A stretch of DNA of 32,000 nt, taken from Deinococcus sp. LM3. Its GTDB lineage: Bacteria; Deinococcota; Deinococci; Deinococcales; Deinococcaceae. Positions 1 through 32,000 of this stretch are shown here, in pieces (the first letter of the stretch is position 1; the number at the start of each line of letters is the position of its first letter). The DNA lies in the NCBI RefSeq assembly GCF_002017875.1, contig NZ_MUFV01000005.1, positions 75,437 through 107,436 on the forward strand, written 5' to 3'. The notes below the pieces were generated by a model that made no database searches, was not told where the DNA came from, and saw nothing but the letters and a program-made list of their open reading frames with translations. The translations under genes and the position numbers were made by a program.

Positions 1-1057
1 GCTTGCGAGTATTCACCATGAATTTCTCGTCGGCCGGGACGTTCATGATGCGGCGCATCTCGCCTGTTCCGGCGTAATGGGCGAGGACGTTATCGTCCAC
101 GCGCTGAAGGGCCGCGCCTATAAGGTAGAAGCGCGTCTTGATTTCCAGGCTGACGCGACCGTGGACGGGACGCATGATCGCCTCGACGTACCGGACGTTC
201 TTCAGGTCGTTCGGTGACAGGAAGTAGTGCCGGCGCAGCTGCTCGGCACTGATGACGCGGTCCACCTGGAGGTCTGTTTTGAACTGCTCGATGCGGTCGG
301 CGCGGCGCTCTCCCAGGAGGGTGAGCGTCTGCTCCGGGAACAGGCCAGGGTGCTTCCGGACGAACATGTCCCGGATGATGGGCGTGAGGGCGGGACCGGC
401 GTACTCTTCGGAACTGCCCGGGTTGAAGGTGGTGAGCTGGGCGCGCTCACCGCTGCCGCCGCCGGGCAGGTACGAGATGACGGTGAGCATGGAAGCGTGC
501 GTCTGCGCCAGACCCTGCCCGCGGGACGGAGAAGGCGTGAACAGGATCACGCGGAACCGGTGGGCGAGCGCGGAGGATTTCAGGCGTGTGACGAGACGCT
601 CGGTGGTGGTTCGGCTGAGGCCTCCGCCGGTGATGGCACCGCCGACAAGCGCGGCGCCCTGGGGGGTGATCATCGGGGACAGGTTCAGATTCCCGATGAA
701 CGGTTTCAGGACTGCTCTGGTGTCGTCGTCTACCGGGAGGTACCCGTAGTCCTCCATGCACAGGCGCAGGTACGCCCGGTCGAGGTGGCGCTGCGGCGCG
801 ACGTTCGTTCCCGCGGCGTTCCGGAAGAGCACCTGACGGCCGGTGAGGGAGAGCAGGTGCAGCGTGCCGATCACGGTTCGGACAGACACGAGAACACCCG
901 CTTTGAGGAGGTCCTGGTACCTCGGGCAACGCAGGCGGGCTTCCCGTTCCGTCCACGCACCCTCGTAGTCGTAAAGGTCTTCGAGTGCCTTGCGCTCGTC
1001 GGGCGTGAAGGCCAGCGAGACGCTGAGCCGGTTGATGGCGGCGGGGATTTTTCCCAT
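1..1057 (-). CDS. Hypothetical plasmid protein; the 3' end runs off the left window edge (at least 352 codons)
   Basis: Manual translation of the minus strand from the ATG at 1057..1055 gives MGKIPAAINRLSVSLAFTPDERKALEDLYDYEGAWTEREARL... with no stop codon down to base 1. A GAGGAG Shine-Dalgarno sequence lies just upstream (reverse complement of 1063-1070). It is missing from the ORF track because there is no in-window stop. The track ORFs 227..1117(+) and 447..1073(-) are its shadow frames. Confidence 0.6.
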   Translation of the reverse strand, partial: MGKIPAAINRLSVSLAFTPDERKALEDLYDYEGAWTEREARLRCPRYQDLLKAGVLVSVRTVIGTLHLLSLTGRQVLFRNAAGTNVAPQRHLDRAYLRLCMEDYGYLPVDDDTRAVLKPFIGNLNLSPMITPQGAALVGGAITGGGLSRTTTERLVTRLKSSALAHRFRVILFTPSPSRGQGLAQTHASMLTVISYLPGGGSGERAQLTTFNPGSSEEYAGPALTPIIRDMFVRKHPGLFPEQTLTLLGERRADRIEQFKTDLQVDRVISAEQLRRHYFLSPNDLKNVRYVEAIMRPVHGRVSLEIKTRFYLIGAALQRVDDNVLAHYAGTGEMRRIMNVPADEKFMVNTRK

Positions 1058-1123
1058 GGGTCTGACTCCTCATGGCGCGCGGGAGGCCTCACAGGGACCT
1101 CCCGCGTACCTCGTTGACGGTGG

Positions 1124-1771
1124 TTACTTGCTGGTCGTGGGCGTATCTTTGGGGGCCTTCTCCGACCTGGCAGTTCCGGACTTCTGATCGGCTTTCGAGC
1201 TGGTGTTTGACGTGGCTTTCCGCTTGGGTTTCGGCTTGGGTTTGCGGGCGGATGCGGCGGCCGTGACGGTGCGTTCCGGCAGATTCTGCGTGGCCGCCAT
1301 GCGGCGGATCGCAGCCAGTCGCGCGAAGTCCAGTTCACCCTTCATGATCTGCTCCTCGGTGACCTGCACAGGGCCGCCGCCACGGATCAGGGCGTAGGTA
1401 CTTTCAGTGGTCTGCTGAGCCAGCCAGGCGTGAACCTGCGGCGTGTCCAGAATCAGTTCCTCATGGCCTTCGAAATCGAGTTCCTCGCCGTTCGCGTCGA
1501 CGTACGGGAGGCTGAATTCTTCGATGATCGTGGCGGCCTGAATGACGCCTTCGTGAATGGCGCGGCTGAACTCCGTGATGGGTTTCAGGCGCTGCTGGGT
1601 GGGGATGGCGCCGAGCAGCTCACTCCAGCGGACGAGCGTAGGCGTGACAGGCGGCGGAGCGTCACCGGACGCGGGGCTGGGTGGCGCGCCGAGTTGATCG
1701 AGTGCGGACGCGATCTCGCCGGGCTGGAAGTCTGGGCCGGTGGGGGGTTCCTGGAGAGGGGTATGGGACAT
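1124..1771 (-). CDS. Hypothetical protein with a Lys-rich basic C-terminal tail
   Basis: 215-aa ORF with a strong SD (AAGGAGG) 8 nt upstream of the ATG at 1771. It is co-directional with the downstream gene at 1057. No motif recognised. Confidence 0.6.
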   Translation of the reverse strand: MSHTPLQEPPTGPDFQPGEIASALDQLGAPPSPASGDAPPPVTPTLVRWSELLGAIPTQQRLKPITEFSRAIHEGVIQAATIIEEFSLPYVDANGEELDFEGHEELILDTPQVHAWLAQQTTESTYALIRGGGPVQVTEEQIMKGELDFARLAAIRRMAATQNLPERTVTAAASARKPKPKPKRKATSNTSSKADQKSGTARSEKAPKDTPTTSK

Positions 1772-1975
1772 AGTGGTGACCTCCTTTGACGTTTGGGAGC
1801 CATCTGGCGCCTTGGTCTCAGTGTGTGTGCACGTTGGGTTTATGAGTTCTAAGTTAAGATTTTTATAACACCACGCCCAATTGGGAATCCCCTATTCAGG
1901 CCACCTCATCAGACAGGCGACGTCACGTGCAGGACAACCTAAAACCCTCCGCCAGCGCCGGGCAAATGCACCTCG

Positions 1976-2109
1976 TACGGATTCCGTTTGTTTCGCCAAC
2001 AATCCGGAACTTCACCGGATTGCCGGCTTCACTTCCGGAACCCGTTTTTCTCCCACTCGCTTCGCTCGGATTGGACGGGCTTTGCAGCCCATTCAATCGG
2101 AGTCGGTAT
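1976..2109 (+). repeat. 134-bp MITE-like small noncoding repeat, copy A
   Basis: About 93% identical to the reverse complement of 20079..20212. The ends tacggattccg and cggagtcggta form imperfect 11-bp terminal inverted repeats (9/11). It lies in the intergenic region downstream of the rep-like gene. Confidence 0.75.
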
Positions 2110-2163
2110 CAGACAAGCGTTGCAGCCGCTATTGGTCACAGACACACAGCGAACCGGTCAGGA

Positions 2164-3786
2164 TCAGTCGTCCGCCACCTGCTGGGGGGTGAAGGTGTAC
2201 TTGACGTGGCTGGTGCTGAACTTCGCGATTCTCATGCTCTCGCCACTGTCGAGGTAGACGGTCGGGCCGTCGATACGCTCAATGCGGACCAGGGTGCCGC
2301 TCGCCTTGTGCCGCCAGATCTTCCCGGCCGCCAGGGCGCCCTCGGCCTCGATGGCCGCGTCGACCGGCGCGTCCGCCTGGACCGGGGCGGGGCGGGCACC
2401 TTCATTCTTCACGTCGTACGCGTGACCCAGGGCCGGCTGCGGGGTCGGGGATCTCTGGCCGGAGAGGGCCTCGGCCGTGAAGGCCTTGCCGAGCAGGCGG
2501 TCCAGGGCGTAGTACCCGGCGTTCGGCATGCCGCCGGGAATGCGGGGGGCGTCGTGCGACGCGGCCTTCGCGGCGCGGTCCAGTTCGGCGTCCGTCAGGC
2601 GGGGCAGCAGATGGCGGTGCGTGCCGGGCAGGGCCAGCTGCTCACGCAGGTGCCCGAGGCGCTTGGCGCTGCTGGCCTGCATCAGGGCCCGCAGGACCTT
2701 CAGGCCCTCCGGATCCCGGGGGGGCCGCGCCTGCAGGTCCGCGAGTGGAATGGGTTCCAGAGCCAGGATCGCCCAGCCCTGGGCACCGGGGTTTTCCACA
2801 GGGGCCGCGGCGGCCGGCGGAACATCTTCAACACCTTCGGCTGTGCCTGATTCCCCGCCTTCCATGCCAGACCCGACCAGTTGATCCAGGAGCAGGTCCT
2901 CGCCCTCTTCGGCGTCCGTGTCTTCAGGCAGGCCTTCAGTGGTTCCGCCGTCAGGCGAAAAGTCATCATCCTGCGCCCTGACTGACTCAATCCAGTCAGG
3001 AATGATGGATGATTTTTTCTCTGTCTGAATCTCTGTCGGCTTCTCGGCAGGCATCTGTGCTGGAGTCTCTGTATATGTAATTGTCAAATCGGTAATTCCG
3101 TTATTACCGTCCCGGTAATCCGGTCTTTGACCGTTTGGTAATTCCGTTATTACCCTTTTGGTAGTTTGGTTATTATCAAAAGAGTAATAACCAGCTGCTC
3201 CGACTCCAGTTTCGCCGGCAGAGTTGGCCAGTTGAGCATCAACCTCATCAGAGGCTCTGGCGGCCTCATCAACCTGCGCTTTGCGACGGTTCCCAGAGGT
3301 GGGCTTGCTGCCCTTCTTGTGGATCAGTTCGCGCCTCGCTTTTGGCCTCACTCGGCCCGCTTGGCGTTCTTGCAGCGGCATCTGAAGTATCTGCTTCCAC
3401 AATTCAGCGAATCGGTCCTCATTAATGCTGAAGTGGACGGTGGGGACCCCCGCATATTTTTTGATTTTGAGCGTCACGATACCAAGGCTCTCCAAAGTCC
3501 GACGAGCACCAACCGCCTCCTTAGCTGTCAAACGGATCTCGGACCACCAAGCCTTGTCAGATTTCGCCAGCCAGAGCCGCCCCTCGTGCGATATCGTCAA
3601 TCGGGTGTCATTGTCACCCCGATTCTTCCGGGGCAGCCGCCAATACATTATCTGGCTGAGCATCAATCCGGCTTTAAGGTCGCCCGCCATGTCGACGTAA
3701 AGCCTCTTAAAATCGATAGCATCATTCGTTGTGCGCTCCCAAGCTACGTAGGCTTGGAAGTCGGCAGTTGGTTCTATCGTGCTCAC
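2164..3786 (-). CDS. Putative plasmid replication-initiator-like protein (N-terminal winged-helix-like region, low-complexity acidic linker, C-terminal small domain)
   Basis: 540-aa ORF with a GTG start at 3786. The N-terminus (AIDFKRLYVDMAGDLKAGLMLSQIMYWRLP...GARRTLESLGIVTLKIKK) resembles wHTH replication or replisome-organizer proteins. It sits next to an AT-richer noncoding region and a par cassette, and carries embedded iteron-like repeats. The functional call is an inference. Confidence 0.45.
   Translation of the reverse strand: MSTIEPTADFQAYVAWERTTNDAIDFKRLYVDMAGDLKAGLMLSQIMYWRLPRKNRGDNDTRLTISHEGRLWLAKSDKAWWSEIRLTAKEAVGARRTLESLGIVTLKIKKYAGVPTVHFSINEDRFAELWKQILQMPLQERQAGRVRPKARRELIHKKGSKPTSGNRRKAQVDEAARASDEVDAQLANSAGETGVGAAGYYSFDNNQTTKRVITELPNGQRPDYRDGNNGITDLTITYTETPAQMPAEKPTEIQTEKKSSIIPDWIESVRAQDDDFSPDGGTTEGLPEDTDAEEGEDLLLDQLVGSGMEGGESGTAEGVEDVPPAAAAPVENPGAQGWAILALEPIPLADLQARPPRDPEGLKVLRALMQASSAKRLGHLREQLALPGTHRHLLPRLTDAELDRAAKAASHDAPRIPGGMPNAGYYALDRLLGKAFTAEALSGQRSPTPQPALGHAYDVKNEGARPAPVQADAPVDAAIEAEGALAAGKIWRHKASGTLVRIERIDGPTVYLDSGESMRIAKFSTSHVKYTFTPQQVADD
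3091..3177. repeat. Iteron-like array: four copies of an 18-bp motif (GGTAATTCCGTTATTACC and degenerate forms) at a 23-bp phase, inside the rep-like CDS
   Basis: Exact 18-mers at 3091..3108 and 3137..3154. Degenerate copies at 3114..3131 and 3160..3177 (14/18). The motif is itself palindromic (ggtaat/attacc arms). Local GC drops visibly. The two exact copies are read in different codon phases (GNNGIT versus VITELP). Confidence 0.6.
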
Positions 3787-4687
3787 AGTTTGTTCCCTGG
3801 TGTGTGGCGGGTGGCAGCATCCACTGGTTCTGTGTTGAGCAGTGCCAGCAGAGTGCGTAGCCGAAGCAGCCGCCAGCTGCTATGTGAGCGGTCATGTATG
3901 TGACGAGCCCCCACCGGACGGGGTTCTACATGGTTATTCGCGGGCTCTGCTTTTTGCGTGAAGGACCACTCCATAAGTTCAGAAAGTGCCGAAAAGCAAA
4001 TCGTCAAAAATCTCGTCTGGGTGCGGAATAACGACATACGTATATGGTTGTGTGCGATTGGGTTTCAAGACAATTCTGAGTCAAGTAGGCTATAAAATTC
4101 CGTCCCTAAATATCGGACAGCTCCTGGCTCACATTGTCTTTTCCTCCGACTCTGCCTGCAAATCCAGGAGACAGGCCGCAATGCGGCTGATCTCACTGAC
4201 GCGGCTCACATGAGATCCCGTCAACCACATGGGCCAGTCTTTTCAATCAGGCCGGTCAATAAAGAATGTGCCGACTATATCCCGAAACCGTAGATACGGA
4301 TTGCCCCTCTGCAGGGGAACGCGAGTAGCACAGACCGGTTAGCCAAGAAAAACACTGACAGATTGTGAGCATAGACTCGCGGCTCAGTGTGAATCTGGGC
4401 CATGAAGTTGACAATCTCCAAATTTGTCAACGAACTCGATGGAAGCAGCAATACTCGTCAGTACCCACGTGACGCCAAACGGACGGGTTTCCCACGCCTC
4501 ACGGGCAGCCGCCAACAAGTTGTTCAGCCGGCTGGCGTCTGATCTGCTTCTGCCGCATTCAACGGCATCTGTGTTCCCGAATATCTCTTCTTAACTTCCT
4601 CCCTTCAAGAAAAGAAAGTGCAGAGATGCCGACAGTCGAGTCAGGTAGGTTCCTGAACTCTGACATGTGGGCAGAGCAGATCAGAAA

Positions 4688-5072
4688 GGGTGCGGTTCAG
4701 GTGTGCTGATGGGTTTCCAAGTCAAGCGATTCCGGAAGAGCAGTCTCCGCGAGTCCTTCCTGCTGACTTTCGAGAAGCCGATCAGTGTCAGTCTGCGGAA
4801 CTTCTCGTAGCCACTGCATCTGTTTGCGATTGGCGTGGTCGTGGCAGCTCATCAGATACGGTCGTGACCGCGTTTGTCGGTACATGTTGCTTCACATGAG
4901 TGCCCCAAACAGCGCAATCCGAAATCGTGTTTTTTAACGAATAGGAACTTTTTTGGGCTCTTTTTCTGCAGATTCCGGTGAAAAATCGCGAAAACGCTGT
5001 TCTGGCGGGCCTTCTAGGGCCACCTGACAGGAAGGATAGGAAAGGGGCTGCGGGATCCGTGGTGTGCAGGAG
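4688..5072. repeat. Tandem direct repeat, unit 1 (385 bp)
   Basis: Starts gggtgcggttcaggtgtgctgatggg. By eye it aligns over its full length to 5073..5450 at roughly 93-95% identity. Confidence 0.85.
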
Positions 5073-5450
5073 GGGTGCGGTTCAGGTGTGCTGATGGGTT
5101 TCCAAGTCAAGCGATTCCGGAAGAGCAGTCTCCGCGGGCCCTTCCCGCTGACTTTCGGGAAGCCGGTCAGTGTCAGTCTGCGGAACTTCTCGTAGCCACT
5201 GCATCTGTTTGCGATTCGCGCGGTCGTGGCAGCTCATCAGATACGATCGTGACCGCGTTTGTCAGTACATGATGCCTCACATGAGTGCCCCAAACAGCGC
5301 AATCCGAAGTCGTGTTTTTCGACAAAGATGCACTTTTTTGGGCTCTTTTTCTGCGAATTCCGGTGAAAAATCGCGAAAACGCTGTTCTGGCGGGTCTTCT
5401 AGGGCGGCCTTACAGGAAGGCCAGGAAGGGGGCGGCGGGAACTGTGGGGG
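5073..5450. repeat. Tandem direct repeat, unit 2
   Basis: Second head-to-tail copy, with a period of exactly 385 bp (4688 to 5073). Similarity decays after about 5450. Confidence 0.85.
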
Positions 5451-5771
5451 GGTCTTGGGTGCTGCTTAAGGAAAAGATTGAGTTGACACTAATATTCCTT
5501 AGTGTGAAATTTATCTCCTATGGACGGTCAGTTCGCTGCTGAGCCGGCACCCATCCACCGGACTGGAAACGCCTCACCTGAGATGGGCTCCCTTCCGTCC
5601 CAGTCAGGTTCGCAGTCCGCTCCACGTCCGAATTGCAGGTCCCACGGGGCCGGCTACAGCGTAAGCAGGATCTCAGCAATCCGTACCCCCATCAGGGGTT
5701 TTCCCGAACGAGTGGCATGAGCACTTCACCGGGTGCCGGTCCTCTCTCACCACATTGCCTCCAGATCTTCC

Positions 5772-5802
5772 ATTCGCTGTTCGCGATTCGCGAACAGCGA
5801 AT
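5772..5802. promoter_or_regulatory. 31-bp perfect palindrome (15+1+15), candidate operator of the TA-like pair
   Basis: attcgctgttcgcga t tcgcgaacagcgaat, ending 11 nt before the ATG at 5814. Confidence 0.55.
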
Positions 5803-5813
5803 ATACTGAGACC

Positions 5814-6323
5814 ATGCTCAAACCCCAGGATCTTCTGATTCTCCTCAAGCTCCTTCAGTCGGGGTATACCTCGCACGCGCAGCTTTCAGGAAGCCTGGGC
5901 ATGAGCTCGTCCGAAGTGCACGCCGGACTCAAACGACTCAAGCAGTCCCGACTCGTCAAGAGCGACGTCTCCCCCATCCGGTCAGCCGTCCGTGAGGTTC
6001 TCCGGTACGGTGTCCCCTATTTCCTCCCCGCCGTGCGGGGCGAACTCACCCGCGGCATGCCGACCGCCTACGCCGCGCCACCACTGAACGCCCATATCGC
6101 TCAGGGCAGCGACCCGCCCCCCATCTGGCCCGACCCTGAAGGCACCGTCCGTGGTCAAGCCCTGGCCCCCCTCTACCGCTCGGTGCCCTTCGCCGCCCGT
6201 CAGGACCCAGCACTCTACGAATGGCTCGCGCTGGTCGATGCCCTGCGGAGCGGAAGCACCCGCGAACGCCAGTTGGCCGGCAAGCTTCTGGACGAGCGCC
6301 TGCAGATCCCGGTCGTGTCATGA
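5814..6323 (+). CDS. Winged-helix DNA-binding protein, AbiEi-like antitoxin candidate
   Basis: In-frame ATG at 5814 within track ORF 5733..6323. The N-terminus MLKPQDLLILLKLLQSGYTSHAQLSGSLGMSSSEVHAGLKRLKQSRLV is a MarR/wHTH-like pattern. Its stop overlaps the downstream start (ATGA at 6320-6323). Confidence 0.55.
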   Translation: MLKPQDLLILLKLLQSGYTSHAQLSGSLGMSSSEVHAGLKRLKQSRLVKSDVSPIRSAVREVLRYGVPYFLPAVRGELTRGMPTAYAAPPLNAHIAQGSDPPPIWPDPEGTVRGQALAPLYRSVPFAARQDPALYEWLALVDALRSGSTRERQLAGKLLDERLQIPVVS

Positions 6324-7027
6324 GCAGCGCAGCGAACATTGAGCGGCTCACCGAGACTGTGCGCCGCCTCGGTCCACTCGCGCAGCAGATGGTCTTCGTC
6401 GGCGGCAGTACCACCGCCCTCTTCATCACCGACGCCGCAGCCGCTGACGTGCGCGAAACCCTGGATATCGACGCCATCGTCAAGATCACCCGGGCCGGGT
6501 ACAACCGGTTGACCGAGTCACTGAACGGGCAGGGCTTCTTCGAGGACACGACTGAAGGCGCACCGATCTGCCGGTTCCGCAACGGCGATCTGATCCTCGA
6601 TGTGATGCCAACCGACGAGCAGGTGCTGGGCTTCAGTAACCCCTGGTACCTCCCCGCGATGGAGCACGCCGAGACCCTGAACCTGGCGGACGGTCTCCAG
6701 GTGCGAACCATCACGGCCCCCTATTTCCTCGCTACCAAACTGGTGGCCTTCGAGGGCCGCGGTGAGGGTGAGTACGGCCTCAGCCATGACATCAGCGACG
6801 TCGTCTCTGTCCTTGATGGGCGGCCTGAAGTGGTCGACGAGGTCAGGCAGAGTGACCGTGAGCTCAAGGCGTTTCTGGCTCAGGCGGCCCGCGAACTGCT
6901 GGTGACCCCCGCATTTACGGACACCATCTCCTATCACCTGCTGCCCGACCCGGCGAGTCAAGCCCGGGAAGGGCTGATCTTGAAGCGTCTGGAACTTCTT
7001 GCAGCAGCCGATCAGCAGGATTCCTGA
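6320..7027 (+). CDS. Nucleotidyltransferase-fold protein, AbiEii-like toxin candidate
   Basis: In-frame ATG at 6320 (MSSAANIERL...). The motif FVGGSTTALFITDAAAADVRETLDIDAIV fits the GG...R.T.DiD pattern of AbiEii/DUF1814-type nucleotidyltransferases. Translationally coupled to the wHTH gene. Confidence 0.55.
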   Translation: MSSAANIERLTETVRRLGPLAQQMVFVGGSTTALFITDAAAADVRETLDIDAIVKITRAGYNRLTESLNGQGFFEDTTEGAPICRFRNGDLILDVMPTDEQVLGFSNPWYLPAMEHAETLNLADGLQVRTITAPYFLATKLVAFEGRGEGEYGLSHDISDVVSVLDGRPEVVDEVRQSDRELKAFLAQAARELLVTPAFTDTISYHLLPDPASQAREGLILKRLELLAAADQQDS

Positions 7028-7298
7028 AAGCTCCTGGGACGCTTCGGGCAACCGCACACCGATGAGGTTGCTGAGCCGTAAGTGCCCTGAGCCCTGATCA
7101 TCCTGGAATGTTGGGATGAACAAGAGTTGCTCTACATTCAAGTCAGCCATGACCTGCTGGGAGTCCACGTCACATCCAAGGCCAGCCGTACCGGGATCTG
7201 GTGTCCAGAACGGCGTGGAAGGGGTTCGGATCAGCAATCCATCAGACAGGAAAGTGAACTTGATTTCGCTCATGACAGAAATCCAGAGGGAAATCATT

Positions 7299-7342
7299 CT
7301 TTCATGCCTACTTTCATGATGCATTGAAAGATAACTTTCAAG
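7299..7342. promoter_or_regulatory. Cluster of CTTTCA(T/A)G motifs upstream of parA (candidate partition site or operator)
   Basis: ctttcatg at 7299 and 7311, inverted ttgaaag at 7324..7330, and ctttcaag at 7335. These are followed by a small hairpin ccgtct-gttg-agacgg at 7359..7374, just before the parA start. Confidence 0.3.
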
Positions 7343-7375
7343 CCTGATTGTTGTCTTTCCGTCTGTTGAGACGGC

Positions 7376-8047
7376 ATGATGGCAGGCATGTCAGCCAGAA
7401 TGTCTCCTGTCGTGATCAGCGCCGTCATGAAGAAGGGCGGTGCCGGGAAAACCTCGACCATCGTGCCCCTGGCCAGTTTCGCTGCGCAGTCCGGGGCCCG
7501 CGTGGCCCTGATCGACATGGACAGCACGCCGAGCGCCCATCAGTGGTTCACGGCGGCTGAACTGGGCAGCGAGACGTTCGCCTGTGACCGCATCACGGCG
7601 GACGAGCTCGATCCGCTGCTGCGGGATATCCGGGAGAGCAGCGCCTTTGATTTCGTGTTCATCGACACGCCCCCCGGGGATAAGCACGGCATCGTGCAGG
7701 CCATGAGTGAGAGTGACCTGGTGCTGATGCCCCTGCACATCGGGTCAGGGGACGTACCCCAGTTGGTCGAGACGTACCACCTGATGCGCCTGCCACTGCG
7801 GGCCAATCCGAAGTTGCATCACCTGATCGTCGTGAACCACGCAGGGACGATGCCAGCGGTGACGCGCGACACGATCAGTGCCATCCAGACTGAACTGCCG
7901 GACGCACAGATCGCGGCCGCCACCATTCCGTACAGCAAGCAGTACGCCCTGGCAAAAGGCAACCGCCCGGACCGCGTGAAGTGGTGGCATTACGACAAGT
8001 TGTGGAAGGAGATTCAGACCCTGCTGCCGCAGGAGGTGCCCGCATGA
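7376..8047 (+). CDS. parA: ParA-family partition ATPase
   Basis: Deviant Walker A motif VMKKGGAGKTST, followed by ALIDMDSTP and FVFIDTPPG. Several candidate ATG starts lie between 7376 and 7403. The stop overlaps the next start (ATGA at 8044-8047). Confidence 0.85.
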   Translation: MMAGMSARMSPVVISAVMKKGGAGKTSTIVPLASFAAQSGARVALIDMDSTPSAHQWFTAAELGSETFACDRITADELDPLLRDIRESSAFDFVFIDTPPGDKHGIVQAMSESDLVLMPLHIGSGDVPQLVETYHLMRLPLRANPKLHHLIVVNHAGTMPAVTRDTISAIQTELPDAQIAAATIPYSKQYALAKGNRPDRVKWWHYDKLWKEIQTLLPQEVPA

Positions 8048-8394
8048 GCAGCATCCGCAAGATGATGGGGCAGGCCGAACCGCAACCGGAAACCCCTCCG
8101 CTGCGCACGGCGCCCCAGACACCAGAGCTGAAAGAACAGCCCACACCACCCATCACTGAAGGGCCGCGCCGGTTGAACCTGCCGCCAGTCGCCCCGCCCG
8201 AAGAACGCAAGCCGCTGAGCACCCGCGTGAAACCCAGCTTGAAAAAGGCGCTGGAGGACTACACCAAAGAGATCCGGGACGCGGGGTTCAACGTCACGCA
8301 GGAGATGGTACTGGACGTGCTTCTACGTGAGTTGCGGGACAGTGAGGGGTTACGAGAGAAGGTGGCTGCGGTCCTCGTCGCTGAGCAGAAGTGA
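8044..8394 (+). CDS. Small partition partner / centromere-binding protein candidate (ParG- or ParB-like adaptor)
   Basis: 116 aa from the in-frame ATG at 8044 (MSSIRKMMGQ...). It has a Pro-rich disordered N-terminus and a C-terminal region (KPLSTRVKPSLKKALEDYTKEIRDAG) compatible with a ribbon-helix-helix fold. Coupled to parA. Confidence 0.5.
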   Translation: MSSIRKMMGQAEPQPETPPLRTAPQTPELKEQPTPPITEGPRRLNLPPVAPPEERKPLSTRVKPSLKKALEDYTKEIRDAGFNVTQEMVLDVLLRELRDSEGLREKVAAVLVAEQK

Positions 8395-8490
8395 CCAGAG
8401 GAGAGGAGGCCCGCCCTTGTCGCCCTTCCCGGTCAATCTTGTCTTAACCAGAGTAGATTTCGTCGGGTACTGAGGAACCGGAGACTACAA

Positions 8491-8739
8491 CTACCCGTTT
8501 CCGCGTAACAGATCTTGCATGGATAGCTTAAGTGCAGTAGTCAGTCGCAGGAGAGTTGTGAACTGCGGGTCGTACTGCGCACTTTCGATTTTGCTGATGT
8601 GGCTTCGCGAGAGGTTGGCACGGGCGGCAAGTTCTTCCTGACTGTATCCAGAGTTTTGACGTGCCTGCCGGATCTGAGCCGCCATCCACTCCAACGCCTG
8701 TTGTTCATGGGCTTGGTAGGTTCGAGGTGTGCGGGCCAT
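8491..8739 (-). CDS. XRE-family helix-turn-helix regulator (controller-protein-like)
   Basis: 82 aa. YSQEELAARANLSRSHISKIESAQYDPQFTTLLRLTTAL is a classic Cro/C1 HTH_3 pattern. It is divergent from the TGT-like operon. Confidence 0.85.
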   Translation of the reverse strand: MARTPRTYQAHEQQALEWMAAQIRQARQNSGYSQEELAARANLSRSHISKIESAQYDPQFTTLLRLTTALKLSMQDLLRGNG

Positions 8740-8771
8740 TCCACCTACAGTGCAAGAGTTGATCTGACTGT

Positions 8772-8807
8772 GCCACCTATTATAATATGCATATTATAAT
8801 AGGTGGC
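8772..8807. promoter_or_regulatory. Perfect 36-bp AT-rich palindrome carrying TATAAT boxes on both strands: divergent promoter/operator
   Basis: gccacctattataatatg|catattataataggtggc, with all 18 pairs checked base by base. TATAAT at 8781..8786 and 8795..8800, and their mirror images on the minus strand. It is centred in the 119-bp gap between the XRE start (8739) and the GTG at 8859. Confidence 0.7.
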
Positions 8808-8858
8808 GTGCAGGTGTGACGAATGTTTGGGTAGATCAGGACCAGTCAGGAGGGAAGA

Positions 8859-9827
8859 GTGAAGTATTTTTGCGGCTACACCCCATGGGACTTCCCAATC
8901 GCGCAACTTGACCCCTACGCTCACATGCTCGTCTCGCCGACCACCTATTCGCCAACGTACAGGTACGACTTCCACCCGCCACAGGAGGTCATGCTCGATA
9001 GTGGCGCCTTCCATCACGGTCGGCGTAACACGCATCGTCACCGCCTGCGCACCTTGCATGATCAACTCAAAATTGCCGAACAGTACCCAGGGAGCACGGT
9101 CACTCTTGCCCACAGTGATGTGCTCTTGCGGCCAGAGGTTGATCCACGCCGGAGTATTCATGAAACCCTCGTGAATGCCGAGTGGTTCATGCGGCAGGAC
9201 CTGCCGAGTGGGTACCGACGAATGACTGTCGCTCAAGCACGCACTCCTGACGAGATGTACCTCGTGGTTTCTCAACTGGCTCAATTTGAGCCTGAATTGA
9301 TCGGTATAGGTGGTCTCGCGAATCTCCACCGTACCCACCGCAAACTCCTTCCATTTATGCTCGAAGGAGCGGTGGAGGCCGCCGGCGACCTTCCCCTCCA
9401 CGCACTCGGCGTCACTGCACAGCACATTCTCCAACGGCTACGCATCAACAACATCTACAGTTGCGACTCTGCCACTGCCATCTGGTGCGCCATCTATGGC
9501 AGCGTTGTCTATGCCCGTCCATACCGCCGTTACCGTCTGATCAGCGAGAAATCCAGCAGGCCCGAATCTCCACAGGAAACAGGCTACTACAGCAGTCTGA
9601 CTCGCCCTCTCGCCTGCACATGTCCAGTGTGCCGAACAGTTCCAGAAGAGTTACTAGGCAGTGACTCGCGCGCTAAATACGCCCGTTACATTCACAACTA
9701 CTATCACATCAAGCTTGAGATCGAGGGAGAGGGAGAATGGCAGGCAGTTTACTCATCGGCCGAATACCAGTCCGTTATGACGACCTTTCTCTCCTCCAGG
9801 AGCTCATCGAACAGCACCCAGGCATAA
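8859..9827 (+). CDS. TGT-fold (DpdA-like) transglycosylase, paralog 1
   Basis: GTG start with an AGGAGG SD 5 nt upstream. Motifs MLDSGAFHHG, IGIGGLANL, LHALGVT and YSCDSATA correspond to the two catalytic Asp regions of tRNA-guanine transglycosylases. A Zn-type CTCPVCR...HNYYH motif is also present. The last 91 nt overlap the next gene in another frame. Confidence 0.7.
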   Translation: MKYFCGYTPWDFPIAQLDPYAHMLVSPTTYSPTYRYDFHPPQEVMLDSGAFHHGRRNTHRHRLRTLHDQLKIAEQYPGSTVTLAHSDVLLRPEVDPRRSIHETLVNAEWFMRQDLPSGYRRMTVAQARTPDEMYLVVSQLAQFEPELIGIGGLANLHRTHRKLLPFMLEGAVEAAGDLPLHALGVTAQHILQRLRINNIYSCDSATAIWCAIYGSVVYARPYRRYRLISEKSSRPESPQETGYYSSLTRPLACTCPVCRTVPEELLGSDSRAKYARYIHNYYHIKLEIEGEGEWQAVYSSAEYQSVMTTFLSSRSSSNSTQA

Positions 9828-10525
9828 CGTTTAAAGCACTCAAGGAGACTTTAACGCCACACTGGACGTACTACCTGTCAAGCTCGGCCAGTCTGCTCAA
9901 AGAAACCCTGAGCTTTGGCACAACACTGGGCCTCTTCGCTTCAAGCGCTGAACGGTCATGGGATGACCGCACCTTCAGCACTCCCTATGAATCGAAGCAT
10001 CTTCGTGCCACGATTCTTCATCTCCTGTCCGCGCAATCAGACACCTCCCAGCGGGCCTTTCGTGGAGTTCATGACGAATTGATCGACCAGGGGCATGTCC
10101 ACACGGATATTTCCAGCATCCTCGAATGCATGGAGACTGGGCCCTATGGTCAGGTCTTCCGCTGGAACGATACGAAAGTCAACTTCTGGAGTCAGTTCAT
10201 GCACGACCTGGGTCTGGTCATCCGGCTTCCACCGGAACGGGTGGTCCTGAGTCCGACCAGCTCTCTCCTTCAAGAACTGCTGCCTGCACAGGGCGGCCCC
10301 GTTCGCCCGTTGTTGGAAACGTGGCACCGCGATTATTACGCCGTCTTCACGCGTCTAGGCGAGGTTCACGAAGGACTTGCACGGGCTCTCCTGCGACTGG
10401 AACAACAAGGACACATGACATTCACGTACGCGAGTGACGCCGTCGGCAGTGTGCTGTTATGCGGCCGTCGCATCAGTCACTGGACTCACGCCGCCGCCGG
10501 AGGCACCCATGTGGATTCCCTTTGA
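9737..10525 (+). CDS. Hypothetical protein (262 aa)
   Basis: ATG at 9737 preceded by a purine-rich SD (gagggagagggaga). No motif recognised. Lies in an operon between the TGT-like gene and the P-loop gene. Confidence 0.6.
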   Translation: MAGSLLIGRIPVRYDDLSLLQELIEQHPGITFKALKETLTPHWTYYLSSSASLLKETLSFGTTLGLFASSAERSWDDRTFSTPYESKHLRATILHLLSAQSDTSQRAFRGVHDELIDQGHVHTDISSILECMETGPYGQVFRWNDTKVNFWSQFMHDLGLVIRLPPERVVLSPTSSLLQELLPAQGGPVRPLLETWHRDYYAVFTRLGEVHEGLARALLRLEQQGHMTFTYASDAVGSVLLCGRRISHWTHAAAGGTHVDSL

Positions 10526-13418
10526 TCCTGCCGACGTTGCTCAGGTCTTCACCACCGAATCCCGTCAGAAGCACGAGCGAATCTTCACGCTAACACACAC
10601 AAGCATGAACCGAATTCTCGTCTCGCACAACCGCGTCGGTCTTTCCAATGGCCAGTTTGTCGGTGAGCATGCAGTACTCGATCTGATTCAACAGTCTGCT
10701 CCGCTGGATAGCAATCGCGTCTGGTTCATCGTGGGAGAAACAGGCAGTGGCAAGTCTGAACTCTGCCAGTGGTTGGAGTACCAGTTGCGTGAACGGCACC
10801 TACCCCTGCACATCTCCAGGCGGCAAGCAAATCTCACCGGCATTCTCGATGTGCTGCACACCCATTTACCGTCCGGCCTTCAGGGGCAGACGACTGACCT
10901 GCCGCAGGACGTGTTGACGGATCACCTTCGCCTGCACCTCATGCTACGCGCCCACCGGGAAGGCCGCGGCCTGGGGTACGTCGAGCAGTTGCTGCCCTTT
11001 CTCCCTGACCTCGCCCGGCGGCTCTATCAACCGCTGGCTTCGTTTGAATTGCCACCCCACCTGCCTCCTGCACCCGCAGATGTTCCTTTCACGGCCTGGT
11101 TGTTCAGCGCCGTTCGCGAAGTCTTGGGTCTCCAGTCACTCGAACCCACCCTGCGTGCACTGGCCGAACATACCGCCCAACTCGGGAAACGTCCGGTCCT
11201 TTTGCTGGAAGACATCACCACTCTCGGCTTCTTACGTGACGATCTCCTCGACTACATTTTTGATCTCTCCGCTCCAGGGTTCGACGCGGTCATCGGGCTG
11301 ACCAGCGGTTTTGAAGATACCCACCTTCACCGCGACGGAGACCTTTCAGAGATGGCGTATGTCCGTGACCGTCTCAGTGCCCGGTTCCAGTTATCGCACA
11401 AGAGTGGAGAAACGTTTTTCCTGAACCAACCTCAAGATCTCCATGATCTGGTCCGGCGCTACCTGGGCTGTCTGCCGGCTCAGTCGGGCGGATCTTCGCC
11501 CGCGTTTTCAGGCCTGTACCCGTTTTCACCCACCATGCTCGACCGTCTATACACACATCTGGTCGAAAGTGGTAACCCGCGTCAAACGCCACGGAATCTA
11601 CTCGACGCTGTTATCAAACCTTCCCTGTGTCTGAATGAACCACCCCACGTCACTCTGTTCCGGGCACACCCTTATTTGCGCACGCCCAGCGTTACCTTTT
11701 ACCATCAAGACATTCCACCGGAACTCCAAGGACTGCTGTACTGGCATGGTGAGGTCCGGGACGGAAGTGTTCACGTTCCGGACGATGTGGCGCAGGCATT
11801 CGGTTATGATTCTGTTCCTCCGGTTCCCTGTTTTCCCAATCCCACAGGATCAACGTGGCTCTTCGGAAAGACGGCGGATGATCCAACAGATCTGTGGAAA
11901 GAAGCCATCCGTGAACTGCAAGCCTGGCAATCTGCGGGTGCTCCCTTTCCCAAACGCCAGTATCTCAAGCGCGGGATTGAACGACTTCTCCGGGCCCTGC
12001 TGGATCCGCGCCCTATCCAGCATCCCCGTCTGAATGCGCTCAGCGCAGATCCTTTAGAGTACACGCGCGGAGGCGATCACCTCCCTATTTACTTACCCGA
12101 GAGCGGTGACGTGCGTCCTGAGCATTGGCCGAGCCTGCACTTCCCCCGCACTCTTCCGCCCCAACTGCTTGAAGAATGCCTCACCTATGCGTTCTCCGCC
12201 AATCGCCATGTAGAATGCTTTGCCGATCTGGGACATACGCGACAGGTTCTCGAAGATGTTGTCTCCGATTTCCGGAGTGACGTGCGCGATCAGATCGGAC
12301 GTCTCACCGGACAATCATGGTCGAGGATGGTCTTTGGTCTCTGGTGGCTCTGTCAACATGTCTGCCAGGGCCATCCCCTGCAGATGAACGGCGGGGATGG
12401 CAAACGCGCCCTTTTGCAGTATGATCTCGCCCCAAAAGAACTGCGAACGGCCTGGTCGGATGAGCGTCGCCACCGCGTGTTACACCGCACTCACCAGGAA
12501 CTTCGGGCGAATCGTGATCACTACCGGGGCTTATTTGTGAGCCTCTTCCATCACAGAGACGACCTGATGGACCCCGTGCTCTATGAACAGGAGTGCCGAC
12601 AGTTCGATCCCAGTCTGTTCATGGATACCCTGGCCACGCTTTCACTCTCACGCCTCTCGGCGGCGCCCTACCGGCAACGGGGCAGTAAGCTCTCGTTGAC
12701 GCAACTCCTCCAACCCGCCGTGGAATACGCCGCAGCCCTCAAGGCATACGTCCTTCAAGACGAAGACCGTCTCCAGTGGACGGCCGTGGAACGCAGCCTT
12801 GAACACGCCATTCAACAGGCAGATGAATTGGACCTAGCCTGCAGACGTATTGAGCGTCTGGCTCATCAGGCCGGATGGACCATCACTGCCCCGCCGACCA
12901 GTCACACGTGGCGGTCCGGCGAGTGGGCAGGTGTCCTGCGTCAGTCCCAGCAGGCCAGTCGCGACTTCAAGAACCATCCTCCGATTGTGCAGATCACGGT
13001 GGCGCGCACGTGGCGGGAACGCCTGGAACAAATAGAACCGATCCAGTGGATGAACGCTGTTAAGGTGTTCCGAGACAGCGCTGAACGCATTCACCAGGAG
13101 AGGCACCCCGTTGAACAACTGCCCACACGACAGACGCATCATTCGAGTGACGTTCACCTGAATGATCTGGAAGATCTCGCCAGTACGCTGGCGGCGGCCG
13201 CGGACGCCGCCGACACCTTGCCACAGCATGTTGCCGAGCAGACGGCCCGTTCGATCCGTCGCCTGCAGGCGACGCAGACTCAGAGCATTGAAGCCGTCCT
13301 GGGCCGTCATGGCATTCACGCACCCGTGCAGATGGCGCGGCAGTCACGGGAGGCCAGTCTGGTTCTTCTGAGTGACCTGCTGGAATGCATGGTGGACCTC
13401 ATGGACTGCCCACCGTGA
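10509..13418 (+). CDS. Large P-loop NTPase (about 970 aa) of unknown family
   Basis: ATG at 10509 with a GGAGG SD 5 nt upstream (the track ORF starts earlier, at 10434). Walker A is WFIVGETGSGKSELC and Walker B-like is PVLLLEDITTLG. It has a long helical C-terminal region. It overlaps the upstream gene by 17 nt. Confidence 0.7.
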   Translation: MWIPFDPADVAQVFTTESRQKHERIFTLTHTSMNRILVSHNRVGLSNGQFVGEHAVLDLIQQSAPLDSNRVWFIVGETGSGKSELCQWLEYQLRERHLPLHISRRQANLTGILDVLHTHLPSGLQGQTTDLPQDVLTDHLRLHLMLRAHREGRGLGYVEQLLPFLPDLARRLYQPLASFELPPHLPPAPADVPFTAWLFSAVREVLGLQSLEPTLRALAEHTAQLGKRPVLLLEDITTLGFLRDDLLDYIFDLSAPGFDAVIGLTSGFEDTHLHRDGDLSEMAYVRDRLSARFQLSHKSGETFFLNQPQDLHDLVRRYLGCLPAQSGGSSPAFSGLYPFSPTMLDRLYTHLVESGNPRQTPRNLLDAVIKPSLCLNEPPHVTLFRAHPYLRTPSVTFYHQDIPPELQGLLYWHGEVRDGSVHVPDDVAQAFGYDSVPPVPCFPNPTGSTWLFGKTADDPTDLWKEAIRELQAWQSAGAPFPKRQYLKRGIERLLRALLDPRPIQHPRLNALSADPLEYTRGGDHLPIYLPESGDVRPEHWPSLHFPRTLPPQLLEECLTYAFSANRHVECFADLGHTRQVLEDVVSDFRSDVRDQIGRLTGQSWSRMVFGLWWLCQHVCQGHPLQMNGGDGKRALLQYDLAPKELRTAWSDERRHRVLHRTHQELRANRDHYRGLFVSLFHHRDDLMDPVLYEQECRQFDPSLFMDTLATLSLSRLSAAPYRQRGSKLSLTQLLQPAVEYAAALKAYVLQDEDRLQWTAVERSLEHAIQQADELDLACRRIERLAHQAGWTITAPPTSHTWRSGEWAGVLRQSQQASRDFKNHPPIVQITVARTWRERLEQIEPIQWMNAVKVFRDSAERIHQERHPVEQLPTRQTHHSSDVHLNDLEDLASTLAAAADAADTLPQHVAEQTARSIRRLQATQTQSIEAVLGRHGIHAPVQMARQSREASLVLLSDLLECMVDLMDCPP

Positions 13419-13459
13419 GCAACACCAGGGATGGCTCAGTACGTCGAAGCTAACATTGC

Positions 13460-13486
13460 GAGGTTCCGGCAAAGCGCCGGAACCTC
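13460..13486. terminator. Hairpin between convergent operons (candidate terminator)
   Basis: gaggttccggc-aaagc-gccggaacctc, a perfect 11-bp stem. No clear U-tract on either side. A second, weaker GC hairpin with a gtttat tail follows at about 13514-13535. Confidence 0.35.
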
Positions 13487-13559
13487 TCCATTCCCGCTCC
13501 AACGTACTTTTTCTGCTGCGCGCTCCGCGCGGTTTATCTACAAGATAAACGCAGTGTAC

Positions 13560-15545
13560 TTAATTCAGGAGGCGTTCCATGGGCCGCTCCAGGTTGTCCC
13601 GTCGTTCCCGGGCAGCCTCATAGCGGTCTCGTTTAACGAGGAGGCTTTCATCGCCGGCAAGGATACGGGCCTGCACGTCCTGGAGTGCCCGGAGGTACAT
13701 GTTGATGTTATGAACGGCGCGGCCCATGTTCGCTTCGTTGCCACCGTTGTAGGGACGGCCACTCGGGTCGCGTAATGTTCCACCCTGTGCCCGGGTGTCC
13801 CACCCTTCGGCGCGCATGGCAGAGCACGCAGGACAGTGGCAGGGCGGTAACTCATCGCTTCCAGGAACGTTCTCAACAATCCGGTACTTTTTGAGGAGGT
13901 TGGGGTCTTCCGGGACGTACTGAAGGAAGGATCCGGCCGTGAAGGCAGACATATACATGCTGGAACCGTCAAAGGAGTCAACACCCAGATGTGTGAGCGT
14001 GGCAGCCCATTTGATACTGGAAACCCCCAGGACGTGAATATACAGATCCGGCACCTGGGCCCGGTACTGTAAGGCGTCTTCAACGCACCGGTAAACAAAG
14101 TACGGATCACGACTTGATTTCAGGGCGAGACTGCCCAGGGCGATGTGCCGGTACCCGAGATCCAGGTAATGCTCCATCATTTCGTGCCGTTGCTCGAAGG
14201 ACCCGTGGGTGACGGCCATGAGACGGTGCGCACCGGCGAGGGGCTTCATGGCTCTTGCGAACTGATAGGAGATTTCAATTTTTTCGCGCGCAACCTGCGG
14301 ACTGTCGAGACCGTCAAGGATCATCATATCCGGGGAGACGATAATGTCACGTCCTTCCCGGGCCCCTGCATCCTCAAACAGTTTCATGGTGCCCTCTGGC
14401 GTCAGGGGTCCGTTGCGTTTTTTCAGGATGGGGTATGGCTCTGCCTTGTAACTCCAGGCGCCGCAATCGTAGATATTGCCCTCATCAGTTTGTGGCAAGG
14501 GATCACTGTTAGGGTTGTGATACGCCAGAGAGGTCAAGTACCCCCTGGGATCCGTTTCAATAAAGTTCCAGATGCGTTCCATCTTGGGGGTTGGCAACGG
14601 CGCCCCTGCGTGATCCTGTGTCAGTTTGAGCTTGTCACGGTTGTTAATCACCACTGTGAATCGTGCCCGCGGAGGCACCGCGAGTTCATGCTGGGCTTTC
14701 GGGTAAAACGCTTCACTGCTCAAGTTCAGAGGGTTGAAGCCCAGTCCGGTGCGGTGAATGCTGGGACCTGTGGTGACCGGCATGGGAGGCACTGAAGCTT
14801 CTACCTCAGCCTCTGACATGAGCGTTGGTGCCGTGCGGGCCGCCTGCCAGGTTTCCAGATAGGTGATGGCGCTCTGAGGATCGGCGTGCCAATCGTGCAG
14901 CACTTCTGGATGTTCTGCGACGGCCCGCGCGAGTTGATGAAACAAGAAGCCTTTCAGGCCAACCATACCGTATCCGAAGCGACGTGCATCCTTATTGACC
15001 AGAGGGAGAACAGCCTGCTTGGCGGCATGCTCGGGAAGAATGGCGGCACTCCCGCCACTGGCCAGAAAAATGAAGCTTTGATCTGGACGACTCTGCAGTG
15101 GGAGAAGGGCCGACTTCAGATAATTCTCGCCGAGCAGGAAAATGACAATATCATAAGACTTTATTCTTGCATTCAGGGCCTCGTGGATGCCCAGCTGCTT
15201 ACTCCAGTCTAAGACTTCCCGGCTTTTTAATTCGTTGAAAGACGTTTCGTAGGGGGCAATAAATTTATACTGATCGATTAAGCCATAACCGGCTGAGATG
15301 ATTTCCAGCCGACTGACAACACCTTTGATCTTCGAGAGAATATCAAAAGCTCGGGAGACCTGTTGGTGCTGCGCACCCGTGTATAAGCGCTTGGCTGAAG
15401 TTCGGTACTCCGCCAACTCTTGCTCACGAGCCCGAAGGTGATCTCCTCCCTTGCGGAAATCCTCTATCACAAGTTGATTTGGCGGTTTGTATAGCTTTGC
15501 GCCCGTACAAGAACTGATGACTAACAAGCTTGGGTACTTGGGCAT
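13560..15545 (-). CDS. Fusion protein: N-terminal YaaA/DUF328- or DUF6884-like domain plus C-terminal TGT-fold (DpdA-like) domain, paralog 2
   Basis: 661 aa. The N-terminal pattern is VISSCTGAKL...AKRLYTGAQH...IISAGYGLIDQYKFIAPYETSF. The C-terminal motifs are IYDCGAWS, IALGSLALK, IHVLGVSS, GVDSFDGSSMY and CHCPACS...HNINMY. The ATG at 15545 lies 2 nt after the queC stop (15548). Confidence 0.7.
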   Translation of the reverse strand: MPKYPSLLVISSCTGAKLYKPPNQLVIEDFRKGGDHLRAREQELAEYRTSAKRLYTGAQHQQVSRAFDILSKIKGVVSRLEIISAGYGLIDQYKFIAPYETSFNELKSREVLDWSKQLGIHEALNARIKSYDIVIFLLGENYLKSALLPLQSRPDQSFIFLASGGSAAILPEHAAKQAVLPLVNKDARRFGYGMVGLKGFLFHQLARAVAEHPEVLHDWHADPQSAITYLETWQAARTAPTLMSEAEVEASVPPMPVTTGPSIHRTGLGFNPLNLSSEAFYPKAQHELAVPPRARFTVVINNRDKLKLTQDHAGAPLPTPKMERIWNFIETDPRGYLTSLAYHNPNSDPLPQTDEGNIYDCGAWSYKAEPYPILKKRNGPLTPEGTMKLFEDAGAREGRDIIVSPDMMILDGLDSPQVAREKIEISYQFARAMKPLAGAHRLMAVTHGSFEQRHEMMEHYLDLGYRHIALGSLALKSSRDPYFVYRCVEDALQYRAQVPDLYIHVLGVSSIKWAATLTHLGVDSFDGSSMYMSAFTAGSFLQYVPEDPNLLKKYRIVENVPGSDELPPCHCPACSAMRAEGWDTRAQGGTLRDPSGRPYNGGNEANMGRAVHNINMYLRALQDVQARILAGDESLLVKRDRYEAARERRDNLERPMERLLN

Positions 15546-15547
15546 AC

Positions 15548-16252
15548 TTACTCTTGTATACCGTCCTGCGCCTGGGCGTAGCGGGTGGCGAGGTCCGGGC
15601 GGCCCGCCTCGATCAGCGCCTTATCGCGGATGCGGCATGAATCGCACACCCCGCACGGCTCCTCGCCCCCCTGGTAGCAACTCCAGGTCACGTCGATCGG
15701 CACGCCCACCGCCAGCGCCTCGCGCACGATGTCCGCCTTCGTCATCTCCGCCAGCGGCGCTGTCAGTACCGCCCCGCGCCCCTCCAGGCCCGCCTTCGTC
15801 GCCAGGTCCGCCAGCGTCTGGTACGCCGAGAGATACTCCGGCCGGCAGTCCGGGTACCCGCTGTAATCCACCGCGTTGATCCCCAGGAACACCCGCTCCG
15901 CGTCGATCGCCTCGGCCAGACTCAGACCCACGGCAATAAAGACCGTGTTGCGCCCCGGCACGTACGTCGGCGGAATCACGCCGTCCTCCGTCCCGTCCGT
16001 CGGCACGGCCATCGACTCGTCCGTCAGGGCACTCCCCCCGAACGACCCGATATTGATGTCGATCACCCGGTGCACGGCTCCGAAGTGCGCCGCGACCGTC
16101 GCTGCCCGCTCCAGTTCCACCGTGTGCCGCTGCCCGTACCGGAACGACAACGCCGTACACGCATACCCGTCCCGCGTCGCCATGCCCAGCACCGTGCTCG
16201 AATCCAGCCCGCCCGACAGCAGCACCACTGCCCTCTTATTCTGATTTGTCAT
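15548..16252 (-). CDS. queC: 7-cyano-7-deazaguanine (preQ0) synthase QueC
   Basis: [14 protein letters not shown]-loop motif, YGQRH, and a C-terminal Zn cluster [18 protein letters not shown]. Confidence 0.95.
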
Positions 16253-16291
16253 GTTGATTCTCCGAGGTTAATAGTGAATGGAAGGCTCTGA

Positions 16292-16316
16292 AGGCCTCTC
16301 CCTTCGGGAGAGGCCT
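16292..16316 (-). other. Perfect 10-bp stem-loop in the queE-queC intergenic spacer
   Basis: aggcctctcc-cttcg-ggagaggcct. No U-tract follows on either strand. Confidence 0.4.
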
Positions 16317-16377
16317 GTTCTACACCTGAACAACTAAGTCCTGCCTGAGAGATCACTCTCACTGCACCAACAGCCTT

Positions 16378-17070
16378 TCAGTACCCAAGTTCCGCGTTCC
16401 CACCGAGGGGGATGAGGCGCTTGTCACTGTGCGCGTCGAGGTCGTCGGCGCGGTACAGCTTGTGCATCTGGTACCCGGCCCGCAGGCGCGGGTTCTCCTT
16501 CACCGCCTGCGTGATGCCGTTCAGCACAGTCAGATCCCGCTCGCGGGCCCGGCTCCACTCCGGGTGCAGCCAGATCACCGCCCCGTCCGGCAGGCCGGTC
16601 AGGGTGTCCAGGCCCGCCTGAATATCACCGGGTTCGTGGACGATGATCTTCACCTCGTCCGCGAGTACCACGACTTCCGGCAGCGGGGGCTGCCCGAACG
16701 GTTTGGGCGACAGCGTCACCCAGTCCAGTTCACCCCGCAGCGGTGCGATCCCGCTCGTCTCGATGTGCACCCGGCGGCCCAGCGCGTGCAGGGCGTCCGT
16801 CAGGGGCGCGAGGTCGAACAGGATCGGCTCGCCCCCCGTGACCACCACCACCGCGCCCTCTGGACTCTCGGCCCGCACCACATCGGCCAGTTCATCGGCA
16901 CTCATGAGGGTCACGCCGTCCGGGCGGTAGTCGCGGTGCCACGTGCCGGCACTGTCGCACCAGGGGCAGGCCTGCGGGCAGCCGTACAGGCGGATGAAGT
17001 ACGCCGCGCGGCCCAGGTGAACCCCCTCGCCCTGCCAGGTGTAGAACCGCTCGTACACCGGGTACTTCAT
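16378..17070 (-). CDS. queE: 7-carboxy-7-deazaguanine synthase QueE (radical SAM)
   Basis: N-terminus YERFYTWQGEGVHLGRAAYFIRLYGCPQACPWCDS (CX14CX2C-type cluster motif). Typical QueE length (230 aa). Confidence 0.9.
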   Translation of the reverse strand: MKYPVYERFYTWQGEGVHLGRAAYFIRLYGCPQACPWCDSAGTWHRDYRPDGVTLMSADELADVVRAESPEGAVVVVTGGEPILFDLAPLTDALHALGRRVHIETSGIAPLRGELDWVTLSPKPFGQPPLPEVVVLADEVKIIVHEPGDIQAGLDTLTGLPDGAVIWLHPEWSRARERDLTVLNGITQAVKENPRLRAGYQMHKLYRADDLDAHSDKRLIPLGGNAELGY

Positions 17071-17211
17071 TGTTGCTCCGCTGGAATGGTTCGCCAGAAC
17101 CGTTCCAGTCGAGCGGATGTGAGAAGGAGCCCAGCGGATTCCGGGCGTGGAATTTGGACCTCGATGGGGTGCCGAGGTGCAAATGGAACAGACGGAATCC
17201 GGTTCACGCCC

Positions 17212-17622
17212 TCACTCCCAGTACTCGCAGGAGCTGTCGGGTGTCTCCCAGAGCGTCACGTGCAGGCGCAGGTCTGCGCCGTCGTCCCCGTCGGGCAGGT
17301 CGGCGCGCACGCGCTTCATGGTGTGGCGGTGAATGTACGCGGCGACGACCTCGGCGGTCGTGTCGTCCCCGAGTTCCGGGATGTCGTTCAGGTATGCGTG
17401 GTCCAGGCCGCCGGCGTCCACGTCCTTCTTCGCCCATTTGAGGGTCTTGAAGTCCGCGACCATGATGGCCCGCTTGACGTGCGCACTCGGGCGGAGTTTC
17501 TCACTGGTGAGTTCCAGCCGGACGCGGTACGTGTGCCCGTGCAGTCTCCCGCACGGCCCGTCGTAGCCGGTGATCACATGTGCCGAATCGAACGTGAACT
17601 CCGAACTCAGTTTCCAAGGCAT
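17212..17622 (-). CDS. queD: 6-carboxy-5,6,7,8-tetrahydropterin synthase QueD
   Basis: FTFDSAHVITGYDGPCGRLHGHTYRVRLEL, a PTPS-family His/Cys motif. 136 aa. Its start shares 1 nt with the yhhQ stop (TGATG). Confidence 0.9.
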   Translation of the reverse strand: MPWKLSSEFTFDSAHVITGYDGPCGRLHGHTYRVRLELTSEKLRPSAHVKRAIMVADFKTLKWAKKDVDAGGLDHAYLNDIPELGDDTTAEVVAAYIHRHTMKRVRADLPDGDDGADLRLHVTLWETPDSSCEYWE

Positions 17623-18257
17623 CAGCGGACTCCTGCGGGTGCGGTGGTGAGGGCGGGCTCCTGCGGCTCACTGACCTGGGTTCGCACCCAGCGAACCAGG
17701 GGAATAAGCAGAAGGCTGATCAGCATCTTCAGGATGATCTGCCCGAGCATCAGGTTCAGCAGGGGCGCGCCGGTCCCGGCAAAGGCCAGCGTGATGAACA
17801 CGATGGTATCCAGGGTGGTGCTCACGGCGTTCGACGCGATGACCTGCACGGTGACCCCACGGTGACGCAGACGCTCGAAGATCAGGGCGTCGAGGGCCGT
17901 GCTGATCAGGTACGCGGCCAGGCTCGCCAGGACCACGCGGACCGTGGAACCGAAGACCACCTGATAGGCGTCGTCCTGGAAGAATCCGGGTTTCGGAAGG
18001 GCATTGACGAGTAGACCGTAGGCGGCGAGCAGCGCGTTGGCGGCGAAACCGCCCCACAGGACCGCCTTGGCGGCCGTCCAGCCCCCCGCGGTGTGGATGG
18101 CGTCCCTAAGGGTGAAGGTCAGGGAGTACAGGAAGATCGCGCCGGGAAAGACCAGGGAGCCGAGCTGCACGAGGCGACCGGCGGTGACGTTACTGACGAG
18201 TTCCGCGCCGATGTAGACGGAGATCAGGATGGTCAGCAGGGTGGTGCGTTGAGTCAT
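17622..18257 (-). CDS. yhhQ: Queuosine-precursor transporter (YhhQ/DUF165, VUT family)
   Basis: 211-aa polytopic membrane protein. The pattern FPGAIFLYSLTFTLRDAIH is typical of YhhQ-type preQ0/preQ1 importers. Confidence 0.8.
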   Translation of the reverse strand: MTQRTTLLTILISVYIGAELVSNVTAGRLVQLGSLVFPGAIFLYSLTFTLRDAIHTAGGWTAAKAVLWGGFAANALLAAYGLLVNALPKPGFFQDDAYQVVFGSTVRVVLASLAAYLISTALDALIFERLRHRGVTVQVIASNAVSTTLDTIVFITLAFAGTGAPLLNLMLGQIILKMLISLLLIPLVRWVRTQVSEPQEPALTTAPAGVR

Positions 18258-18779
18258 GGGAAACCTTTCGGGTGAAGCGACTCCAGCGCGCGTGGGACGA
18301 TCCGGCCCGAATCGCCACGGGCCCCTCCAGCAGGAAGGGGAGTGACGAGAGGGCGGCGGATCCCAGGGGCCGGGAAGCCGGAGAGATCAGAGCAGCGTGA
18401 CGACGCGGCCGTGATGTTGATGTGCACACGTCAGTCGGGTGCCTGCCACCGTTCAACGGTGTGCAGGTCAGTCGGGGCTGACGTCGGGCGGAGCGTTCGT
18501 GGTCGCTCTAGCCGGTGGGTCCCTGAGGGGGGCAGCGCCCGGGCGCGAAACCGTCTCGTTTCGTGGCGGGGCGAGGTCCTGCGGGACCGTCAGGTGGGGC
18601 GCCGTGCGCCTCCCACCTGGAAGGAGGGGAGATCCAGGATACGCCGGAGTACTTGTTCATGGGAGCTCCTTGGGACCTGTGCGGCATTACAGGCCCGGGG
18701 GGTGGGCGCAGTCTGCGCCTGGCAGAGTCTTGCACATCCCTTCTGCCTGCGGGTAAGAACCCCCGGCAGGGTGAGGGGC

Positions 18780-19673
18780 TCACCGCTGCAAGGTGCGGGT
18801 GGTGAGCGTGCTGAAGCGGGCAGTGGGGAGTGGGAGGGACGCGCCGATGGCCGCCGCGAGGTTGCACAGGGCCAGGTGAACGCGTTCGTGCGGGGTGAGG
18901 TGGGCGTGCCGGACCTGCGGGGCCGAGTAGAGACGGCCGTCCGCGGCGTACTTCACGTAGGAACTGGAATCCACGCTGTCCACGCCGAGCCGCGAGACCC
19001 GCCCGACGTGGTCCGGGTGGCCGATCCCGAAGGCGTGGATGGGCAGGTCACCAGCTGCGGCGCGGACAGCCCGGATCACGTCGTCCACCATGTCTGGTTG
19101 GGACATGCGTAGGACGAGCCCCCCGATGGCGACTCCTTCGAATCCAGCCTCCCGGTACTCCTGCGCGAGCTCCGCGGCGGCCTGCGCGTCCCAGCCCTGC
19201 ACGACCCCGTACAGGGGCAGGTCGGTGCGGCGGCGGTTGTGCAGGGCCCACAGCGCGTTGGCGCGCGTCAGGGCGTGATAGCGCCGGGCGTCGCGGGTGG
19301 GCAGACCGGGGGGAATGAGCAGGTCCAGGGTGAAGCCGACGTCCGCGACGCGTTCCTGCAGTTCCAGGACGCTGCTGGGTGTTATGCGCCGACCCTGGCA
19401 GTCGATCACGCCGAGTCCCGCGCGGGTGCGGGTCACGGTGGCGGCCGTGAAGACACTGGCGAACCCGCCGGAGTCCACGAGCAACGGCACGCTCAGGTCC
19501 GGCGCTTCCCGCGCGTCTTGCAGGAAGAACGCGCTGACCATGACCGCGGGTGCGAGCCGGGGCAGGTAGGGGCGGATCAGGTCGTCGAGGGGGTACTTCT
19601 CGCCGAAGGTCGTGACGGGCACGAACGCGGGGAAGTGCAGGGGGCCTTTGCGAGTGTTCAGGGTGCGGGTCAT
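18780..19673 (-). CDS. dpdA: TGT-fold DNA/RNA transglycosylase, DpdA-like, paralog 3 (no Zn cysteine cluster)
   Basis: 297 aa. Motifs LLVDSGGFASV, GVAIGGLV, IHAFGIGHPD and GVDSVDSSSY. It contains only two Cys residues, so there is no CxCxxC motif. It heads the que/yhhQ gene string. Confidence 0.65.
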   Translation of the reverse strand: MTRTLNTRKGPLHFPAFVPVTTFGEKYPLDDLIRPYLPRLAPAVMVSAFFLQDAREAPDLSVPLLVDSGGFASVFTAATVTRTRAGLGVIDCQGRRITPSSVLELQERVADVGFTLDLLIPPGLPTRDARRYHALTRANALWALHNRRRTDLPLYGVVQGWDAQAAAELAQEYREAGFEGVAIGGLVLRMSQPDMVDDVIRAVRAAAGDLPIHAFGIGHPDHVGRVSRLGVDSVDSSSYVKYAADGRLYSAPQVRHAHLTPHERVHLALCNLAAAIGASLPLPTARFSTLTTRTLQR

Positions 19674-20078
19674 GCGTTCATCCAGAGGTGCTCGAAGGAC
19701 CAGTCGGGGGACGGGTCGTGGTTCAGGGCGGTGAGGTCGGCGAGCGCACGGCTACCCTGACGCGGTCATTGCTCGTTCAGGCCAAAGAACGCCTCGCTGA
19801 TCCTCATAGACTGGTCCTGTTCACGGATGGTTTTCTGTCTTCTGACATCTTTCAGTTTTAAGCCGTATGCTGGCGAGTGCCGTCCCAGACGAATAAAATC
19901 CGTTCCATTTCTCTTTCCAGCTCAAAAAGCCGCACCCAGCCGACACATTTCATCCTGACCTGACCAGCCAGTGCACCCCAGTCGGGCCAAGAGGTCTCCT
20001 CTTGGTCCGACGCTGTTTGGTCAAGGTGCTCAACATGGCAGAGGAAGAAGCAGGCCACACTCAGGCAGAGATAGCGTA

Positions 20079-20212
20079 ATACGGACTCCGATTGAATGGG
20101 CTGCAAAGCCCGTTCAATCCGAGCGAAGCGAGTGGGAGCAAAACGGGTTCCGGACGTGGAGCCGGCAATCCGGTGAAGTCCCGGATTGTCGGCGAAACAA
20201 ACGGAATCCGTA
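20079..20212 (-). repeat. 134-bp MITE-like small noncoding repeat, copy B (inverted relative to copy A)
   Basis: Its reverse complement aligns end to end with 1976..2109, with about 9 substitutions. Confidence 0.75.
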
Positions 20213-20362
20213 TCATTCGTCGTTGGGCTACCGAACACCGGATGAGTGGGCCAAGGAGGCCAGTGGCCGGCCTGCCGTCCCCATGTGCGGGCAGGACACC
20301 GCACATGCGGCCGTCATCCCGACCACTGGGTGAAAAAGGGAAGACGACTGTGTACGCTCGTT

Positions 20363-20741
20363 CTTGAATCGAGTCTCTACTCGAAAGTGTCCAAGCTTTG
20401 GGGTCAGGCCATACCCCTGAATAGAGGTCATTCGGAAATTGAGTGACAGGGGGCCGCACAGATTGGCGGCCCCCTCTGCCGATGCGGCTGAGCGATGCCC
20501 AATGGGCCGTCCTTGCACTTCTCATTCCACCCACCACCACCCGCGGTCGGCCACGCCCGTTCTGATCGCGAGGTCCTCGAAGGTATCCTCTGGGTTCTTC
20601 GCACGGGAGCGCAATGGGCTGCCCTGCCAAACCCCACCCAAGACCACCTTCCACGACCGGTTCCAGGAGTGGGTGCTGATGATGAACCCTGCTCTTGAGC
20701 CGGGTCTCTACTCGAAACTGTCCAAACTTTGGGGCCAGCCC
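20363..20741 (+). mobile_element. Degraded IS5-family (IS427-like) element remnant bounded by two direct 48-bp repeats
   Basis: 48-mers at 20363..20410 and 20694..20741 (cttgaNNcgNgtctctactcgaaaNtgtccaaNctttggggNcagNcc, about 85% identical) flank a frameshifted transposase N-terminal fragment. Confidence 0.55.
20482..20690 (+). pseudogene. IS5/IS427-group transposase OrfA N-terminal fragment (DUF4096-like), frameshifted and truncated
   Basis: Conserved segments are spread over three frames: MRLSDAQWAVLALLIPPTTTRGRPRP, then DREVLEGILWVLRTGAQWAALP, then PPKTTFHDRFQEWV. No catalytic DDE region follows. Confidence 0.6.
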
Positions 20742-20743
20742 AA

Positions 20744-21334
20744 TTAGACAGGTGGATGTAAAAGTCGCCGGGCCCGATCCATGGCTTGAACCAAAGGGTC
20801 TTGGTCACCGTGGCGCCGAAGCCACGGACCGGTTGGTCCGTGCGCGCCTTTCAATGCCTGAAGCCACAGAGTGCCGAGATAGTGCACAAGGACATGATCC
20901 AGATCCTCTGAAGGCGGTGCGGCGCTTATGAGCGAAGCAGATAGGCCTGAAGACTGATCCACCGGAGGCATAAATTCTTGCTCTGCGTCGTGCAGTAGAG
21001 TAAGACCTTGGTCTACAGCAGTTCCACGTTTCTCTGGAACTTCACCATGAGGCGGCAAGTGCACTTCCTGGACCCCCTGGGCGCTACGGTCTTCATACAG
21101 TCGGCTCAGCAGTTTGAGCGCGTCACGCACATCTACAGGTTTGGTACTGCACTGCACCACGGTCCAGGGCCCCAGTTGCCGTTCCTCAACTCCCGCCGCC
21201 AAGACGAAGGTCAGGCCCAGAGTGACTTCAGGGTAGGCCACAGGCAACGTCCCCACGTCGGCGTGTGTGAAGTTGTACTCCGCTTCAGGCAGGGAGGCCA
21301 TCTGCAACCGGCCAGCAAGTTCAAGAGCGTTCAT
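20744..21334 (-). CDS. Hypothetical protein (196 aa), last gene of the defence-like operon
   Basis: Its ATG overlaps the stop of the upstream helicase gene (ATGA at 21331-21334). No motif recognised. Its stop abuts the IS-remnant repeat. Confidence 0.55.
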   Translation of the reverse strand: MNALELAGRLQMASLPEAEYNFTHADVGTLPVAYPEVTLGLTFVLAAGVEERQLGPWTVVQCSTKPVDVRDALKLLSRLYEDRSAQGVQEVHLPPHGEVPEKRGTAVDQGLTLLHDAEQEFMPPVDQSSGLSASLISAAPPSEDLDHVLVHYLGTLWLQALKGAHGPTGPWLRRHGDQDPLVQAMDRARRLLHPPV

Positions 21335-23394
21335 AGCCCTTCCCGGATATCAACGCCACTGAGTTCTCGTAGTAACGGGGTCGCCTGTCCCTCTGTAGCG
21401 AGGAGGTACAACAACTCACCGCTACGGGTCATACCAACGTAGAAACGCATCCGCTCGCGTTCCATGAGAATGTCTTGCTCCTCACGCTCAGTTTCCGACC
21501 CCAAGGCGCCAAGGTGCTCAGCGTCTAAACCAACCAGCATGACCACAGGAAATTCCAAGCCTTTAGCAGTATGAATCGTCATCACTTTGACGCTTTCGCG
21601 CAGAACGTCCAGATCCTCCAGGACTGGATCCCAGTGGTCAGTGGGGATACCTTGCTTGGACAGGGCGTACGCGTATTCTTGGGCGAGCCCTTCCGTAGTG
21701 GCGATCACAGCAATATCACGCAAGCGTAAGAGGTTTTCTTCGCGAAATCGCGTGATTTCCTCAATGACGAAGCGTTTGATCTGGTGCTCCTCAACGAAGC
21801 GCATTAATATGGGACGTGGGCCACTGCGCTTAACTGACGCCATATCTATTAACTCACCGTGTTCCTTGAGATGCACATTTCGGGAGGCCAGATCAGCGGC
21901 GGTACGCACCACTTCGCGGGTATTGCGGTAATTGATTTTCAGCGCATACGAACGCCCCCGGACATCGAGGCCTACCTGCTTCCATGAAAACCCACGCGAG
22001 TACAAGCTCTGCGCGGCGTCTCCTAACACCAGGACGGTTTTGTGCTCAGTGCCTTGGCCCCGTGTGAGACGCTGCAACACCCGCAGTTCCAAGGGCGTGA
22101 GATCTTGCGCCTCGTCAACAATGACGTCGTCTACCACTTCGAGTTCGGGATGGTCAAGCAGGAGGCGGTACAGGCGGGTGACCGCGTCCCCCCAGTCCAT
22201 CAGGCCGCGTGCCTGCAAGTGAGCGTTGTAGGCACTTAGTACTTCCCAGACCACAGCGCGGGACAGTGGACTGAGTGCCTGCTTGCGCCCGTACCGAGGC
22301 GCTTGACGGTAAGCATCCATGTCCGGAAGCCCGAAGCCTTTTATCACTCGCTGAATTTCAGCGTAGAAGAACTCTGGAGCGCGCGCGAGCACCGCGGAGT
22401 GCCGCTGAGTTCTCACCTCATTGATCGCCTGCCGAATGAACTGCAGCGCCTGGTCGCGGTCCACGAGAGGCTGCTGGACTCCTGCCGCGTCCAGCATGCG
22501 CAGAGCCCATTGCCGGTAATCCTCAATGCGGAGGGTGGCTGGCAAGGTACCAGTCACTTCTTGCACCAGACTTCGGGTGACGCGTTGCAGTACGGGATTG
22601 TAAGTAATGAACAGTACCTGCCGTCCTGCCTGTGCGAGCCGGACAGCGCGGTGAATGCCTACGGTCGTCTTTCCACTGCCGGCCACACCTTTAAGCAGTG
22701 TGGCTCCAGTATGAATTCGGTTCACATGCTGTAGTTGCTCCTCGGCGAGCTCCAATAGAAGGTCCTGGATGCTGCCACGGGTGTACGCCTCCAGTTGCTC
22801 CAAAGACGCACGTTTGAATACACGGAAGGGATCCGCTAGGGGCTCGGCCGGGTCCGTCGCGAGCGCCAGAATCCACTCTTGGGTTTGTGCGGGCAGTCCG
22901 GGAAGTTTCAGGGCATCATCCAGGGTAGGCGCATCACGTAATGCGCGGGCTAATAGCGCGGGCGCTCCCAACAGCCGCAATTGATGCACAGTAAAGGCGC
23001 GCAGGGGAAAATCCGCGTCGCTTGGAGGATGGTTCCATGTGGTGGGCACCTGGAAGTCTGCCGTTTGTGGTGTGGCTGTGGCCTGCGGTTCAAGTTCCCA
23101 ACTCAGAAGGTCCTGGGTTCCAATATCCCGGGCGGTCAGTCGGTCGAAAACACTGTGAGGCACCACCCGCAGCAGCATGGGTTCACGGTTGCGTCCCCAC
23201 TGGAAGAGCATGCGCCAGTTGTCATTCACCCGGCAATACCAGGCGTCCATCAATTCCAGGCGGCGCACCTGCAGGCCGGTGGCCTGCGGATGCGTCAGAA
23301 GGGTTTTCACCGTACTGATGATGGCCGGCTGCATCGGCAACGCCGCGTTATGTTTCAGATCATCCAGGAAACGGGGGCTCACAAGCATCGTCAT
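21331..23394 (-). CDS. UvrD/Rep-type SF1 helicase with an N-terminal RelE/ParE-like domain
   Basis: Helicase motifs LLKGVAGSGKTTVG (I), VIVDEAQDL (II), KINYRNTREV, MTIHTAKGLEFPVVML and FYVGMTRSGELLYL. The first ~85 aa (...LELMDAWYCRVNDNWRMLFQWGRNREPMLLRVVPHSVF) follow the RelE/ParE toxin-fold pattern. Confidence 0.8.
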   Translation of the reverse strand: MTMLVSPRFLDDLKHNAALPMQPAIISTVKTLLTHPQATGLQVRRLELMDAWYCRVNDNWRMLFQWGRNREPMLLRVVPHSVFDRLTARDIGTQDLLSWELEPQATATPQTADFQVPTTWNHPPSDADFPLRAFTVHQLRLLGAPALLARALRDAPTLDDALKLPGLPAQTQEWILALATDPAEPLADPFRVFKRASLEQLEAYTRGSIQDLLLELAEEQLQHVNRIHTGATLLKGVAGSGKTTVGIHRAVRLAQAGRQVLFITYNPVLQRVTRSLVQEVTGTLPATLRIEDYRQWALRMLDAAGVQQPLVDRDQALQFIRQAINEVRTQRHSAVLARAPEFFYAEIQRVIKGFGLPDMDAYRQAPRYGRKQALSPLSRAVVWEVLSAYNAHLQARGLMDWGDAVTRLYRLLLDHPELEVVDDVIVDEAQDLTPLELRVLQRLTRGQGTEHKTVLVLGDAAQSLYSRGFSWKQVGLDVRGRSYALKINYRNTREVVRTAADLASRNVHLKEHGELIDMASVKRSGPRPILMRFVEEHQIKRFVIEEITRFREENLLRLRDIAVIATTEGLAQEYAYALSKQGIPTDHWDPVLEDLDVLRESVKVMTIHTAKGLEFPVVMLVGLDAEHLGALGSETEREEQDILMERERMRFYVGMTRSGELLYLLATEGQATPLLRELSGVDIREGL

Positions 23395-23404
23395 GATTTG
23401 ACCT

Positions 23405-24205
23405 CTACCGGTAGAAACCTGCTAGGGCATCCAGCAGGGGTTTGAATGCCGCTTCGTTGGCAACAGTCGGGTGATTGGCCAGGGCGAAGAAGTCGGCACT
23501 AGGTAAGGTGCGTTTCTTCGGAACCATGTCGCGATCCGTGAGGTCATACTGGTTACGTCGCCAACTGTGGGCCAGGAATTCTTCGGCCGCTGCTCTAAGC
23601 CCATCAAGAGGCTCATCGCTGCGTACCTCCGCGACCAACTCTGCGTTGTAGGCGAGGCCGCCGTTCGTGAAATTGGCACTGCCGAATAAAGCCCCCGACG
23701 GCAACCAAAGCAACTTGGCGTGTAGGGCGTCCCGGTACGACACCTGCGCGCCAAGTTGCGCCAGTTCCTCTGCGAACAGCACGGTGTCCGCGTGATTCAG
23801 AAATTCGCGTTTCAGCTCTGTACTGCGTTCCCTCAGGCCGCGCAGCACTTCATCCTGCAGGTCGAAGTCCATATCCTCGTTCGCCTGCACGCGCCGCACC
23901 TGCTCCGCCGTGAGTTGGTACTCCGCCAGGGCAGGTAAGGTCACCAGTTCATGCGGAGGTTTCACAATCACATGAATCAAGTGCTTCTGACCAAGCAGGC
24001 GCAGCAGGTCTTTCAGGGTGACGCTCTCCCGGTGTGTCCCGAAGACACTCCGGTACGGGCCCAACGACCGAATGTCGAACTCGACGTTTTTCAGCCACGG
24101 CGTAATCAGCCACACGTCACTCGGCGCGCAATCAAGCGCTTCAAGCATCAGGCGCACCATCTGGTTCTTCAGGCGGTCGGTCCGATCGGTTGCGTGGAAA
24201 ATCAC
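23405..24205 (-). CDS. PLD-superfamily (single HKD) nuclease, DrmC/DpdK/Nuc-like
   Basis: LHAKLLWLPSGALFGSANFTNGGL is an HxK...GSxN motif, and there is only one copy. 266 aa. The GTG start overlaps the upstream stop (GTGA at 24202-24205). Confidence 0.75.
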   Translation of the reverse strand: MIFHATDRTDRLKNQMVRLMLEALDCAPSDVWLITPWLKNVEFDIRSLGPYRSVFGTHRESVTLKDLLRLLGQKHLIHVIVKPPHELVTLPALAEYQLTAEQVRRVQANEDMDFDLQDEVLRGLRERSTELKREFLNHADTVLFAEELAQLGAQVSYRDALHAKLLWLPSGALFGSANFTNGGLAYNAELVAEVRSDEPLDGLRAAAEEFLAHSWRRNQYDLTDRDMVPKKRTLPSADFFALANHPTVANEAAFKPLLDALAGFYR

Positions 24206-27200
24206 AGCGCTTCCTGCCGGTACAACACAGTGCGCAAGGTTAGGTGCTCCGGATCAAACACGCGTCCCTGCTGCTGCAGCCCAGCCCTTGCAAAGGCGCG
24301 CACCAGTTGGTCACTGAGGTGGCCCTGATGCTCGTGCAGGACGAACCCTCCATGAGTGTCGGCCAGACGAACGACCTCCGCCACATCCAGATCCTCACCG
24401 CGAACGGTGATGGGCGCGGTCAGCACCTCGTGAGCGCGTTTAAGCAGCGTCCGCGACACGTTGTGGCGGGTTACGTCGATGTGGCCTTGGTCGCAGGACC
24501 CTGCCAAGCAAGCCGGGCAGGCATCCACGCAGGTAGACAGCGACCAACTTTCCACCTGGGCAAGGAAGCGGTCGTCGGCCGTCATCTCCTCCTCGCCCTC
24601 CTCTTCAACCAACACCTGTTGGAAATGCGTGCGGTACACCTGCAAGAGCCGCTTCAGGTGAGGTAGGTTCCGGTCCTCTTTCAAAAGGGTCAGGGCGTAC
24701 CCGGCGAGTTCCTGCGGCAAAGGCGTCCGGTGGAACCGGGCACTGAGCTCCGACTCCAGATCCAGCAGTTCCAGCAGCACATCGAGGTGCGCAAAGCGTT
24801 CCCCATTTACGTGCACCTCAGAGGTCAGCACGGTCGCCAGGTGCATCAGTTCAGGACTGTCGTCCCGCAACAGGCCGTCTGTCGCTTGAACCAGTGCGCG
24901 GCGCAGTCCGTCATCTTTCCGTTCGTGCGCGGGCAAGGCCAGCAACACCTGCACCTCGTGCGCAATGGGGGTGCGACGATTCGGTGCGAGCACTGCTTTA
25001 ACGAACTGCTGCTCTTCCGCCACGGGGCACTCGAGGGTATAGCGCCACCAAGCGGTGACGTGATGGCCTGTGCGCTCGCCTGCGGGATGTTCACCCATGA
25101 CCCGCGCGGCTGCGCGGGTGCTGCCCGCGCCATCCTGATTTCGCTCGTACACGTAGAACGCATGGTCCTGAGGGTCGTGTCCATGCGTGATATGCAACTG
25201 TGTGCCGGAGCCAATCTGGTGATGGTCGGCGCTGCCCTGCATCATAAACATGTTCCGTACCGCGTGCTTCAGCGAGTGAACGAGCGTGTCACGGACGTAC
25301 GCACTGACCTGCGCTTTGTTCTGAATGCGGGCGAACAACCGCCGCAGTTTCTCGTACGCCCGGTCGTCTTGCCACGTGACCCTGGCCTGCTCCAGGAAGT
25401 CCGGGTGGAGCGTGCGGTGGTCTGCCCAGTACCGCTGCGCGCCCCGCACCAGTGTCTGCCACCCGTCAGGATCCCGCAGAGCTGCTAGGAATTCCGGCCC
25501 GCTTTGCCCCTGCGCCCGTGCTTCTGCACGCATGGTGCACAACACGTCCGCCATCCGGCGTTGCGTGAAGGTGTTCAAGCCGTCTTCGACGCCTTCTGCC
25601 CACGGCTCACTTTTAAGGAGGTAGCGCAAGAACTGGTCCTGCAAATGCACTTGCGTGCGGACGTCGGCCCACTGCTGCTGCGCGATTGCCTGCACCGCCT
25701 GACTGAGTACCTGCGGATCGTACGGCACGCGAAGCCCTTCGGTGCATAAGTCGTACCCGTACAGTAGCGGCTCGCCGTCATGCTCACTCACGTACCGCAC
25801 CAGGTTGTGACCCCGGCCCGCCTGCGGGTCTTCACCTTGAGGGTGGCGTTTGTGTAACACAATCGTCGCTTCCGCCCCGTACTGCACTTCCCATGCAGCC
25901 AAACGCGAGCGCTGCCCGTCCTGCTCGCCGTAGTAATACTCCAGTGGTTGCACCAGGCTGCCGAACAAGGGCGGCACCGGGACGCGCAACCTCGCCTCAC
26001 CTAACGGGTGCACGGCCGAGAAAGACAACGGATAACTGTTGCTGTCAGGGGACACCACCCGCCATCCGTCCTCGAGCAGGGCTTGTTGAGCCTGTGCGGT
26101 AGCCTCTTCCCTCAACTGCCTCAACTCCACACTGCCGTCCGGACGTTTCCGGCCGTACGCCTGGGCCCCTTGCACTGGTGATTTGGGGTTGTTGGGGTCG
26201 AGCCGGCCAAATGACCACAACTCCAGATACCGCAGGCGGTAAAACCGCTTTGGCATCTCCCCATACAGGCGACGCACGCCAAGGGGCATGTACTGCTCGA
26301 AGGCGTCTCCCAGGCCACTGGCGGTTGGAAGGTCTTTGATCAGGGCCGGCTTGAATGGTCCATATCCTCCCCCTTCCCGTTTCTTATATCGCTCCATCGC
26401 CATGGCGTTTTGTACGATCACACCGTTGACCCGTACGGTCGGGGACCGCCAGTGCAGCAGGTGCGACGTGCCGTACCGCCTGGTGACGCGCCCAGCACCA
26501 AATTCGCTGAATGTGAGGGCAACGTCCTCCTTGACAAAGTTCCAGTCCATATCTGCCCTTGGCGGAGGCACCATCACCTGCACGACCGGCAGGTTGACAC
26601 TGCTGAACAGGTTCTCCGGGATGTCCGGGCACAGTTGCAGCAGACTTACTGGCCGGGTTCGAGTGGGCCGGTCTGCCCGGTGACGCACCTCCGGATCCAG
26701 CAGGGTCGCCTGGAACCACTCCCACAACGCTTGCCACGTACGGTACCCCTCCTGCTGCCGTAAGGTCGCTGCAATTACCCGTTCGTATCCATTCGTGATG
26801 AAGGGGTAGCGGGCGTCCAGGCGGGTCAACTCGCCAAAAATGGCGTCCAGGTGGTTCTGCAGCGGTGTGCCGACTGGCAGGGCATACCAGAGCCGGCCCG
26901 TCCGCTGGGTCAGTTCATCAAAGAGCAGGGCCACCGCATGGAAACGCTGAATAAAGTCATTCTCCGGATTCAGCGCTGGTTCGTAATCGGCCGGATCGGT
27001 GAGGGCTTCAGGATTTTGGAAGTAAAATGCGTCGCGGTAACTGCTGCGACTGAGCGTCACGGCTGTAATCGGCCGGTCGCTCAGATCCCGGCCTGCCCGG
27101 CCCTTTTTCTGAACAAACGAAGCGATGTTACTCGGGGCATGATGCTGCATGACGAACTGGATACTGGGGTCGTCATAACCTACCTCCAGACTGGTTGTGG

Positions 27201-29538
27201 CAAAGATGATGTCGCGGTTGAGCACCCGGCCGTCTTGGCCACCGCCGCTGAACACTGGATGGTCTGCCGAGGTTAGTGCCGTTGGCGCGGCGCCCACCCG
27301 AGTACGGCCTTCGTTGAACTGATGTGGATCCTGCGCTTCAAAGTACCAGTACTCCCCGTCCCGGAAAGCGGCACTGGCCTGCACGTCACCGGCAGGGGTC
27401 CTGAGACGAAGTGCTGCCAGATTCAACCGGCTCTCCGCGTCTCGGAACTCCACTGTCAGCTTCTTCAATTTCGAGATGCTGTCCTGGAAGATCAAGGTCC
27501 GGTGCTTGGCCGGCGTCTGTCCCTCGGCCGGACGGCGCACCATGTTGTGCGCGATGGTCATGATGGTCTGAATAGCCGCTGACGCGTCTCCAATCACTTT
27601 GCCGCGCGAGAACGATTCCGGACGAATAAACAGAAAGTAGTCGCGGCCCTGCGCAGGATCGTAATCCTCCGGTTGCGGTTCGATGGCGCTCACGCGGTAT
27701 TCCGGCACCCCGGTCAGCTTCGACCAGAACTGGCCAGGGCGACCAATCGTTGCACTCATACCGATCAGCAGGGGCGTCCTCCAGGTGGTAGCCTCATCCG
27801 CCGTGCCGCGGGCATAGCCGTACATGGCATTGTCAATTCGGTATTTCAGTCGGCGCAGCAAAGCCGCGATCTGCGATCCATGAATACCGCTGTACAGGTG
27901 AATTTCGTCCATTACGACTGCGCGCGGCGGGTGAAACGCCGGCCGCTCAGACCACTGGCGCGGCAATCCGAACACGCCTAACGCTTTCGGGTCCATCATC
28001 CAGCGGTGCAGCATCTCCGTCGTGATGATCAGTAGGTCAGGCGGCGCCTGCAGCACTGACTCCCGGGTGGCCTGGAACGTGTCGAGTTGCCAGCCCCCCA
28101 CGTCGAACCCTCCGTCTGAGGTCAAGGTGGCGCGGCCATCGGCCTGCACCTGCGCCAGCACTGGGGAACCGCCTGAGCCTGTGAAGTACGGCACCACATG
28201 CCGTTGCCCGTCCTCACTTCGGTCCCAGTGCCACTTGCGCTCGTTGTTCGGACCGCTGCCCTGCAGATCTCCCAGGGTCCCCGGCGTGTTGCCGAACACC
28301 ATTCCCACACTCAATGGCCGCAGGCCCAGGCCCTGGCCGGCCGGTCCGCGCATGGCACGATTGACGTGCGCCACATACTCACACAAGCGCTCCAACTGGT
28401 TCTTGGCGAGGTTCTGACGGGGGTAGACCAGCATGACTTTGACGCCCCGACGGTCATCCCGGATGATTTCCTCCAGCAGACCCGTGAGCAAGGGCAGCAG
28501 GGCCGCCTCCGTCTTGCCACTGCCGGTGTTTCCCGTGATGACGAACGCCCCACCGGTCTGCGTGAAGTAAGCGTCGGTCAGTTCCGTGAAGCTGCGCGCC
28601 TGAACGTTCGTGACGTCCACCTGGTCCAGAGGACGCCCCAGCGCACTCGAAAAGCCTTCCCCCAGCAGGCGTGTGGCTGCCCGCACCTTCCGTCCACGGT
28701 GGGTGCCCTGCACTCCGTCCAGCACCTCGCGGAAGCGCGTCTCCCGCCGGAGCCGTTCGCGGTCCTTAAACCGCACGCGCAGGCTCTGCACCAGATAAGG
28801 GGCTTGCGCTTCGTCCCCGTCCCGGAAGCGCTGCTTCACATTCTTCAGCAGGCGCACCATTTCACTGATGCGCGACCGGTATAGTCCGCTCCTGGGTTCT
28901 ACCACGTACCGTTTGGCCACTAGGGAGGCCAGCAGGCCTGGAATCGCCGAATCACCCAACTGGGCCCGCACTTCCTCACTCTGAGCTACCTCCTGAGCGG
29001 TGGTATACGTCTCATAAAGCCCAAAATTGATGCGCCGCTCCTCGATATTTTCCAGTGCGTTCAGCACCCTCACTTCATCAGCGGTCAACCCTTTCCCGGA
29101 TGCGCCCGTGGCGGGCACCTCCTCCCCTAAGGCCTGAACCTGCCGTACTCCCGGAGCCGCGGTGGAGGGAGCCGCCCCAGCGCCCAACCGCACTTCCCCT
29201 TTGGCTTCGTGGATCTGCCCTGAGGCGTGCAGAGGAAGCAGGACCGCCAGGAGAGCGTCCCGGGTATACACCCGGTCAAGGAGGCCACGGTTCACCGGAA
29301 GCAGGGTGAGGACGTTCGCTTCATTGAGTTTCAGGCGGACACTCGGAGAGAAGCCCTTCAACGTCTTCTGGTCATACCCTTCTAACAGCGGATCATCCGC
29401 CAGTTCAGTTCGCAAAGCGTGTACAGCAAGACCAGTTAATCTCGCCGCCTCAGACAGGAAAATCGAGCGGAACTTGGCGTCCCGGATGGCAGTAGCAAGC
29501 ATGTGACGAGACGCATCAGTAAGCACAAAAGACCTCAA
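24202..29538 (-). CDS. Giant DExH-box SF2 helicase fused to a C-terminal DUF1998/MrfA-type Zn-binding module (resembles a DrmA+DrmB fusion)
   Basis: 1778 aa. Helicase motifs ITGNTGSGKTEAALLPLL (I), VVMDEIHLY (II), GMSATIG (III), TTSLEVGYDD (V) and QKKGRAGRD (VI). The C-terminal region carries HSLKHAVRNMF...YVYERNQDGAGSTR and CVDACPACLAGSCDQGH. The exact start is uncertain (TTG at 29538, or an internal GTG or ATG). Confidence 0.8.
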   Translation of the reverse strand: MRSFVLTDASRHMLATAIRDAKFRSIFLSEAARLTGLAVHALRTELADDPLLEGYDQKTLKGFSPSVRLKLNEANVLTLLPVNRGLLDRVYTRDALLAVLLPLHASGQIHEAKGEVRLGAGAAPSTAAPGVRQVQALGEEVPATGASGKGLTADEVRVLNALENIEERRINFGLYETYTTAQEVAQSEEVRAQLGDSAIPGLLASLVAKRYVVEPRSGLYRSRISEMVRLLKNVKQRFRDGDEAQAPYLVQSLRVRFKDRERLRRETRFREVLDGVQGTHRGRKVRAATRLLGEGFSSALGRPLDQVDVTNVQARSFTELTDAYFTQTGGAFVITGNTGSGKTEAALLPLLTGLLEEIIRDDRRGVKVMLVYPRQNLAKNQLERLCEYVAHVNRAMRGPAGQGLGLRPLSVGMVFGNTPGTLGDLQGSGPNNERKWHWDRSEDGQRHVVPYFTGSGGSPVLAQVQADGRATLTSDGGFDVGGWQLDTFQATRESVLQAPPDLLIITTEMLHRWMMDPKALGVFGLPRQWSERPAFHPPRAVVMDEIHLYSGIHGSQIAALLRRLKYRIDNAMYGYARGTADEATTWRTPLLIGMSATIGRPGQFWSKLTGVPEYRVSAIEPQPEDYDPAQGRDYFLFIRPESFSRGKVIGDASAAIQTIMTIAHNMVRRPAEGQTPAKHRTLIFQDSISKLKKLTVEFRDAESRLNLAALRLRTPAGDVQASAAFRDGEYWYFEAQDPHQFNEGRTRVGAAPTALTSADHPVFSGGGQDGRVLNRDIIFATTSLEVGYDDPSIQFVMQHHAPSNIASFVQKKGRAGRDLSDRPITAVTLSRSSYRDAFYFQNPEALTDPADYEPALNPENDFIQRFHAVALLFDELTQRTGRLWYALPVGTPLQNHLDAIFGELTRLDARYPFITNGYERVIAATLRQQEGYRTWQALWEWFQATLLDPEVRHRADRPTRTRPVSLLQLCPDIPENLFSSVNLPVVQVMVPPPRADMDWNFVKEDVALTFSEFGAGRVTRRYGTSHLLHWRSPTVRVNGVIVQNAMAMERYKKREGGGYGPFKPALIKDLPTASGLGDAFEQYMPLGVRRLYGEMPKRFYRLRYLELWSFGRLDPNNPKSPVQGAQAYGRKRPDGSVELRQLREEATAQAQQALLEDGWRVVSPDSNSYPLSFSAVHPLGEARLRVPVPPLFGSLVQPLEYYYGEQDGQRSRLAAWEVQYGAEATIVLHKRHPQGEDPQAGRGHNLVRYVSEHDGEPLLYGYDLCTEGLRVPYDPQVLSQAVQAIAQQQWADVRTQVHLQDQFLRYLLKSEPWAEGVEDGLNTFTQRRMADVLCTMRAEARAQGQSGPEFLAALRDPDGWQTLVRGAQRYWADHRTLHPDFLEQARVTWQDDRAYEKLRRLFARIQNKAQVSAYVRDTLVHSLKHAVRNMFMMQGSADHHQIGSGTQLHITHGHDPQDHAFYVYERNQDGAGSTRAAARVMGEHPAGERTGHHVTAWWRYTLECPVAEEQQFVKAVLAPNRRTPIAHEVQVLLALPAHERKDDGLRRALVQATDGLLRDDSPELMHLATVLTSEVHVNGERFAHLDVLLELLDLESELSARFHRTPLPQELAGYALTLLKEDRNLPHLKRLLQVYRTHFQQVLVEEEGEEEMTADDRFLAQVESWSLSTCVDACPACLAGSCDQGHIDVTRHNVSRTLLKRAHEVLTAPITVRGEDLDVAEVVRLADTHGGFVLHEHQGHLSDQLVRAFARAGLQQQGRVFDPEHLTLRTVLYRQEAL

Positions 29539-29575
29539 CAGCGAAAGAAATGAGTGAGAACGGCAGCTTCGCGGT

Positions 29576-30280
29576 TTATTGCAGGCGAACCGTGAAGGCT
29601 GGCAGGAACCCGTGCTCCTGAAGCCAAGCCCACACCTCTGGGGTGAGGGCCGCGAGGTTGGCCTGGCCTTGAACCACGGCCTGTAAAAACGTCACCACGC
29701 CGGGCGGCAGGTGGGTGCCCACCAGGTCGGCTCCCAACCGGTCATACTCTGTAGCCAAGCCTTTGGCTTTGTGCGCCTGTTCCGCTGTGACCGGGAAAGT
29801 GCGCCGGAGTTGATCGTGCAGTTGGTACACCTGCCGCAGGGCGCTCGCCGCCGGCGCCAGGCCCGCCTGGCGCTCAAATACCGCCAGGACTGGCGCCGGT
29901 ACCGGCGGTTCGATGCTGGCGAGGTAGGTCTCCCAGGCCTCGCGGGCCGCGAAGGTCAAGTCGTCACTGGCCTTCTTGACGTTCCGCAGGGCCACCGAAA
30001 AATCGTTCTTAATCAGCGTTCCTGCGTCGACCTGCGCGCCTCTATGAACGAAAGCCACATTCCGCAACGCCGCGTCAACACTGGCTGGTAACGCCTCATT
30101 CGCCACCAGGCCGGCGGCCCGGAGCGTGCTCCACGCGAGTGAAGCGCCCTGCACCTGCCCCTTGACCGCCTGGAGTTGCTCCTGACGCGTCGTGTATTGC
30201 CGGATGCTCTCCTGCACGTCCGTGAGCTTGTGCAGGTCTTCGGCACTTTCCTTGAGCGCCTGGGCACGTTCCAACATCAT
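29576..30280 (-). CDS. Hypothetical protein (234 aa)
   Basis: Its ATG overlaps the stop of the upstream gene (ATGA at 30277-30280). It is helical and Ala/Leu-rich, with no motif recognised. Confidence 0.55.
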   Translation of the reverse strand: MMLERAQALKESAEDLHKLTDVQESIRQYTTRQEQLQAVKGQVQGASLAWSTLRAAGLVANEALPASVDAALRNVAFVHRGAQVDAGTLIKNDFSVALRNVKKASDDLTFAAREAWETYLASIEPPVPAPVLAVFERQAGLAPAASALRQVYQLHDQLRRTFPVTAEQAHKAKGLATEYDRLGADLVGTHLPPGVVTFLQAVVQGQANLAALTPEVWAWLQEHGFLPAFTVRLQ

Positions 30281-32000
30281 GCGGGTTCTCCTTGGGTTTG
30301 AACGCCCGACAAGGTCTCTTCGATGGACCGCAGGTCTTTCAATAAGATCTGCGCCACTTGAACCGCGCTGGCGTCCGGGGTGGCGATGGACGCGCGCTGA
30401 CGGGCGTACCGCAGGCTGTCATCCAGGACCTGGTTCAACTGCTTGACCACCTCTTCACTGCGCGCCGCGTCAGCCCAGGCAAAACTGGCCGCCGTGGTAA
30501 GGCGCCGCTCCAGGTCGGCGGCGTCGACGAGGCGCCGCGCGGCCTTGAGCAGACTGAGCAGGGGCAGGCGGTTAAACTGGCGCAGCAGTTGTGCCACCCC
30601 TTCTGGCGCCATGCTGCGCGGCAGTTGCAGCACGCCCGCTTCGCCCGCCGCGCGGAACGCTTCGTTCAAGGCAACAGCCGTCTCACTCAGTTGGTCGGCG
30701 CTGCCCAGGATCGATAGCACCTCCTGTTGCCAGCGGTCCGCTTCTTGCTGCGCCGAGACGCTGGCCGCCCGCCAGGCTTCAAACAGAGTGTTCCGGTCCT
30801 CGGCCAGGCCCAGCCGGTCATGCTCGGGAGGCTGCGCCCGAACAGCCGCCTGTTTTGCCGTGCTTTCAATCTGTTGTAGCAGCAGGGCCGCGTTGACCAG
30901 CCGCGCGGCGCCCCCTTTGCGGACGCCAGCAAATACCAGCAGTTGCCGGGCGGCTTTCGGATGCAGTCGGCGCACCTGTTCAAGTTGACGGCGCCAATCC
31001 AATGGCGCTTCAGCCGGCACTTCCGGCACAGTCTGCAGCATCGCGCCTATGACCCTCGGGTCTCGGTCTCCCACTTTGATGCGGCCAAGCGCGACGGCGC
31101 TCCAGTACAGCGTTTCGACGGCCACTGGCAGCACCGACGGGCGCGGACCAGTGGGGGACAATTCCACCCGGACGTACTGCGTCCACAGTTCCACTGCTTC
31201 CCGGAATCGCCACGCTGCATCGGGAATCTCGCTCGGCCACCGTCCCGTCTCCTTGAAGGTGTAATACGCACCCAGCGCCACCGCCACGTCCACCGGGCTC
31301 TGGCCTGGCAGGGGCAGGTTGAGCCGAACCGCTTCACGGCCCAGATTGAAGTTGTTCGTCTGCCCTTCGAAATAGATGCTCTCGGCAGACCACACACCAT
31401 CGTCTTTCAGCGCAACCTCATGCAGGTTCTCCGCTTCGAAAACGGCAAAATCACTGATTGCCTCATGAGCGAGTCGGCGCAGCTCCCGGGTGTGGGTTTG
31501 CGTAAGCGGCCGTCCACTCGCCCAGTTCTGCAGCGCCTGCAACAACGCAGGTGTGGCCGCTTTCTTTCGCTTTTTGTCGTCCGGGTCATCGGGCGTTCCT
31601 ATAAGCGGGCCGTCAAGCAGTGGCGGCGCCTCCCCTACCTGGGGAATCTGGAATGCGGCGTGCAGGCCTTCGGGTAGATTCTGCAACCGGGGCGGCACAG
31701 GACCCCACAGCCGCATCACCGCTTCGATACGGTCGGCTTCCTCGGCGTCGATTTGCAACTCTTCCAGGCGGGCTTTGTCGCCCAGAGGCAGTGACGCTAC
31801 GGTGACAGCCTTGCCATAGGTGTCTTGCACAGCCGGTGAAGGGAAGGCCGCATCTGGCAGTCGCTCCTGGGCGTCGCGCAACACATCACGCATGCCGCGC
31901 AGGAGGCCGCGGGGATTGAAGCCTTCCGGATTTTCGTGGTCCCCCACGATGTCAATCAGCCGGTTGTTAAACGGATACAGGCCTACCGGTCCCTCAGTTC
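30277..32000 (-). CDS. Hypothetical large protein; the 5' end runs off the right window edge
   Basis: The track starts it at the GTG at 31947. However, the same frame stays open to base 32000 (...TEGPVGLYPFNNRLIDIVGDHENPEGF...), so the true start is probably outside the window. No catalytic motif lies in the visible 574 codons. Confidence 0.6.
   Translation of the reverse strand, partial: TEGPVGLYPFNNRLIDIVGDHENPEGFNPRGLLRGMRDVLRDAQERLPDAAFPSPAVQDTYGKAVTVASLPLGDKARLEELQIDAEEADRIEAVMRLWGPVPPRLQNLPEGLHAAFQIPQVGEAPPLLDGPLIGTPDDPDDKKRKKAATPALLQALQNWASGRPLTQTHTRELRRLAHEAISDFAVFEAENLHEVALKDDGVWSAESIYFEGQTNNFNLGREAVRLNLPLPGQSPVDVAVALGAYYTFKETGRWPSEIPDAAWRFREAVELWTQYVRVELSPTGPRPSVLPVAVETLYWSAVALGRIKVGDRDPRVIGAMLQTVPEVPAEAPLDWRRQLEQVRRLHPKAARQLLVFAGVRKGGAARLVNAALLLQQIESTAKQAAVRAQPPEHDRLGLAEDRNTLFEAWRAASVSAQQEADRWQQEVLSILGSADQLSETAVALNEAFRAAGEAGVLQLPRSMAPEGVAQLLRQFNRLPLLSLLKAARRLVDAADLERRLTTAASFAWADAARSEEVVKQLNQVLDDSLRYARQRASIATPDASAVQVAQILLKDLRSIEETLSGVQTQGEPA

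Follow-up and report, generated by a model that had tools for sequence, protein, structure and literature searches.

In phage lambda, the N-terminal part of the O protein confers origin specificity, while its C-terminal part contacts the partner protein. The annotated lambda ori lies within the O gene itself (nt 349–433) and comprises four 18-bp dyad iterons at spacings of 20, 24, and 23 bp, followed by an A-rich tract. This layout within gene O is shared by the Stx phages, among which 933W and P27 possess six-iteron origins (PMC7466680). Similarly, the Rep protein of plasmid pSK41 has a winged-helix N-domain that binds four boxes located centrally in rep, with the linker encoded by the ori being dispensable and the C-domain conserved only within the host lineage (PMC5703833). 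In pPR9, the N-domain and origin have been swapped for a phage-type cassette, while a C-domain of >97% identity is retained, with compatibility as the result (PMC5703833). In phage SPP1, the G38P replisome organizer encoded by gene 38 binds direct repeats within its own gene (oriL), with an AT-rich unwinding element alongside (PMC6316719). Finally, in Deinococcus radiodurans, chromosome II and the megaplasmid have intergenic arrays, cisII and cisMP, that lie upstream of parAB and combine 18-bp direct repeats with DnaA boxes (PMC7671480).

The locus described here lies in a 32-kb stretch (the window) of C5, a 162-kb replicon of Deinococcus sp. LM3. As in lambda, four 18-bp dyad sites are found mid-gene (every 23 bp, compared with 20–24 bp), the iteron DNA encodes an inter-domain segment, and an A-rich stretch follows downstream in the direction of the gene. 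Unlike lambda, the gene has no detectable sequence similarity to O, its C-domain is specific to the Deinococcaceae, and no P-like gene is recognized; moreover, it belongs to a plasmid maintenance block (ParA, toxin-antitoxin) rather than a prophage, and ACAGAGA repeats are present in its post-iteron tract, where AT content is lower than in lambda. The linker is also long and acidic, and the protein is nearly twice the length of lambda O. As in pSK41 and pPR9, the putative origin is central in rep and encodes a predicted disordered linker, the C-domain is restricted to the host lineage, and comparison with a paralogue on replicon C7 of the same genome shows an apparent cassette-swap junction at position 2976. 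Unlike pSK41, however, there is no Pfam RepA_N match, the fold matches are weak, and the host belongs to a different phylum. A match to a PHROG family of DnaD-like helicase loaders places the protein in the same broad class as SPP1 G38P, the two being set side by side by description. The loader and helicase used by SPP1 are phage-encoded (gp39 and gp40), whereas neither is recognized beside the Deinococcus gene. As for cisII and cisMP, the genus is the same, iterons again occur on secondary replicons, and the 33-bp arrays of replicons C2–C5 are similar in layout, but the present array is intragenic, dyad-symmetric, and tied to a phage-type initiator.

An earlier note, made from the letters alone, had read these repeats as an origin or Rep-binding site nested in a rep-like gene. 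Comparative tests support that interpretation. Very probably, the repeats are where the initiator binds at a lambda-style theta origin, which on this Deinococcus plasmid is contained in the stretch of the initiator's own gene that codes for a flexible linker. The present work adds to the note the dyad form of the sites, as in lambda, a likely opening region at 2997–3090, and a second, RepA-type origin on the same replicon.

The initiator gene and its probable iterons

The gene and the recognizable parts of its product are as follows:

2164–3786, minus strand: replication initiator gene of the O-like or replisome-organizer type, 540 codons with a GTG start (assigned from the ORF and PHROG matches)
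3352–3762, minus strand: predicted N-terminal winged-helix DNA-binding domain, residues about 9–145 (AlphaFold2, Foldseek)
2452–2784, minus strand: helical C-terminal domain, residues 335–445, pLDDT about 90
2197–2319, minus strand: small beta domain, residues 490–530, pLDDT about 85

The gene is called "hypothetical" in the sources. Its product matches PHROG 9773 ("replication initiation O-like") with an E-value of 4.6e-11 over residues 24–183 and PHROG 6493 ("DnaD-like helicase loader") with an E-value of 1.4e-12 over residues 28–183. The whole protein returned no match in Pfam (E<=1), NCBIfam, or a PDB sequence search; Phage_rep_O (PF04492), RepA_N (PF06970), and the DnaB_2 (DnaD C-terminal) domain were each absent from its Pfam results, and BLASTP against lambda O gave an E-value of 2. 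A full-length AlphaFold model resolved the N-domain poorly, and the domain was therefore modeled alone (AlphaFold2, 44 sequences), giving a mean pLDDT of 79, with values >90 over most of residues 30–140 and a dip at 51–70. The model contains a helix-turn-helix and a beta-hairpin wing. Foldseek comparison of the N-domain with the PDB retrieved mostly winged-helix proteins, led by 4pt7 and 5kbj (both staphylococcal plasmid RepA N-domain) together with 4pql, although the RepA/DnaD-type matches are weak (E of 0.02–0.1, TM <=0.4) and MarR/PadR regulators score alike. A fold search of BFVD returned models of phage "replication protein O", RepA-family, and DnaD proteins among its matches.

Residues 178–334 form a linker with pLDDT <50, and mostly near 30, that is predicted to be disordered. 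The iterons encode part of it, in agreement with the low-complexity linker that had been described from the translation. The C-domain that lies beyond the linker is encoded by 24 of 111 Deinococcaceae genomes, with a single weak match among 189 genomes from the other families of the phylum, and its fold search pointed to no function. A scan for sigma-70-like promoters around the gene found none, a result that carries no information for Deinococcus.

The repeats are listed below, with L033 denoting an 87%-identical homologue of the gene:

3091–3108, no strand: iteron 1, exact dyad, read as GNNGIT; nearest to the presumed opening region and identical in L033
3114–3131, no strand: iteron 2, 12 of 18 bases with one half-site intact; drifted further in L033
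3137–3154, no strand: iteron 3, exact dyad GGTAAT-N6-ATTACC, read as VITELP; identical in L033
3160–3177, no strand: iteron 4, 14 of 18 bases, with both half-sites at 5 of 6
3168–3192, no strand: palindrome GGTTATTA-N9-TAATAACC, overlapping iteron 4 and including a fifth half-site, GTAAT, at 3184–3188

What had been noted about these sites was borne out. The 18-mer GGTAATTCCGTTATTACC is present exactly at 3091 and 3137, and no other copy exists in the whole 4.37-Mb genome with up to three mismatches allowed. With the degenerate copies at 3114 and 3160, the four starts keep an exact 23-bp phase. Translation confirmed that codon phase differs between the exact copies within the minus-strand gene, which has VITELP at residues 212–217 and GNNGIT at residues 227–232. 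Exact 18-mer pairs no more than 60 nt apart would be expected about 0.003 times per genome in random sequence; 62 were observed, and many of these lie in iteron-type arrays on secondary replicons. The array occupies gene nt 610–696, and the iteron form is the dyad GGTAAT-N6-ATTACC, with good dyads at only two of the four sites. The array can also be fitted to a second register centered on the A-tract "spacer", ATTACC-AAAAG-GGTAAT (compare TCCCTC-AAAAC-GAGGGA of lambda). The palindrome at 3168–3192 exhibits no compensatory conservation in L033.

Adjoining the iterons are two further features:

2997–3090, minus strand: candidate DNA-unwinding region, GC 0.44, with an A-rich coding strand and low duplex stability
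3018–3024, 3030–3036, and 3066–3072, minus strand: three ACAGAGA copies within the candidate unwinding region

The local AT-richness reported for the repeat segment is evident in a GC content of 0.40–0.43 across 3001–3200, as compared to about 0.65 in the surroundings. Only 0.5% of 200-bp windows on the replicon have a GC content that low, and nearest-neighbor calculations of duplex stability rank the iteron and low-GC region among the least stable 0.07–0.3% of the replicon. The post-iteron GC of 0.44 compares with 0.31 in lambda, so the AT-richness of this tract is only moderate. ACAGAGA occurs five times in the window, with three of the copies falling within 55 nt at 3018–3072, and a literature search for this motif together with iterons found nothing relevant.

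Relatives, selection, and probable cassette exchange

At E<=1e-3, 2461 relatives of the N-domain were found; of the 150 listed, 143 have a match that begins within residues 1–30. C-termini of these relatives include DnaA_N in 4 of 53 and DnaB_2 in 2 of 53. A deeper N-domain alignment was built from viral loci; word-indexed protein searches with the N-domain alone and with a profile yielded two new sequences (P0014 and P0160), and a related-locus search of genome contigs found one Anaerolineae locus only.

Comparison of repeats and protein among homologues, a check proposed in the earlier note, found phased repeats at the same gene position and iteron sequences that change with the N-domain. 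For example, about 22 of 25 distinct relatives from Deinococcaceae and metagenomes carry 3–6 phased dyads (21–24 bp) at this position, by the gene's GC minimum. Among 45 distinct viral loci, each considered over its whole ~5 kb, 35 have their densest window of phased repeats no more than 180 nt from the end of the N-domain, where chance would place it in roughly 7.5% of cases per locus. In most relatives the repeat period is 22–23 bp, and the codon phase consequently rotates. Members of the same N-domain class as the C5 gene have related iterons with an unchanged 23-bp period. Five N-domain classes without BLAST similarity to one another each have their own iterons and their own short post-iteron repeats, while one Deinococcaceae-restricted C-domain is common to them all.

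Moreover, a 12-mer found family-wide, ACAGAGAnTACn, of which ACAGAGA is a part, is enriched 64-fold at the post-iteron position of the gene (2.63 versus 0.041 per kb) and, according to a codon test, is retained at the DNA level against codon bias. Two to four copies directly follow otherwise unrelated iterons in genomes ranging from phages of 27% GC to Deinococcus plasmids of 70% GC. The locus on C5 possesses the complete set, with a homologous N-domain, phased in-gene iterons, and ACAGAGAnTACn-type repeats on the coding strand directly after them.

Selection at this locus was assessed against L033. Across the origin codons (197–270), dS is 0.064 and dN/dS is 1.04, the former being based on just 3 synonymous and 11 non-synonymous substitutions, whereas the two folded parts have dS values of 0.247 (dN/dS 0.11) and 0.383 (dN/dS 0.20), indicative of purifying selection. 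Synonymous divergence is thus suppressed where the peptide evolves neutrally, in support of the idea that it is the DNA of the repeat, and not the peptide it encodes, that is conserved.

Replicon C7 of the same genome carries a paralogue of the gene, and the two have the following segment in common:

2195–2976, minus strand: 3' part of the gene shared with the C7 paralogue, 91.4% DNA identity (blastn and tblastn)

At the downstream edge of the origin, position 2976, homology between the paralogues breaks off, such that the 91% identity is confined to the sequence downstream of that point, and both the N-domains and the iterons of the two genes are unrelated. Under the origin reading as a whole, the N-domain, together with its iterons and the opening region, probably moves and recombines as a single specificity cassette.

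Replicon context and alternative explanations

The gene's surroundings within the window include:

3783–4037, minus strand: upstream ORF of 84 codons whose stop overlaps the rep start (GTGA), with no Pfam or PHROG match
7376–8047, plus strand: ParA-type partition ATPase of the same maintenance block (Pfam AAA_31, VirC1, and CbiA; PHROG 164)

No lambda P-like loader was recognized, and the downstream ORFs at 1124–1771 and 2–1057 lack Pfam and PHROG matches. A MITE-like copy at 1976–2109 is absent from L033 (blastn). The non-coding 3.8–5.5 kb region, which had been named as another place where the minimal replicon might map, was searched, and positions 3787–5800 hold no iteron array and only a 385-bp duplication. 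Cumulative GC skew gave no origin signal on either C5, which is mosaic, or C7, where the trend is monotone.

A classical RepA gene (Pfam RPA), accompanied by nine iterons in 33-bp phase, is likewise present on C5. This module lies at 128.5 kb of the replicon, about 50 kb from the in-gene iterons and far outside the window. Because of this RepA-type origin, C5 may not depend solely or mainly on the in-gene origin, which may be an auxiliary, silent, or captured phage module. It is accordingly conceivable, though unlikely, that the repeats are genuine initiator sites of an inactive or regulatory relic, i.e., of a phage cassette captured by a plasmid that replicates from the RepA-type origin. Autoregulation, a transcription roadblock, handcuffing, and incompatibility sites would be possible roles for such a relic, and its plausibility is increased by close relatives of the gene whose neighbors, including AntA/KilAC antirepressors and an integrase, give them a prophage-like setting. 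However, decay would be expected of a relic, yet the anatomy is intact (iterons, easily melted stretch, and ACAGAGA), purifying selection acts on both folded domains, and dS is suppressed across the origin. Moreover, the rep, toxin-antitoxin, and ParA block (ParA, two small genes, and rep) has been kept as a unit in another strain, Deinococcus sp. 6YEL10, at 90.7% DNA identity.

The ParA gene, at a distance of 4 kb, raises a different explanation, namely that the repeats are its parS-like centromere rather than initiator sites. One array on the secondary replicons of D. radiodurans has indeed been reported to have both ori and parS function (PMC7671480). This explanation is very improbable for the present array, as its position right after the DNA-binding domain is fixed family-wide and the repeats track the N-domain of the host gene across phage loci. 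In addition, no ParB-type partner is recognized beside ParA, and among the homologues in prophage contexts none is recorded with a partition gene alongside. Finally, the repeats could simply reflect a linker peptide of low complexity, or a recent slippage event that duplicated 46 bp, and have no role as DNA. This would fit the predicted disorder of the segment and the higher self-similarity at a period of 46 bp (79%) than at 23 bp (62%), but it is the least credible explanation given the rotating reading frames of the exact copies and of most relatives, the suppressed dS alongside a dN/dS near 1, and the dyad arrays at the same place in unrelated genes.

A proposed origin and its significance

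From the anatomy of the locus, its conservation, its covariation with the N-domain, and the selection acting on its DNA, we infer an origin that would function on this replicon as follows. The iterons at 3091–3177 would be sites for dimers of the encoded protein's winged-helix N-domain and, together with the low-GC stretch at 2997–3090 and its three ACAGAGA copies, would constitute a theta-type origin of the kind found in lambda O, SPP1 gene 38, and pSK41 rep. Binding of the initiator to the iterons would generate a bent nucleoprotein complex, the adjacent, easily melted stretch would then open, and the Deinococcaceae-specific C-domain would recruit a component of the host replisome (the helicase, its loader, or primase). 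The origin DNA would double as the code for a disordered, sequence-tolerant linker that joins two folded parts. Cassette exchange, in turn, could allow two related replicons to coexist in one cell.

Opening may also involve ACAGAGAnTACn. As a tentative possibility, this motif could be a sequence-specific origin-opening element that is recognized as a single strand, in a role comparable to that of DnaA-trios or plasmid 13-mers, with either the conserved N-domain or a universal host factor as its reader. If so, the family would possess a two-part origin code, in which variable iterons specify identity and a universal motif governs melting, and a Deinococcus cell with two cassette-swapped paralogues would be a natural test system for it.

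The layout of the locus is classical, even textbook, and the initiator family to which it belongs is large and uncharacterized. For Deinococcus, the work provides a concrete candidate origin and initiator for a plasmid maintenance block, in a gene missed by both Pfam and NCBIfam. The cassette could be used as a compact replicon for Deinococcus vectors, with the two paralogues serving as a compatibility pair. More broadly, the logic of lambda and pSK41, in which the origin sits inside the initiator's linker and a host-specific C-domain receives the binding domain and origin as an exchangeable cassette, would extend to a third, very large, and uncharacterized initiator family and to a new phylum.

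Phased repeats within the initiator gene

The coding sequence of rep, the 540-codon initiator gene on the minus strand (2164-3786), contains the 18-mer GGTAATTCCGTTATTACC exactly at 3091-3108 and 3137-3154, with degenerate copies at 3114-3131 (12 of 18 bases) and 3160-3177 (14 of 18), so that the starts of the four sites fall at exact 23-bp intervals. The earlier note had described this exact pair and its phased degenerate neighbours, and all were found again in the window. Each site holds a GGTAAT-N6-ATTACC dyad, and a fifth half-site lies in a palindrome at 3168-3192. No further copy of the 18-mer, with up to three mismatches allowed, occurs elsewhere in the 4.37-Mb genome. Exact 18-mer pairs no more than 60 nt apart number 62 genome-wide, versus about 0.003 expected in random sequence, and many of them belong to iteron-type arrays on secondary replicons. 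An alternative register of the 3091-3177 array, in which the “spacers” form the centres of ATTACC-(A-tract)-GGTAAT units, is equally compatible and mirrors the lambda iteron TCCCTC-AAAAC-GAGGGA; a CC-AAA(G/C)-GG core between half-sites recurs in many relatives.

The local AT-richness noticed at the outset is evident, with a GC content of 0.40-0.43 at the sites versus about 0.65 in the flanks. On C5, the replicon carrying the window, this trough belongs to the bottom 0.5% of 200-bp windows by GC, and nearest-neighbour energy places it in the least stable 0.07-0.3% of positions. The exact copies are indeed read in two codon phases, as VITELP (residues 212-217) and GNNGIT (residues 227-232). It had also been proposed that the repeat is conserved as DNA rather than as protein, and a comparison with the 87% identical homologue at locus L033 of Deinococcus sp. 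6YEL10 supports this.

Substitution rates between the window gene and its L033 homologue
N-domain (N-terminal part), codons 1-196: dS 0.247, dN/dS 0.11
Origin-coding part, codons 197-270: dS 0.064, dN/dS 1.04
C-part (C-terminal part), codons 335-539: dS 0.383, dN/dS 0.20

Judged by these rates, the folded parts are constrained at the protein level, whereas in the origin-coding codons the silent sites are constrained and the peptide is not. Changes in the latter are few (3 synonymous, 11 non-synonymous); the perfect iterons are identical in L033, and differences are located in the weak sites and the palindrome.

The encoded protein and its relatives

Searches of Pfam, NCBIfam and PDB sequences gave no match for the Rep protein. 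Residues 24-183 match the PHROG families “DnaD-like helicase loader” (E 1.4e-12) and “replication initiation O-like” (E 4.6e-11), and an AlphaFold2 model of the N-domain from a 44-sequence alignment (mean pLDDT 79; >90 over most of residues 30-140) confidently predicts a helix-turn-helix with a β-hairpin wing. Foldseek matches to this model in the PDB are mostly winged-helix DNA binders, headed, with weak scores, by the N-domain of staphylococcal plasmid RepA (4pt7, 5kbj, 4pql), and a viral structure library yielded models of DnaD, RepA-family proteins and phage “replication protein O”. The full-length model predicts disorder across residues 178-334 (pLDDT mostly ~30); its confident C-terminal parts are residues 335-445 (helical) and 490-530 (β). 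The iterons code for residues 204-232, at the start of this linker and directly behind the DNA-binding domain, in keeping with the linker coding suspected earlier.

A search of 1.84 billion cluster representatives gave 2461 N-domain relatives at E<=1e-3; of the 150 listed, 143 have a match beginning no later than residue 30. Their C-termini include DnaA_N (4/53) and DnaB_2 (2/53), both of which are helicase- or replisome-recruiting modules. Of 111 Deinococcaceae genomes, 24 encode the C-terminal 211 residues of Rep, versus one (a weak match) of 189 genomes from the other families of the phylum.

Contrary to the possibility, raised in the earlier note against its own reading, that homologous genes lack the repeats, phased dyads (3-6, period 21-24 bp) are carried at the same position, gene nt 450-800 and beside the gene's GC minimum, by about 22 of 25 distinct C-domain-sharing genes from Deinococcaceae and metagenomes. 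The N-domains of these genes fall into five BLAST-unrelated classes, all joined to one homologous C-domain, and iteron type is specific to the class (e.g., TAGCACG-N5-CGTGCTA, TCCCAAAATTTTGGGA or TGGCAT-N7-ATGCCA). Within the query's class, N-domain identity ranges from 42% to 93%, the 23-bp period is kept throughout, and iteron similarity remains recognisable (TAAT-N5-GAATTACC with an AAAC/AAAG spacer). Periods of 22-23 bp rotate the codon phase, and the units are therefore not peptide repeats. In an unbiased scan of viral contigs, covering each whole ~5-kb locus, 35 of 45 distinct loci had their densest phased-repeat window in-gene and at most 180 nt from the end of the N-domain, with a chance of ~7.5% per locus; the nominal binomial P of 6e-31 is overstated, the loci being related.

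Each unrelated Deinococcaceae N-domain class (B: L001, L004, L024, L027; C: L018, L019, L023; D: L007, L010, L015, L034; E: L011, L026, L031) also has its own post-iteron short repeats (period ~12-21 nt), and iterons followed by short repeats thus look like a general layout. Examples of the short repeats are GAAGTT..TTCAA, CACGAGAyTTC and TAACACAG..TCC. In the window gene, ACAGAGA occurs three times on the coding strand directly after the iterons (3018-3024, 3030-3036, 3066-3072), which is three of the five copies in the window. Across 51 N-domain-family loci of 27-71% GC, its density is 2.63 per kb in this zone versus 0.041 per kb elsewhere (both strands), with at least one zone copy in 39 loci and at least two in 28, usually spaced 12 nt; the consensus is ACAGAGAnTACn. 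The motif is locked to the frame (ACA GAG A..), and Thr-Glu pairs in the zone are encoded by ACAGAG in 45-76% of cases versus 6-15% predicted from codon usage, an excess alike in low-, mid- and high-GC groups. Codon choice so far above prediction therefore marks ACAGAGA as a DNA motif, probably part of an unwinding element. A search of the accessible literature found no paper on this motif with iterons.

Likeness to lambda and cassette exchange

In lambda (NC_001416), the iterons of the annotated ori lie at nt 349-433 of the O gene: four 18-bp units with spacings of 20, 24 and 23 bp. Every unit is a dyad built around an A-tract, and A-rich sequence follows the array. In the window gene, nt 610-696 hold four 18-bp dyads at 23-bp spacing, followed by an A-rich, lower-GC stretch, and their relative position in the gene is 38-43% versus 39-48% in lambda. 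The two layouts match, but pairwise comparison detected no protein similarity between Rep and lambda O. This lambda-like anatomy, the phased repeats kept in relatives and the silent-site constraint all support the earlier reading of a Rep-binding site or origin nested in the gene. Winged-helix N-domain dimers would bind the dyads, of which 1 and 3 would be the strong sites and 2 and 4 the weak ones; the complex would distort the DNA, the adjoining low-stability ACAGAGA stretch would open, and the lineage-specific C-domain would bring in a host replisome factor. The gene's transcription would necessarily traverse the origin, as in lambda.

The same cell carries a paralogous initiator on another replicon:
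C7 about 12460-14203 (locus L024 634-2376): paralogous initiator gene on a 60.8-kb replicon

It shares 91.4% DNA identity with the window gene over gene nt 811-1592 (window 2976-2195) and is unrelated upstream, the homology junction being the downstream edge of the origin. Its iterons are of the TGGCAT-N7-ATGCCA type (21/24-bp), with GAAGTT-type post-iteron repeats. Similarly, L034, a metagenomic locus in prophage context, has a 91% identical C-part, with N-domain and iterons unrelated to those of the window gene. Cassette exchange is an established pattern among lambdoid O genes. Between pSK41 and pPR9, exchange of N-domain and origin gives compatible replicons (PMC5703833). The C5/C7 pair, with its shared C-part and unrelated N-parts, follows both patterns.

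Replicon context and rival readings

The window corresponds to positions 75437-107436 of C5, a 162-kb secondary replicon of 63.6% GC in a genome of eight contigs with a 3.05-Mb chromosome of 69.8% GC; the closest named relatives are Deinococcus.

Features of C5 (window coordinates unless marked)
3783-4037, minus strand: 84-codon ORF, its TGA stop overlapping the GTG start of rep (GTGA)
4682-5366, non-coding, upstream of rep: head-to-tail duplication of a 385-bp unit (two copies, 93% identical)
7376-8047: ParA ATPase gene
C5 126876-128889 (locus L037 3877-5890), outside the window: second replication module, Pfam RPA gene with iterons

The 84-codon ORF lacks a database match, and its GTGA overlap suggests translational coupling with rep. 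The non-coding stretch upstream of rep contains no iteron array or short iterons. Two small genes and a 7-deazaguanine Dpd-like island also lie near rep, and the block of ParA, two small genes and rep recurs in Deinococcus sp. 6YEL10 at 90.7% DNA identity. DNA homology with L033 is broken at 1956-2108, just beyond the rep stop.

The in-gene module may be a second, auxiliary or captured origin, because C5 also encodes, at ~128.5 kb, a 497-aa Pfam RPA protein (“Replication initiator protein A”) adjoining nine copies of TGACCGAGATGTCCGAA about 33 bp apart, beside one of the replicon's least stable DNA stretches; GC skew does not decide between the two. Direct-repeat arrays of ~31-35-bp spacing, likely ori/parS arrays, also occur on C2 (358188-358516), C3 (54205-54351, 76784-77171) and C4 (145735-145960, 204299-204389), and together with the C5 array they resemble cisII/cisMP of D. 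radiodurans (PMC7671480). A centromeric role for the in-gene repeats is unlikely, since across phage loci they track the N-domain, and the prophage-context homologues have no recorded partition gene beside them. A pure peptide-repeat or slippage product would fit neither the rotating frames nor the pattern of dS.

An origin within the initiator gene is an arrangement already known from lambda O, SPP1 gene 38 and pSK41 rep; the window gene adds a new member, from an initiator family not yet characterised and from a new phylum. Experiments would best be directed at the conserved 12-mer to which ACAGAGA belongs and at the natural pair of cassette-swapped paralogues in one cell.

Follow-up and report, generated by a model that had tools for sequence, protein, structure and literature searches.

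Precursor genes, a putative fused writer and the restriction arm

The window, a 32,000-nucleotide stretch of a Deinococcus sp. LM3 contig (NZ_MUFV01000005.1), carries queD, queE, queC and a yhhQ-type gene clustered with three TGT-fold genes (8491–19673). A preliminary description had recognised this cluster and taken it for a 7-deazaguanine DNA-modification island on a replicon with rep, par and TA functions. Profile searches confirmed the cluster, and Dpd family matches across the window supported the assignment; a ParA gene was located at 7376–8047, and no profile matched rep or TA. The Dpd proteins of the window score under the curated (equivalog) Dpd cutoffs of NCBIfam, with, for example, 43.8 against 200 bits for DpdA. 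The same island is present on the complete 78.7-kb plasmid of D. taeanensis, where it includes dpdE-F-G-H-I-J-K, the fusion, the trio and the HTH gene described below.

The precursor genes lie on the minus strand. QueC (preQ0 synthase, 15548–16252) matched its Pfam family with an E value of 1e-70 and TIGR00364 with 2.5e-65, exceeding the curated cutoff, and QueE (radical-SAM CDG synthase, 16378–17070) matched TIGR04322 (8e-29) and Pfam Radical_SAM. QueD (CPH4 synthase, 17212–17622) was assigned by Pfam PTPS (7e-29), and the YhhQ-type queuosine-precursor transporter (17622–18257) by Pfam Vut_1 (2e-33) and TIGR00697 (3e-23, likewise exceeding the curated cutoff). As reported before, profile scans found no queF, queA, queG or folE among the scanned ORFs of the window, and an Rfam scan of the window returned no element. 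Because the window holds no folE, H2NTP is presumably supplied by the host, from which QueD, QueE and QueC would make preQ0, with YhhQ importing precursor.

The second TGT-fold gene (13560–15545, minus strand) encodes a 661-aa polypeptide in which a DUF6884 domain (residues 1–235) is joined through a linker to a bDpdA-type TGT domain (about 355–620). Pfam detected both DUF6884 (1e-9) and TGT (3e-8), and PADLOC both DpdC and DpdA. The domain profiles of the fusion matched canonical bDpdA with an E value of 4.7e-109 and DpdC with 1.8e-8, and a fold search with the structure model retrieved TGT structures and DpdA 7ui4. DUF6884 is the DpdC family, whose hallmark motifs are CxxxK and LSAxxG; the fused domain carries CxxxK and (L/I)SAxxG, contrary to the earlier view that DpdC is missing. 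Throughout the fusion family CxxxK, SAG, D360, D406, D526 and the zinc site do not vary, and the base-recognition position holds a His, like that of bDpdA. The pathway had been thought to stop at preQ0. Since a DpdC domain is part of the enzyme, conversion of dPreQ0 to dADG is expected, and dADG, rather than dPreQ0 alone, is the DNA product anticipated from the sequence of the fusion. The writer would be a single polypeptide that swaps DNA guanine for preQ0 and then hydrates it in place to ADG.

The island is also not the bare modification island first proposed, as DpdH, DpdI, DpdJ and DpdK are encoded at 23.4–32 kb, all on the minus strand. The C-terminal part of DpdH (30277–32000) matched NCBIfam DpdH with an E value of 2.4e-46 over profile positions 458–1011; its frame is open up to the window edge, and the gene continues past it. 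The DpdI-like protein (29576–30280) matched NCBIfam DpdI over its full length (3e-14). The DpdJ-like YprA-family helicase of 1778 aa (24202–29538; NCBIfam DpdJ, 4.8e-111) aligns across 91% of its length, at 45% identity, with the helicase carried by the PCC 7113 dpd plasmid, and the DpdK-like PLD nuclease (23405–24205) was matched by NCBIfam (1.3e-12) and PADLOC (4.5e-12). After dpdK comes a UvrD-like SF1 helicase (21331–23394, minus strand; RefSeq "3'-5' exonuclease"; Pfam UvrD-helicase and UvrD_C; PADLOC NERD+UvrD, 2e-44), which follows the PLD gene in D. taeanensis as well. A 196-aa protein downstream of it (20744–21334, minus strand) matched no family and has one homolog among the fetched loci. 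dpdH-I-J-K and the UvrD-like helicase would form the classical restriction arm (21.3–32 kb), attacking unmodified DNA, and dpdE-F-G are expected just past the window. By gene content, the window holds a Dpd-type (7-deazapurine-in-DNA) restriction-modification island on an LM3 replicon, built of separable modules.

The TGT1-DpdG'-DpdH' trio and the absence of DpdB

An XRE-type HTH regulator (8491–8739, minus strand; Pfam HTH_3, 2e-15) is divergent from the first TGT-fold gene, a placement shared by all Deinococcus relatives, and promoter-like sites are grouped at 8759–8822. This gene, encoding the short zinc-containing transglycosylase TGT1 (8859–9827, plus strand), opens a trio. TGT1 had no Pfam match and matched DpdA profiles weakly (1.5e-5 and 1.9e-6); it was identified by its AlphaFold model (pLDDT 79, pTM 0.80), for which Foldseek returned TGT structures only, with a probability of 1.00 and an E value of 1.6e-8. 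Across 26 family members drawn from two phyla, D47, D87, Q126, D203 and the zinc ligands C253, C255, C258 and H279 are conserved. The second gene (9737–10525, plus strand) encodes DpdG', a diverged DpdG paralog (NCBIfam DpdG, 3.2e-9, under the curated cutoff; PADLOC DpdG, 8e-4) that always sits between TGT1 and DpdH'. DpdH' (10434–13418, plus strand), whose true start is probably near 10509, is a P-loop ATPase and a diverged DpdH paralog (NCBIfam DpdH, 7e-11). Its family profile matched D. taeanensis DpdH (4e-13) colinearly across the N-terminal, middle and C-terminal regions, and its Walker A motif (GETGSGKS, residue 101) does not vary among 20 members. DpdG- and DpdH-like genes thus occupy 9.7–13.4 kb, inside the interval in which nothing else of dpd had been noticed.

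The three genes are contiguous in 17 fusion-baited loci of Deinococcota and Bacillota (Deinococcus, Paenibacillus and Bacillus), and with TGT1 as bait they were found adjacent, in a different gene order, in three further low-GC metagenome contigs. In Paenibacillus, the trio is contained in the string yhhQ-fusion-X-TGT1-G'-H'-queCDE-dpdE.

The reported lack of DpdB was borne out. Neither DpdB nor DpdD was detected in the window when every sizeable ORF was scanned against NCBIfam, Pfam and PADLOC, or by tblastn, and neither appears in the annotation of the complete D. taeanensis plasmid with the same island. As an in-house DndB profile failed its positive control, enterobacterial DpdB, this negative is based on the curated libraries and RefSeq annotation, and another part of the LM3 genome could still carry a dpdB gene. 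The fusion served as bait for 79 reference-genome loci; in these, together with the window and related plasmid loci, the trio occurred without DndB in 16 loci and DndB without the trio in 21 (cyanobacterial loci with a DndB-type DpdB), no locus holding both; 36 loci, many of them truncated, had neither inside 10 kb. This exclusivity is confounded by phylogeny, with cyanobacteria on one side and Deinococcus and Firmicutes on the other.

Canonical DpdA requires the DpdB ATPase (PMC10164549). The trio operon under its divergent regulator is probably a substitute for DpdB, an ATP-driven partner of the modification arm in which NTP hydrolysis, provided to canonical DpdA by DpdB, would come from DpdH', and TGT1 would be a second insertase or a partner subunit of the fusion. 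We infer this division of labour and any physical complex behind it, as we do dPreQ0 and dADG as products. A substitute ATPase may be unnecessary altogether, given that phage DpdAs function in the absence of DpdB, and DpdG' and DpdH' may have a part in restriction too, since their canonical counterparts are restriction-arm proteins.

The latter point leads to a possible but unlikely alternative, in which the trio serves restriction or sensing: DNA would be scanned by a BrxC-like ATPase complex, and at foreign target sites that lack the modification TGT1 would probe guanine or excise it, leading to a covalent adduct, to an abasic site or to a nuclease signal; it would not write a self mark. DpdG' and DpdH' are indeed paralogs of proteins of the Salmonella restriction arm (PMC10164549), DpdH/I have been termed BrxC-like, and there is precedent for glycosylases in defence against deazaguanine DNA. 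The separate, separately regulated operon in Deinococcus fits as well, as do the low-GC metagenome contigs, in which the trio neighbours a DpdK-like nuclease and no fusion is visible. However, 14 Firmicute loci embed the trio between the writer gene and queCDE, and in the loci surveyed the trio never coincides with DpdB. Moreover, a full canonical DpdG-DpdH pair is already present in the restriction operon of these islands, and TGT1 retains a complete active site for base exchange, with the Asp and Gln that bind the base.

TGT3 and the three TGT families

TGT3 (18780–19673, minus strand; Pfam TGT, 9e-24) is a short TGT without the zinc subdomain and belongs to a helicase-associated family with more than 1000 homologs, in which D67, F71, D117, Q159 and D235 are invariant (120 members). 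The helicase usually encoded upstream was not found in the window. TGT3 is a remnant in D. taeanensis and missing from two other Deinococcus islands; it is an accessory orphan and not core to the LM3 island. It is probably what remains, still intact, of a "helicase-TGT3-yhhQ-queDEC" module that lost its helicase beside an IS remnant. This IS3-type remnant (19858–20654), with a 96% match to an IS3 transposase region carried by a D. aquaticus plasmid, is one arm of a 134-nt inverted repeat with its second arm at 1976–2109, and a paralogous ORF lies at 1881–2192.

TGT1 and/or TGT3 might instead modify tRNA, as part of a plasmid-borne queuosine- or archaeosine-type pathway beside the Dpd system. 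In sequence, TGT3 matches ArcTGT (2e-13) and bacterial Tgt (about 1e-10) better than it does solved DpdA (5e-6), RefSeq names it "tRNA-guanine transglycosylase", and the base-recognition position of both proteins is Gln, as in tRNA TGTs. Nevertheless, this is very improbable, because TGT3 scores far under the equivalog cutoffs for Tgt (57.8 against 306.75) and ArcTGT (66.9 against 350) and has no C-terminal tRNA-binding domain in addition to lacking the zinc subdomain. Its family typically follows a DEAD/ResIII helicase gene, in islands with HerA, UvrD, PD-(D/E)xK and the DpdC-DpdA fusion, while TGT1 always adjoins DpdG' and DpdH', and queA, queF and queG are missing.

Both catalytic-Asp motifs had been noted in all three TGTs, and the pairs DSGAF/CDSA, DCGAW/FDGS and DSGGF/VDSS are present, corresponding to Asp95 and Asp256 of DpdA; the zinc cluster CxCxxC...H occurs in the first two and is missing from the third, again as described. 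The original proposal of three redundant DpdA-like enzymes inserting preQ0 only, with neither DpdB nor DpdC, accommodates these intact TGT folds, the lack of DpdB and a precursor pathway ending at preQ0, but is the least probable of all, given the DpdC domain with conserved motifs on the second paralog, the dispensability of TGT3 in sister islands, and pairwise scores of only 20–26 bits among what are three separate families with distinct conserved partners.

Relation to known systems

The Dpd system type is known, and the LM3 arrangement, combining the DpdC-DpdA fusion, the absence of DpdB and the trio, is a new form. No description of it was found in the literature examined, in keeping with the first impression of a non-canonical, possibly undescribed variant. 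The island offers a natural test case for 7-deazaguanine insertion into DNA without DpdB.

The canonical system is dpdA-K of Salmonella enterica serovar Montevideo (Thiaville 2016; Yuan 2018; Gedara 2023, PMC10164549). LM3 shares with it a TGT-family DNA transglycosylase with the same active and zinc sites, a DpdC-type domain, and DpdH, DpdI, DpdJ and DpdK homologs in identical order; preQ0 genes and YhhQ lie nearby, as around many dpd islands. Unlike Salmonella, the LM3 island joins DpdC and DpdA in one polypeptide, lacks DpdB and DpdD, and adds the trio operon with its own regulator, the orphan TGT3 and the UvrD-like helicase after dpdK.

The dpd cluster of plasmid pMIC7113.07 from Allocoleopsis (Microcoleus) sp. 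PCC 7113 (NC_019762; drawn in Fig. 3 of PMC5699537) also encodes a DUF6884-TGT fusion, the 698-aa "DpdA" WP_015211588, along with a PLD nuclease and the closest non-Deinococcus DpdJ. In contrast to LM3, it has a DndB-type DpdB and two small conserved genes (m294 and m396), and no trio, TGT3 or dpdE-I.

Short TGT-fold DNA transglycosylases working without DpdB, some without a complete zinc site, are known as phage DpdA1–DpdA4 (PMC6884629, PMC10516641). TGT1 and TGT3 had no tblastn match in 50,697 phage records, and the genomic context of LM3, unlike that of phage DpdA, is a bacterial defence island.

The Paenibacillus and Bacillus islands (e.g., P. amylolyticus NZ_CP194938, locus L075) have the same fusion, the same trio order and no DpdB, with preQ0 genes and a classical restriction arm adjacent. 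They differ in forming one co-directional string, in which a further gene, X (262 aa), separates the fusion from TGT1, in lacking the divergent XRE regulator and TGT3, and in a TGT1 that is only about 24% identical.

The TGT3 family is shared, at 52–57% identity, with helicase-associated short TGT islands of Singulisphaera (L088, L093) and cyanobacteria (L008/L009/L013), which often also hold a DUF6884-TGT fusion and a UvrD-type helicase. There, TGT3 lies between two SF2 helicase genes with HerA and a PD-(D/E)xK nuclease, whereas the LM3 window has none of these and carries the Dpd restriction arm.

Organization of the island

The window belongs to a 162-kb contig of Deinococcus sp. LM3; its genes include exact matches to known proteins (OOV12012, OOV12015, WP_144012400, and WP_078305839), and its nucleotide matches in the plasmid collection were to Deinococcus plasmids only. 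The gene map was built from an ORF listing combined with profile scans (NCBIfam, Pfam, and PADLOC). The right-hand part encodes on the reverse strand a UvrD-like helicase (21331-23394), a DpdK-like PLD protein (23405-24205), a DpdJ-like helicase (24202-29538, profile E 4.8e-111), a DpdI-like protein (29576-30280), and the C-terminal part of DpdH (30277-32000), so that members of the DpdE-K restriction arm lie inside the window. The DpdH reading frame is open to the window edge, and the restriction operon therefore runs on outside it. Proxies for the content beyond the edge were p_TS293_6, a complete plasmid of Deinococcus taeanensis, and further loci of the genus. On p_TS293_6 there are dpdE, dpdF, dpdG, dpdH, dpdI, a split dpdJ, a PLD gene, and the same UvrD-like gene; the counterparts of DpdE, DpdF, and DpdG of this syntenic island are expected outside the window in LM3. 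From the four dpd genes in the window and the full arm in D. taeanensis, the LM3 window is a Dpd restriction-modification island.

The precursor genes lie further left, again on the reverse strand: QueC (15548-16252), QueE (16378-17070), QueD (17212-17622), and YhhQ (17622-18257), all with solid profile matches, which bears out the cluster named in the preliminary description. That description overlooked several dpd genes: a DpdG-like and a DpdH-like gene (G' and H') lie within the interval it covered, and the DpdH, DpdI, DpdJ, and DpdK genes lie to its right. The restriction-arm G-H pair is distinct from G'-H'. No preQ1 riboswitch or other RNA element in the window reached the Rfam gathering threshold.

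The island is a mosaic in which the que block was recently exchanged. Compared with a D. hopiensis metagenome-assembled genome, YhhQ, QueD, QueE, and QueC are 92-97% identical, whereas the 661-aa transglycosylase protein and the TGT1-G'-H' trio reach only 65-79%. Between 9000 and 20000 the GC content steps from 0.55-0.59 (9-16 kb) to 0.64-0.68 (16-20 kb). In the D. taeanensis plasmid queE is apparently frameshifted, with the 661-aa homolog, the TGT1-G'-H' trio, and the restriction arm intact.

Several repeats mark the replicon. An inverted repeat of 134 nt, 95% complementary and built of IS3-type fragments (1976-2109 and 20079-20212), flanks about 18 kb comprising the par region, all three transglycosylase genes, G'-H', and the que genes; the repeat pair and the enclosed segment might form a unit resembling a composite transposon or serve as a substrate for inversion. 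An ORF at 19858-20304 has a paralog at 1881-2192. A direct repeat of 50 nt, 86% identical (20362-20411 and 20693-20742), lies between an IS3-type remnant (19858-20654) and the reverse-strand gene of a 196-aa protein with no assigned family (20744-21334). A 300-nt direct repeat, 93% identical (4682-4981 and 5067-5366), precedes a winged-HTH ORF (5733-6323) and ParA (7376-8047, forward strand). The GC content around it is low (0.51-0.53 at 3-5 kb), and this stretch may serve as an origin or contain iterons. An ORF of 540 aa at 2164-3786 has no family match and is kept in a sister strain, which makes it a candidate Rep protein.

Three transglycosylases and the DpdC-DpdA fusion

Three TGT-fold proteins are encoded in the island: TGT1 (8859-9827, forward strand), a 661-aa protein (13560-15545, reverse strand), and TGT3 (18780-19673, reverse strand). 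Pfam TGT matched the second (E 3e-8) and the third (E 9e-24). TGT1 gave weak matches to DpdA profiles only (1.5e-5 and 1.9e-6) and no sequence match to any solved structure, so its 12-member family was aligned and its structure modelled. With the AlphaFold model (pLDDT 79, pTM 0.80), Foldseek returned solely tRNA-guanine transglycosylases and ArcTGT with a probability of 1.00.

Based on the experimentally defined active site of DpdA (PMC10164549), the three paralogs were aligned with canonical bDpdA and E. coli Tgt. The general acid/base Asp95 of bDpdA corresponds to D47 of TGT1, D360 of the 661-aa protein, and D67 of TGT3; in the same order, the gate Phe99 corresponds to F51, W364, and F71, the base-binding Asp130 to D87, D406, and D117, the base-recognizing His181 to Q126, H447, and Q159, and the nucleophile Asp256 to D203, D526, and D235. 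These residues are invariant within the respective families (26, 21, and 120 sequences), extending the earlier observation that the catalytic Asp regions are retained. TGT1 and the 661-aa protein have the CxCxxC...H zinc site, which TGT3 lacks. By their conserved residues, all three look like working enzymes. Across all fetched loci, in which ORFs were called and searched with family profiles, the short TGTs fall into three families (TGT1, TGT3, and bDpdA-like) that share only ~20-35 bits pairwise. Iterated TGT and DpdC profiles drifted across the 661-aa family, and domain-specific profiles and direct pairwise scores were used instead.

The 661-aa protein is a DpdC-DpdA fusion, its DpdC half being assigned by sequence profiles and motifs. 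Pfam placed DUF6884, the family to which DpdC belongs (GATOR-GC paper), at residues 46-153 (E 1e-9), and three PADLOC DpdC models matched residues 7-109 (DpdC E 3e-6). The DUF6884 signature motifs, CxxxK and LSAxxG (Pfam 2024 paper), have invariant counterparts in C13-T-G-A-K17 and I-S84-A-G-Y-G. The family profile of the N-terminal domain matched canonical DpdC at 1.8e-8, and that of the C-terminal domain gave 4.7e-109 against canonical bDpdA, along almost the entire length; against the DpdA model NF041059 the protein itself scored 43.8 bits, below the cutoff of 200. D360, D406, H447, D526, and the CxCxxC...H site together give its TGT domain the residue set expected of a DpdA. In the structural model, the N-terminal domain (1-235) is confident (pLDDT ~85-96) and is joined by a disordered linker to a TGT barrel, for which Foldseek returned DpdA 7ui4. 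The best 50 matches of the fold search were all TGT structures and did not include the expected YaaA-like N-terminal match, hence the reliance on profiles and motifs for the DpdC half.

The preliminary description listed no DpdC and had the encoded pathway stop at preQ0, and the fused domain overturns the first point. Because DpdC turns dPreQ0 in DNA into dADG independently of DpdA and DpdB, the end product is expected to be dADG and not dPreQ0 alone.

The fusion is common, with at least 230 relatives in reference genomes of Deinococcota, Cyanobacteria, Bacillota, Planctomycetota, and other groups, among them the Microcoleus sp. PCC 7113 'DpdA' depicted in a 2016 review (WP_015211588, 698 aa). 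It is a hub, combined in different loci with three or more alternative partner modules. Three cyanobacterial loci have a solo DpdC (~250 aa) followed by a solo bDpdA-like protein (~450 aa) at the place of the fusion, which shows that fusion or fission occurred within one cyanobacterial lineage. Two conserved, lineage-specific genes without Pfam matches follow the fusion gene directly: a 262-aa gene, X, in 14 Firmicute loci (12077-12865 in L075, the Paenibacillus amylolyticus locus NZ_CP194938) and a gene termed m294 in 28 cyanobacterial loci (2922-3806 in locus L085). Gene X was considered as an m294 homolog and rejected, with no phmmer link and no detectable similarity between the two.

The TGT1-DpdG'-DpdH' unit, a proposed substitute for DpdB

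DpdB, DndB, or DGQHR domains and DpdD found no match among the window ORFs with NCBIfam, Pfam, or PADLOC models (for DpdB, all sizeable ORFs), and tblastn of the window with Enterobacter DpdB and DpdD and cyanobacterial DndB was negative; for DpdB this agrees with the preliminary description. The tblastn result is supporting evidence only, as such searches with Enterobacter DpdB, DpdD, DpdG, and DpdH and cyanobacterial DndB also missed genes found by profiles. An in-house iterated DndB profile recovered 23 cyanobacterial DpdB proteins and failed on the Enterobacter DpdB positive control; its negative result is valid for the DndB type only, not for the enterobacterial type. A dpdB just outside the window had been considered as well, and the RefSeq annotation of the complete D. 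taeanensis plasmid, used as a proxy, contains neither DpdB nor DpdD. DpdB is missing from about 8% of dpdA genomes, so its absence alone is not new.

What accompanies this absence is a conserved operon. Divergent from an XRE-type HTH gene (8491-8739, reverse strand), which has a divergent counterpart on p_TS293_6, TGT1 is followed on the forward strand by G' (9737-10525) and H' (10434-13418). This trio and the fusion are also found on p_TS293_6, and TGT1 is always followed by G' (~250 aa) and H' (~1000 aa) in 6 Deinococcus loci and 14 loci of Paenibacillus, Bacillus, Gorillibacterium, and Fontibacillus. Against D. taeanensis DpdH, the H' family profile gave 4e-13 over three colinear segments, and the Walker A motif of H' is invariant; on this evidence H' is a full-length diverged DpdH paralog. 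The mixed Deinococcus/Firmicute TGT1 alignment was too diverse as a bait for locus searches. A TGT1-baited search retrieved three low-GC metagenome contigs in which TGT1 stands beside a divergent G'-H' pair adjoining a DpdK-like PLD gene; TGT1, G', and H' thus stay together as a unit in two gene orders and in no fewer than three lineages. Among 79 fusion-baited loci, 16 had the trio without DndB, 21 had DndB without the trio, usually with a conserved 290-aa gene, and none had both (Fisher p = 0.004, a value that overstates independence because the split follows phylogeny).

In the only reconstituted Dpd system, preQ0 insertion by DpdA requires ATP hydrolysis by DpdB (PMC10164549). In LM3, the fusion would insert preQ0 and convert it to ADG, and the trio would stand in for DpdB in the modification arm, with H' supplying NTP hydrolysis and TGT1 acting as a second insertase or a partner subunit; unmodified DNA would be restricted by DpdE-K and the UvrD-like helicase. 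The main rival is that the trio acts on the restriction or sensing side, as may be argued from the derivation of G' and H' from restriction-arm proteins. P. amylolyticus has the gene string yhhQ, fusion, X (262 aa), TGT1, G', H', queC, queD, queE, and dpdE, an arrangement that puts the trio within the modification and precursor string and upstream of the restriction arm. A further reading, less likely than not, is that TGT1-DpdG'-DpdH' is an unrecognised, ATP-driven machine for base exchange in DNA, with which inserting 7-deazaguanine would no longer depend on ParB-like DpdB. A dedicated transglycosylase would be brought to the DNA by a BrxC-like P-loop ATPase with the help of an adaptor. Together with the fusion and TGT3, it could write two or three distinct marks on one replicon, each with its own sequence context or inserted base.

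The literature covers bDpdA and DpdA1-DpdA4, DpdB-dependent insertion, the BRIGADE systems of halophiles, and a HerA/GNAT/TGT 'BRC' system. The later papers covered here, from which the original 2016 and 2018 papers may differ, mention neither Dpd islands in Deinococcus or Paenibacillus nor DpdG/DpdH paralogs that are coupled to a second bacterial TGT. Dpd islands have been mined by requiring dpdA plus dpdB (GATOR-GC), and such rules, like equivalog-level annotation, are expected to miss the DpdB-less class, whose genes carry the RefSeq names 'hypothetical', 'DUF6884', or 'tRNA-guanine transglycosylase'. A Dpd variant conserved across phyla that lacks DpdB and always has a second transglycosylase with a DpdG/DpdH-like ATPase pair offers a direct handle on why DpdA needs ATP hydrolysis by DpdB, and the trio may give a first hint at what DpdG and DpdH do.

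TGT3 and the helicase-associated short transglycosylases

TGT3 belongs to a family of more than 1000 members of ~300 aa and is closer in sequence to ArcTGT and Tgt than it is to DpdA. Its score exceeds the cutoff for the superfamily model tgt_general alone (79.4 vs 47.6) and stays far below the equivalog cutoffs (Tgt, 57.8 vs 306.75; ArcTGT, 66.9 vs 350); neither the Tgt nor the ArcTGT equivalog of NCBIfam matched TGT1 or the fusion. A role of the short TGTs in tRNA modification is unlikely in view of their partners and missing domains: TGT3 stops after the barrel, without the zinc subdomain and the C-terminal tRNA-binding elements, and TGT1 has no domains beyond its zinc site. A phage origin of TGT1 or TGT3 was rejected, as tblastn gave no match for either in 50,697 phage records; remote membership in DpdA1-DpdA4 may escape such a search.

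Members of the TGT3 family usually lie just downstream of a gene for a ~800-aa DEAD/ResIII-HHH helicase, often with a second helicase gene after them, in islands that also contain HerA, UvrD, a PD-(D/E)xK nuclease, and frequently the DUF6884-TGT fusion. The LM3 protein shares the size, the missing zinc subdomain, and the invariant D/F/D/Q/D active site of these helicase-associated short TGTs. The window holds no trace of either helicase neighbour, and TGT3 is therefore an orphan member of the family. A 73%-identical relative sits in helicase-TGT3-yhhQ-queD-queE-queC, which is the block of the window plus the helicase, and the expected place of the helicase in LM3 is taken by the IS3-type remnant. 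TGT3 is intact in LM3 and strain 6YEL10, reduced to a frameshifted remnant in D. taeanensis (residues 196-296; TGT3 and queE regions at 5532-5811 and 7649-8337 of locus L003), and missing from the islands of D. hopiensis and D. rhizophilus, while in D. knuensis TGT3 and the fusion are on separate contigs; TGT3 is thus accessory.

Five loci, one of them from Singulisphaera, combine the fusion with helicase-TGT3-helicase, a PD-(D/E)xK nuclease, a UvrD helicase, HerA (DUF87), and two uncharacterised proteins, and have neither DndB nor the trio. This recurrent island type seems to give the fusion a third set of partners; no description of such an island was found. Two metagenomic contigs of 16-18 kb carry the operon DEAD helicase-TGT3-yhhQ-queD-queE-queC beside HerA, Fic, and an HTH gene and contain no fusion; in this context TGT3 may be the sole transglycosylase. 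In Nostoc sp. MS1 (AP023442), a DnaB helicase gene precedes one for a TGT3-like protein, close to genes for a 274-aa PF23859 'DpdA', an MT-A70 methylase, a C5 methylase, a DUF488 protein, and a 2OG-Fe(II) oxygenase; the region resembles a mobile element that encodes several enzymes of DNA modification.

Follow-up and report, generated by a model that had tools for sequence, protein, structure and literature searches.

A conserved double box beside an XRE-family regulator gene is a candidate operator and promoter core for a Dpd-like cassette in Deinococcus

The locus analysed here raises the question of what a long, perfect palindrome does in the short gap between two divergent genes. The element, a spacer-free inverted repeat of 18+18 nt (36 bp, positions 8772–8807; GCCACCTATTATAATATG/CATATTATAATAGGTGGC), lies in a 119-bp gap that separates a gene encoding an XRE-family regulator (8491–8739, minus strand) from a gene encoding a DpdA/TGT-like protein (8859–9827, plus strand). 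It is the longest perfect palindrome of the window (the whole 32-kb stretch of DNA under analysis), in which the runner-up has arms of 9 nt, and the longest arm found in 200 shuffles was 12 nt, as against the 18 nt of the palindrome. The perfect repeat reported in a preliminary description of this DNA was thus confirmed by the sequence and the shuffles, and its location between an XRE regulator and a TGT-like operon was borne out by an HTH_3 domain match on one side and a DpdA/TGT-like gene on the other.

The composition of the element is equally distinct. The window has a GC content of 61%, and a stretch with 22 A or T residues among 24 consecutive positions occurs in it at one place only, the core of the palindrome; the 15-mer and 10-mer sub-motifs of the palindrome are likewise unique in the window, with chance expectations of 0.07 and 0.02 matches. 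TATAAT hexamers, previously noted on both strands, were located at two positions per strand (8781–8786 and 8795–8800 on the plus strand, 8784–8779 and 8798–8793 on the minus strand). The palindrome had been described as AT-rich over its 36 bp, which holds for the inner 24 bp and not for the outer 6+6 bp; these are GC-rich and lack conservation, their GCCACC/GGTGGC arms being peculiar to this window. Folded as single-stranded DNA, the palindrome yields −15.8 kcal/mol (z = −7.2).

The DpdA/TGT-like gene, with a product of 322 aa, is the first of three plus-strand cassette genes, followed by genes for a DpdG-like and a DpdH-like (P-loop) protein (9737–13418) that are tightly packed or overlapping here and in all related loci; the three-gene order is conserved in L001–L007, L013 and L246. 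A ribosome-binding site (GGAGGG, 8849–8854, plus strand) precedes the TGT-like gene, and a Shine-Dalgarno sequence lies 5–9 nt ahead of the start of every cassette gene. The TGT-like protein gives weak DpdA matches, and a profile of its family returned a sole match among solved structures, the DNA-guanine transglycosylase DpdA (7UI4, 5e-7). The family retains the invariant CDS aspartate motif and the CxCxxC zinc motif, which makes it plausible that the protein is an active enzyme. All three cassette proteins fall below the NCBIfam equivalog cut-offs (24 bits versus 200 for DpdA, 37 versus 80 for DpdG, 41 versus 450 for DpdH), and by these scores the cassette is only distantly Dpd-like. The surrounding island also encodes a convergent DUF6884 (DpdC-like)-TGT fusion, QueC, QueE, a queuosine-precursor transporter and a third TGT paralogue and, farther along, a NERD/UvrD helicase together with DpdK, DpdJ, DpdI and DpdH homologues; every Dpd-like component of the island scores under its equivalog cut-off. 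Upstream, past the far side of the regulator gene, lie a ParA partition gene (7376–8047) and a small gene following it (7981–8394), less than 400 bp from the regulator gene. Protein matches to the window come from unclassified Deinococcus and from Deinococcus sp. 6YEL10, and at the DNA level it matches Deinococcus plasmids.

The regulator gene on the minus strand is monocistronic, with no credible same-strand gene after it, and encodes an 82-aa protein that matches PF01381 (HTH_3) over residues 23–77 with 57 bits, the cut-off being 23. Its architecture amounts to one HTH_3 domain with a short N-terminal arm, the chain stopping just past the HTH. NCBI annotates only a 64-aa version of the protein; all orthologues start with MARxPRxY, a conserved N-terminal arm, and the retention of this motif in nine orthologues supports the 82-aa start at the ATG at 8739. 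The recognition helix, L(S/N)RSHISK(I/L/V)E, is near-invariant while overall identity among orthologues is 44–59%. The family is tiny, with only three full-length relatives among 1.84 billion cluster representatives. Searched for in a word-indexed protein collection, the regulator matched nothing beyond itself, in its 64-aa annotation, and a genome scan with the recognition-helix peptide returned mostly unrelated Leptospira and Aminicenantes HTH genes that lack the motif.

Comparison of the family profile with solved structures placed the restriction-modification (R-M) controller proteins C.BclI (2.3e-13) and C.AhdI (1.9e-11) first and second, with SinR (1.6e-10) close behind and with C.Esp1396I (1.2e-7) and the N-terminal domain of DdrO (1.4e-6) lower in the ranking. 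PADLOC Control_protein models match the regulator with values down to 7.8e-15, at about the same score as the generic HTH_VI model, and in a search with the single sequence the top rank was taken by the Xre-family regulator of ICEBs1. An AlphaFold model built from the single sequence is of low confidence (pLDDT 68.6). Judged from these profile comparisons, the regulator is a generic XRE domain, and the R-M controller (C) proteins may, by a small margin, be the characterised proteins nearest to it.

Related loci were sought through both flanking genes. A set of 5.8 billion proteins contains only 11 clusters of homologues of the TGT-like protein, and the comparison covered nine of them, one locus from a genome scan (L015) and one reached through a regulator homologue (L246). 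A regulator orthologue is divergent from the cassette in nine loci. All nine loci bearing the 82-aa XRE regulator carry a 10-bp box in the gap, and in eight of them it occurs in duplicate as TATTATAATA-N4-TATTATAATA; the box is absent from all four cassette loci that have no regulator, and no further box was found elsewhere in 129 kb of these islands. The nine loci are mutually related, and these counts are accordingly not independent of one another. A box-anchored alignment shows a near-invariant 24-bp core, flanked by a near-invariant ACC on the regulator side and a G on the other, between scrambled flanks; within the 36-bp palindrome, relatives conserve positions 8775–8802 only. Across the eight double-box loci this footprint persists despite the divergence of the encoded proteins, the regulators being 44–59% and the TGT-like proteins 54–74% identical.

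The conserved unit consists of two self-symmetric 10-bp boxes and a 4-bp spacer (TGCA or TGTA), 24 bp in total. In the window, the regulator-proximal box (8778–8787), which reads TAT-TATA-ATA (3+4+3), is invariant or nearly so in the nine loci, and the regulator-distal box (8792–8801) is conserved in eight of nine. The overall dyad axis passes through the spacer (TGCA, 8788–8791), which across the eight double-box loci is TGCA in four, TGTA in L003 and variable in the remaining three. The outer six pairs of the palindrome do not pair in most relatives, so that conservation singles out the 24-bp double box rather than the 36-bp palindrome that had been put forward as the functional element. Each box being palindromic in itself, the pair can be read as a direct or as an inverted repeat; the arrangement in L004, TATTAGAATA...TATTCTAATA, is an inverted pair and settles the orientation as inverted. 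Seven of the 12 core pairs never vary among loci, and the double changes seen in L004 and L005 are symmetric and leave the overall dyad intact; covariation about the dyad is borderline, the observed values being reached in 21–29 of 500 shuffles. Taken together, its anatomy and conservation indicate that the palindrome is a real, conserved regulatory element.

Two loci depart from this pattern in informative ways. L246 carries a single box, CATTATAATA, and it is the proximal box that is retained. On the metagenome contig L189, the double box is found again, here in front of an unrelated XRE gene that heads a TolC/HlyD pair and whose product is 29% identical to the regulator and has a different recognition helix; this suggests that conservation of the box may in part reflect promoter function and not specific recognition by the 82-aa protein. 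DNA-pattern scans of viral and metagenome collections, which were dominated by AT-rich genomes, returned at least 218 loci (median GC 29%), with no RSHISK-type regulator among the matches listed.

The double box coincides with a predicted promoter for the cassette. On the plus strand, a −35 element TTGATC (8759–8764) is followed after a 16-bp spacer by the proximal-box −10 TATAAT (8781–8786), together spanning 8759–8786 and matching 10 of 12 positions of the E. coli-type consensus on which all promoter calls here rest. The cassette start site is accordingly predicted near 8793, inside the distal box. A TTGACA-like −35 lies 16–18 bp from the proximal-box TATAAT in six of the nine loci (TTGATC in the window, TTGACA in L013 and L003, TCGACA in L004, TTGACC in L005 and TTGATG in L246). 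With the −35 spaced to the proximal-box −10, the cassette start would fall in the distal box, so that a regulator bound there should silence the cassette. We thus propose the proximal box as operator site 1 and a shared −10 core, and the distal box as operator site 2 over the predicted cassette start site. The preliminary description had a bound HTH protein blocking both divergent promoters. The cassette half of that claim stands as a prediction, the cassette −10 lying in the palindrome with the −35 layout seen in six of nine loci; the regulator half is uncertain, no conserved −35 being found in the nine loci for a regulator promoter that uses either box.

A second conserved block may provide the regulator with a promoter of its own. 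In the window this block, CACTGT (8747–8752, minus strand), lies 25 nt past the proximal box and 7 nt ahead of the regulator ATG. Its family consensus is CA(C/G)nCT, with C, A and T invariant in all nine loci, and its distance to the proximal box is exactly 25 nt in all nine, while its distance to the ATG is 6, 7 or 8 nt. The variable distance to the ATG excludes a coding explanation of the block, and its constant distance from the box suggests that the two are functionally coupled. A Shine-Dalgarno sequence is missing from most of the regulator genes. In Deinococcus deserti, 60% of mRNAs are leaderless, and a TATAAT-like −10 precedes 94% of start sites with no general −35 (PMC4007540). No canonical TAnnnT hexamer precedes the ATG, only CA(C/G)nCT does, and a leaderless regulator promoter with a −10 of the canonical form was accordingly rejected. 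The block might itself, as a tentative reading, serve as a weak −10 for a leaderless regulator mRNA, with A at position 2 and T at position 6; these two residues are the whole of its resemblance to a −10, so that the fit is poor, and a leaderless reading leaves the conserved C residues unexplained. Were the regulator mRNA to start at its ATG, the box centres would fall near −43.5 (proximal) and −57.5 (distal), positions that would be compatible with activation only. Both boxes would then lie upstream of the −35 position of this candidate promoter, which implies that it has no OR-like self-repressing site. C proteins, by contrast, activate and then, as their concentration rises, repress the promoter of their own gene.

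These observations of anatomy, conservation, co-occurrence of regulator and box, and protein similarity lead us to consider it probable that the double box serves a C-protein-like XRE regulator, which represses the Dpd-like cassette, as operator and promoter core in one; the binding, stoichiometry, start sites and sign of autoregulation set out below are what we infer from them. A strong rightward promoter for the three cassette genes would take its −10 from the proximal box. Each box would probably accept one regulator dimer, the two dimers being arranged about the central dyad, and their competition with RNA polymerase would repress the cassette. Two dimers appear likelier than the single dimeric HTH envisaged earlier, because conservation reaches about 14 bp to either side of the dyad, beyond the reach of a single dimer, and because one box suffices in L246 and the boxes are spaced 14 bp from centre to centre. 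Regulator would probably be supplied from two sources, one being the in-box TATAAT on its own strand, yielding a leadered, poorly translated and self-repressed mRNA, and the other the weak CA(C/G)nCT promoter, yielding a leaderless mRNA. Bound at the proximal box, near −43.5, the regulator could activate the leaderless promoter or relieve its occlusion. When the island arrives in a regulator-free cell, the cassette would be expressed first and turned down once regulator accumulates. A more elaborate form of this scheme, a bistable switch of the lambda or C-protein kind in which the operator is a bidirectional −10 core and the regulator, in competition with sigma factor for these bases, silences the cassette while activating its own leaderless promoter from the same position near −43.5, is possible, and we regard it as doubtful.

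The alternative that deserves most weight dispenses with the regulator at this site: the element would be a plain, compact bidirectional promoter, its TATTATAATA boxes being doubled −10s, and the XRE protein would act elsewhere or on another target. TATAAT does occur on both strands of each box, symmetric −10s, which are over-represented in horizontally acquired DNA, are known to cause transcription in both directions, Deinococcus promoters depend mainly on the −10, and the double box of L189 stands ahead of an unrelated XRE gene. A −10, on the other hand, requires little beyond TAnnnT, yet all ten positions of each box, the spacer and the ACC flank are conserved. The cassette loci that have no regulator need promoters too, yet they lack the box, and the distal box is kept in eight loci though the promoter layout of L246 works without it, so that some other cause, such as protein binding, is needed. 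An autoregulated XRE gene adjoining a palindrome is moreover the usual arrangement of an operator, and we consider the plain promoter unlikely. A related possibility is that the boxes are an operator, read by a host factor such as a nucleoid protein or another repressor, with the XRE protein reading a different site, for instance CA(C/G)nCT. The link between protein and boxes is indeed a comparative one, a second conserved block does exist, and the box of L189 adjoins a different regulator; the box nevertheless tracks the regulator gene strictly, whether on a plasmid, on a chromosome or in a metagenome, the tiny regulator family is confined to these loci, and recognition helix and boxes alike are near-invariant. 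A host factor is for these reasons less likely still than the plain promoter.

The perfect symmetry of the 36-bp repeat and the strength of its single-stranded fold could also suggest a role in DNA structure, as an AT-rich cruciform or hairpin that senses supercoiling or as a site of recombination, nicking or replication, and the two symmetric double changes do keep pairing. The outer six pairs are nonetheless unpaired in most relatives, L246 has one box and no long palindrome, and the element is not at a mobile-element boundary and always lies between the same two gene starts; the invariance of seven of the 12 core pairs further indicates that sequence is conserved rather than pairing, and we hold a structural role to be improbable. 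Partition sites are often palindromic, and ParA and its small downstream gene lie less than 400 bp away, beyond the regulator gene, so that the element could be a parS-type centromere for this ParA system. On the D. taeanensis plasmid, however, some 20 kb separate ParA from the box, the box still accompanies the regulator/TGT-like pair, and the other box loci have queuosine-precursor or unrelated genes beside the regulator, not ParA; a parS role was rejected on the separation seen in D. taeanensis and is most improbable. A structured RNA, be it a terminator, an attenuator or a small RNA hairpin, has just as little to recommend it. Full transcription of the palindrome would yield an 18-bp hairpin, but the flanking genes are both directed away from it and the predicted start sites lie inside it. 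No T-tract or terminator-like site was found at the palindrome, an Rfam search gave no significant match beyond a spurious microRNA hit, and the predicted 5′ UTR of the cassette folds no better than shuffled sequence; on the missing terminator, the Rfam result and the unremarkable 5′ UTR fold, an RNA hairpin was rejected.

If the element were a promoter and nothing else, it would be ordinary. Were the bistable switch to be true, it would give a timed burst of the 7-deazaguanine cassette in a new Deinococcus host followed by self-sustaining silencing, and it would be the first regulatory circuit described for a Dpd-type DNA modification and restriction island; a search of the dpdA literature on regulators or Deinococcus found no title or abstract concerning the regulation of Dpd systems. 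With an 82-aa protein and a 24-bp site, the locus offers a very small and well-delimited test system that connects controller-protein switches, symmetric bidirectional promoters and leaderless expression in Deinococcus, and the regulator/box pair could become a compact repressible promoter for Deinococcus engineering.

Several known systems share parts of this arrangement. The symmetric bidirectional promoters described by Warman, Grainger and colleagues have coinciding −10 elements on opposite strands of a pseudo-symmetric AT-rich sequence, with divergent start sites 7–25 bp apart by definition, and are enriched in horizontally acquired DNA; their control “has hardly been studied”. Overlapping −10 elements on opposite strands are found here as well, with TATAAT on both strands of each box, but the −10 is here duplicated at a fixed distance of 14 bp, is conserved well beyond the needs of a promoter and travels with a dedicated regulator. 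The DdrO repressor of Deinococcus is of the XRE family and binds the palindromic RDRM at or near start sites under the control of IrrE; its second, C-terminal domain mediates dimerisation and bears the IrrE cleavage site. Family, genus and a palindromic target are common to both systems, while DdrO ranks well under the C proteins in the profile search, has two domains where the 82-aa protein has the HTH only, and has a protease partner of which there is no adjacent counterpart here. A DdrO-type regulator was rejected because the 82-aa protein has no C-terminal domain.

The cI repressor of phage lambda is another analogue of the proposed cassette logic. At OR, this repressor of the XRE fold occupies adjacent symmetric operators between the divergent promoters PRM and PR and represses the strong outward promoter, and the cI gene has a weak promoter that yields a leaderless mRNA and is activated from a site centred near −42. 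The proposed likeness would lie in the adjacent symmetric operators between divergent promoters, in the repression of the strong outward promoter and in the weak, leaderless promoter of the regulator gene. Lambda also has the antagonist Cro, a third operator and, in its repressor, a C-terminal domain for oligomerisation and cleavage; none of the three is seen here.

The C proteins of R-M systems (C.PvuII, C.AhdI, C.BclI and C.Esp1396I), two of which head the profile ranking, provide the most detailed comparison. The C operator, written as GACT(N3)AGTC(N4)GACT(N3)AGTC and better described as two trinucleotide-TATA-trinucleotide sites, spans 35 bp and holds two dimers 15 bp apart about a central dyad, with a conserved TGTA spacer; the −10 of a weak promoter that works independently of the C protein lies within the boxes of these systems, and transcription from a C-activated promoter gives a leaderless mRNA (PMC2504287, PMC3488213, PMC2175313). 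The 82-aa regulator matches the size (about 70–100 aa) and the single-HTH architecture of C proteins. Its putative operator has a like geometry, TATTATAATA-TGCA-TATTATAATA, located 38 nt upstream of the regulator ATG, with a centre-to-centre spacing of 14 bp as compared with 15 bp in C.Esp1396I and a palindrome of 36 bp as compared with 35 bp for the C operator. In both cases the operator is interlaced with promoter hexamers, the regulator mRNA is leaderless (here possibly so), and the system resides in a mobile island of the DNA modification or restriction type. The differences are as clear: GACT/AGTC half-boxes are absent, and the resemblance in sequence is confined to the central TATA and the TG(C/T)A spacer; the C gene lies upstream of the endonuclease gene and is co-transcribed with it, whereas the regulator gene here is monocistronic and divergent from its target; C boxes adjoin the −35, whereas the boxes here overlie the −10 and predicted start site of the target, which implies pure repression of the cassette; and the target is a DpdA-like cassette instead of a Type II nuclease.

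The controller-protein logic invoked in the preliminary description is thus retained for the matches to C.BclI and C.AhdI and for the geometry of two sites, a 4-bp spacer and a dyad, and abandoned for the C-box sequence, the co-transcription with a nuclease and the position of the operator. Given these differences, the predicted cassette logic is one of “burst, then shut-off” and not of the delayed activation seen at restriction genes, so that the idea of C-like timing after entry into a new host is kept in a modified form. Its closest match would be C.Esp1396I at the methyltransferase promoter (OM), where the site overlaps the start of a constitutive promoter and early expression is followed by shut-down; OM is a single dimer site serving a separate, convergent gene, whereas the two sites described here are shared with the upstream region of the regulator itself.

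Among the nine loci encoding the 82-aa XRE regulator (8491-8739, minus strand, in the window), the sequence before the regulator contains a second conserved element, the block CA(C/G)nCT, which lies on the regulator's strand (minus) at 8747-8752 in the window and at the matching position in the eight other loci. The spacing between this block and the proximal box of the double box (8778-8787) is exactly 25 nt in all nine loci; the spacing to the regulator ATG is not fixed, ranging from 6 to 8 nt. CA(C/G)nCT is a candidate weak -10 element for a leaderless regulator mRNA, a reading that leaves its conserved C residues unexplained. The same region carries one of two direct copies of CCACCTA in the window. 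This upstream copy (8741-8747) covers the ribosome-binding and start region of the regulator and is not conserved in the other compared loci; the second (8773-8779) flanks the proximal box, and the reverse complement occurs at 8800-8806.

The public annotation of the regulator (8491-8739) in Deinococcus sp. 6YEL10 begins at an internal Met, yielding a 64-aa protein. The nine orthologues share an N-terminus, MARxPRxY, upstream of this annotated start, an arginine-rich arm that might contact the AT-rich minor groove.

The double box also occurs beside a different regulator. In metagenome contig Ga0172363_10049401 (L189, 59% GC), the same motif as in the window, TATTATAATA-N4-TATTATAATA (2924-2947), is found 16 nt upstream of a 65-aa XRE gene at the head of a TolC-like/HlyD-like efflux pair. 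The encoded protein is unrelated to the window regulator (29% identity, recognition helix LSLNTIVKIE), which suggests that the double box may be a promoter/operator design of wider use. In Leptospira spp. (L016-L020, L026), the recognition-helix peptide SRSHISK(I/L)E recurs in distant HTH genes. These are preceded by an AT-rich inverted repeat, ATTAATAC...GTATTAAT, which differs from the double box and is adjoined by TTGACA.

The island encodes three TGT-superfamily paralogues, namely the divergent DpdA-like protein (8859-9827), a DUF6884 (DpdC-like)-TGT fusion (13560-15545) and a shorter TGT (18780-19673), together with two DpdH-like genes (10434-13418 and 30277-31947). Close to the 3' end of the former DpdH-like gene is the second-longest perfect palindrome of the window (9+9 nt, 13257-13274). 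The true start of the DpdH-like ORF called at 10434 is probably an internal ATG near 10509 (MWIPFDP...), within 10434-10525. With this start it would overlap the DpdG-like gene by 17 nt, exactly as in L004 and L013, two further cassette loci. The DpdG-like ORF call (from 9737), which overlaps the TGT-like gene by 90 nt, is probably overextended as well.

The region upstream of the regulator contains, in order, a winged-HTH gene overlapping an AbiEii-like nucleotidyltransferase gene (weak match; 5733-7027), possibly an AbiE-type toxin-antitoxin pair, and then ParA and a 137-aa gene without known function (7376-8394); these genes represent plasmid-like maintenance functions adjoining the defence island. 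On the D. taeanensis plasmid p_TS293_6 (L013), a WYL-domain gene (10719-11690) immediately follows the three-gene cassette. Since WYL regulators are known from other defence islands, some hosts may have a second layer of control.

Follow-up and report, generated by a model that had tools for sequence, protein, structure and literature searches.

The Dpd system is a known 7-deazaguanine restriction-modification system in which DpdA, a DNA-guanine transglycosylase, is accompanied by the ATPase DpdB in 92% of genomes (PMC5699537). In vitro, DpdA is inactive without DpdB; in Salmonella, dpdA, dpdB, and dpdC are enough for modification, and restriction is assigned to the dpdD-K set, which includes canonical DpdG and DpdH (PMC10164549). 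Several related systems have been described. In BREX, the proteins BrxC, BrxA, and BrxB and the modifying enzyme (PglX/BrxX) are all required for self-modification, and in BREX-related capture (BRC) a STAND NTPase was proposed to substitute for DpdB in TGT-driven preQ0 insertion in a DpdB-less context (PMC12839542). DpdH together with DpdI has been equated with BrxC, and a further system with 7-deazaguanine genes, BRIGADE, has been reported from halophilic archaea only (preprint 10.1101/2025.09.15.676423). The gene trio described here has not been the subject of a previous study.

We analyzed a 32,000-nt stretch of Deinococcus sp. LM3 DNA (hereafter, the window), in which three forward-strand genes form an operon: a TGT-like gene (8859-9827, GTG start, 322 aa), a DpdG-like gene termed G2 (9737-10525, ATG start, 262 aa), and a DpdH-like gene termed H2 (10509-13418, ATG start, 969 aa; longest open reading frame from 10434). 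The TGT-like and G2 genes overlap by exactly 91 nt, G2 and H2 by exactly 17 nt, and Shine-Dalgarno sequences (AGGAGG, GAGGGAG, and GGAGG, respectively) lie 5-7 nt 5' of each start. Identical 322-aa and 969-aa products of Deinococcus sp. LM3 are in NCBI records, as is a protein 95% identical to the 262-aa one, and each of the three has homologues in other phyla, down to 25-40% identity, which argues that these are real genes rather than chance open reading frames. The G2 N-terminus, coded within the 91-nt overlap, is conserved across homologues (MAGSLLIGRIPVRY) and structured in the predicted model, and the overlapping G2 start is thus supported.

Divergent from the operon lies a gene for an 82-aa Xre/Cro-type helix-turn-helix regulator (8491-8739, reverse strand; Pfam HTH_3, E 2e-15). 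D. taeanensis (L030) and Sericytochromatia (L002) likewise have a small HTH gene at the equivalent place, and in Chloroflexia such a gene separates the TGT-like gene from dpdA. A repeat search recovered a perfect 36-bp palindrome (GCCACCTATTATAATATG/CATATTATAATAGGTGGC; 8772-8807, no strand) with 18-nt arms, 100% complementary and without spacer, which takes in both -10 boxes of a divergent pair of promoter-like sites (8759-8786, forward, and 8822-8793, reverse; 10/12 positions matched in each). Three other Deinococcus loci, with proteins at just 57-74% identity, keep its core (CTATTATAATATG/CATATTATAATAG) 5' of the TGT-like gene. Judging from this sequence pattern, the palindrome is probably the operator of the operon, through which the divergent Xre-type repressor would regulate the three-gene module.

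Single-sequence matches of the TGT-like protein are weak (Pfam TGT, E 0.079; PADLOC DpdA, E 1.9e-6), and the best PDB match of its family profile is the DNA-guanine transglycosylase DpdA (7UI4, E 2.8e-13), followed by arcTGT (1IQ8, E 2.2e-9). Across 21 orthologues, D47 (in DSGAF), D87, D203-S204, and the zinc site C253/C255/C258/H279 are invariant, Q126 is nearly so, and a GG[LMV] motif is kept; the catalytic and base-binding aspartates match D95, D130, and D256 of DpdA, which are essential or invariant there (PMC10164549). Active site and zinc site are common to both proteins, whereas the large insertion of DpdA is missing from the TGT-like protein, whose zinc motif follows the nucleophile by ~50 residues rather than the ~110 of DpdA. 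The TGT-like proteins form a small clade of their own, and the 322-aa protein is a minimal guanine/7-deazaguanine transglycosylase paralogue with a predicted intact active site.

The second protein, G2, is a distant DpdG paralogue composed of tandem winged helices and presumably binds DNA. It matches NCBIfam DpdG (E 3.2e-9) and is homologous to canonical DpdG along its full length (hhalign probability 96.7%, E 3.7e-10, 228 columns), and precomputed Pfam PF28110 (DpdG) matches its 95%-identical homologue. The best Foldseek matches of its AlphaFold model (pLDDT 82.9, pTM 0.81), weak at E 2.5e-3 or higher, are the tandem winged-helix proteins STK19, Rpc5 tWHD, and RPC62.

H2, in turn, is distantly paralogous to DpdH, its N-terminal half being an ORC/Cdc6-like AAA+ domain. 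It matches the DpdH profiles of NCBIfam (E 6e-11) and PADLOC (E 1.5e-10) and aligns with canonical DpdH over 452 columns (hhalign probability 99.6%, E 2e-23) that involve the N-terminal halves only; no kinship of its C-terminal half to that of DpdH or to DpdI was detectable. In the AlphaFold model (mean pLDDT 89.6), whose best PDB folds, likewise weak at Foldseek E 2.5e-3 or higher, are ORC4/Cdc6, the AAA+ half is followed by a distinct alpha/beta middle and a tail of near-continuous helices (residues ~730-965). The Walker A (GETGSGKS; aa 76-83, nt 10734-10757) and Walker B (LLLEDIT; aa 231-237, nt 11199-11219) motifs include G76, G79, G81, K82, S83, E234, and D235, all invariant across 84 homologues. 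The original prediction of a tight operon with strong Shine-Dalgarno sequences, coding for a very large Walker-type NTPase with a long helical tail, agrees with all of these features; it had left both partners of the TGT-like protein without a family, and these are here assigned as kin of DpdG and DpdH. A conjugation or partition ATPase, the alternative raised for the NTPase at that time, is ruled out by the DpdH profile matches and ORC4/Cdc6 folds, as is a ParB-like NTPase by the AAA+ fold.

The surrounding island is of the canonical Dpd type (dpdA-K, as in Salmonella Montevideo), with which it shares preQ0 genes, TGT-family enzymes, a DpdC domain, and DpdE/F/G/H/I/J/K-type genes. Convergent with the operon, and like all genes listed here on the reverse strand, is a gene for a 661-aa fusion of DpdC-like (DUF6884) and TGT domains (13560-15545; Pfam DUF6884 E 9.5e-10 and TGT E 2.9e-8; PADLOC DpdC and DpdA), which lies immediately past the NTPase gene also in D. 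rhizophilus and a D. hopiensis MAG and elsewhere within the same island in D. taeanensis. The block at 15548-18257 holds the preQ0 supply genes queC (15548-16252; Pfam QueC, E 1e-70), queE (16378-17070; Pfam Radical_SAM), queD (17212-17622; Pfam PTPS, E 6.6e-29), and a YhhQ/Vut_1 precursor transporter gene (17622-18257; Pfam Vut_1, E 1.6e-33). Further along are a third TGT paralogue of 297 aa (18780-19673; Pfam TGT, E 9.4e-24; NCBIfam tgt_general, 79 bits), whose clade is distinct from that of the TGT-like protein, and restriction-type genes for a UvrD/GajB-like helicase (21331-23394), a DpdK-like PLD protein (23405-24205; PADLOC/NCBIfam DpdK, E 1e-12), DpdJ (24202-29538; PADLOC and NCBIfam, E 6e-134 and 5e-111), DpdI (29576-30280; PADLOC/NCBIfam, E 3e-14), and the C-terminal half of a canonical DpdH (30277-32000, the window end; E 2.4e-46, profile positions 458-1011). 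Since canonical dpdH-I-J-K are thus present elsewhere in the window, G2 and H2 represent a second, diverged pair. The three proteins fall below the NCBIfam cutoffs for DpdA, DpdG, and DpdH (24, 36.6, and 41.5 bits against 200, 80, and 450, respectively); homology of H2 to DpdH extends over ~450 N-terminal residues, its C-terminal half is not detectably related, no DpdI follows it, and no DpdB was found.

This arrangement is widely conserved. G2 lies directly 5' of H2 in 28/28 scorable loci, and the TGT-like gene adjoins the pair in 20 of 23 bacterial loci (Deinococcota, Chloroflexota, and Sericytochromatia), either on the same strand upstream, the genes overlapping (7 of the 20), or just downstream on the opposite strand (13); the TGT-like/G2 overlap is 11-91 nt in Deinococcota and Sericytochromatia. 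In the reverse check, H2 or its trailing small gene was next door in 9/12 metagenomic TGT-like loci, the remaining three abutting transposases or an integrase. The module abuts the DpdC-TGT fusion and queC/E/D/yhhQ in Deinococcus and is placed in Chloroflexia between dpdD and HTH-dpdA, the neighboring DpdA being bona fide (465 bits vs. a cutoff of 200). In the Sericytochromatia locus, the genes for the TGT-like protein, G2, H2, the small protein, DpdC, and DpdA are all co-directional, with 4-nt overlaps from H2 to the small gene to dpdC. Canonical DpdG and DpdH are present beside G2 and H2 in the same genomes.

No DpdB (DGQHR/ParB-like) was found in the window or in ~40 related loci: DpdB queries and a small DpdB HMM, built from just two sequences, gave no match within ~10 kb around any locus, the DndB/ParB Pfam family was absent from the six loci with precomputed Pfam, and no DpdB occurs among the annotated genes of a complete D. 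taeanensis plasmid bearing the whole system. In Chloroflexia and Sericytochromatia, the module adjoins canonical dpdA or dpdC, the slot of dpdB in canonical clusters. The suggestion that the trio replaces DpdB is supported in part: DpdB was not found, and the trio sits in the dpdB slot in those two lineages and is syntenic across three bacterial phyla, a check put forward with that suggestion; against it, the partners are paralogues of restriction-set proteins. H2 and DpdB are both ATPases, and H2 could supply an ATP-dependent step as DpdB does, but the two resemble each other in no more than position and proposed role, as H2 is a ~970-aa ORC/Cdc6-like AAA+ protein with a winged-helix partner and DpdB a ~375-aa ParB-like protein of unrelated fold and family. 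Any replacement would therefore be by analogy, not homology. Phage DpdA enzymes function without DpdB, so a helper ATPase is not universally required.

Among the other described systems, BREX likewise encodes together a DNA-modifying enzyme, a small protein of several winged helices, and a large AAA+ protein of the ORC/Cdc6 type that is extended by helices at its C-terminus, but the enzyme here is a base-exchanging transglycosylase rather than a methyltransferase. Pfam BrxC_BrxD gave no match, PglZ and BrxB are absent here, and BrxA (7ZGE) was not within the top 50 Foldseek matches of G2. The BRC components HerA/FtsK, PglZ, DUF6079, DUF4007, and GNAT are also absent. Outside the bacterial clade, H2 and G2 find their closest relatives, at 25-31% identity and sister to that clade in a rough tree, in haloarchaeal BRIGADE, which likewise has 7-deazaguanine genes and several TGT paralogues, and in whose loci no DpdB was detected. 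There the G-H pair is followed on one strand by a DpdI-like gene and YprA helicase gene(s), with a PLD nuclease gene in the Natronococcus locus, and unlike in the bacterial module no TGT-like orthologue is adjacent. As these nearest relatives of H2 lie in helicase/nuclease operons, the NTPase may also be a sensor or effector of its own.

By analogy to BREX, we tentatively favor the trio being an ATP-driven DNA-targeting complex for 7-deazaguanine exchange, a reading to which we give just under even confidence. A writer role is opposed by the gene contexts, since canonical DpdG and DpdH are restriction-set proteins (PMC10164549) and the nearest H2 relatives are co-operonic with DpdI-like, YprA helicase, and PLD nuclease genes and no TGT; moreover, Chloroflexia and Sericytochromatia already have canonical DpdA, so writing the mark alone would not obviously call for another active transglycosylase. 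These points would suit a module that is instead the reader arm of restriction, a serious rival although we consider it less likely: the transglycosylase would flip and probe target guanines, and unmodified G on incoming DNA would lead the AAA+/winged-helix pair to make an ATP-dependent signal or a platform recruiting the DpdE/F/J helicases and DpdK nuclease, with the other TGT paralogues (DpdC-TGT fusion, the 297-aa paralogue, or canonical DpdA) as writers. Every module-bearing lineage has one or more further TGTs that could write the mark, Chloroflexia G2-H2 directly follow dpdI-J-K-D on the same strand, and the BREX modifying enzyme is also thought to sense its site (PMC12839542). Such a reader is, however, at odds with the operon coupling of the module to dpdC-dpdA in Sericytochromatia and with the separate canonical DpdG-DpdH(-DpdI) already present in the restriction operon of Deinococcus and Calidithermus. 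We also know of no precedent for a TGT as sensor.

Defense islands are mosaics, and the module might be a self-contained accessory defense or counter-defense unit merely lodged in Dpd islands, for example a transglycosylase/glycosylase that attacks guanine-modified phage DNA and is powered and targeted by its own ATPase. One Chloroflexi genome has the module and dpdA beside DruC/DruD-like genes with no canonical dpd restriction operon there, and glycosylases against 7-deazaguanine-modified phage DNA exist (preprint 10.1101/2025.10.29.685425). This is nonetheless improbable, given that dpdA, dpdC, a DUF6884-TGT fusion, or que genes lie within a few kb in 20/20 bacterial loci with an adjacent TGT-like gene, that the module was never alone among the loci examined, and that a zinc site with the full TGT catalytic set suits base exchange over simple excision. 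An enzyme that modifies tRNA or other RNA next to a functionally unrelated ATPase pair, as the small size of the TGT-like protein and its resemblance to the arcTGT catalytic core (1IQ8) might suggest, is hardly credible, since it has neither a PUA nor any other C-terminal domain for tRNA binding, DpdA, a DNA enzyme, is the nearest relative with a solved structure, its gene overlaps that of G2 by 11-91 nt in Deinococcota and Sericytochromatia with linkage kept across phyla, and the entire neighborhood is a DNA-defense island.

Under the DNA-targeting reading, the three genes would constitute a single module with coupled translation, part of a Dpd-like but DpdB-less island for 7-deazaguanine restriction-modification in Deinococcus sp. 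LM3, and would combine a predicted intact minimal transglycosylase, a putative tandem winged-helix DNA-binder (the DpdG paralogue), and a predicted active AAA+ ATPase (the DpdH paralogue). We infer that the three proteins most likely assemble as one complex, in which H2 and G2 would load onto and engage double-stranded DNA and spend ATP to offer the transglycosylase its target guanines; where a lineage has canonical DpdA as well, H2 and G2 may serve DpdA too. PreQ0 from the adjacent queCDE genes would thereby enter host DNA, and the module would provide, by an unrelated fold, the ATP-dependent step that ParB-like DpdB gives to DpdA in Salmonella.

Three overlapping genes on the forward strand of the window make up what the evidence solidly identifies as a conserved, co-regulated module of a DpdB-less Dpd-like system. 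They encode a TGT-like protein (322 aa; 8859-9827, GTG start), a DpdG-like paralogue that we call G2 (262 aa; 9737-10525, ATG start), and a DpdH-like NTPase paralogue that we call H2 (969 aa; 10509-13418, ATG start). The original prediction described a tight co-directional operon with strong Shine-Dalgarno sequences, and this was borne out: overlaps of 91 and 17 nt were both found in the sequence, and a purine-rich Shine-Dalgarno precedes every one of the three starts. The TGT-like protein and H2 have identical products (322 and 969 aa) in NCBI records of Deinococcus sp. LM3, and G2 has a 95%-identical 262-aa product in D. knuensis (NCBI); the N-terminus of G2, which is coded inside the 91-nt overlap, is conserved and structured in the model. 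Upstream of the operon, a divergent gene for an 82-aa Xre-type HTH protein lies within 8491-8807, and a perfect 36-bp palindrome spans two back-to-back divergent promoter-like sites (TATAAT boxes), with the palindrome core kept in three other Deinococcus loci (four Deinococcus species in all). This arrangement looks like the layout of an autoregulated controller, similar to the controller-protein circuits of R-M systems. Rfam and tRNA scans across the window were empty.

In other phyla, a conserved small gene (98-135 aa) follows H2 and overlaps it by 4-8 nt. It is unrelated to DpdI, and the idea that its product had been fused into the Deinococcus H2 was ruled out, as there is no such fusion. 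The window has a 114-aa ORF in the corresponding place (13431-13775, + strand), starting 13 nt past the H2 stop, which is probably spurious because the 3' end of a convergent gene (661 aa) overlaps it and the HMM of the small-protein family does not recognize it.

The H2 family is rare, with 89 proteins in a search of 5.8 billion sequences, and the G2 profile retrieved 77 cluster representatives among 1.84 billion. H2 carriers include Deinococcus, Calidithermus, one Sericytochromatia MAG, and many Chloroflexia, while more distant members from haloarchaea correspond to published BRIGADE systems. The original prediction had called for a check of whether the three genes stay together in other genomes, and they do so in three bacterial phyla. 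HMM mapping of all fetched loci placed G2 directly upstream of H2 in 28 of 28 scorable loci, and a TGT-like orthologue was adjacent in 20 of the 23 bacterial loci with enough flank, either upstream, co-directional, and overlapping (7 loci: Deinococcota, Sericytochromatia, and one metagenome contig) or just downstream on the opposite strand, facing an HTH-dpdA pair (13 loci, Chloroflexia type). When the search was reversed using the TGT-like profile, H2 or the trailing small gene adjoined in 9 of 12 metagenomic loci, and the remaining three abut transposases or an integrase. The Sericytochromatia locus carries TGT-like, G2, H2, the small gene (98 aa), dpdC (PADLOC E 4e-51), and dpdA (422 bits vs a cutoff of 200) in a single orientation, with H2 overlapping the small gene and the small gene overlapping dpdC by 4 nt each; the Chloroflexia-type order is dpdI-J-K-D, G2-H2-small gene, TGT-like (reverse strand), HTH, and dpdA (465 bits). 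One further neighborhood, that of Chloroflexi bacterium OHK40 (locus L003, 1-8424 and 16046-20354), has the module beside DruC/DruD-like genes and a YjiV_N-type helicase gene, a gene content that resembles Druantia and not Dpd. In L003, dpdA is followed by an endonuclease III-like glycosylase fragment; both this locus and another fetched one (L038, 17302-17973) have a nucleoside 2-deoxyribosyltransferase gene close to the TGT pair.

Neither partner of the TGT-like protein had been assignable to a known family by eye, and on this point the original prediction has to be revised. Profiles were needed to establish their homology, since comparing G2 and H2 pairwise by BLASTP with canonical DpdG and DpdH from D. 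taeanensis yielded next to nothing outside the Walker A region. G2 matched the NCBIfam DpdG model (NF041064) with 36.6 bits (E 3.2e-9), under the curated 80-bit cutoff, and only 5 of 61 G2-family representatives matched this model at E <= 1e-3; a precomputed Pfam match to PF28110, which is named DpdG, is present on G2 homologues of 95-56% identity. A G2 profile (19 orthologues) aligned by hhalign to a canonical DpdG profile (Enterobacter, Nostoc, Agrobacterium, D. taeanensis, and Calidithermus) over 228 columns with a probability of 96.7% (E 3.7e-10), and by these comparisons G2 is homologous to canonical DpdG over its full length. The G2 model (pLDDT 82.9, pTM 0.81) is a row of winged-helix units whose best, albeit weak, PDB matches are tandem winged-helix proteins (e.g., STK19, Rpc5, and RPC62). 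In the restriction operon, canonical dpdG is flanked by dpdF and dpdH, whereas G2 instead follows the TGT-like gene; as in the canonical order, it directly precedes a DpdH-like gene (28/28 loci).

H2 could likewise be assigned, in this case to DpdH. It scored 41.5 bits (E 6e-11) against the NCBIfam DpdH model (NF041065), below the cutoff of 450, and its NCBIfam and PADLOC DpdH matches are confined to the first ~120 residues. In hhalign, 452 columns aligned with canonical DpdH at a probability of 99.6% (E 2e-23), all within the N-terminal halves of the two proteins, and the N-terminal P-loop ATPase module of H2 is homologous to that of DpdH. No relationship (probability <1%) was found by hhalign between H2 residues 470-969 and the C-terminal half of DpdH, DpdI, or both concatenated; and while dpdI comes next after canonical dpdH, the gene after H2 in the window is convergent and is not dpdI. 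The Walker A and B motifs were located as had been described (GETGSGKS, residues 76-83; LLLEDIT, residues 231-237), and an alignment of 84 homologues shows no variation in either; H2 is predicted to be an active AAA+ paralogue of DpdH. The AlphaFold model built on the same alignment (mean pLDDT 89.6) also has the long helical tail that was anticipated, its last ~240 residues being near-continuous helix. The nearest PDB structures to the N-terminal half in Foldseek were ORC4, Orc1, and Cdc6 (probability up to 1.0, with an E-value of only 4.5e-3 and low TM scores), and these matches fit the published resemblance of DpdH plus DpdI to BrxC, an ORC/Cdc6-clade AAA+ protein (preprint 10.1101/2025.09.15.676423; PMC12839542). 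A profile search of the PDB with the H2 family returned only coiled-coil noise (e.g., apolipoprotein A-I). A conjugation or partition ATPase, an ABC protein, or a STAND protein can be dismissed, as those Pfam matches covered the P-loop only and were sub-threshold. H2 also differs from BrxC of BREX, which carries the Pfam domain BrxC_BrxD, in lacking a match to that domain, and the BREX partners PglX and PglZ are absent from the window and related loci.

The TGT-like protein is similarly diverged. As a single sequence it matched Pfam TGT with an E-value of 0.079 and the NCBIfam DpdA model (NF041059) with 24.1 bits, under the cutoff of 200, compared with 465 and 422 bits for the neighboring DpdA proteins of Chloroflexia and Sericytochromatia, respectively, and a single-sequence search of the PDB found nothing. 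A profile of 21 orthologues identified the Salmonella DpdA structure (7UI4) as the best solved relative (E 2.8e-13), with archaeosine TGT second. Across these 21 sequences, D47, D87, and D203 (DpdA D95, D130, and D256) are invariant, as is a zinc site (C253-x-C255-x-x-C258...H279), and Q126 is nearly so; the protein thus keeps the catalytic (general acid/base), base-binding, and nucleophile aspartates and the zinc site of DpdA (NF041059 / PF23859). Experiments have shown D95 and D256 to be essential in DpdA, and the TGT and DpdA families keep all three aspartates without exception (PMC10164549). Because these catalytic and zinc-site residues are invariant, the TGT-like protein looks like an active, minimal transglycosylase. 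In DpdA, a large insertion (Ins8) follows the nucleophile and the zinc motif lies ~110 residues on (7UI4), whereas the 322-aa TGT-like protein lacks the insertion and has this motif ~50 residues past D203. Rough trees placed it in a clade apart from canonical DpdA, the window's 297-aa TGT, and the TGT domain of a 661-aa fusion. Among viral contigs, H2 had no relative, and the TGT relatives present there were all distant.

DpdA has DpdB as a companion in 92% of genomes (PMC5699537) and shows no activity in vitro when this ATPase is left out (PMC10164549), whereas no DpdB was found at the loci of the TGT-like protein. DpdB queries and a small DpdB HMM gave zero matches in any H2 locus, no DndB/ParB Pfam families are recorded in the six loci with precomputed Pfam annotation, and the entire window yielded no DpdB, DpdD, or canonical DpdA. 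The complete D. taeanensis plasmid (78.7 kb) likewise has no annotated DpdB; it carries dpdE, dpdF, dpdH, DpdG-, DpdI-, DpdJ-, and DpdK-like genes, a DpdC-TGT fusion, and the module. A canonical Enterobacter cluster has dpdB and then dpdA after dpdD, and the Chloroflexia type has the module and then dpdA there, so the G2-H2-TGT-like set occupies the dpdB position. A recent large survey in the literature required both dpdA and dpdB and would for that reason have missed module-bearing islands; surveys of this design overlook such islands entirely.

The gene convergent with and downstream of H2 (13560-15545, - strand) encodes the 661-aa fusion, with an N-terminal DUF6884 (DpdC-type) domain and a C-terminal TGT domain, by which base insertion and nitrile hydrolysis would be coupled within a single polypeptide. 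The fusion is conserved in D. taeanensis, D. rhizophilus, and a D. hopiensis MAG, and comparable ones occur near haloarchaeal G-H loci. Beyond it lie queC, queE, queD, a YhhQ-type transporter gene, and the third TGT (297 aa; 18780-19673, - strand), such that three TGT paralogues of three clades (8859-9827, 13560-15545, and 18780-19673) sit within 11 kb, none of them a canonical DpdA by the NCBIfam cutoff. Further on, the minus strand encodes a UvrD/GajB-like helicase, a DpdK-like PLD protein, DpdJ, DpdI, and the C-terminal half of canonical DpdH (E 2.4e-46), whose gene runs past the window end. Since canonical DpdH is also present, G2/H2 is a second, strongly diverged pair and not the island's only DpdG/DpdH; D. 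taeanensis and Calidithermus have both pairs too. The helicase (21331-23394, - strand) has a ~200-aa N-terminal extension, with a weak ParE-like Pfam match in the Calidithermus homologue that recalls the RelE-GajB fusion described for ARMADA type II, and its start is overlapped by 4 nt by a 196-aa ORF with no family match (20744-21334, - strand). The DpdJ homologue (24202-29538, - strand) keeps a weak match to the MrfA zinc-binding domain (MZB/DUF1998, E 0.0021), which suggests that the island is an early-branching Dpd relative.

On the other side of the module, an overlapping gene pair (5733-7027, + strand) matches the PADLOC candidate defense pair PDC-M21A/B (E 2.5e-42 and 9e-64); the first gene encodes a wHTH protein and the second has weak AbiEii similarity, and the pair is predicted to be a separate toxin-antitoxin-like defense module beside the Dpd island. 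The window also encodes a ParA/VirC1-type partition ATPase (7376-8047, + strand), and as the homologous D. taeanensis island shares the 78.7-kb plasmid with genes for ParA and RepA, the window may come from a plasmid or megaplasmid. The G+C content is 0.51-0.53 at ~3000-5200 compared to 0.57-0.68 elsewhere in the window, 4037-5170 contains no ORF of at least 80 aa and no Rfam or tRNA match, and at 1-4 kb large ORFs with no family match overlap one another on opposite strands.

With regard to function, the module was originally proposed as a candidate replacement for DpdB; synteny and the absence of DpdB support this proposal in part, while the partners, left unassigned there, belong with DpdG and DpdH. 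We favor the reading that the module fulfils the DpdB role with an unrelated fold, as DpdB is DGQHR/ParB-like and H2 a Walker-type AAA+ protein. The three proteins would form a complex that engages DNA, is driven by ATP, and offers guanines to the transglycosylase and perhaps to neighboring DpdA-type enzymes as well. This reading is favored because the module is coupled in operons to dpdC and dpdA, because dpdB is positionally replaced, and because no other conserved non-helicase ATPase lies next to canonical DpdA. There is a precedent in BREX, where the modifying enzyme needs BrxC, BrxA, and BrxB, and the idea of an NTPase replacing DpdB has already been published for the unrelated BRC systems (both PMC12839542).

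In the main rival explanation, the module reads the 7-deazaguanine mark for restriction rather than writing it into DNA. DpdG and DpdH are restriction-set genes (PMC10164549), the nearest relatives of H2 occur in helicase/nuclease operons, and another TGT that could write the mark is present in every lineage, all of which fit a reader. A combination of the two roles seems less likely but would be the most interesting outcome: by analogy with BREX, the trio would be a recognition machine with base exchange in place of methylation, both writing the mark and licensing restriction. Under such a scheme, dsDNA would be scanned by an AAA+ assembly of ORC/Cdc6-like type together with a winged-helix adaptor, and target guanines would be presented in this way to the transglycosylase. 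Host DNA would receive its 7-deazaguanine mark from this complex, which on encountering unmarked sites in incoming DNA would also license the DpdE/F/J/K helicase-nuclease arm. If true, this combination would show in concrete terms how self is told from non-self in Dpd-type systems and would also explain how a transglycosylase can work on a DNA duplex when DpdB is missing.

The Dpd system, DpdG, DpdH, and TGT-family DNA transglycosylases are already known. In the searchable literature, we found no description of the diverged G2/H2 pair, of its fixed coupling to a distinct TGT clade, or of its place in the dpdB slot across three bacterial phyla, and the TGT-like protein, G2, and H2 are all currently annotated as hypothetical. 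Two questions about Dpd are touched by the module. The first is how a tRNA-type transglycosylase acts on duplex DNA, for which only the requirement for the DpdB ATPase has been known so far, and the second concerns the roles of DpdG and DpdH and how the mark is read. With a transglycosylase hard-wired to diverged DpdG/DpdH paralogues and DpdB undetected, in three bacterial phyla, the module offers a compact, genetically separable three-protein handle on both. By analogy with BrxC in BREX, our data suggest that DpdG/DpdH pairs may be general DNA-engaging scaffolds, which can be joined either with helicases and nucleases or with an enzyme that modifies DNA.

Follow-up and report, generated by a model that had tools for sequence, protein, structure and literature searches.

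A Deinococcus protein joining DpdC-like and DpdA-like domains is a candidate bifunctional writer of 7-deazaguanine DNA marks

A single gene of Deinococcus sp. LM3 encodes a 661-residue protein in which a DUF6884 domain related to DpdC precedes a tRNA-guanine transglycosylase (TGT)-type domain related to DpdA. We consider it reasonably likely, at a probability of about 65%, that this protein is a natural fusion of both "writer" enzymes of a Dpd-type 7-deazaguanine system. All functional statements made here about the fusion are by homology, from which we infer that it is probably a bifunctional dPreQ0 insertase and dADG synthase. The fusion type itself is already known; the features that set this example apart are its mosaic build, its small phage-like TGT domain, and the lack of a nearby DpdB.

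Organization and integrity of the fusion gene

The gene lies in a 32-kb window, by which we mean the whole stretch of DNA analysed (Table 1). The original prediction had the open reading frame starting 2 nt after queC, and this is what the sequence holds: the queC stop codon TAA, a two-nucleotide spacer (GT), and the ATG of the fusion. The peptides that it had quoted from the two halves can likewise all be located in the translation, namely SSCTGAKL (containing C13–K17), RLYTGAQH (Y55–H60), and IISAGYGL...IAPYETSF (S84–F103) toward the N terminus and YDCGAW (D360–W364) and CHCPAC (C569–C574) in the TGT half. A scan against Rfam returned neither a preQ1 riboswitch nor any other family, and a promoter and terminator scan gave nothing decisive.

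Table 1. Features of the fusion gene and of the surrounding island, in coordinates of the 32-kb window
Feature	Position	Strand	Remarks
Whole fusion ORF (DpdC-like + DpdA-like)	13560..15545	-	661 aa plus stop, ATG start
N-terminal DUF6884/DpdC-like domain, aa 1-238	14832..15545	-	YaaA-type fold
CTGAK (C13-K17)	15495..15509	-	CxxxK motif, candidate catalytic Cys/Lys
SAGYGL (S84-L89)	15279..15296	-	(L)SAxxG motif of DUF6884
Interdomain linker, aa 239-267	14745..14831	-	predicted disordered, poorly conserved
C-terminal TGT/DpdA-like domain, aa 268-661	13563..14744	-	small phage-associated subtype
DCGAW (D360-W364)	14454..14468	-	equivalent of Salmonella DpdA D95 (general acid/base) through F99
D406	14328..14330	-	equivalent of DpdA D130 (base recognition)
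D526	13968..13970	-	equivalent of DpdA D256 (catalytic nucleophile)
F535	13941..13943	-	equivalent of DpdA F265 (aromatic, essential for base exchange)
CHCPAC zinc knuckle (C569, C571, C574)	13824..13841	-	equivalent of DpdA C368/C370/C373
H612, fourth zinc ligand	13710-13712	-	equivalent of DpdA H395
queC (preQ0 synthase)	15548..16252	-	Pfam QueC 237.9 bits; stop 2 nt before fusion start
queE	16378..17070	-	
queD	17212..17622	-	
yhhQ-type queuosine-precursor transporter	17622..18257	-	
TGT297, second TGT paralogue, 297 aa	18780..19673	-	Pfam TGT 84.6 bits
TGT322, third TGT paralogue, 322 aa	8859..9827	+	
DpdG-like protein	9737..10525	+	weak match
DpdH-like P-loop protein, 994 aa	10434..13418	+	convergent with fusion gene
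Putative restriction block	21331..31947	-	

AlphaFold2 models the 661-residue chain as two confident, complete domains (mean pLDDT 82.7), a DUF6884/YaaA-fold domain and a TGT domain, joined by a disordered linker with a pLDDT below 50. We leave the interdomain geometry uninterpreted because the pTM is only 0.56. The linker falls in variable columns of our alignment of homologues (alignment A1), and although its sequence differs among them, the reading frame is always kept. Full-length homologues of 633–677 residues are present in independent assemblies of D. aerophilus, D. rhizophilus MIMF12, and D. sonorensis, as well as on a D. taeanensis plasmid and in a D. hopiensis MAG. Beyond this genus, the single-ORF DUF6884–TGT fusion recurs in 45 protein clusters and, counted among species-representative genomes, at least 241 genome loci, spread over several phyla and independent assemblies.

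The N-terminal domain is a DUF6884 domain related to DpdC

Examined by HMM as the original prediction had proposed, the DUF6884 and TGT halves each score above the Pfam gathering cutoff. In the N-terminal half, the DUF6884 model (PF21818) matches residues 46–153 of the fusion at 39.2 bits (cutoff 30), and the two motifs named for this family, CxxxK and LSAxxG (PMC11701544), are both present, as C13-T-G-A-K17 and I-S84-A-G-Y-G88. The CTGAK sequence is invariant in 39 fusion homologues and is also found in canonical DpdC. Overall, the positions that are invariant across the fusions and common to canonical DpdC comprise C13, T14, K17, Y55, G57, H60, S84–G86, G88, P98, Y99, and F103.

When modelled alone with AlphaFold2, the domain reaches a pLDDT of 95.5, and a Foldseek search of the PDB with this model places YaaA (5CAJ) at the top, as the sole match below E = 1e-3 (E = 1.2e-4, TM 0.43). 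Judged from the model, the kinship with YaaA is at the level of fold only. The fusion scores 16 bits against the Pfam YaaA/DUF328 model (PF03883; cutoff 29.6), and a sequence search of the PDB with the N-domain profile gave no meaningful match. NCBIfam yields only a marginal YaaA match for the domain (E = 0.015), a result that is uninformative because the NCBIfam models miss canonical DpdC as well.

The relationship to DpdC is detectable by several routes. The PADLOC DpdC models match residues 7–110 of the fusion only, with E-values of 5e-7 to 2e-5, and alignment of the N-domain profile to canonical DpdC by hhalign gives a probability of 93.8% (E = 1.7e-7). Canonical DpdC (528 bits with PADLOC DpdC) has DUF6884 as its sole Pfam match. 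DpdC has been termed DUF328-like (PMC5699537) and assigned to DUF6884 (bioRxiv 10.1101/2025.02.24.639861), and its sequence marks the canonical protein as a divergent DUF6884 relative. The similarity between the N-domain and canonical DpdC is remote, with 19% identity and a PADLOC coverage of approximately the first 105 residues. In position, the domain takes the place of dpdC, immediately preceding the DpdA-like domain within one polypeptide. The original prediction had assigned the N-terminal region to a YaaA/DUF6884-like family and had named DpdC as a member of the same kind, and both proposals hold.

The C-terminal domain is a small DpdA-like TGT

The Pfam TGT model (PF01702) matches residues 381–576 at 33.6 bits (cutoff 26.3), and the top Foldseek match for the whole fusion model is the DpdA structure 7UI4. 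The PADLOC DpdA models hit this half as well. [quoted passage not shown] The catalytic set is kept apart from a single substitution, of serine for the second glycine in the GG pair (G471-S472). The CxCx2C...H zinc site is also retained, with a Cys-to-His spacer of 37 residues versus 21 in DpdA, and the CHCPAC sequence is near-invariant in alignment A1 and invariant in alignment A5. The DpdA-like TGT assignment and zinc motif originally proposed for this half are thereby supported. The YDCGAW motif had been described as unusual at the same time; S. Montevideo DpdA, however, has MGDCGAF (D95 to F99) at this position, and DCGA[FW] is the normal DpdA motif.

Two features of this domain speak against a writer role. 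The fusion scores 43.8 bits against the DpdA equivalog model NF041059, below the cutoff of 200, with a match that spans only positions 92–268 of the 406-position model. In addition, the Ins8 four-helix bundle (αC–αF), which the DpdA structure paper calls family-conserved and DNA-contacting, is absent: about 100 alignment columns that are occupied in 7UI4 and the cyanobacterial fusions are missing, and AlphaFold2 predicts a β-hairpin (residues 539–555) followed by the zinc knuckle (residues 569–574) with no helices between them.

Distribution and mosaic ancestry

The two domains of the fusion have different closest relatives. The N-domain is 38–51% identical to the N-domains of cyanobacterial fusions, whereas the TGT domain is 22–30% identical to the corresponding cyanobacterial domains over only part of its length. 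The closest relatives of the TGT domain are standalone DpdA-like proteins of about 300 residues that also occur in viral contigs. There they are repeatedly associated with short DUF6884 domains, fused in either order or encoded by neighbouring genes, and the same contigs also encode YhhQ or QueD homologues. A tblastn search of 50,697 cultured-phage records with the fusion TGT domain returned no match at E ≤ 1e-3; the domain is therefore not close to any deposited cultured-phage DpdA. The discordant BLAST and HMMER scores, on which the domain-swap inference is based, indicate that the fusion is a mosaic of a cyanobacterial-type N-domain and a phage-like small TGT domain.

The original prediction knew of no description of this architecture, but it is not new: it is widespread and in part already annotated as DpdA in databases. 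RefSeq labels the cyanobacterial fusions "tRNA-guanine transglycosylase DpdA"; together with those of Calidithermus they score 480–486 bits against NF041059, over model positions 1–405. Fig. 3 of PMC5699537 lists Microcoleus PCC 7113 DpdA under accession WP_015211588.1, a protein of 698 residues that belongs to this fusion family. We found no explicit discussion of a DpdC–DpdA fusion in the literature searched, a scope outside which Thiaville et al. 2016 and de Crécy-Lagard et al. 2024 fall.

The canonical gene order is dpdC-dpdA-dpdB, and the fusion thus joins adjacent genes. Cyanobacterial dpd clusters that contain the fusion also encode DpdB and DpdE–H, and a separate dpdC is absent from them. 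The coupling to queC that the original prediction had pointed out recurs, also in distant lineages: in 15 of the 82 related loci, the gene immediately before the fusion is queC. Compact queD-queE-queC-fusion operons are found in cyanobacterial contigs, and in one of them, analysed over its whole length (L083), the called genes include no further TGT paralogue.

Genomic context

The preQ0 supply genes of the window (queC, queD, queE, and yhhQ) are clear. Two further TGT paralogues are present. TGT297 keeps the catalytic Asp residues and lacks the zinc motif (alignment A4); elsewhere, this paralogue is located between two helicases. TGT322 retains both the catalytic Asp residues and a zinc motif, CTCPVC. 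In both Deinococcus and Bacillota it is found alongside the fusion; DpdG-like and DpdH-like proteins always accompany it, and DpdB never does. The putative restriction block encodes a UvrD/NERD-type helicase, a DpdK-like PLD nuclease, a DpdJ-like helicase (1778 aa), a DpdI-like protein, and the C-terminal part of DpdH. The DpdH-, I-, J-, and K-like genes of the window all fall short of the NCBIfam equivalog cutoffs (DpdJ, 372 of 800; DpdK, 48 of 100; DpdI, 54 of 150; DpdH, 159 of 450).

The 32-kb window yielded no DpdB, DpdD, DpdE, or DpdF. A DpdB HMM built from three sequences and run with --max reached no better than E = 2.4 across every ORF of 60 aa or more in the window, and the related loci of Deinococcus and Bacillota likewise gave no DpdB. 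A DpdB could be encoded outside the window. Base composition divides the island: GC3 is ≈0.62 in the fusion, TGT322, DpdG-like, and DpdH-like genes versus ≈0.88 in the queCDE-yhhQ block, a gap that suggests separate acquisition. TGT297 shares the native high GC3 of the queCDE-yhhQ block.

Proposed function and alternative readings

We propose that preQ0, made by QueD, QueE, and QueC from the genes immediately upstream or imported by YhhQ, would be the substrate of the TGT domain, which would swap guanine in double-stranded DNA for preQ0 by the double-displacement mechanism of DpdA. The nucleophile would be D526 and the general acid/base D360; recognition of the base would fall to D406 and H447, and stabilisation of the flipped site to F535. 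The tethered DUF6884 domain would hydrate the nitrile of dPreQ0 to the amide of dADG, as Salmonella DpdC does, probably by means of the CxxxK motif, whose Cys13 and Lys17 are invariant. Conversion of preQ0-DNA to ADG-DNA by DpdC is independent of DpdA and DpdB (PMC10164549). The neighbouring DpdH/I/J/K-like helicase and nuclease genes would then spare DNA that carries the mark. Because the small TGT lineage of viral contigs has neither the helical bundle nor a DpdB, base insertion by the fusion is probably DpdB-independent, by analogy with phage 9g.

Alternatively, the protein could do no more than insert preQ0 into DNA. Its DUF6884 domain would then be a non-catalytic or differently catalytic module for DNA binding and base flipping that targets or assists the TGT domain, in effect standing in for a DpdB-type helper, and the DNA would end up carrying dPreQ0 or another derivative rather than dADG. 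YaaA, the nearest solved fold, is described as DNA-binding, and DUF6884 has been proposed to flip a nucleotide into its cleft (PMC11701544); the lack of DpdB from the island (within the 32-kb window) and of the DNA-contacting bundle from the TGT domain would also fit such a helper. Short DUF6884 proteins are, moreover, common in cultured phages without a TGT match (nearly all matches listed for a tblastn search with query P0051 cover the DUF6884 part only), and the fold is therefore not diagnostic of nitrile hydration. We nevertheless regard this reading as unlikely. The catalytic-looking CxxxK and SAGxG motifs are invariant and are common to bona fide DpdC, and the cyanobacterial fusion clusters keep DpdB while lacking a separate dpdC, so that their N-domain, to which that of Deinococcus is related at the identity given above, fills the slot of DpdC and not that of DpdB.

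A more speculative extension of the dual-writer proposal, to which we attach rather little weight, is that the Deinococcus and Bacillota islands represent a distinct, DpdB-independent Dpd type. In such a type, a phage-derived mosaic writer would install dADG unaided. TGT322 and TGT297, instead of duplicating the writer, would act as readers or effectors, using base exchange or glycosylase activity to inspect DNA for the mark or to target foreign DNA modified with 7-deazaguanine.

The two additional TGT paralogues bear on the writer assignment in another way: both are apparently active, with the catalytic Asp residues kept in all three proteins, and any of the three might write the island's mark. 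The base might be inserted by TGT297, or by TGT322 together with the DpdG-like and DpdH-like proteins, and the fusion might act on another substrate, for instance tRNA or invading DNA, or be a recently acquired redundant module. The native GC3 that TGT297 shares with queCDE-yhhQ, the lower GC3 of the fusion, and the joint occurrence, in different phyla, of the fusion with TGT322 and the DpdH-like gene would all accord with this. It is the fusion, however, that is directly coupled to queC, in distant lineages as well, and that has the DpdA-specific DCGA[FW] motif, the F265 equivalent, and the zinc site. The compact cyanobacterial operons, with no other TGT paralogue in L083, and the lack of any predicted tRNA-binding-like extension in the AlphaFold2 model of the fusion also make such a scenario improbable. 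Finally, we reject an assembly or frameshift artefact, which the original prediction had named as a threat to its reading and whose probability we consider negligible: canonical DpdC and DpdA are indeed encoded by separate adjacent genes in the same order, but the architecture recurs in many independent assemblies, with both domains complete and a variable linker that is always in frame.

Implications

The fusion provides "Rosetta-stone" evidence, of an independent kind, for a substrate common to DUF6884 domains and DNA transglycosylases. The domains are combined in several arrangements: a long DUF6884 form N-terminal to bacterial DpdA, a long form N-terminal to the small TGT, and a short form on either side of the small TGT type. 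They extend the DpdC–DpdA partnership from Salmonella to cyanobacteria, Deinococcota, Bacillota, and uncultivated phages. The chemistry of the pathway is unchanged, and the advance is therefore incremental. The Deinococcus variant would be a bacterial writer apparently without DpdB and without the DNA-contacting bundle of DpdA, and setting it beside Salmonella DpdA/DpdB could reveal the reason for the ATPase requirement of the canonical enzyme. If the proposal is true, a single-gene dADG writer that uses cellular preQ0 would provide a compact tool for placing 7-deazaguanine marks in DNA.

Comparison with known systems

The cyanobacterial fusions, such as WP_015211588.1 (Allocoleopsis/Microcoleus sp. 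PCC 7113, plasmid NC_019762.1) and P0028 from Leptolyngbya FACHB-261, have the same domain order as the Deinococcus fusion, a similar length (690–700 aa), and often queD, queE, and queC upstream. N-domains of this type are 42–51% identical to that of Deinococcus, and all motifs are common to them. The cyanobacterial TGT domain differs in that it is a full-length bacterial DpdA with the Ins8 bundle (E = 5e-120 against 7UI4), and many of these loci encode DpdB and DpdE–H, whereas the Deinococcus window has no DpdB.

S. Montevideo DpdA (7UI4), a DNA preQ0 insertase, has the same TIM-barrel TGT fold as the Deinococcus fusion and shares with it DCGA[FW], the three catalytic Asp residues, the H-G pair, the F265 equivalent, and the CxCxxC...H site, at ≈16–22% identity. 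The fusion differs in its Ins1/Ins2 N-terminal region, in having no Ins8 four-helix bundle, in the attached DpdC-like domain, and in the lack of a DpdB partner nearby. DpdC of Salmonella and Enterobacter, which is encoded directly upstream of dpdA, shares DUF6884, CxxxK, Y-x-G..H, SAGxG, PY..F, and W114 with the N-domain. Unlike the N-domain, canonical DpdC is a free-standing protein of 318 aa with a dissimilar C-terminal half. E. coli YaaA (5CAJ; DUF328/PF03883) has the same "cantaloupe" α/β fold as the N-domain model; in contrast to the N-domain, it is an unfused DNA-binding protein of the peroxide-stress response and is unconnected with 7-deazaguanine.

The small DpdA-like proteins of ≈300 aa (PADLOC PDC-M57A type; found in metagenomes and IMG/VR) are 28–38% identical to the fusion TGT domain over its full length and have in common with it the motifs NRDxxK, DCGAWSY, APDHM, VxHG, HVLG, DSFDGSS, CxCxxC, and NMGRAxHN. 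We found no experimental characterisation of these proteins in the literature searched. Their DUF6884 partner is a short form of ≈135 aa, placed N-terminally, C-terminally, or in a separate adjacent gene, whereas the Deinococcus fusion carries the long DpdC-like form, here of 238 aa, that characterises the fusions of cyanobacteria. The DpdA of Enterobacteria phage 9g, expressed alone in E. coli, produces dPreQ0 in plasmid DNA (PMC6884629). In working without DpdB, the phage enzyme displays the behaviour that we propose for the fusion TGT domain.

Domain composition of the fusion protein

The ORF directly downstream of queC is confirmed as a fusion of two domains, and the 2-nt spacing of the original prediction is real: the junction reads TAA (the queC stop), GT, then the ATG of the fusion. 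The peptide motifs quoted for the protein were all recovered at their places, and a frameshift artefact is excluded. Both halves score above their Pfam cutoffs, which upholds the proposed YaaA/DUF6884-like and TGT assignment, with DUF6884 at aa 46-153 (39.2 bits; cutoff 30) and TGT at aa 381-576 (33.6 bits; cutoff 26.3). The PADLOC DpdC models match aa 7-110, and a PADLOC DpdA model matches aa 358-538. AlphaFold2 predicts two domains separated by a disordered linker (aa 239-267; mean pLDDT 82.7 for the whole protein with 39 homologues as input) and gives a pLDDT of 95.5 for the N-domain alone. In Foldseek searches against the PDB, the best match to the whole fusion is the DNA preQ0 insertase DpdA (7UI4); the N-domain finds E. 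coli YaaA (5CAJ) as its best match and the sole one below E = 1e-3. The Pfam YaaA model (PF03883) reaches only a sub-threshold 16 bits on the fusion.

The suggestion that DpdC belongs to this kind of family proved correct. DpdC has been termed both DUF328-like (PMC5699537) and DUF6884 (bioRxiv 10.1101/2025.02.24.639861), and, according to Pfam's authors, DUF6884 is related to YaaA and carries CxxxK and LSAxxG motifs (PMC11701544). Our canonical reference was the DpdC encoded on an Enterobacter plasmid together with a DpdA that shares 92% identity with that of Salmonella; this DpdC scores 528 bits with PADLOC DpdC, and its sole Pfam match is DUF6884 (23.2 bits). The fusion N-domain profile matches this protein with an hhalign probability of 93.8%. 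Residues invariant between canonical DpdC and four fusion proteins include C13, T14, K17, Y55, G57, H60, S84-A85-G86, G88, P98, Y99, F103, and W114. No NCBIfam model matches DpdC. On the Enterobacter cloacae plasmid NZ_CP086409.1 (locus L087), RefSeq lists the gene upstream of dpdA as a 'hypothetical protein' and places its start at 5076, which cuts off the CxxxK motif; a longer ORF from the GTG at 4971 (4971-5927) encodes full-length DpdC (PADLOC 528 bits).

The TGT domain is DpdA-like and, judged by its residues, looks catalytically complete. The fusion-family profile aligns with Salmonella DpdA (7UI4) over almost its full length (E = 4.7e-120), and YDCGAW, previously taken for an unusual motif, is the normal DpdA motif, since the Salmonella enzyme shows MGDCGAF (with D95 and F99) in the profile alignment. 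Mapped through an alignment of fusion homologues (A1), fusion residues D360, D406, H447-G448, G471, D526, and F535 correspond to Salmonella D95, D130, H181-G182, G206, D256, and F265, and C569, C571, C574, and H612 to the zinc site (C368, C370, C373, and H395); the roles of the Salmonella residues are from PMC10164549.

Features of the island (window coordinates)
Feature	Position	Strand	Remarks
Long ORFs in window 1-7000	227-1117, 1124-1771, 1927-2850, 2164-3786, 3166-3903		No Pfam match
ParA-type ATPase	7376-8047
TGT322 (322-aa TGT paralogue)	8859-9827	+	Zinc motif CTCPVC...H
DpdG-like	9737-10525	+
DpdH-like P-loop, divergent	10434-13418	+	994 aa
Fusion	13560-15545	-	661 aa, ATG start
TGT domain of fusion	13563-14744	-
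queC	15548-16252	-	Directly upstream of fusion; Pfam QueC 237.9 bits, TIGR00364 219.8 bits
TGT297 (297-aa TGT paralogue)	18780-19673	-	No zinc motif
DpdH-like, partial	30277-31947	-	DpdH model positions 458-1011 only

Genomic context

Farther upstream, the strand of queC also carries queE, queD, a yhhQ-type precursor transporter gene, and TGT297. A sharp break in codon composition falls exactly on the 2-nt queC/fusion junction (15545/15548): GC3 is ~0.62 in the fusion, TGT322, DpdG-like, and DpdH-like genes (8859-15545) and 0.85-0.89 in queC, queE, queD, yhhQ, and TGT297 (15548-19673). D. hopiensis (L001) shows a weaker step and D. rhizophilus (L002) none. The pattern suggests horizontal acquisition, with amelioration farther along in some lineages than in others.

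No DpdB was found in the 32-kb window. It does hold DpdH-, I-, J-, and K-like genes and a UvrD/NERD helicase gene, which together would make up a restriction block; every Dpd match is below its equivalog cutoff. Convergent with the fusion is a module of TGT322, the DpdG-like gene, and the 994-aa DpdH-like gene. Of 79 fusion loci, 21 have DpdB and 17 have the pair of TGT322-like and DpdH-like (~1000 aa) genes, with no overlap (Fisher p = 0.004, uncorrected for phylogeny). The 17 loci (L001, L002, L031, L037, L041, L044, L048, L052, L062, L067, L068, L070, L073, L074, and L076-L078) are from Deinococcus and Bacillota, and those of Deinococcus have a DpdG-like gene between the two. The module may serve as an alternative helper.

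Several other features of the island were observed. It carries two DpdH-like genes, and the N-terminal half of the partial one must lie in another frame or past the window end. Close homologues of TGT297 (E ~1e-90) directly follow a DEAD-box helicase with an HHH_5 domain in cyanobacterial loci and D. sonorensis (L003 13751-19394, L008 12730-17774, L081 18497-21696), in each case within a few kb of the fusion; the window itself is without this helicase. In the cyanobacterial copy scanned (L008), the first helicase bears a SWIM domain too, and both L003 and L008 have a second DEAD helicase after the TGT297 homologue. GC content falls to 0.51-0.53 near window 3000-5000. The island may be plasmid-borne, because it encodes a ParA-type ATPase and the D. 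taeanensis homologue sits on a plasmid.

Distribution of the DUF6884-TGT architecture

The architecture had been put forward as perhaps undescribed, but it is widespread rather than novel. When one genome was searched for each species, at least 241 relatives came up, in Deinococcus, Calidithermus, many cyanobacteria, Paenibacillus, Bacillus, Desulfosporosinus, a Verrucomicrobia single-cell genome, and others; those of cyanobacteria and Calidithermus pass the NCBI DpdA equivalog model (480-486 bits) and carry the RefSeq name DpdA. In a word-indexed search of proteins, 45 clusters were obtained, drawn from Deinococcus species and cyanobacteria; 43 carry both the DUF6884 and the TGT annotation and two the DUF6884 annotation only (one a 441-aa protein). 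WP_015211588.1, which Fig. 3 of PMC5699537 gives as the Microcoleus PCC 7113 DpdA accession, belongs to the fusion family; this 698-aa protein aligns with the window fusion from residue 3 (BLASTP E = 9e-54). Explicit discussion of a DpdC-DpdA fusion was not found in the literature searched, which did not include the two most relevant papers.

The canonical gene order is dpdC-dpdA-dpdB; therefore, the fusion merely joins neighboring genes. Cyanobacterial clusters with the fusion contain DpdB and DpdE-H and have no separate dpdC. In those with DpdB, a conserved ~280-295-aa protein is encoded directly downstream of the fusion at 18 of 21 loci (e.g., L086 2922-3806 and L080 5770-6606); no Pfam match is recorded for it, and with phmmer it resembles the TGT297 and fusion ORFs of the window only marginally (E = 0.03-0.1).

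Proposed function

Homology supports the predicted coupling of DpdA-like and DpdC-like activities, shorn of the claims of novelty and of an unusual motif. PreQ0, made by QueD, QueE, and QueC or imported by YhhQ, would be placed into DNA by the TGT domain through the DpdA double-displacement mechanism. The tethered DUF6884 domain would then turn the nitrile into the amide to give dADG, like Salmonella DpdC, which acts on preQ0-DNA without need of DpdA or DpdB (PMC10164549). By analogy with Cys-dependent nitrile chemistry, we infer a role for Cys13 and Lys17 in nitrile hydration. Independence from DpdB is plausible, because the TGT domain is of the viral-contig type described below and phage 9g DpdA by itself inserts dPreQ0 in E. 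coli (PMC6884629).

YaaA binds DNA, and cultured phages commonly encode short DUF6884 proteins, nearly always with nothing that matches the TGT region of the query; both would fit an enzyme that is an insertase only, with DUF6884 as a DNA-binding or base-flipping helper and not a hydratase, a reading we regard as unlikely. It is more doubtful still that another TGT paralogue is the writer, even with the three catalytic aspartates kept in all three paralogues of the island.

Comparison with viral and cyanobacterial relatives

When 1.84 billion representatives were searched exhaustively with HMMER, the window TGT domain had only 89 relatives. The closest after the Deinococcus fusions are free-standing ~290-325-aa proteins (28-38% identity, full length). 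Several members of this small TGT family bear a short DUF6884 domain (~135 aa, PADLOC PDC-M57A type), N-terminal in relative P0050 and C-terminal in P0051 and P0063. The family occurs in 14 IMG/VR viral contigs (L092-L105), with the short DUF6884 fused or adjacent in 10 and a YhhQ or QueD homologue encoded nearby in several. The two together may form an undescribed phage DpdA/DpdC-like pair in uncultivated viral genomes; the 50,697 cultured-phage records gave no full-length protein match. Among the cultured phages (hits H16-H35), 151 records, including 125 of mycobacteriophages, have matches to stand-alone short DUF6884 proteins, and nearly all the matches listed are confined to the DUF6884 region of the query. 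Roles outside 7-deazaguanine chemistry are therefore probable for this domain.

The window N-domain is 38-51% identical to those of cyanobacterial-type fusions, whereas the TGT domains share only 22-30% identity over partial length. The window fusion scores 43.8 bits on NF041059, far under the 200-bit cutoff, and its TGT domain is without the ~100 residues corresponding to the Ins8 four-helix bundle. Because the N-domain is near the cyanobacterial fusions and the TGT domain near the small viral-contig family, these discordant similarity scores point to a mosaic of a long DpdC-like domain from the bacterial fusion lineage and a DpdA-like domain from the viral-contig lineage. The fusion is interesting because it may be a dADG writer that works as one polypeptide without DpdB, and because it is evidence for repeated DUF6884-TGT joining; overall, it is a variant within an already widespread kind of enzyme.

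Follow-up and report, generated by a model that had tools for sequence, protein, structure and literature searches.

What kind of defence system is encoded by the minus-strand genes at the end of the window (the whole 32,000-nt stretch of Deinococcus sp. LM3 DNA analysed here), where a large helicase with DUF1998 and a PLD nuclease sit beside a 7-deazaguanine module? The first-pass annotation called them a methyltransferase-free, DISARM-like effector keyed to deazaguanine. The mark in that proposal almost certainly stands but its newness does not, since an effector of this description is the Dpd (7-deazapurine in DNA) system itself, a restriction-modification system known since 2016 (PMC5699537, PMC10164549). 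Judged from its genes, the locus is very probably a Deinococcota-type Dpd restriction-modification system whose restriction operon has nine genes or more, and it probably lies on a Deinococcus plasmid. Profile HMMs assign the genes of this defence operon to the Dpd restriction system, the operon is continuous, the motifs are in place and the order is syntenic in relatives; from this homology and synteny we infer a Dpd function. In Salmonella Montevideo, dpdA-C modify and dpdD-K restrict (PMC10164549, PMC5699537), and the remark in the first-pass annotation that dpd clusters also carry helicases and a PLD-like protein was the correct lead. The features are collected in Table 1.

Table 1. Features of the restriction operon, the modification module and the second module in the window
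Feature	Position	Strand	Basis or remark
TGT-like, 322 aa (second module)	8859-9827	+	weak DpdA 1.5e-5
DpdG-like, 262 aa (second module)	9737-10525	+	weak DpdG 3.2e-9
DpdH-like P-loop protein, 994 aa (second module)	10434-13418	+	weak DpdH 6.9e-11
Second module, three genes	8859..13418	+	weak Dpd profile matches
DpdC-like (DUF6884) + TGT/DpdA-like fusion, 661 aa	13560..15545	-	Pfam, PADLOC
QueC	15548-16252	-	QueC 1e-70 (237.9 bits)
QueE	16378-17070	-	Radical_SAM 2.6e-9 (37.9 bits)
QueD	17212-17622	-	PTPS 6.6e-29 (100.8 bits)
YhhQ-type transporter	17622-18257	-	Vut_1 1.6e-33 (116.7 bits); TIGR00697 queuosine precursor transporter 2.7e-23
TGT paralogue, 297 aa, candidate DpdA-type DNA transglycosylase	18780..19673	-	Pfam TGT 9.4e-24, PADLOC DpdA 1.8e-14
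IS and repeat fragments between restriction operon and modification module	20080..20743	none	
196-aa orphan ORF	20744..21334	-	ATGA-coupled to helicase gene
RelE/YoeB/YafQ-fold + UvrD/GajB-like SF1 helicase fusion, 687 aa	21331..23394	-	
dpdK variant, 266 aa	23405..24205	-	single-HKD PLD-family nuclease
dpdJ variant, 1778 aa	24202..29538	-	YprA-family DExH helicase, DUF1998/MZB cysteine cluster
dpdI, 234 aa	29576..30280	-	Dpd profile matches and position
dpdH, 3' part	30277..32000	-	573 codons in window; frame open through base 31998

The six ORFs of the first-pass annotation all exist as described, on the minus strand and joined by ATGA or GTGA overlaps or by gaps of 37 nt or less (dpdH to dpdI, ATGA overlap; dpdI to dpdJ, 37 nt; dpdJ to dpdK, GTGA overlap; dpdK to the helicase gene, 10 nt; helicase gene to the 196-aa ORF, ATGA overlap). 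They are real genes and not chance ORFs, since three other Deinococcus genomes keep their order at 31-65% amino acid identity, as Calidithermus does for the J-K-helicase part at 39-51%. An operon of six genes, on the other hand, proved too short. A metagenomic contig (L002), 99.8% identical to window 20382-32000, where its end falls within the IS/repeat stretch, extends 6.25 kb beyond base 32000 and adds dpdE, dpdF, dpdG and the remainder of dpdH, which in full encodes 1010 aa. The six ORFs are thus the distal part of an operon of at least nine genes that continues upstream with dpdG, dpdF and dpdE and reads dpdE-F-G-H-I-J-K, RelE-UvrD fusion, 196-aa ORF. A methyltransferase just past base 32000, foreseen as a possibility in the first-pass annotation, is absent from the 6.25 kb of L002 beyond that base, as it is from the scanned ORFs of the window, and none adjoins dpdE in D. 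taeanensis. A terminator scan found no minus-strand terminator 3' of the last gene, a tRNA scan found no tRNA, and no Rfam family matched, hence no preQ1 riboswitch.

The first two genes of the window operon, of more than 574 aa and of 234 aa, had been left as unknowns, and profile HMMs name them DpdH and DpdI. The fragment in the window already matches NCBIfam DpdH (1.1e-50, with a weak PADLOC DpdH match), and the full-length protein of L002 reaches 611.5 bits (NCBIfam cutoff 450; PADLOC DpdH 1.3e-121); it is a predicted BrxC-like P-loop ATPase. A scan of the genome collection with the fragment gave 425 pattern matches, none of them confirmed, and a word-based homologue search two distant matches only. 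DpdI aligns end to end with its NCBIfam model (positions 3-239 of 239; 3e-14, 53.6 bits against an equivalog cutoff of 150; PADLOC 7e-5) and its gene has dpdH and dpdJ as neighbours, an arrangement shared with the canonical locus L001; an exact-sequence look-up of the protein returned no record. Further upstream in L002, DpdF scores 857.4 bits (NCBIfam cutoff 550), DpdG 80.2 bits (cutoff 80), and DpdE 412.6 bits for its C-terminal half only, against a full-length cutoff of 500 (DrmD, 66.7 bits).

For the 1778-aa protein, the first-pass reading as a DExH helicase with DUF1998 is borne out by domain matches and near-invariant cysteines: Pfam finds DEAD, Helicase_C and a weak MZB/DUF1998 (MZB 21.2 bits), and the motifs GNTGSGKT, DEIH and TCVDACPAC stand at 336, 544 and 1669. 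PADLOC gives DpdJ 6.3e-134 (445.8 bits) against 93 bits for DruE and 59.6 bits for DrmA, and DpdJ is a YprA-family helicase, as are DrmAB and DruE (bioRxiv 10.1101/2025.09.15.676423). The NCBIfam DpdJ match (4.8e-111, 372.5 bits against a cutoff of 800) covers aa 159-1036 only, with the first 855 of 1482 profile positions aligned and the rest not. C1504, C1670, C1674 and C1677 are kept in 36 of 36 subfamily members and C1682 in 33 of 36, and all five cysteines are absent from the canonical DpdJ of L001; this DUF1998 cluster is an ancestral zinc cluster that has been retained. A look-up of the Calidithermus DpdJ (P0009) gave no record. The PLD nuclease call likewise holds for the 266-aa protein, with Pfam PLDc_2 (1.6e-4) and the motifs HAK at 162 and GSAN at 175; PADLOC DpdK (4.5e-12, 44 bits) exceeds DrmC (1.4e-4, 19.6 bits), and NCBIfam DpdK gives 1.3e-12 (47.6 bits, cutoff 100). 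Taken together, no other model matches DpdI, DpdJ or DpdK better than the Dpd one, where another matches at all, and the gene order agrees; the scores lie below the NCBIfam equivalog cutoffs, and membership holds at the family level and not at the equivalog level.

Beyond the IS and repeat fragments, the neighbouring TGT/DUF6884/QueCDE/YhhQ module is, by its gene content, the matching modification half, and 7-deazaguanine is almost certainly the self-mark, as the first-pass annotation supposed. Its preQ0 supply genes span 15548..18257 (-); FolE was not found in the window. The 661-aa fusion carries DUF6884 in its N-terminal part (39.2 bits, cutoff 30; PADLOC DpdC 3.4e-6), so that the DpdC feature is present, together with a TGT domain (PADLOC DpdA 6.8e-10), and D. 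taeanensis and Calidithermus have the same fusion next to their restriction genes. Across the three TGT-like ORFs, Pfam TGT reaches 84.6 and 33.6 bits (cutoff 26.3; the latter value for the fusion), and NCBIfam DpdA 57.9 (the 297-aa paralogue), 43.8 and 24.1 bits, all below the cutoff of 200. The second module, on the opposite strand, shows remote pairwise similarity to the 297-aa TGT paralogue and to DpdH; D. taeanensis and Calidithermus both keep its TGT-like/DpdG-like/DpdH-like triple, and in a Clostridiales MAG and a Chloroflexales genome two or three genes of the triple are found close to distant DpdJ-like genes.

In the scheme that we propose for every biochemical step, for the dependence of restriction on the mark and for the two extra genes, QueD, QueE and QueC would make preQ0, or YhhQ would import it, a DpdA-like TGT-family enzyme would exchange guanine in DNA for preQ0, and the fused DUF6884 (DpdC-like) domain would probably turn preQ0-DNA into the amide form (ADG). 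The restriction proteins, namely the SNF2 helicase DpdE, the RecQ-like DpdF, the BrxC-like ATPase DpdH with DpdG and DpdI, the YprA-family helicase DpdJ and the PLD nuclease DpdK, would then survey DNA and degrade whatever is unmarked. The RelE-fold/UvrD helicase and the orphan ORF would be additions to this set, the helicase likely as an additional motor or effector.

The likeness to the Dpd systems of Salmonella enterica serovar Montevideo and others extends to the set and order of dpdE-F-G-H-I-J-K, to a PLD nuclease gene immediately after the YprA-type helicase gene, to a TGT paralogue, a DUF6884 (DpdC) domain, clustered preQ0 genes and a YhhQ transporter, and to the lack of a DNA methyltransferase; the G-H-I-J-K order of L001 is that of the LM3 operon. 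The E-F-G-H-I-J-K-helicase-orphan order is common to a D. hopiensis MAG, D. rhizophilus and a D. taeanensis plasmid, on which PGAP (the NCBI pipeline) already labels dpdE, dpdF and dpdH. Nevertheless, the LM3 locus departs from the canonical form at several points. DpdB and DpdD were not detected: the scanned ORFs of the window include no DpdB, ParB or DndB, the annotation of the D. taeanensis region viewed lists none of them, and tblastn with a single query (the canonical DpdD of L001, E<=1e-3) found no DpdD in the window or L002, nor in the D. taeanensis, D. rhizophilus, D. hopiensis and Calidithermus loci. The DpdB ATPase is needed for preQ0 insertion in Salmonella (PMC10164549). DpdC and a TGT domain form one protein, the TGT paralogues number three, and the second module is added. 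DpdJ is about 300 aa longer than the canonical protein, keeps the DUF1998 cysteines and has a C-terminal half unmatched by the profile; DpdK has 266 aa against about 170; and the operon runs on past dpdK with two additional coupled genes. The host phylum, Deinococcota, also lies outside the eight phyla of a dpdAB-anchored survey (PMC12235509), and the Deinococcus entries in the supplement of the YprA helicase study are, among the matches listed there, ARMADA type I only, with none Dpd-like (bioRxiv 10.1101/2025.09.15.676423). We tentatively suggest, with somewhat more doubt than conviction, that these differences mark a distinct Deinococcota Dpd subtype without DpdB and DpdD, in which a DpdC-DpdA fusion would modify the DNA, perhaps aided by the second module, and a RelE-UvrD protein would have been recruited.

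This last protein, read from the outset as a RelE-like/UvrD-like helicase, is confirmed as such by profile search and Foldseek. It matches UvrD_C (8.7e-24) and UvrD-helicase (5.1e-14) in Pfam and GajB (8.9e-30) in PADLOC, with GSGKT at 239 and DEAQD at 427. A single-sequence AlphaFold model of the whole 687 aa was unusable (pLDDT 38), and in its place an alignment-based AF2 model covered the N-terminal domain (about aa 1-90); it has a pLDDT of 94 and retrieves YoeB, YafQ and RelK by Foldseek at TM 0.70-0.72. A profile search of the PDB with the same domain matches an HP0894-type H. pylori toxin (1.9e-7) and YoeB (1.6e-4), and Pfam on the domain alone gave just a sub-threshold HigB-like match (18.9 bits). 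Among 78 related genome loci, an ArmD-like RelE-UvrD gene translationally coupled after dpdK occurs in Deinococcota only. This extra toxin-helicase fusion gene and the small orphan gene added to Dpd are among the unusual, lineage-specific features of the Deinococcus system, along with the lack of dpdB and dpdD, the DpdC-TGT fusion, the second module and the retained DpdJ cysteines, and both genes appear to be additions coupled to dpdK. ArmD, which combines a RelE-like domain with a GajB-like helicase, is required for ARMADA type II defence (bioRxiv 10.1101/2025.09.15.676423); by analogy with that essential role, the RelE-UvrD helicase is most likely an extra motor or effector subunit of the restriction complex.

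Could the locus instead belong to a hybrid class of its own, one that answers in bacteria to BRIGADE and ARMADA and merely shares parts with Dpd? On that account the RelE-UvrD protein together with the second TGT-like/DpdG-like/DpdH-like module would define a separate system. The ArmD-like architecture is indeed confirmed: as in ARMADA type II (bioRxiv 10.1101/2025.09.15.676423), the last gene joins a RelE-like domain to a GajB/UvrD-like helicase, a likeness of architecture only, with 185 residues between Walker A and Walker B against 188 in ArmD, and it follows a YprA-family helicase system with a BrxHII-like SNF2 helicase. Its tight coupling after dpdK is conserved in five Deinococcota loci; in Calidithermus the J-K-helicase genes, found along with que genes and a DUF6884-TGT gene, form a divergent pair with the second triple and are not preceded by dpdG-H-I; and dpdB and dpdD are absent. 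BRIGADE itself is described as combining Dpd and ARMADA, with a PLD nuclease and a deazaguanine cluster (bioRxiv 10.1101/2025.09.15.676423), and it shares DpdG and DpdH/I-like genes with the LM3 locus in addition to ARMADA-related parts. We consider a separate class improbable all the same. The window and L002 hold one YprA helicase, which is of the Dpd type, with a separate PLD nuclease and not a C-terminally fused nuclease; no ARMADA-clade YprA helicase (ArmC) and no PglX-like methylase (ArmB) were found, and DpdE, DpdF, DpdG and DpdH reach or come near the Dpd equivalog cutoffs. BRIGADE is reported in haloarchaea only and with two YprA helicases (bioRxiv 10.1101/2025.09.15.676423), at least one of them ARMADA-like, whereas the bacterial LM3 locus has an ArmD-like gene as its ARMADA-related part and not a YprA helicase; the haloarchaeal homologue is only remotely similar (25% identity over 30% of the protein). 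BRIGADE membership was therefore rejected on the number and type of helicases, in favour of a Dpd system.

The locus might also be a decaying or inactive remnant, a horizontally acquired plasmid island disrupted by IS elements and no longer functional, and the surroundings invite the thought: IS fragments lie between the two halves, where IS3-transposase and other Deinococcus plasmid repeats match at 84-96% (about 20079-20216, 20213-20411 and 20679-20742); mobile-element hallmarks, among them ParA and an AbiE-like pair, are close by; dpdB and dpdD are missing; and the dpdJ of D. taeanensis is broken into two ORFs, so that some copies may be decaying. In megablast against plasmids, window 20000-32000 gave IS/repeat matches to Deinococcus plasmids and nothing else. 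Yet the ORFs of the window operon are intact, DpdJ, DpdK and the UvrD helicase have the catalytic motifs looked for, the coupling overlaps are kept, an independent sample (L002) has the same ORFs, and the retention of gene order across species at the protein identities given above implies purifying selection, all of which makes a dead island very unlikely.

Least probable is a DISARM or DISARM-like system whose methyltransferase was lost, or was never there, and whose mark is deazaguanine, a membership rejected on the HMM scores and the missing methylase: the first-pass annotation was right to see kinship with the DISARM core, as a helicase and DUF1998 module of the same clade of the YprA tree (bioRxiv 10.1101/2025.09.15.676423), a PLD nuclease and an SNF2 helicase partner are all there and DrmA, DrmC and DrmD models do match weakly, but in the PADLOC and HMM comparison that it suggested the Dpd models outscore the Drm models, which lie five- to eightfold lower for the helicases and at about half for the PLD nuclease, while helicase and DUF1998 share one gene in place of DrmA plus DrmB, DpdF, DpdG, DpdH and DpdI are Dpd-specific with no DISARM counterparts, and DrmMI and DrmMII are absent from the scanned ORFs and the 6.25-kb extension.

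The main value of the present analysis is hence a correction, to a Dpd system from a new methylase-free DISARM, and a helicase with DUF1998 and a PLD nuclease beside TGT and que genes is to be recognised as Dpd in future scans. The roles of the restriction proteins DpdD-K are still to be worked out (PMC10164549), and a natural variant such as this one could help to define the minimal and modular parts of deazaguanine-based discrimination between self and non-self. Should the subtype reading be true, the LM3 locus would be a bacterial bridge between Dpd and ARMADA, and the ArmD-type protein a portable effector or sensor for YprA-helicase systems whatever their epigenetic mark; more generally, YprA-helicase defence systems may use such a protein as an accessory. 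As a component it has so far been described only for the methylation-based ARMADA type II.

The 196-aa orphan has no Pfam, PADLOC, NCBIfam or PDB-profile match, and a Vsr/DUF559 nuclease reading of its 'AYPE..GL' motif was dropped when profile searches gave no support. Six relatives were found at E<=1e-10 among 1.84 billion representative proteins; the gene lies 3' of the helicase gene in the D. hopiensis MAG, D. rhizophilus and D. taeanensis and is absent in Calidithermus. Additionally, a 37%-identical relative of the RelE-UvrD protein is also found in an unrelated BREX-like island.

Judged by its gene content, the locus is a predicted lineage-specific variant of Dpd, the 7-deazapurine-in-DNA restriction-modification system. 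All six co-directional minus-strand ORFs reported in the first-pass annotation were recovered at the positions given there, and so was their tight spacing, with ATGA overlaps at dpdH-dpdI and between the helicase gene and the 196-aa ORF, a GTGA overlap at dpdJ-dpdK, and gaps of 37 nt (dpdI-dpdJ) and 10 nt (dpdK-helicase gene); the frame of the most upstream ORF stays open to the window end (573 codons). Genes were named with the defence-specific PADLOC models and NCBIfam models, and domains were checked against Pfam (see table). Pfam agreed with the proposed DUF1998-bearing helicase (DEAD, Helicase_C and weak MZB/DUF1998 in the 1778-aa protein), PLD nuclease (PLDc_2 in the 266-aa protein) and UvrD-like helicase (UvrD domains in the 687-aa protein), and gave no match for the remaining three operon ORFs. 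The two upstream ORFs, previously called unknowns, are best assigned to DpdH and DpdI, because PADLOC and NCBIfam models name them so; by the same scores, the supposed DISARM core is best read as DpdJ plus DpdK.

Features of the locus with their window coordinates and profile matches
Feature	Position	Strand	Matches
wHTH protein, then weak AbiEii-like nucleotidyltransferase; ParA-family partition ATPase after	5733-7027, 7376-8047	+	
Second triple: TGT-like (322 aa), DpdG-like (262 aa), DpdH-like P-loop (994 aa)	8859-13418	+	all score weakly
DUF6884 (DpdC-type)-TGT/DpdA-like fusion, 661 aa	13560-15545	-	
YhhQ, QueD, QueE, QueC	15548-18257		
TGT paralogue	18780-19673		
266-aa ORF			PADLOC DpdK 4.5e-12 (DrmC 1.4e-4); NCBIfam DpdK 1.3e-12
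1778-aa ORF			PADLOC DpdJ 6.3e-134, 445.8 bits; DruE 93 bits; DrmA 59.6 bits; NCBIfam DpdJ 4.8e-111, covering residues 159-1036 only
234-aa ORF			PADLOC DpdI 7e-5; NCBIfam DpdI 3e-14, end-to-end alignment
Upstream fragment			PADLOC DpdH 4.9e-8; NCBIfam DpdH 1.1e-50

A metagenomic contig of 17.9 kb (L002; sample SRR12037602) carries the exact DpdJ sequence; it matches window 20382-32000 at 99.8% identity and reaches 6.25 kb past base 32000. This extension completes DpdH (1010 aa in full; 611.5 bits, cutoff 450) and adds DpdG (80.2 bits, cutoff 80), DpdF (857.4 bits, cutoff 550) and part of DpdE (its C-terminal 553 aa, 412.6 bits), so that the operon, first described with six genes, counts at least nine. 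A drmMI or drmMII gene just past base 32000 would have spoken for standard DISARM and against the first-pass reading; the 6.25-kb extension encodes no methyltransferase. L002 terminates at window 20382, within a stretch between the TGT gene and the operon end (20080-20743) that holds three separate short matches (84-96% identity) to IS3-family transposase and other Deinococcus-plasmid repeats.

The genes next to the operon, from the TGT paralogue through the preQ0 genes and the DUF6884-TGT fusion to the second triple, make up the predicted modification half. The window ORFs that were scanned include no ParB/DndB-like DpdB, and tblastn with one canonical DpdD detected no DpdD. The second triple, whose DpdG-like and DpdH-like members resemble DpdG and DpdH of the operon only remotely, may take over the role of the missing DpdB ATPase in modifying DNA. 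In both D. taeanensis and Calidithermus it is kept beside genes of Dpd type, and distant DpdJ-like genes in a Clostridiales MAG (L065) and a Chloroflexales genome (L082) have two or three of its members nearby. The DUF6884-TGT fusion is likewise kept in D. taeanensis (WP_225524866.1) and Calidithermus (708 aa); furthermore, loci of Coleofasciculus, Scytonema and Chamaesiphon give tblastn matches over about 80% of its length, which suggests that cyanobacteria also carry it.

Our census covered 78 genome loci with DpdJ relatives plus one annotated plasmid, p_TS293_6 of D. taeanensis. Throughout this set, a RelE-UvrD gene follows dpdK in Deinococcota only (the window, a D. hopiensis MAG, D. rhizophilus, D. 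taeanensis p_TS293_6 and Calidithermus chliarophilus), and the 196-aa orphan gene is limited to Deinococcus loci; other loci of the same DpdJ subfamily, from Gemmatimonadetes, Gemmataceae, Coleofasciculus and Salinivenus, have dpdJ-dpdK without this helicase. On the D. taeanensis plasmid, where PGAP had already named dpdE, dpdF and dpdH, the order runs HTH regulator, second triple, WYL gene, DUF6884-TGT gene, dpdE-F-G-H-I, split dpdJ, PLD, helicase, a 178-aa ORF and IS6, with no methylase in or adjoining the locus and no plausible gene in the 1.8-kb gap upstream of dpdE. In Calidithermus, dpdJ-dpdK-helicase is divergent to the second triple, and YhhQ, DUF6884-TGT and QueCED form the flanks. 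That the Deinococcus locus is a decaying remnant is unlikely, since ORFs and motifs are intact and gene order is kept at 31-65% protein identity. We found no paper describing a Dpd system in Deinococcus in the literature searched, and Deinococcota is not among the eight phyla of a survey anchored on dpdAB that covered 37,198 dpd windows, 2,335 of them unique (PMC12235509).

The RelE-like part claimed for the helicase was borne out by profile search and predicted structure. A profile of the first 92 residues of the 687-aa protein matched H. pylori HP0894-type toxins in the PDB (1.9e-7), along with YoeB, RelK, RelE and YafQ, and the alignment-based AlphaFold model of this N-terminal domain (pLDDT 94) superposed on YoeB, YafQ and RelK with TM 0.70-0.72. 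Across the fusion family R61 is invariant and H80 nearly so; the helicase part carries GSGKT (239) and DEAQD (427). A 37%-identical fusion lies on a contig of JGI 3300037043 (L090, 3125-22094); the BREX-like island around it also encodes a methylase of Eco57I/PglX type, two BrxC/BrxD-like proteins, an HSP70-like protein and a multi-helicase protein of 1979 aa. Another relative (35% identical) lacks defence context. From the census of loci, the fusion looks to be a mobile accessory of helicase-based defence islands, and the L090 island suggests that it is portable among several defence systems. ARMADA type II shows the same architecture in its fourth gene, ArmD, which is needed for defence and whose Walker A lysine is essential (bioRxiv 10.1101/2025.09.15.676423). 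As a matter of classification, a separate BRIGADE/ARMADA-like class is unlikely for our locus, whose sole YprA helicase is Dpd-type and whose scanned ORFs include no PglX-like methylase. A search of 1.84 billion representative proteins gave the 196-aa orphan just six credible relatives, and it has no match among Pfam and PDB profiles.

DISARM without a methylase is rejected, since HMM scores favour Dpd over Drm models, helicase and DUF1998 are fused in one gene, the operon has F, G, H and I, which are Dpd-specific, and neither the scanned window ORFs nor the 6.25-kb extension encode a methylase. The resemblance to DISARM is nonetheless real kinship, because the YprA helicase family takes in DpdJ, DISARM DrmAB and Druantia DruE, one clade being common to Dpd and DISARM (bioRxiv 10.1101/2025.09.15.676423). 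The original idea of a DISARM-like effector keyed to deazaguanine thus holds as to kinship, but such a system is Dpd itself, already known: the observation is confirmed, and its interpretation, partly right, rediscovered a known system.

In Salmonella Montevideo, dPreQ0 and dADG in DNA are made by dpdA, dpdB and dpdC, and the restriction phenotype comes from dpdD-dpdK, with individual roles not assigned (PMC10164549; PMC5699537). For the Deinococcus Dpd variant, homology, synteny and intact motifs were demonstrated, and we infer all biochemical steps. PreQ0 would come from QueD/E/C synthesis or YhhQ import, a TGT-family enzyme would swap guanine in DNA for it, and the fused DUF6884 domain would convert preQ0 to ADG; the DpdE-K machinery would move along DNA and degrade DNA without the mark, the RelE-UvrD protein most likely being an added motor or effector subunit.

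The window's DpdJ, with intact Walker A (GNTGSGKT, 336) and DEIH (544) motifs, belongs to a subfamily (about 1610-1790 aa, mutual identity 40-58%) that keeps C1504, C1670, C1674 and C1677 in 36/36 members and C1682 in 33/36; a canonical 1478-aa DpdJ lacks all five cysteines. DpdK, with HAK162 and GSAN175, is the likely nuclease of the system by its motifs, probably acting as a dimer because it has a single HKD motif. The dpdJ homologue of the D. taeanensis plasmid (NZ_CP083460.1; L088, 13890-19207) is annotated as two ORFs of 1027 aa and 736 aa; in this strain the gene has either been split or undergone a frameshift. Additionally, DpdJ relatives of 2084-2268 aa (P0040, P0042-P0048), the alphaproteobacterium Brevundimonas among their sources, bear the SF1-helicase Pfam domains AAA_11/AAA_12 besides the DpdJ core and constitute a further architectural subtype. 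An N-terminal location of the extra domain is suggested by PADLOC DpdJ model PDLC02895 (2112 positions), to which the window protein begins to align only at profile position 697.

The locus probably resides on a Deinococcus plasmid. Its closest relative with annotation lies on the 78.7-kb D. taeanensis plasmid, nucleotide-level matches are only IS/repeat fragments of Deinococcus plasmids, and the ParA and AbiE-like pair upstream suggest that the window is plasmid-borne. The wHTH and AbiEii-like pair is a possible type IV toxin-antitoxin or abortive infection module. Adjoining it and ParA, window 3900-5730 has no ORF of at least 100 aa, a GC of 0.51-0.57 (about 0.55-0.68 elsewhere in the window) and two 300-nt direct repeats, 93% identical, at 4682-4981 and 5067-5366 (385 nt spacing). 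Rfam and tRNA searches of this stretch gave no match; it may be a plasmid origin/iteron region or a non-coding RNA locus.

Follow-up and report, generated by a model that had tools for sequence, protein, structure and literature searches.

A DpdJ-like helicase of the YprA family, probably part of a plasmid-borne Dpd system, in Deinococcus sp. LM3

On a contig of Deinococcus sp. LM3 (NZ_MUFV01000005.1) one very long open reading frame carries both an SF2 helicase and a DUF1998-type Zn module, which raises the question of whether this is a single gene and, if so, to which system it belongs. We analysed a stretch of 32,000 nucleotides of the contig (positions 75,437 to 107,436; hereafter the window). 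An initial annotation had viewed the operon in the frame of DISARM, where helicase (DrmA) and DUF1998 protein (DrmB) are separate genes, and had by implication treated their union in one ORF as a novelty. Our analysis points elsewhere. With a probability of roughly 0.88, the ORF is the DpdJ component, from a divergent clade, of a plasmid-borne Dpd system, in which DNA is marked with 7-deazaguanine and DNA without the modification is restricted. The coordinates of all features are collected in Table 1.

The frame is open and uninterrupted over 1778 codons. Translation probably starts at GTG 29526, giving a product of 1774 aa; this start was also chosen by gene callers (1774-aa calls P0002 and P0125) and is that of the D. 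aerophilus protein (94.5% identity), in which M13 is not conserved, the residue being T. The gene is patchily distributed, occurring in 6 of 364 Deinococcota species genomes, and about 36 full-length orthologues of 1610-1784 aa were recovered. One could suspect that an error of assembly or sequencing has run two neighbouring genes into one artificially long ORF, given that the annotation of a D. taeanensis plasmid divides the orthologue into genes for products of 1027 and 736 aa. However, that break is a 1-nt frameshift within the OB region, away from any domain boundary. Moreover, assemblies at 100%, 99.8% and 94.5% identity all have the same frame, free of indels, it is found in the roughly 36 orthologues and is open in five of the six genomes of the phylum, and every junction in both halves is folded confidently by AF2, leaving an artefact next to no probability. 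A search for split orthologues found the gene fused throughout, each apparent split being explained by a frameshift, by the end of a contig or by contig fragmentation. Judged from these sequence comparisons, the 1778-codon gene is real and intact and no assembly fusion.

As the initial annotation had read it, the one polypeptide combines a DExH helicase with a DUF1998/MZB module. The SF2 motifs all lie inside the ORF, namely motif I (GNTGSGKT, 336-343), II (DEIH, 544-547), III (SAT, 595-597) and VI (QKKGRAGR, 810-817), and the Pfam DEAD (2e-16) and Helicase_C (2.8e-6) matches both exceed their cut-offs; with the Foldseek matches to DrmA and MrfA, these identify the DExH-type SF2 core of the YprA family. 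The Zn module is less readily seen. Against the native sequence the Pfam MZB profile (PF09369) scored 19.1 bits, compared with a cut-off of 24.2, aligning positions 1-58 at residues 1423-1493. When the helical insertion that separates C1504 from C1670 (~160 aa) was removed in silico, the profile matched completely (1-80/80; 31.5-34.1 bits), and we conclude that the Pfam model misses the module because this insertion, with a median of 164 aa among orthologues, splits MZB. The Cys knuckle of MZB, CVDACPACLAGSC, lies at residues 1670-1682. Conservation of the cysteines is almost complete (C1504 in 37/37 orthologues; C1670, C1674 and C1677 in 36/36; C1682 in 33/36), and C1504, C1670, C1674 and C1677, as predicted Zn ligands, correspond to the 4-Cys cluster of the YprA family. 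The presence of a DUF1998/MrfA-like region is thus borne out by the full-profile match after excision, by the conserved cysteines and by a DrmB-like fold. It is not, as had been thought, the last part of the protein: behind it comes a beta-alpha-beta-alpha-beta-beta domain of 68 aa with ALBA-like topology, present at about 68 aa in 36/37 orthologues.

AF2 models of the N half (m6bc1e2c90f5b) and C half (md8e2efef6653) had pLDDT values of 91.9 and 90.8. In Foldseek searches the N half matched DrmA (7s9v_A, E 1e-19) and MrfA (1.3e-17), whilst the sole high-probability extended match of the C half was DrmB (7s9v_B, prob 0.99, 364 columns). The two halves are therefore structural equivalents of DrmA and DrmB. 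The DrmB match, together with the 34.1-bit MZB match after excision, places an OB-CON-DUF1998 canopy C-terminal to the core. As modelled, the product is a YprA-family SF2 DExH motor whose RecA domains lie under a covalently attached OB-CON-MZB canopy, which DISARM encodes separately as DrmB. The N-terminal and middle segments, formerly without recognisable motifs, are filled by confident models: three wHTH-like units, an N-terminal region (NTR), a helical domain, OB-CON and insertions. In these segments no modified-base reader fold of a known kind (EVE/SRA type) was detected. Residues 1-120 are assigned as two wHTH-like units by their predicted topology alone; the N-terminal extension they form is shared by 25/37 orthologues and is not covered by the DpdJ profile. 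The third unit matches the MukF-like wHTH of Dpd YprA homologues (Bell et al., bioRxiv 10.1101/2025.09.15.676423). These homologues have a wHTH N-terminus, a post-RecA2 helical domain, OB-CON, helical insertions and an ALBA-like end (Bell et al.), and the predicted layout of the ORF agrees with this published Dpd-type architecture.

Table 1. Features of the DpdJ-like gene and its neighbours in the window (residues counted from the TTG codon)
Feature	Residues	Coordinates	Strand	Basis and remarks
Whole ORF, DpdJ-like YprA-family helicase		24202..29538	-	1778 codons from TTG; stop codon 24202-24204
Likely true start, GTG	5	29524..29526	-	1774 aa; GAGG 6 nt upstream
Two wHTH-like units (H-H-H-beta-beta twice)	1-120	29179..29538	-	AF2, pLDDT mostly >90; DSSP order
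Third wHTH-like unit	153-222	28873..29082	-	AF2/DSSP; NCBIfam DpdJ model begins at residue 159
NTR, ahead of RecA1	223-310	28609..28872	-	AF2/DSSP; conserved RSRISE..VKQRF block
RecA1	311-620	27679..28608	-	Motifs I, II, III; Pfam; Foldseek matches to DrmA, MrfA
Beta-rich insertion in RecA1	420-490	28069..28281	-	DSSP of AF2 model; hhalign to canonical DpdJ
RecA2	621-859	26962..27678	-	Motif VI 810-817; insertion at about 705-775; Pfam, DSSP
Helical domain following RecA2	860-970	26629..26961	-	AF2 model md8e2efef6653; position as in Bell et al.
OB-CON, beta-rich canopy part	971-1274	25717..26628	-	DSSP; Foldseek top match DrmB 7s9v_B
Helical insertion 1	1275-1407	25318..25716	-	DSSP of AF2 model; 116-172 aa in all orthologues
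MZB/DUF1998 part 1	1408-1509	25012..25317	-	Pfam MZB profile 1-58; ends in invariant C1504
Helical insertion 2	1510-1665	24544..25011	-	AF2/DSSP; parts first MZB Cys from other Cys
MZB part 2	1666-1710	24409..24543	-	Knuckle C1670-x3-C1674-x2-C1677-x4-C1682 + helices
C-terminal beta-alpha-beta-alpha-beta-beta domain, ALBA-like topology	1711-1778	24205..24408	-	DSSP
DpdK-like PLD nuclease		23405..24205	-	GTG start overlaps DpdJ stop (GTGA); DpdK 1.3e-12, below cut-off
DpdI-like gene directly upstream		29576..30280	-	NCBIfam DpdI 3e-14, model 3-239/239, below cut-off
DpdH, C-terminal part		30277..32000	-	NCBIfam DpdH 612 bits; runs past window end

The surroundings of the gene are those of a dpd cluster. 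It follows DpdE-F-G-H-I and precedes the DpdK PLD nuclease; DpdG, DpdF and DpdE are located upstream of DpdH in the same locus, and the upstream genes DpdH (612 bits), DpdF (858), DpdE (942) and DpdG (81) score above their NCBIfam cut-offs. Beside them, in the same window, are genes of 7-deazaguanine synthesis and insertion, encoding QueC, QueE, a queuosine-precursor transporter and TGT/DpdA-like proteins. The host contig is 162 kb long and carries a ParA partition gene. The same arrangement recurs at four orthologous loci; orthologues in other phyla also lie in Dpd clusters, always with the PLD gene next. Downstream of the island's PLD gene, 21331-23394 shows a RelE/HigB-like (weak) plus UvrD architecture.

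Within the DpdJ family the protein is an outlier. The best HMM matches to the ORF were the PADLOC DpdJ models PDLC02895/PDLC02896; PADLOC gave 6.3e-134 and 1.8e-119 for DpdJ vs 5e-17 for DrmA. The best NCBIfam match was likewise DpdJ (NF041067), at 372.5 bits vs an equivalog cut-off of 800, the HMMER alignment covering model positions 1-855 only. Therefore, we do not regard it as a canonical DpdJ: the NCBIfam score is far below the cut-off, the match is N-terminal only, and DpdI and DpdK fall below their own cut-offs. Nevertheless, hhalign of the 37-orthologue profile against canonical DpdJ gave prob 100% and E 2e-104 over 1373 columns (template 8-1469 of 1509), a full-length homology extending from the third wHTH to the C-terminal domain.

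Canonical DpdJ, of the Salmonella Montevideo-type dpdA-K cluster (NF041067, about 1500 aa), thus has near full-length homology to the ORF and sits in the same slot between DpdI and DpdK. The two share a layout of wHTH, NTR, RecA1 with an insert, RecA2, helical domain, OB-CON, two helical insertions and a small C-terminal domain, but identity is about 28% and restricted to the helicase half in BLAST, and most members of this clade have an extra tandem wHTH N-terminus of ~150 aa. The Zn sites also differ. The RecA1 insertion is homologous to the Cys-rich Zn module of canonical DpdJ, with whose 'vCPylrCP..C..' block it aligns in hhalign, yet holds 0-1 cysteines in this clade vs 4-6 in canonical DpdJ, whereas canonical DpdJ lacks the MZB cysteines at all five positions and this clade keeps them. 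DpdJ-like proteins of ~2100 aa, grouped with the PADLOC DpdJ models, belong to the same superclade (tree support 0.94), with about 29% identity over 87% of the length. C1504 and the C-C-C knuckle are present in them as in this clade; unlike it, they retain the RecA1-insert cysteines and have an added N-terminal DNA2-like SF1 (AAA_11/AAA_12) helicase. [quoted passage not shown]

Could the gene nevertheless belong to DISARM, as a variant with DrmA fused to DrmB? DrmA and DrmB (PDB 7S9V/7S9W) are its best structural neighbours and the closest solved structures for both halves, a PLD gene is next in both systems (DrmC in DISARM), and PADLOC gave weak DrmA and DrmC matches. However, DrmAB is the sole solved structure of the Dpd/DISARM branch among the Foldseek top matches, sequence similarity to it is local only, and DpdJ matches better than DrmA by more than 100 orders of magnitude, with profile homology to canonical DpdJ that is full-length. 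The separate, adjacent helicase and DUF1998 genes by which DISARM is recognised were found neither here nor in about 36 orthologues. The neighbours are DpdE-I and DpdK, the SNF2 gene scores 942 bits as DpdE vs 163 as DrmD, and 7-deazaguanine genes are present, whilst none of the operon's genes was recognised as a methyltransferase; a DISARM operon would carry DrmMI/DrmMII (and DrmD or DrmE). DISARM moreover marks self by methylation, and has a trigger loop, an EVE-like N-terminus and a PLD protein with a 4-helix bundle (Bell et al.). The same authors report that Dpd falls outside DISARM in phylogeny. We therefore consider a fused DISARM variant very unlikely, and the PADLOC DpdJ score, the flanking Dpd genes and the 7-deazaguanine genes replace DISARM with Dpd as the frame for the operon. 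Nor is the fusion novel, since joining of helicase and DUF1998 is usual in the YprA family (MrfA, DruE, DpdJ) and the split DrmA/DrmB of DISARM is exceptional (Bell et al.). The fusion is ancestral and is therefore no evidence of a new architecture.

A housekeeping DNA-repair helicase of the MrfA/YprA type would share both family and MZB module with the ORF. The first-described DUF1998/MZB helicase, MrfA of B. subtilis (PDB 6ZNP), functions in DNA repair and likewise has a DExH core and OB-CON-MZB with a 4-Cys Zn site in one chain, but it is about 750 aa long, its MZB is uninterrupted and it lacks a wHTH array, helical insertions and an ALBA-like end. On its chromosome the strain has a YprA gene of its own, whose MZB is canonical and unbroken (60 bits), whereas the present gene lies inside a Dpd island on a ParA-carrying contig and occurs in few genomes of the phylum, making a housekeeping role highly improbable. 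Equally improbable is membership of the ARMADA/Druantia branch, or a Dpd-ARMADA hybrid like BRIGADE. A RelE-like-UvrD/GajB-like helicase gene, such as lies downstream here, typifies ARMADA type II (Bell et al.), and PADLOC returned DruE matches. These matches are short and local, however, and in predicted secondary structure and Pfam/PADLOC matches there is no evident helical BrxA-like domain after RecA1, RecA2 beta-barrel Zn module or C-terminal nuclease domain. The island contains just one YprA-like gene, whereas two are usual in BRIGADE, an archaeal system, and no PglX-like methyltransferase is present.

For the DpdJ-like protein we infer a mechanism by analogy with MrfA and DrmAB throughout, including its substrate and polarity, its binding of Zn, DpdK as its partner and any discrimination of modified DNA. 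The motor would load on single-stranded or damaged/invading DNA and then translocate 3'->5' with ATP, whilst the canopy would clamp the tracked strand, stabilised by the putative Zn cluster (C1504, C1670, C1674 and C1677, plus C1682 in most members). Cutting would fall to a partner, the PLD nuclease DpdK, which is translationally coupled and would act on DNA without dPreQ0/dADG. The wHTH units and ALBA-like end probably offer extra surfaces for contact with DNA or partners. We know of no individual role assigned so far to any of the DpdD-K proteins in Dpd restriction. In S. Montevideo, dpdD-K confer the restriction phenotype as a set (PMC10164549). That the variable periphery (three wHTH units, helical insertions, ALBA-like end) reads 7-deazaguanine status, so that DpdJ is a modification sensor and not just a motor, seems doubtful to us.

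Mildly notable in this clade are the retained MZB cysteines, the lost RecA1-insert cysteines and, in most members, the extra tandem wHTH. From their sequences, DpdJ-like helicases appear to carry two alternative Zn modules, the RecA1 insert and the insertion-split MZB cluster; the sampled lineages keep both or one, and none of the complete sequences lacks both. With opposite Zn sites kept, this clade and canonical DpdJ form a natural comparison, which could help explain what Zn modules and DNA-binding domains at the periphery contribute to Dpd restriction. The label of the locus should be Dpd, not DISARM; the clade is currently annotated merely as 'DEAD/DEAH box helicase' and is missed by the NCBI DpdJ model.

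The ORF at window 24202-29538 (-) is a real and intact gene, and its product is a divergent DpdJ-like member of the YprA family. It forms a single unbroken frame of 1778 codons counted from TTG. However, the true product is probably the 1774 aa protein starting at the GTG at 29526 (-), as a GAGG lies 6 nt 5′ of this codon, gene callers place the start there in this and related assemblies, and Met13 of the ORF is Thr in the 94.5%-identical protein of Deinococcus aerophilus. The initial annotation recognised a DExH helicase within the ORF; this is borne out by the SF2 motifs and by DEAD and Helicase_C, which both exceed their Pfam cut-offs. The top PADLOC families were DpdJ (6.3e-134 and 1.8e-119), with DrmA reaching only 4.6e-17 and DruE matching locally. 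DpdJ also led the NCBIfam families, but with 372.5 bits it fell short of the cut-off of 800, and the match was confined to model positions 1-855. The profile built from 37 orthologues could be aligned with a profile of 39 canonical DpdJ sequences (Salmonella Montevideo-type dpd clusters) at 100% probability (E 2e-104, 1373 aligned columns). Since this alignment spans residues ~155 to ~1751, the C-terminal half is, on profile comparison, homologous to canonical DpdJ too, at a divergence too great for HMMER. Foldseek with the AlphaFold model of the N-terminal half (pLDDT 91.9) retrieved DrmA (1e-19) and MrfA (1e-17). Comparison of the family profile with the chromosomal YprA (hhalign, single-sequence template) gave a credible alignment in the helicase part only, and its extension outside that part was discarded as greedy noise.

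A DUF1998/MrfA-like module had also been proposed for the same ORF, on a cysteine motif at residues 1670-1682. The unaltered protein reached 19.1 bits with Pfam MZB (PF09369), below the cut-off of 24.2, and matched profile positions 1-58 only, at residues 1423-1493, ~180 residues ahead of the motif. This partial match arises because a helical insertion of ~160 aa (residues ~1510-1665) splits the module, separating C1504 from the knuckle C1670-x3-C1674-x2-C1677-x4-C1682 in the AlphaFold model of the C-terminal half (residues 860-1778; pLDDT 90.8, pTM 0.90). Once the insertion was excised in silico, MZB aligned end to end (1-80/80) with 31.5-34.1 bits. Among the orthologues C1504 is kept in 37/37, C1670, C1674 and C1677 each in 36/36, and C1682 in 33/36. 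A Pfam scan of 27 members of the 37-member alignment matched MZB at E ≤ 0.01 in nine (best 1.7e-4). Sequence-only searches of the PDB, with the protein or the 37-sequence profile, returned helicase cores only and never reached the MZB of MrfA or DrmB; a fold search was therefore needed. Here DrmB (7s9v_B) was the only extended high-probability match to the C-half model (probability 0.99, 364 columns, E 0.015); its TM-scores were low, as a query with several domains and insertions would lead one to expect. Given the full match after excision, the conserved cysteines and the DrmB fold match, the DUF1998 homology of the C-terminal part is real.

The N-terminal and middle regions were previously thought to lack recognisable motifs, a view that does not survive the domain assignments from two confident AlphaFold models. 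The first ~150 residues occur in 25/37 orthologues. In Dpd YprA homologues, Bell et al. (bioRxiv 10.1101/2025.09.15.676423) describe a MukF-like wHTH at the N-terminus, a canopy with two larger helical insertions and an ALBA-like domain at the C-terminus, and the predicted layout agrees with theirs item by item. The wHTH and ALBA-like labels are putative and derive from the predicted topology and from Bell et al.

Predicted domains and motifs of the DpdJ-like protein, and the two ORFs that follow DpdK
Feature	Position	Strand	Basis
Two helix-helix-helix-beta-beta units (wHTH-like)	residues 1-120		AlphaFold model topology
Third wHTH-like unit, start of DpdJ profile	residues 153-222		AlphaFold model
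NTR	residues 223-310		AlphaFold model
RecA1, beta-rich insert at 420-490	residues 311-620		AlphaFold model
SF2 motif GNTGSGKT	residues 336-343		
SF2 motif DEIH	residues 544-547		
SF2 motif SAT	residues 595-597		
RecA2	residues 621-859		AlphaFold model
SF2 motif QKKGRAGR	residues 810-817		
Helical domain	residues 860-970		AlphaFold model
OB-CON, beta-rich	residues 971-1274		AlphaFold model
Helical insertion 1	residues 1275-1407		AlphaFold model
MZB part 1	residues 1408-1509		AlphaFold model
Helical insertion 2	residues 1510-1665		AlphaFold model
MZB knuckle	residues 1666-1710		AlphaFold model
beta-alpha-beta-alpha-beta-beta domain	residues 1711-1778		AlphaFold model
UvrD/GajB-like SF1 helicase, 687 aa, weak RelE/HigB-like N-terminus	window 21331-23394	(-)	PF05015, E 0.011
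196-aa ORF	window 20744-21334	(-)	no family match

Such a long ORF could be two genes joined by an assembly error. About 36 orthologues, one of them from Calidithermus (P0008), are single proteins of 1610-1784 aa with 40-58% identity over at least 90% coverage, and three versions of the sequence from separate assemblies (100%, 99.8% and 94.5% identity) are without indels. The gene occurs in 6/364 species genomes of the phylum, as one open frame in five; the sixth (G108) has a two-piece break near residue 1031, the same as in Deinococcus taeanensis. On plasmid CP083460.1 of the latter (L002 ~13066-13110), in an island otherwise syntenic (DpdE-K, UvrD helicase, small ORF), dpdJ is annotated as 1027 aa plus 736 aa. 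This break is a one-base frameshift in the OB region, away from any domain boundary: frame 1 ends '...YWRPPYCV*' and frame 0 reads '...LRVNGG..VIAMERYK', against 'HWRSPTVRVNGVIVQNAMAMERYK' in the LM3 protein. A search with the C-terminal half found no naturally split orthologue; its three matches were the product of this frameshift, a fragment at a contig end and part of a fragmented contig. With fused orthologues, explained exceptions and indel-free assemblies, the sequences make an assembly fusion very unlikely.

The fusion is not novel, contrary to what the initial annotation implied. Its contrast with DISARM, where DrmA and DrmB are separate genes, is factually right, but the peculiarity is that of DISARM: in YprA-family homologues the helicase core and the OB-CON-DUF1998 region typically share one protein, and only the DISARM branch consistently encodes that region as a separate gene (Bell et al.). 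MrfA (PDB 6ZNP) is likewise a fused DUF1998 helicase. The LM3 gene is thus a divergent addition to the known DpdJ-like helicases.

We compared DpdJ-like clades in a 118-sequence alignment and tree, in which the only outgroup, the chromosomal YprA, sits on a branch of >5 substitutions per site, so that rooting is unreliable and no clade is ranked deeper. One superclade (support 0.94) unites the LM3 clade, P0038-40, the ~2100-aa SF1-fused DpdJ-like proteins and P0057, and the other (support 1.0) canonical DpdJ, a ~1520-aa clade and P0058/59. The MZB cysteines (C1504 and the C-C-C knuckle) are kept in all clades but canonical DpdJ. Cysteines of the RecA1 insert number 4-6 in the canonical and SF1-fused clades, 0-1 in the LM3 clade and 0-2 in the ~1520-aa clade. 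Canonical DpdJ has therefore kept the insert cysteines and lost those of MZB, whereas the LM3 clade shows the reverse. No complete sequence in the sample is without both sites, and one truncated sequence has C1504 only. Lineages in this sample thus retain both putative Zn sites or one of the two. The ~2100-aa proteins (P0042-P0055), which carry an N-terminal DNA2-like SF1 helicase (AAA_11/AAA_12), keep both. P0038 (2245 aa) has the same kind of SF1 fusion, yet groups with the LM3 clade (support 1.0).

The gene lies in a Dpd island, on a 162 kb contig with a ParA gene and 63.6% GC, against 69.6% in the main chromosome contig. DpdE, DpdF, DpdG and DpdH are followed co-directionally by a DpdI-like gene, the DpdJ-like gene, a DpdK-like PLD nuclease whose GTG start shares GTGA with the DpdJ stop codon, a RelE/HigB-like-UvrD helicase and the 196-aa ORF. 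The window also encodes QueC, QueE, a queuosine-precursor transporter and three TGT/DpdA-like genes. These Dpd neighbours and 7-deazaguanine genes mark a Dpd island rather than DISARM, and no methyltransferase was seen among the genes of the operon. Orthologous loci of other lineages are Dpd clusters with QueC, QueD, QueE, GCH-I, TGT, DndB-like, DpdD and DpdG, in which the PLD gene always comes next after dpdJ. DpdE, F, G and H all exceed their NCBIfam equivalog cut-offs; DpdI (53.6 vs 150), DpdJ (372 vs 800) and DpdK (47.6 vs 100) fall below. By score, the restriction operon (window 23405-30280 and 714-10150 of locus L001, contig G000:C5) is a mosaic, whose I-J-K module represents a separate lineage that has diverged further than E-H.

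By analogy with MrfA and DrmAB, the protein would act as an ATP-driven 3′→5′ ssDNA translocase, in which the canopy may clamp the tracked strand and the Zn cluster may play a structural part. The translationally coupled PLD DpdK is its likely nuclease partner, and the island would mark self DNA with dPreQ0/dADG. Restriction is conferred by DpdD-K as a set, with no role assigned to single members (PMC10164549).

The UvrD/GajB-like helicase and 196-aa ORF also follow DpdK at two Deinococcus-type loci (L002, L003) but do not follow it at two other orthologous loci (L004, L005); according to Bell et al. (bioRxiv 10.1101/2025.09.15.676423), a RelE-GajB-like helicase is characteristic of ARMADA type II rather than of Dpd. 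At 8859-13418 (+) the window carries a second trio of Dpd-like genes, very divergent in sequence, with TGT/DpdA-like, DpdG-like (36 bits) and 994-aa DpdH-like (41 bits) members. A TGT domain also forms the C-terminal part of a 661-aa protein (13560-15545, -); with a third TGT paralogue (18780-19673, -) this makes three TGT-like genes inside 11 kb. Beyond the window to the right (L001 10695-16004, contig G000:C5), a WYL-domain regulator stands divergently upstream of dpdE; next come an RNase HI fusion protein and a transposase of the Tn3 family, surroundings consistent with a mobile island. The chromosome has a separate housekeeping YprA/MrfA-like helicase (L006, 895-aa open frame), whose MZB (G000:C1:1097773-1098006, -) is canonical and uninterrupted at 60.4 bits, 'KTCCQNPHGCFECIAVSRC'.
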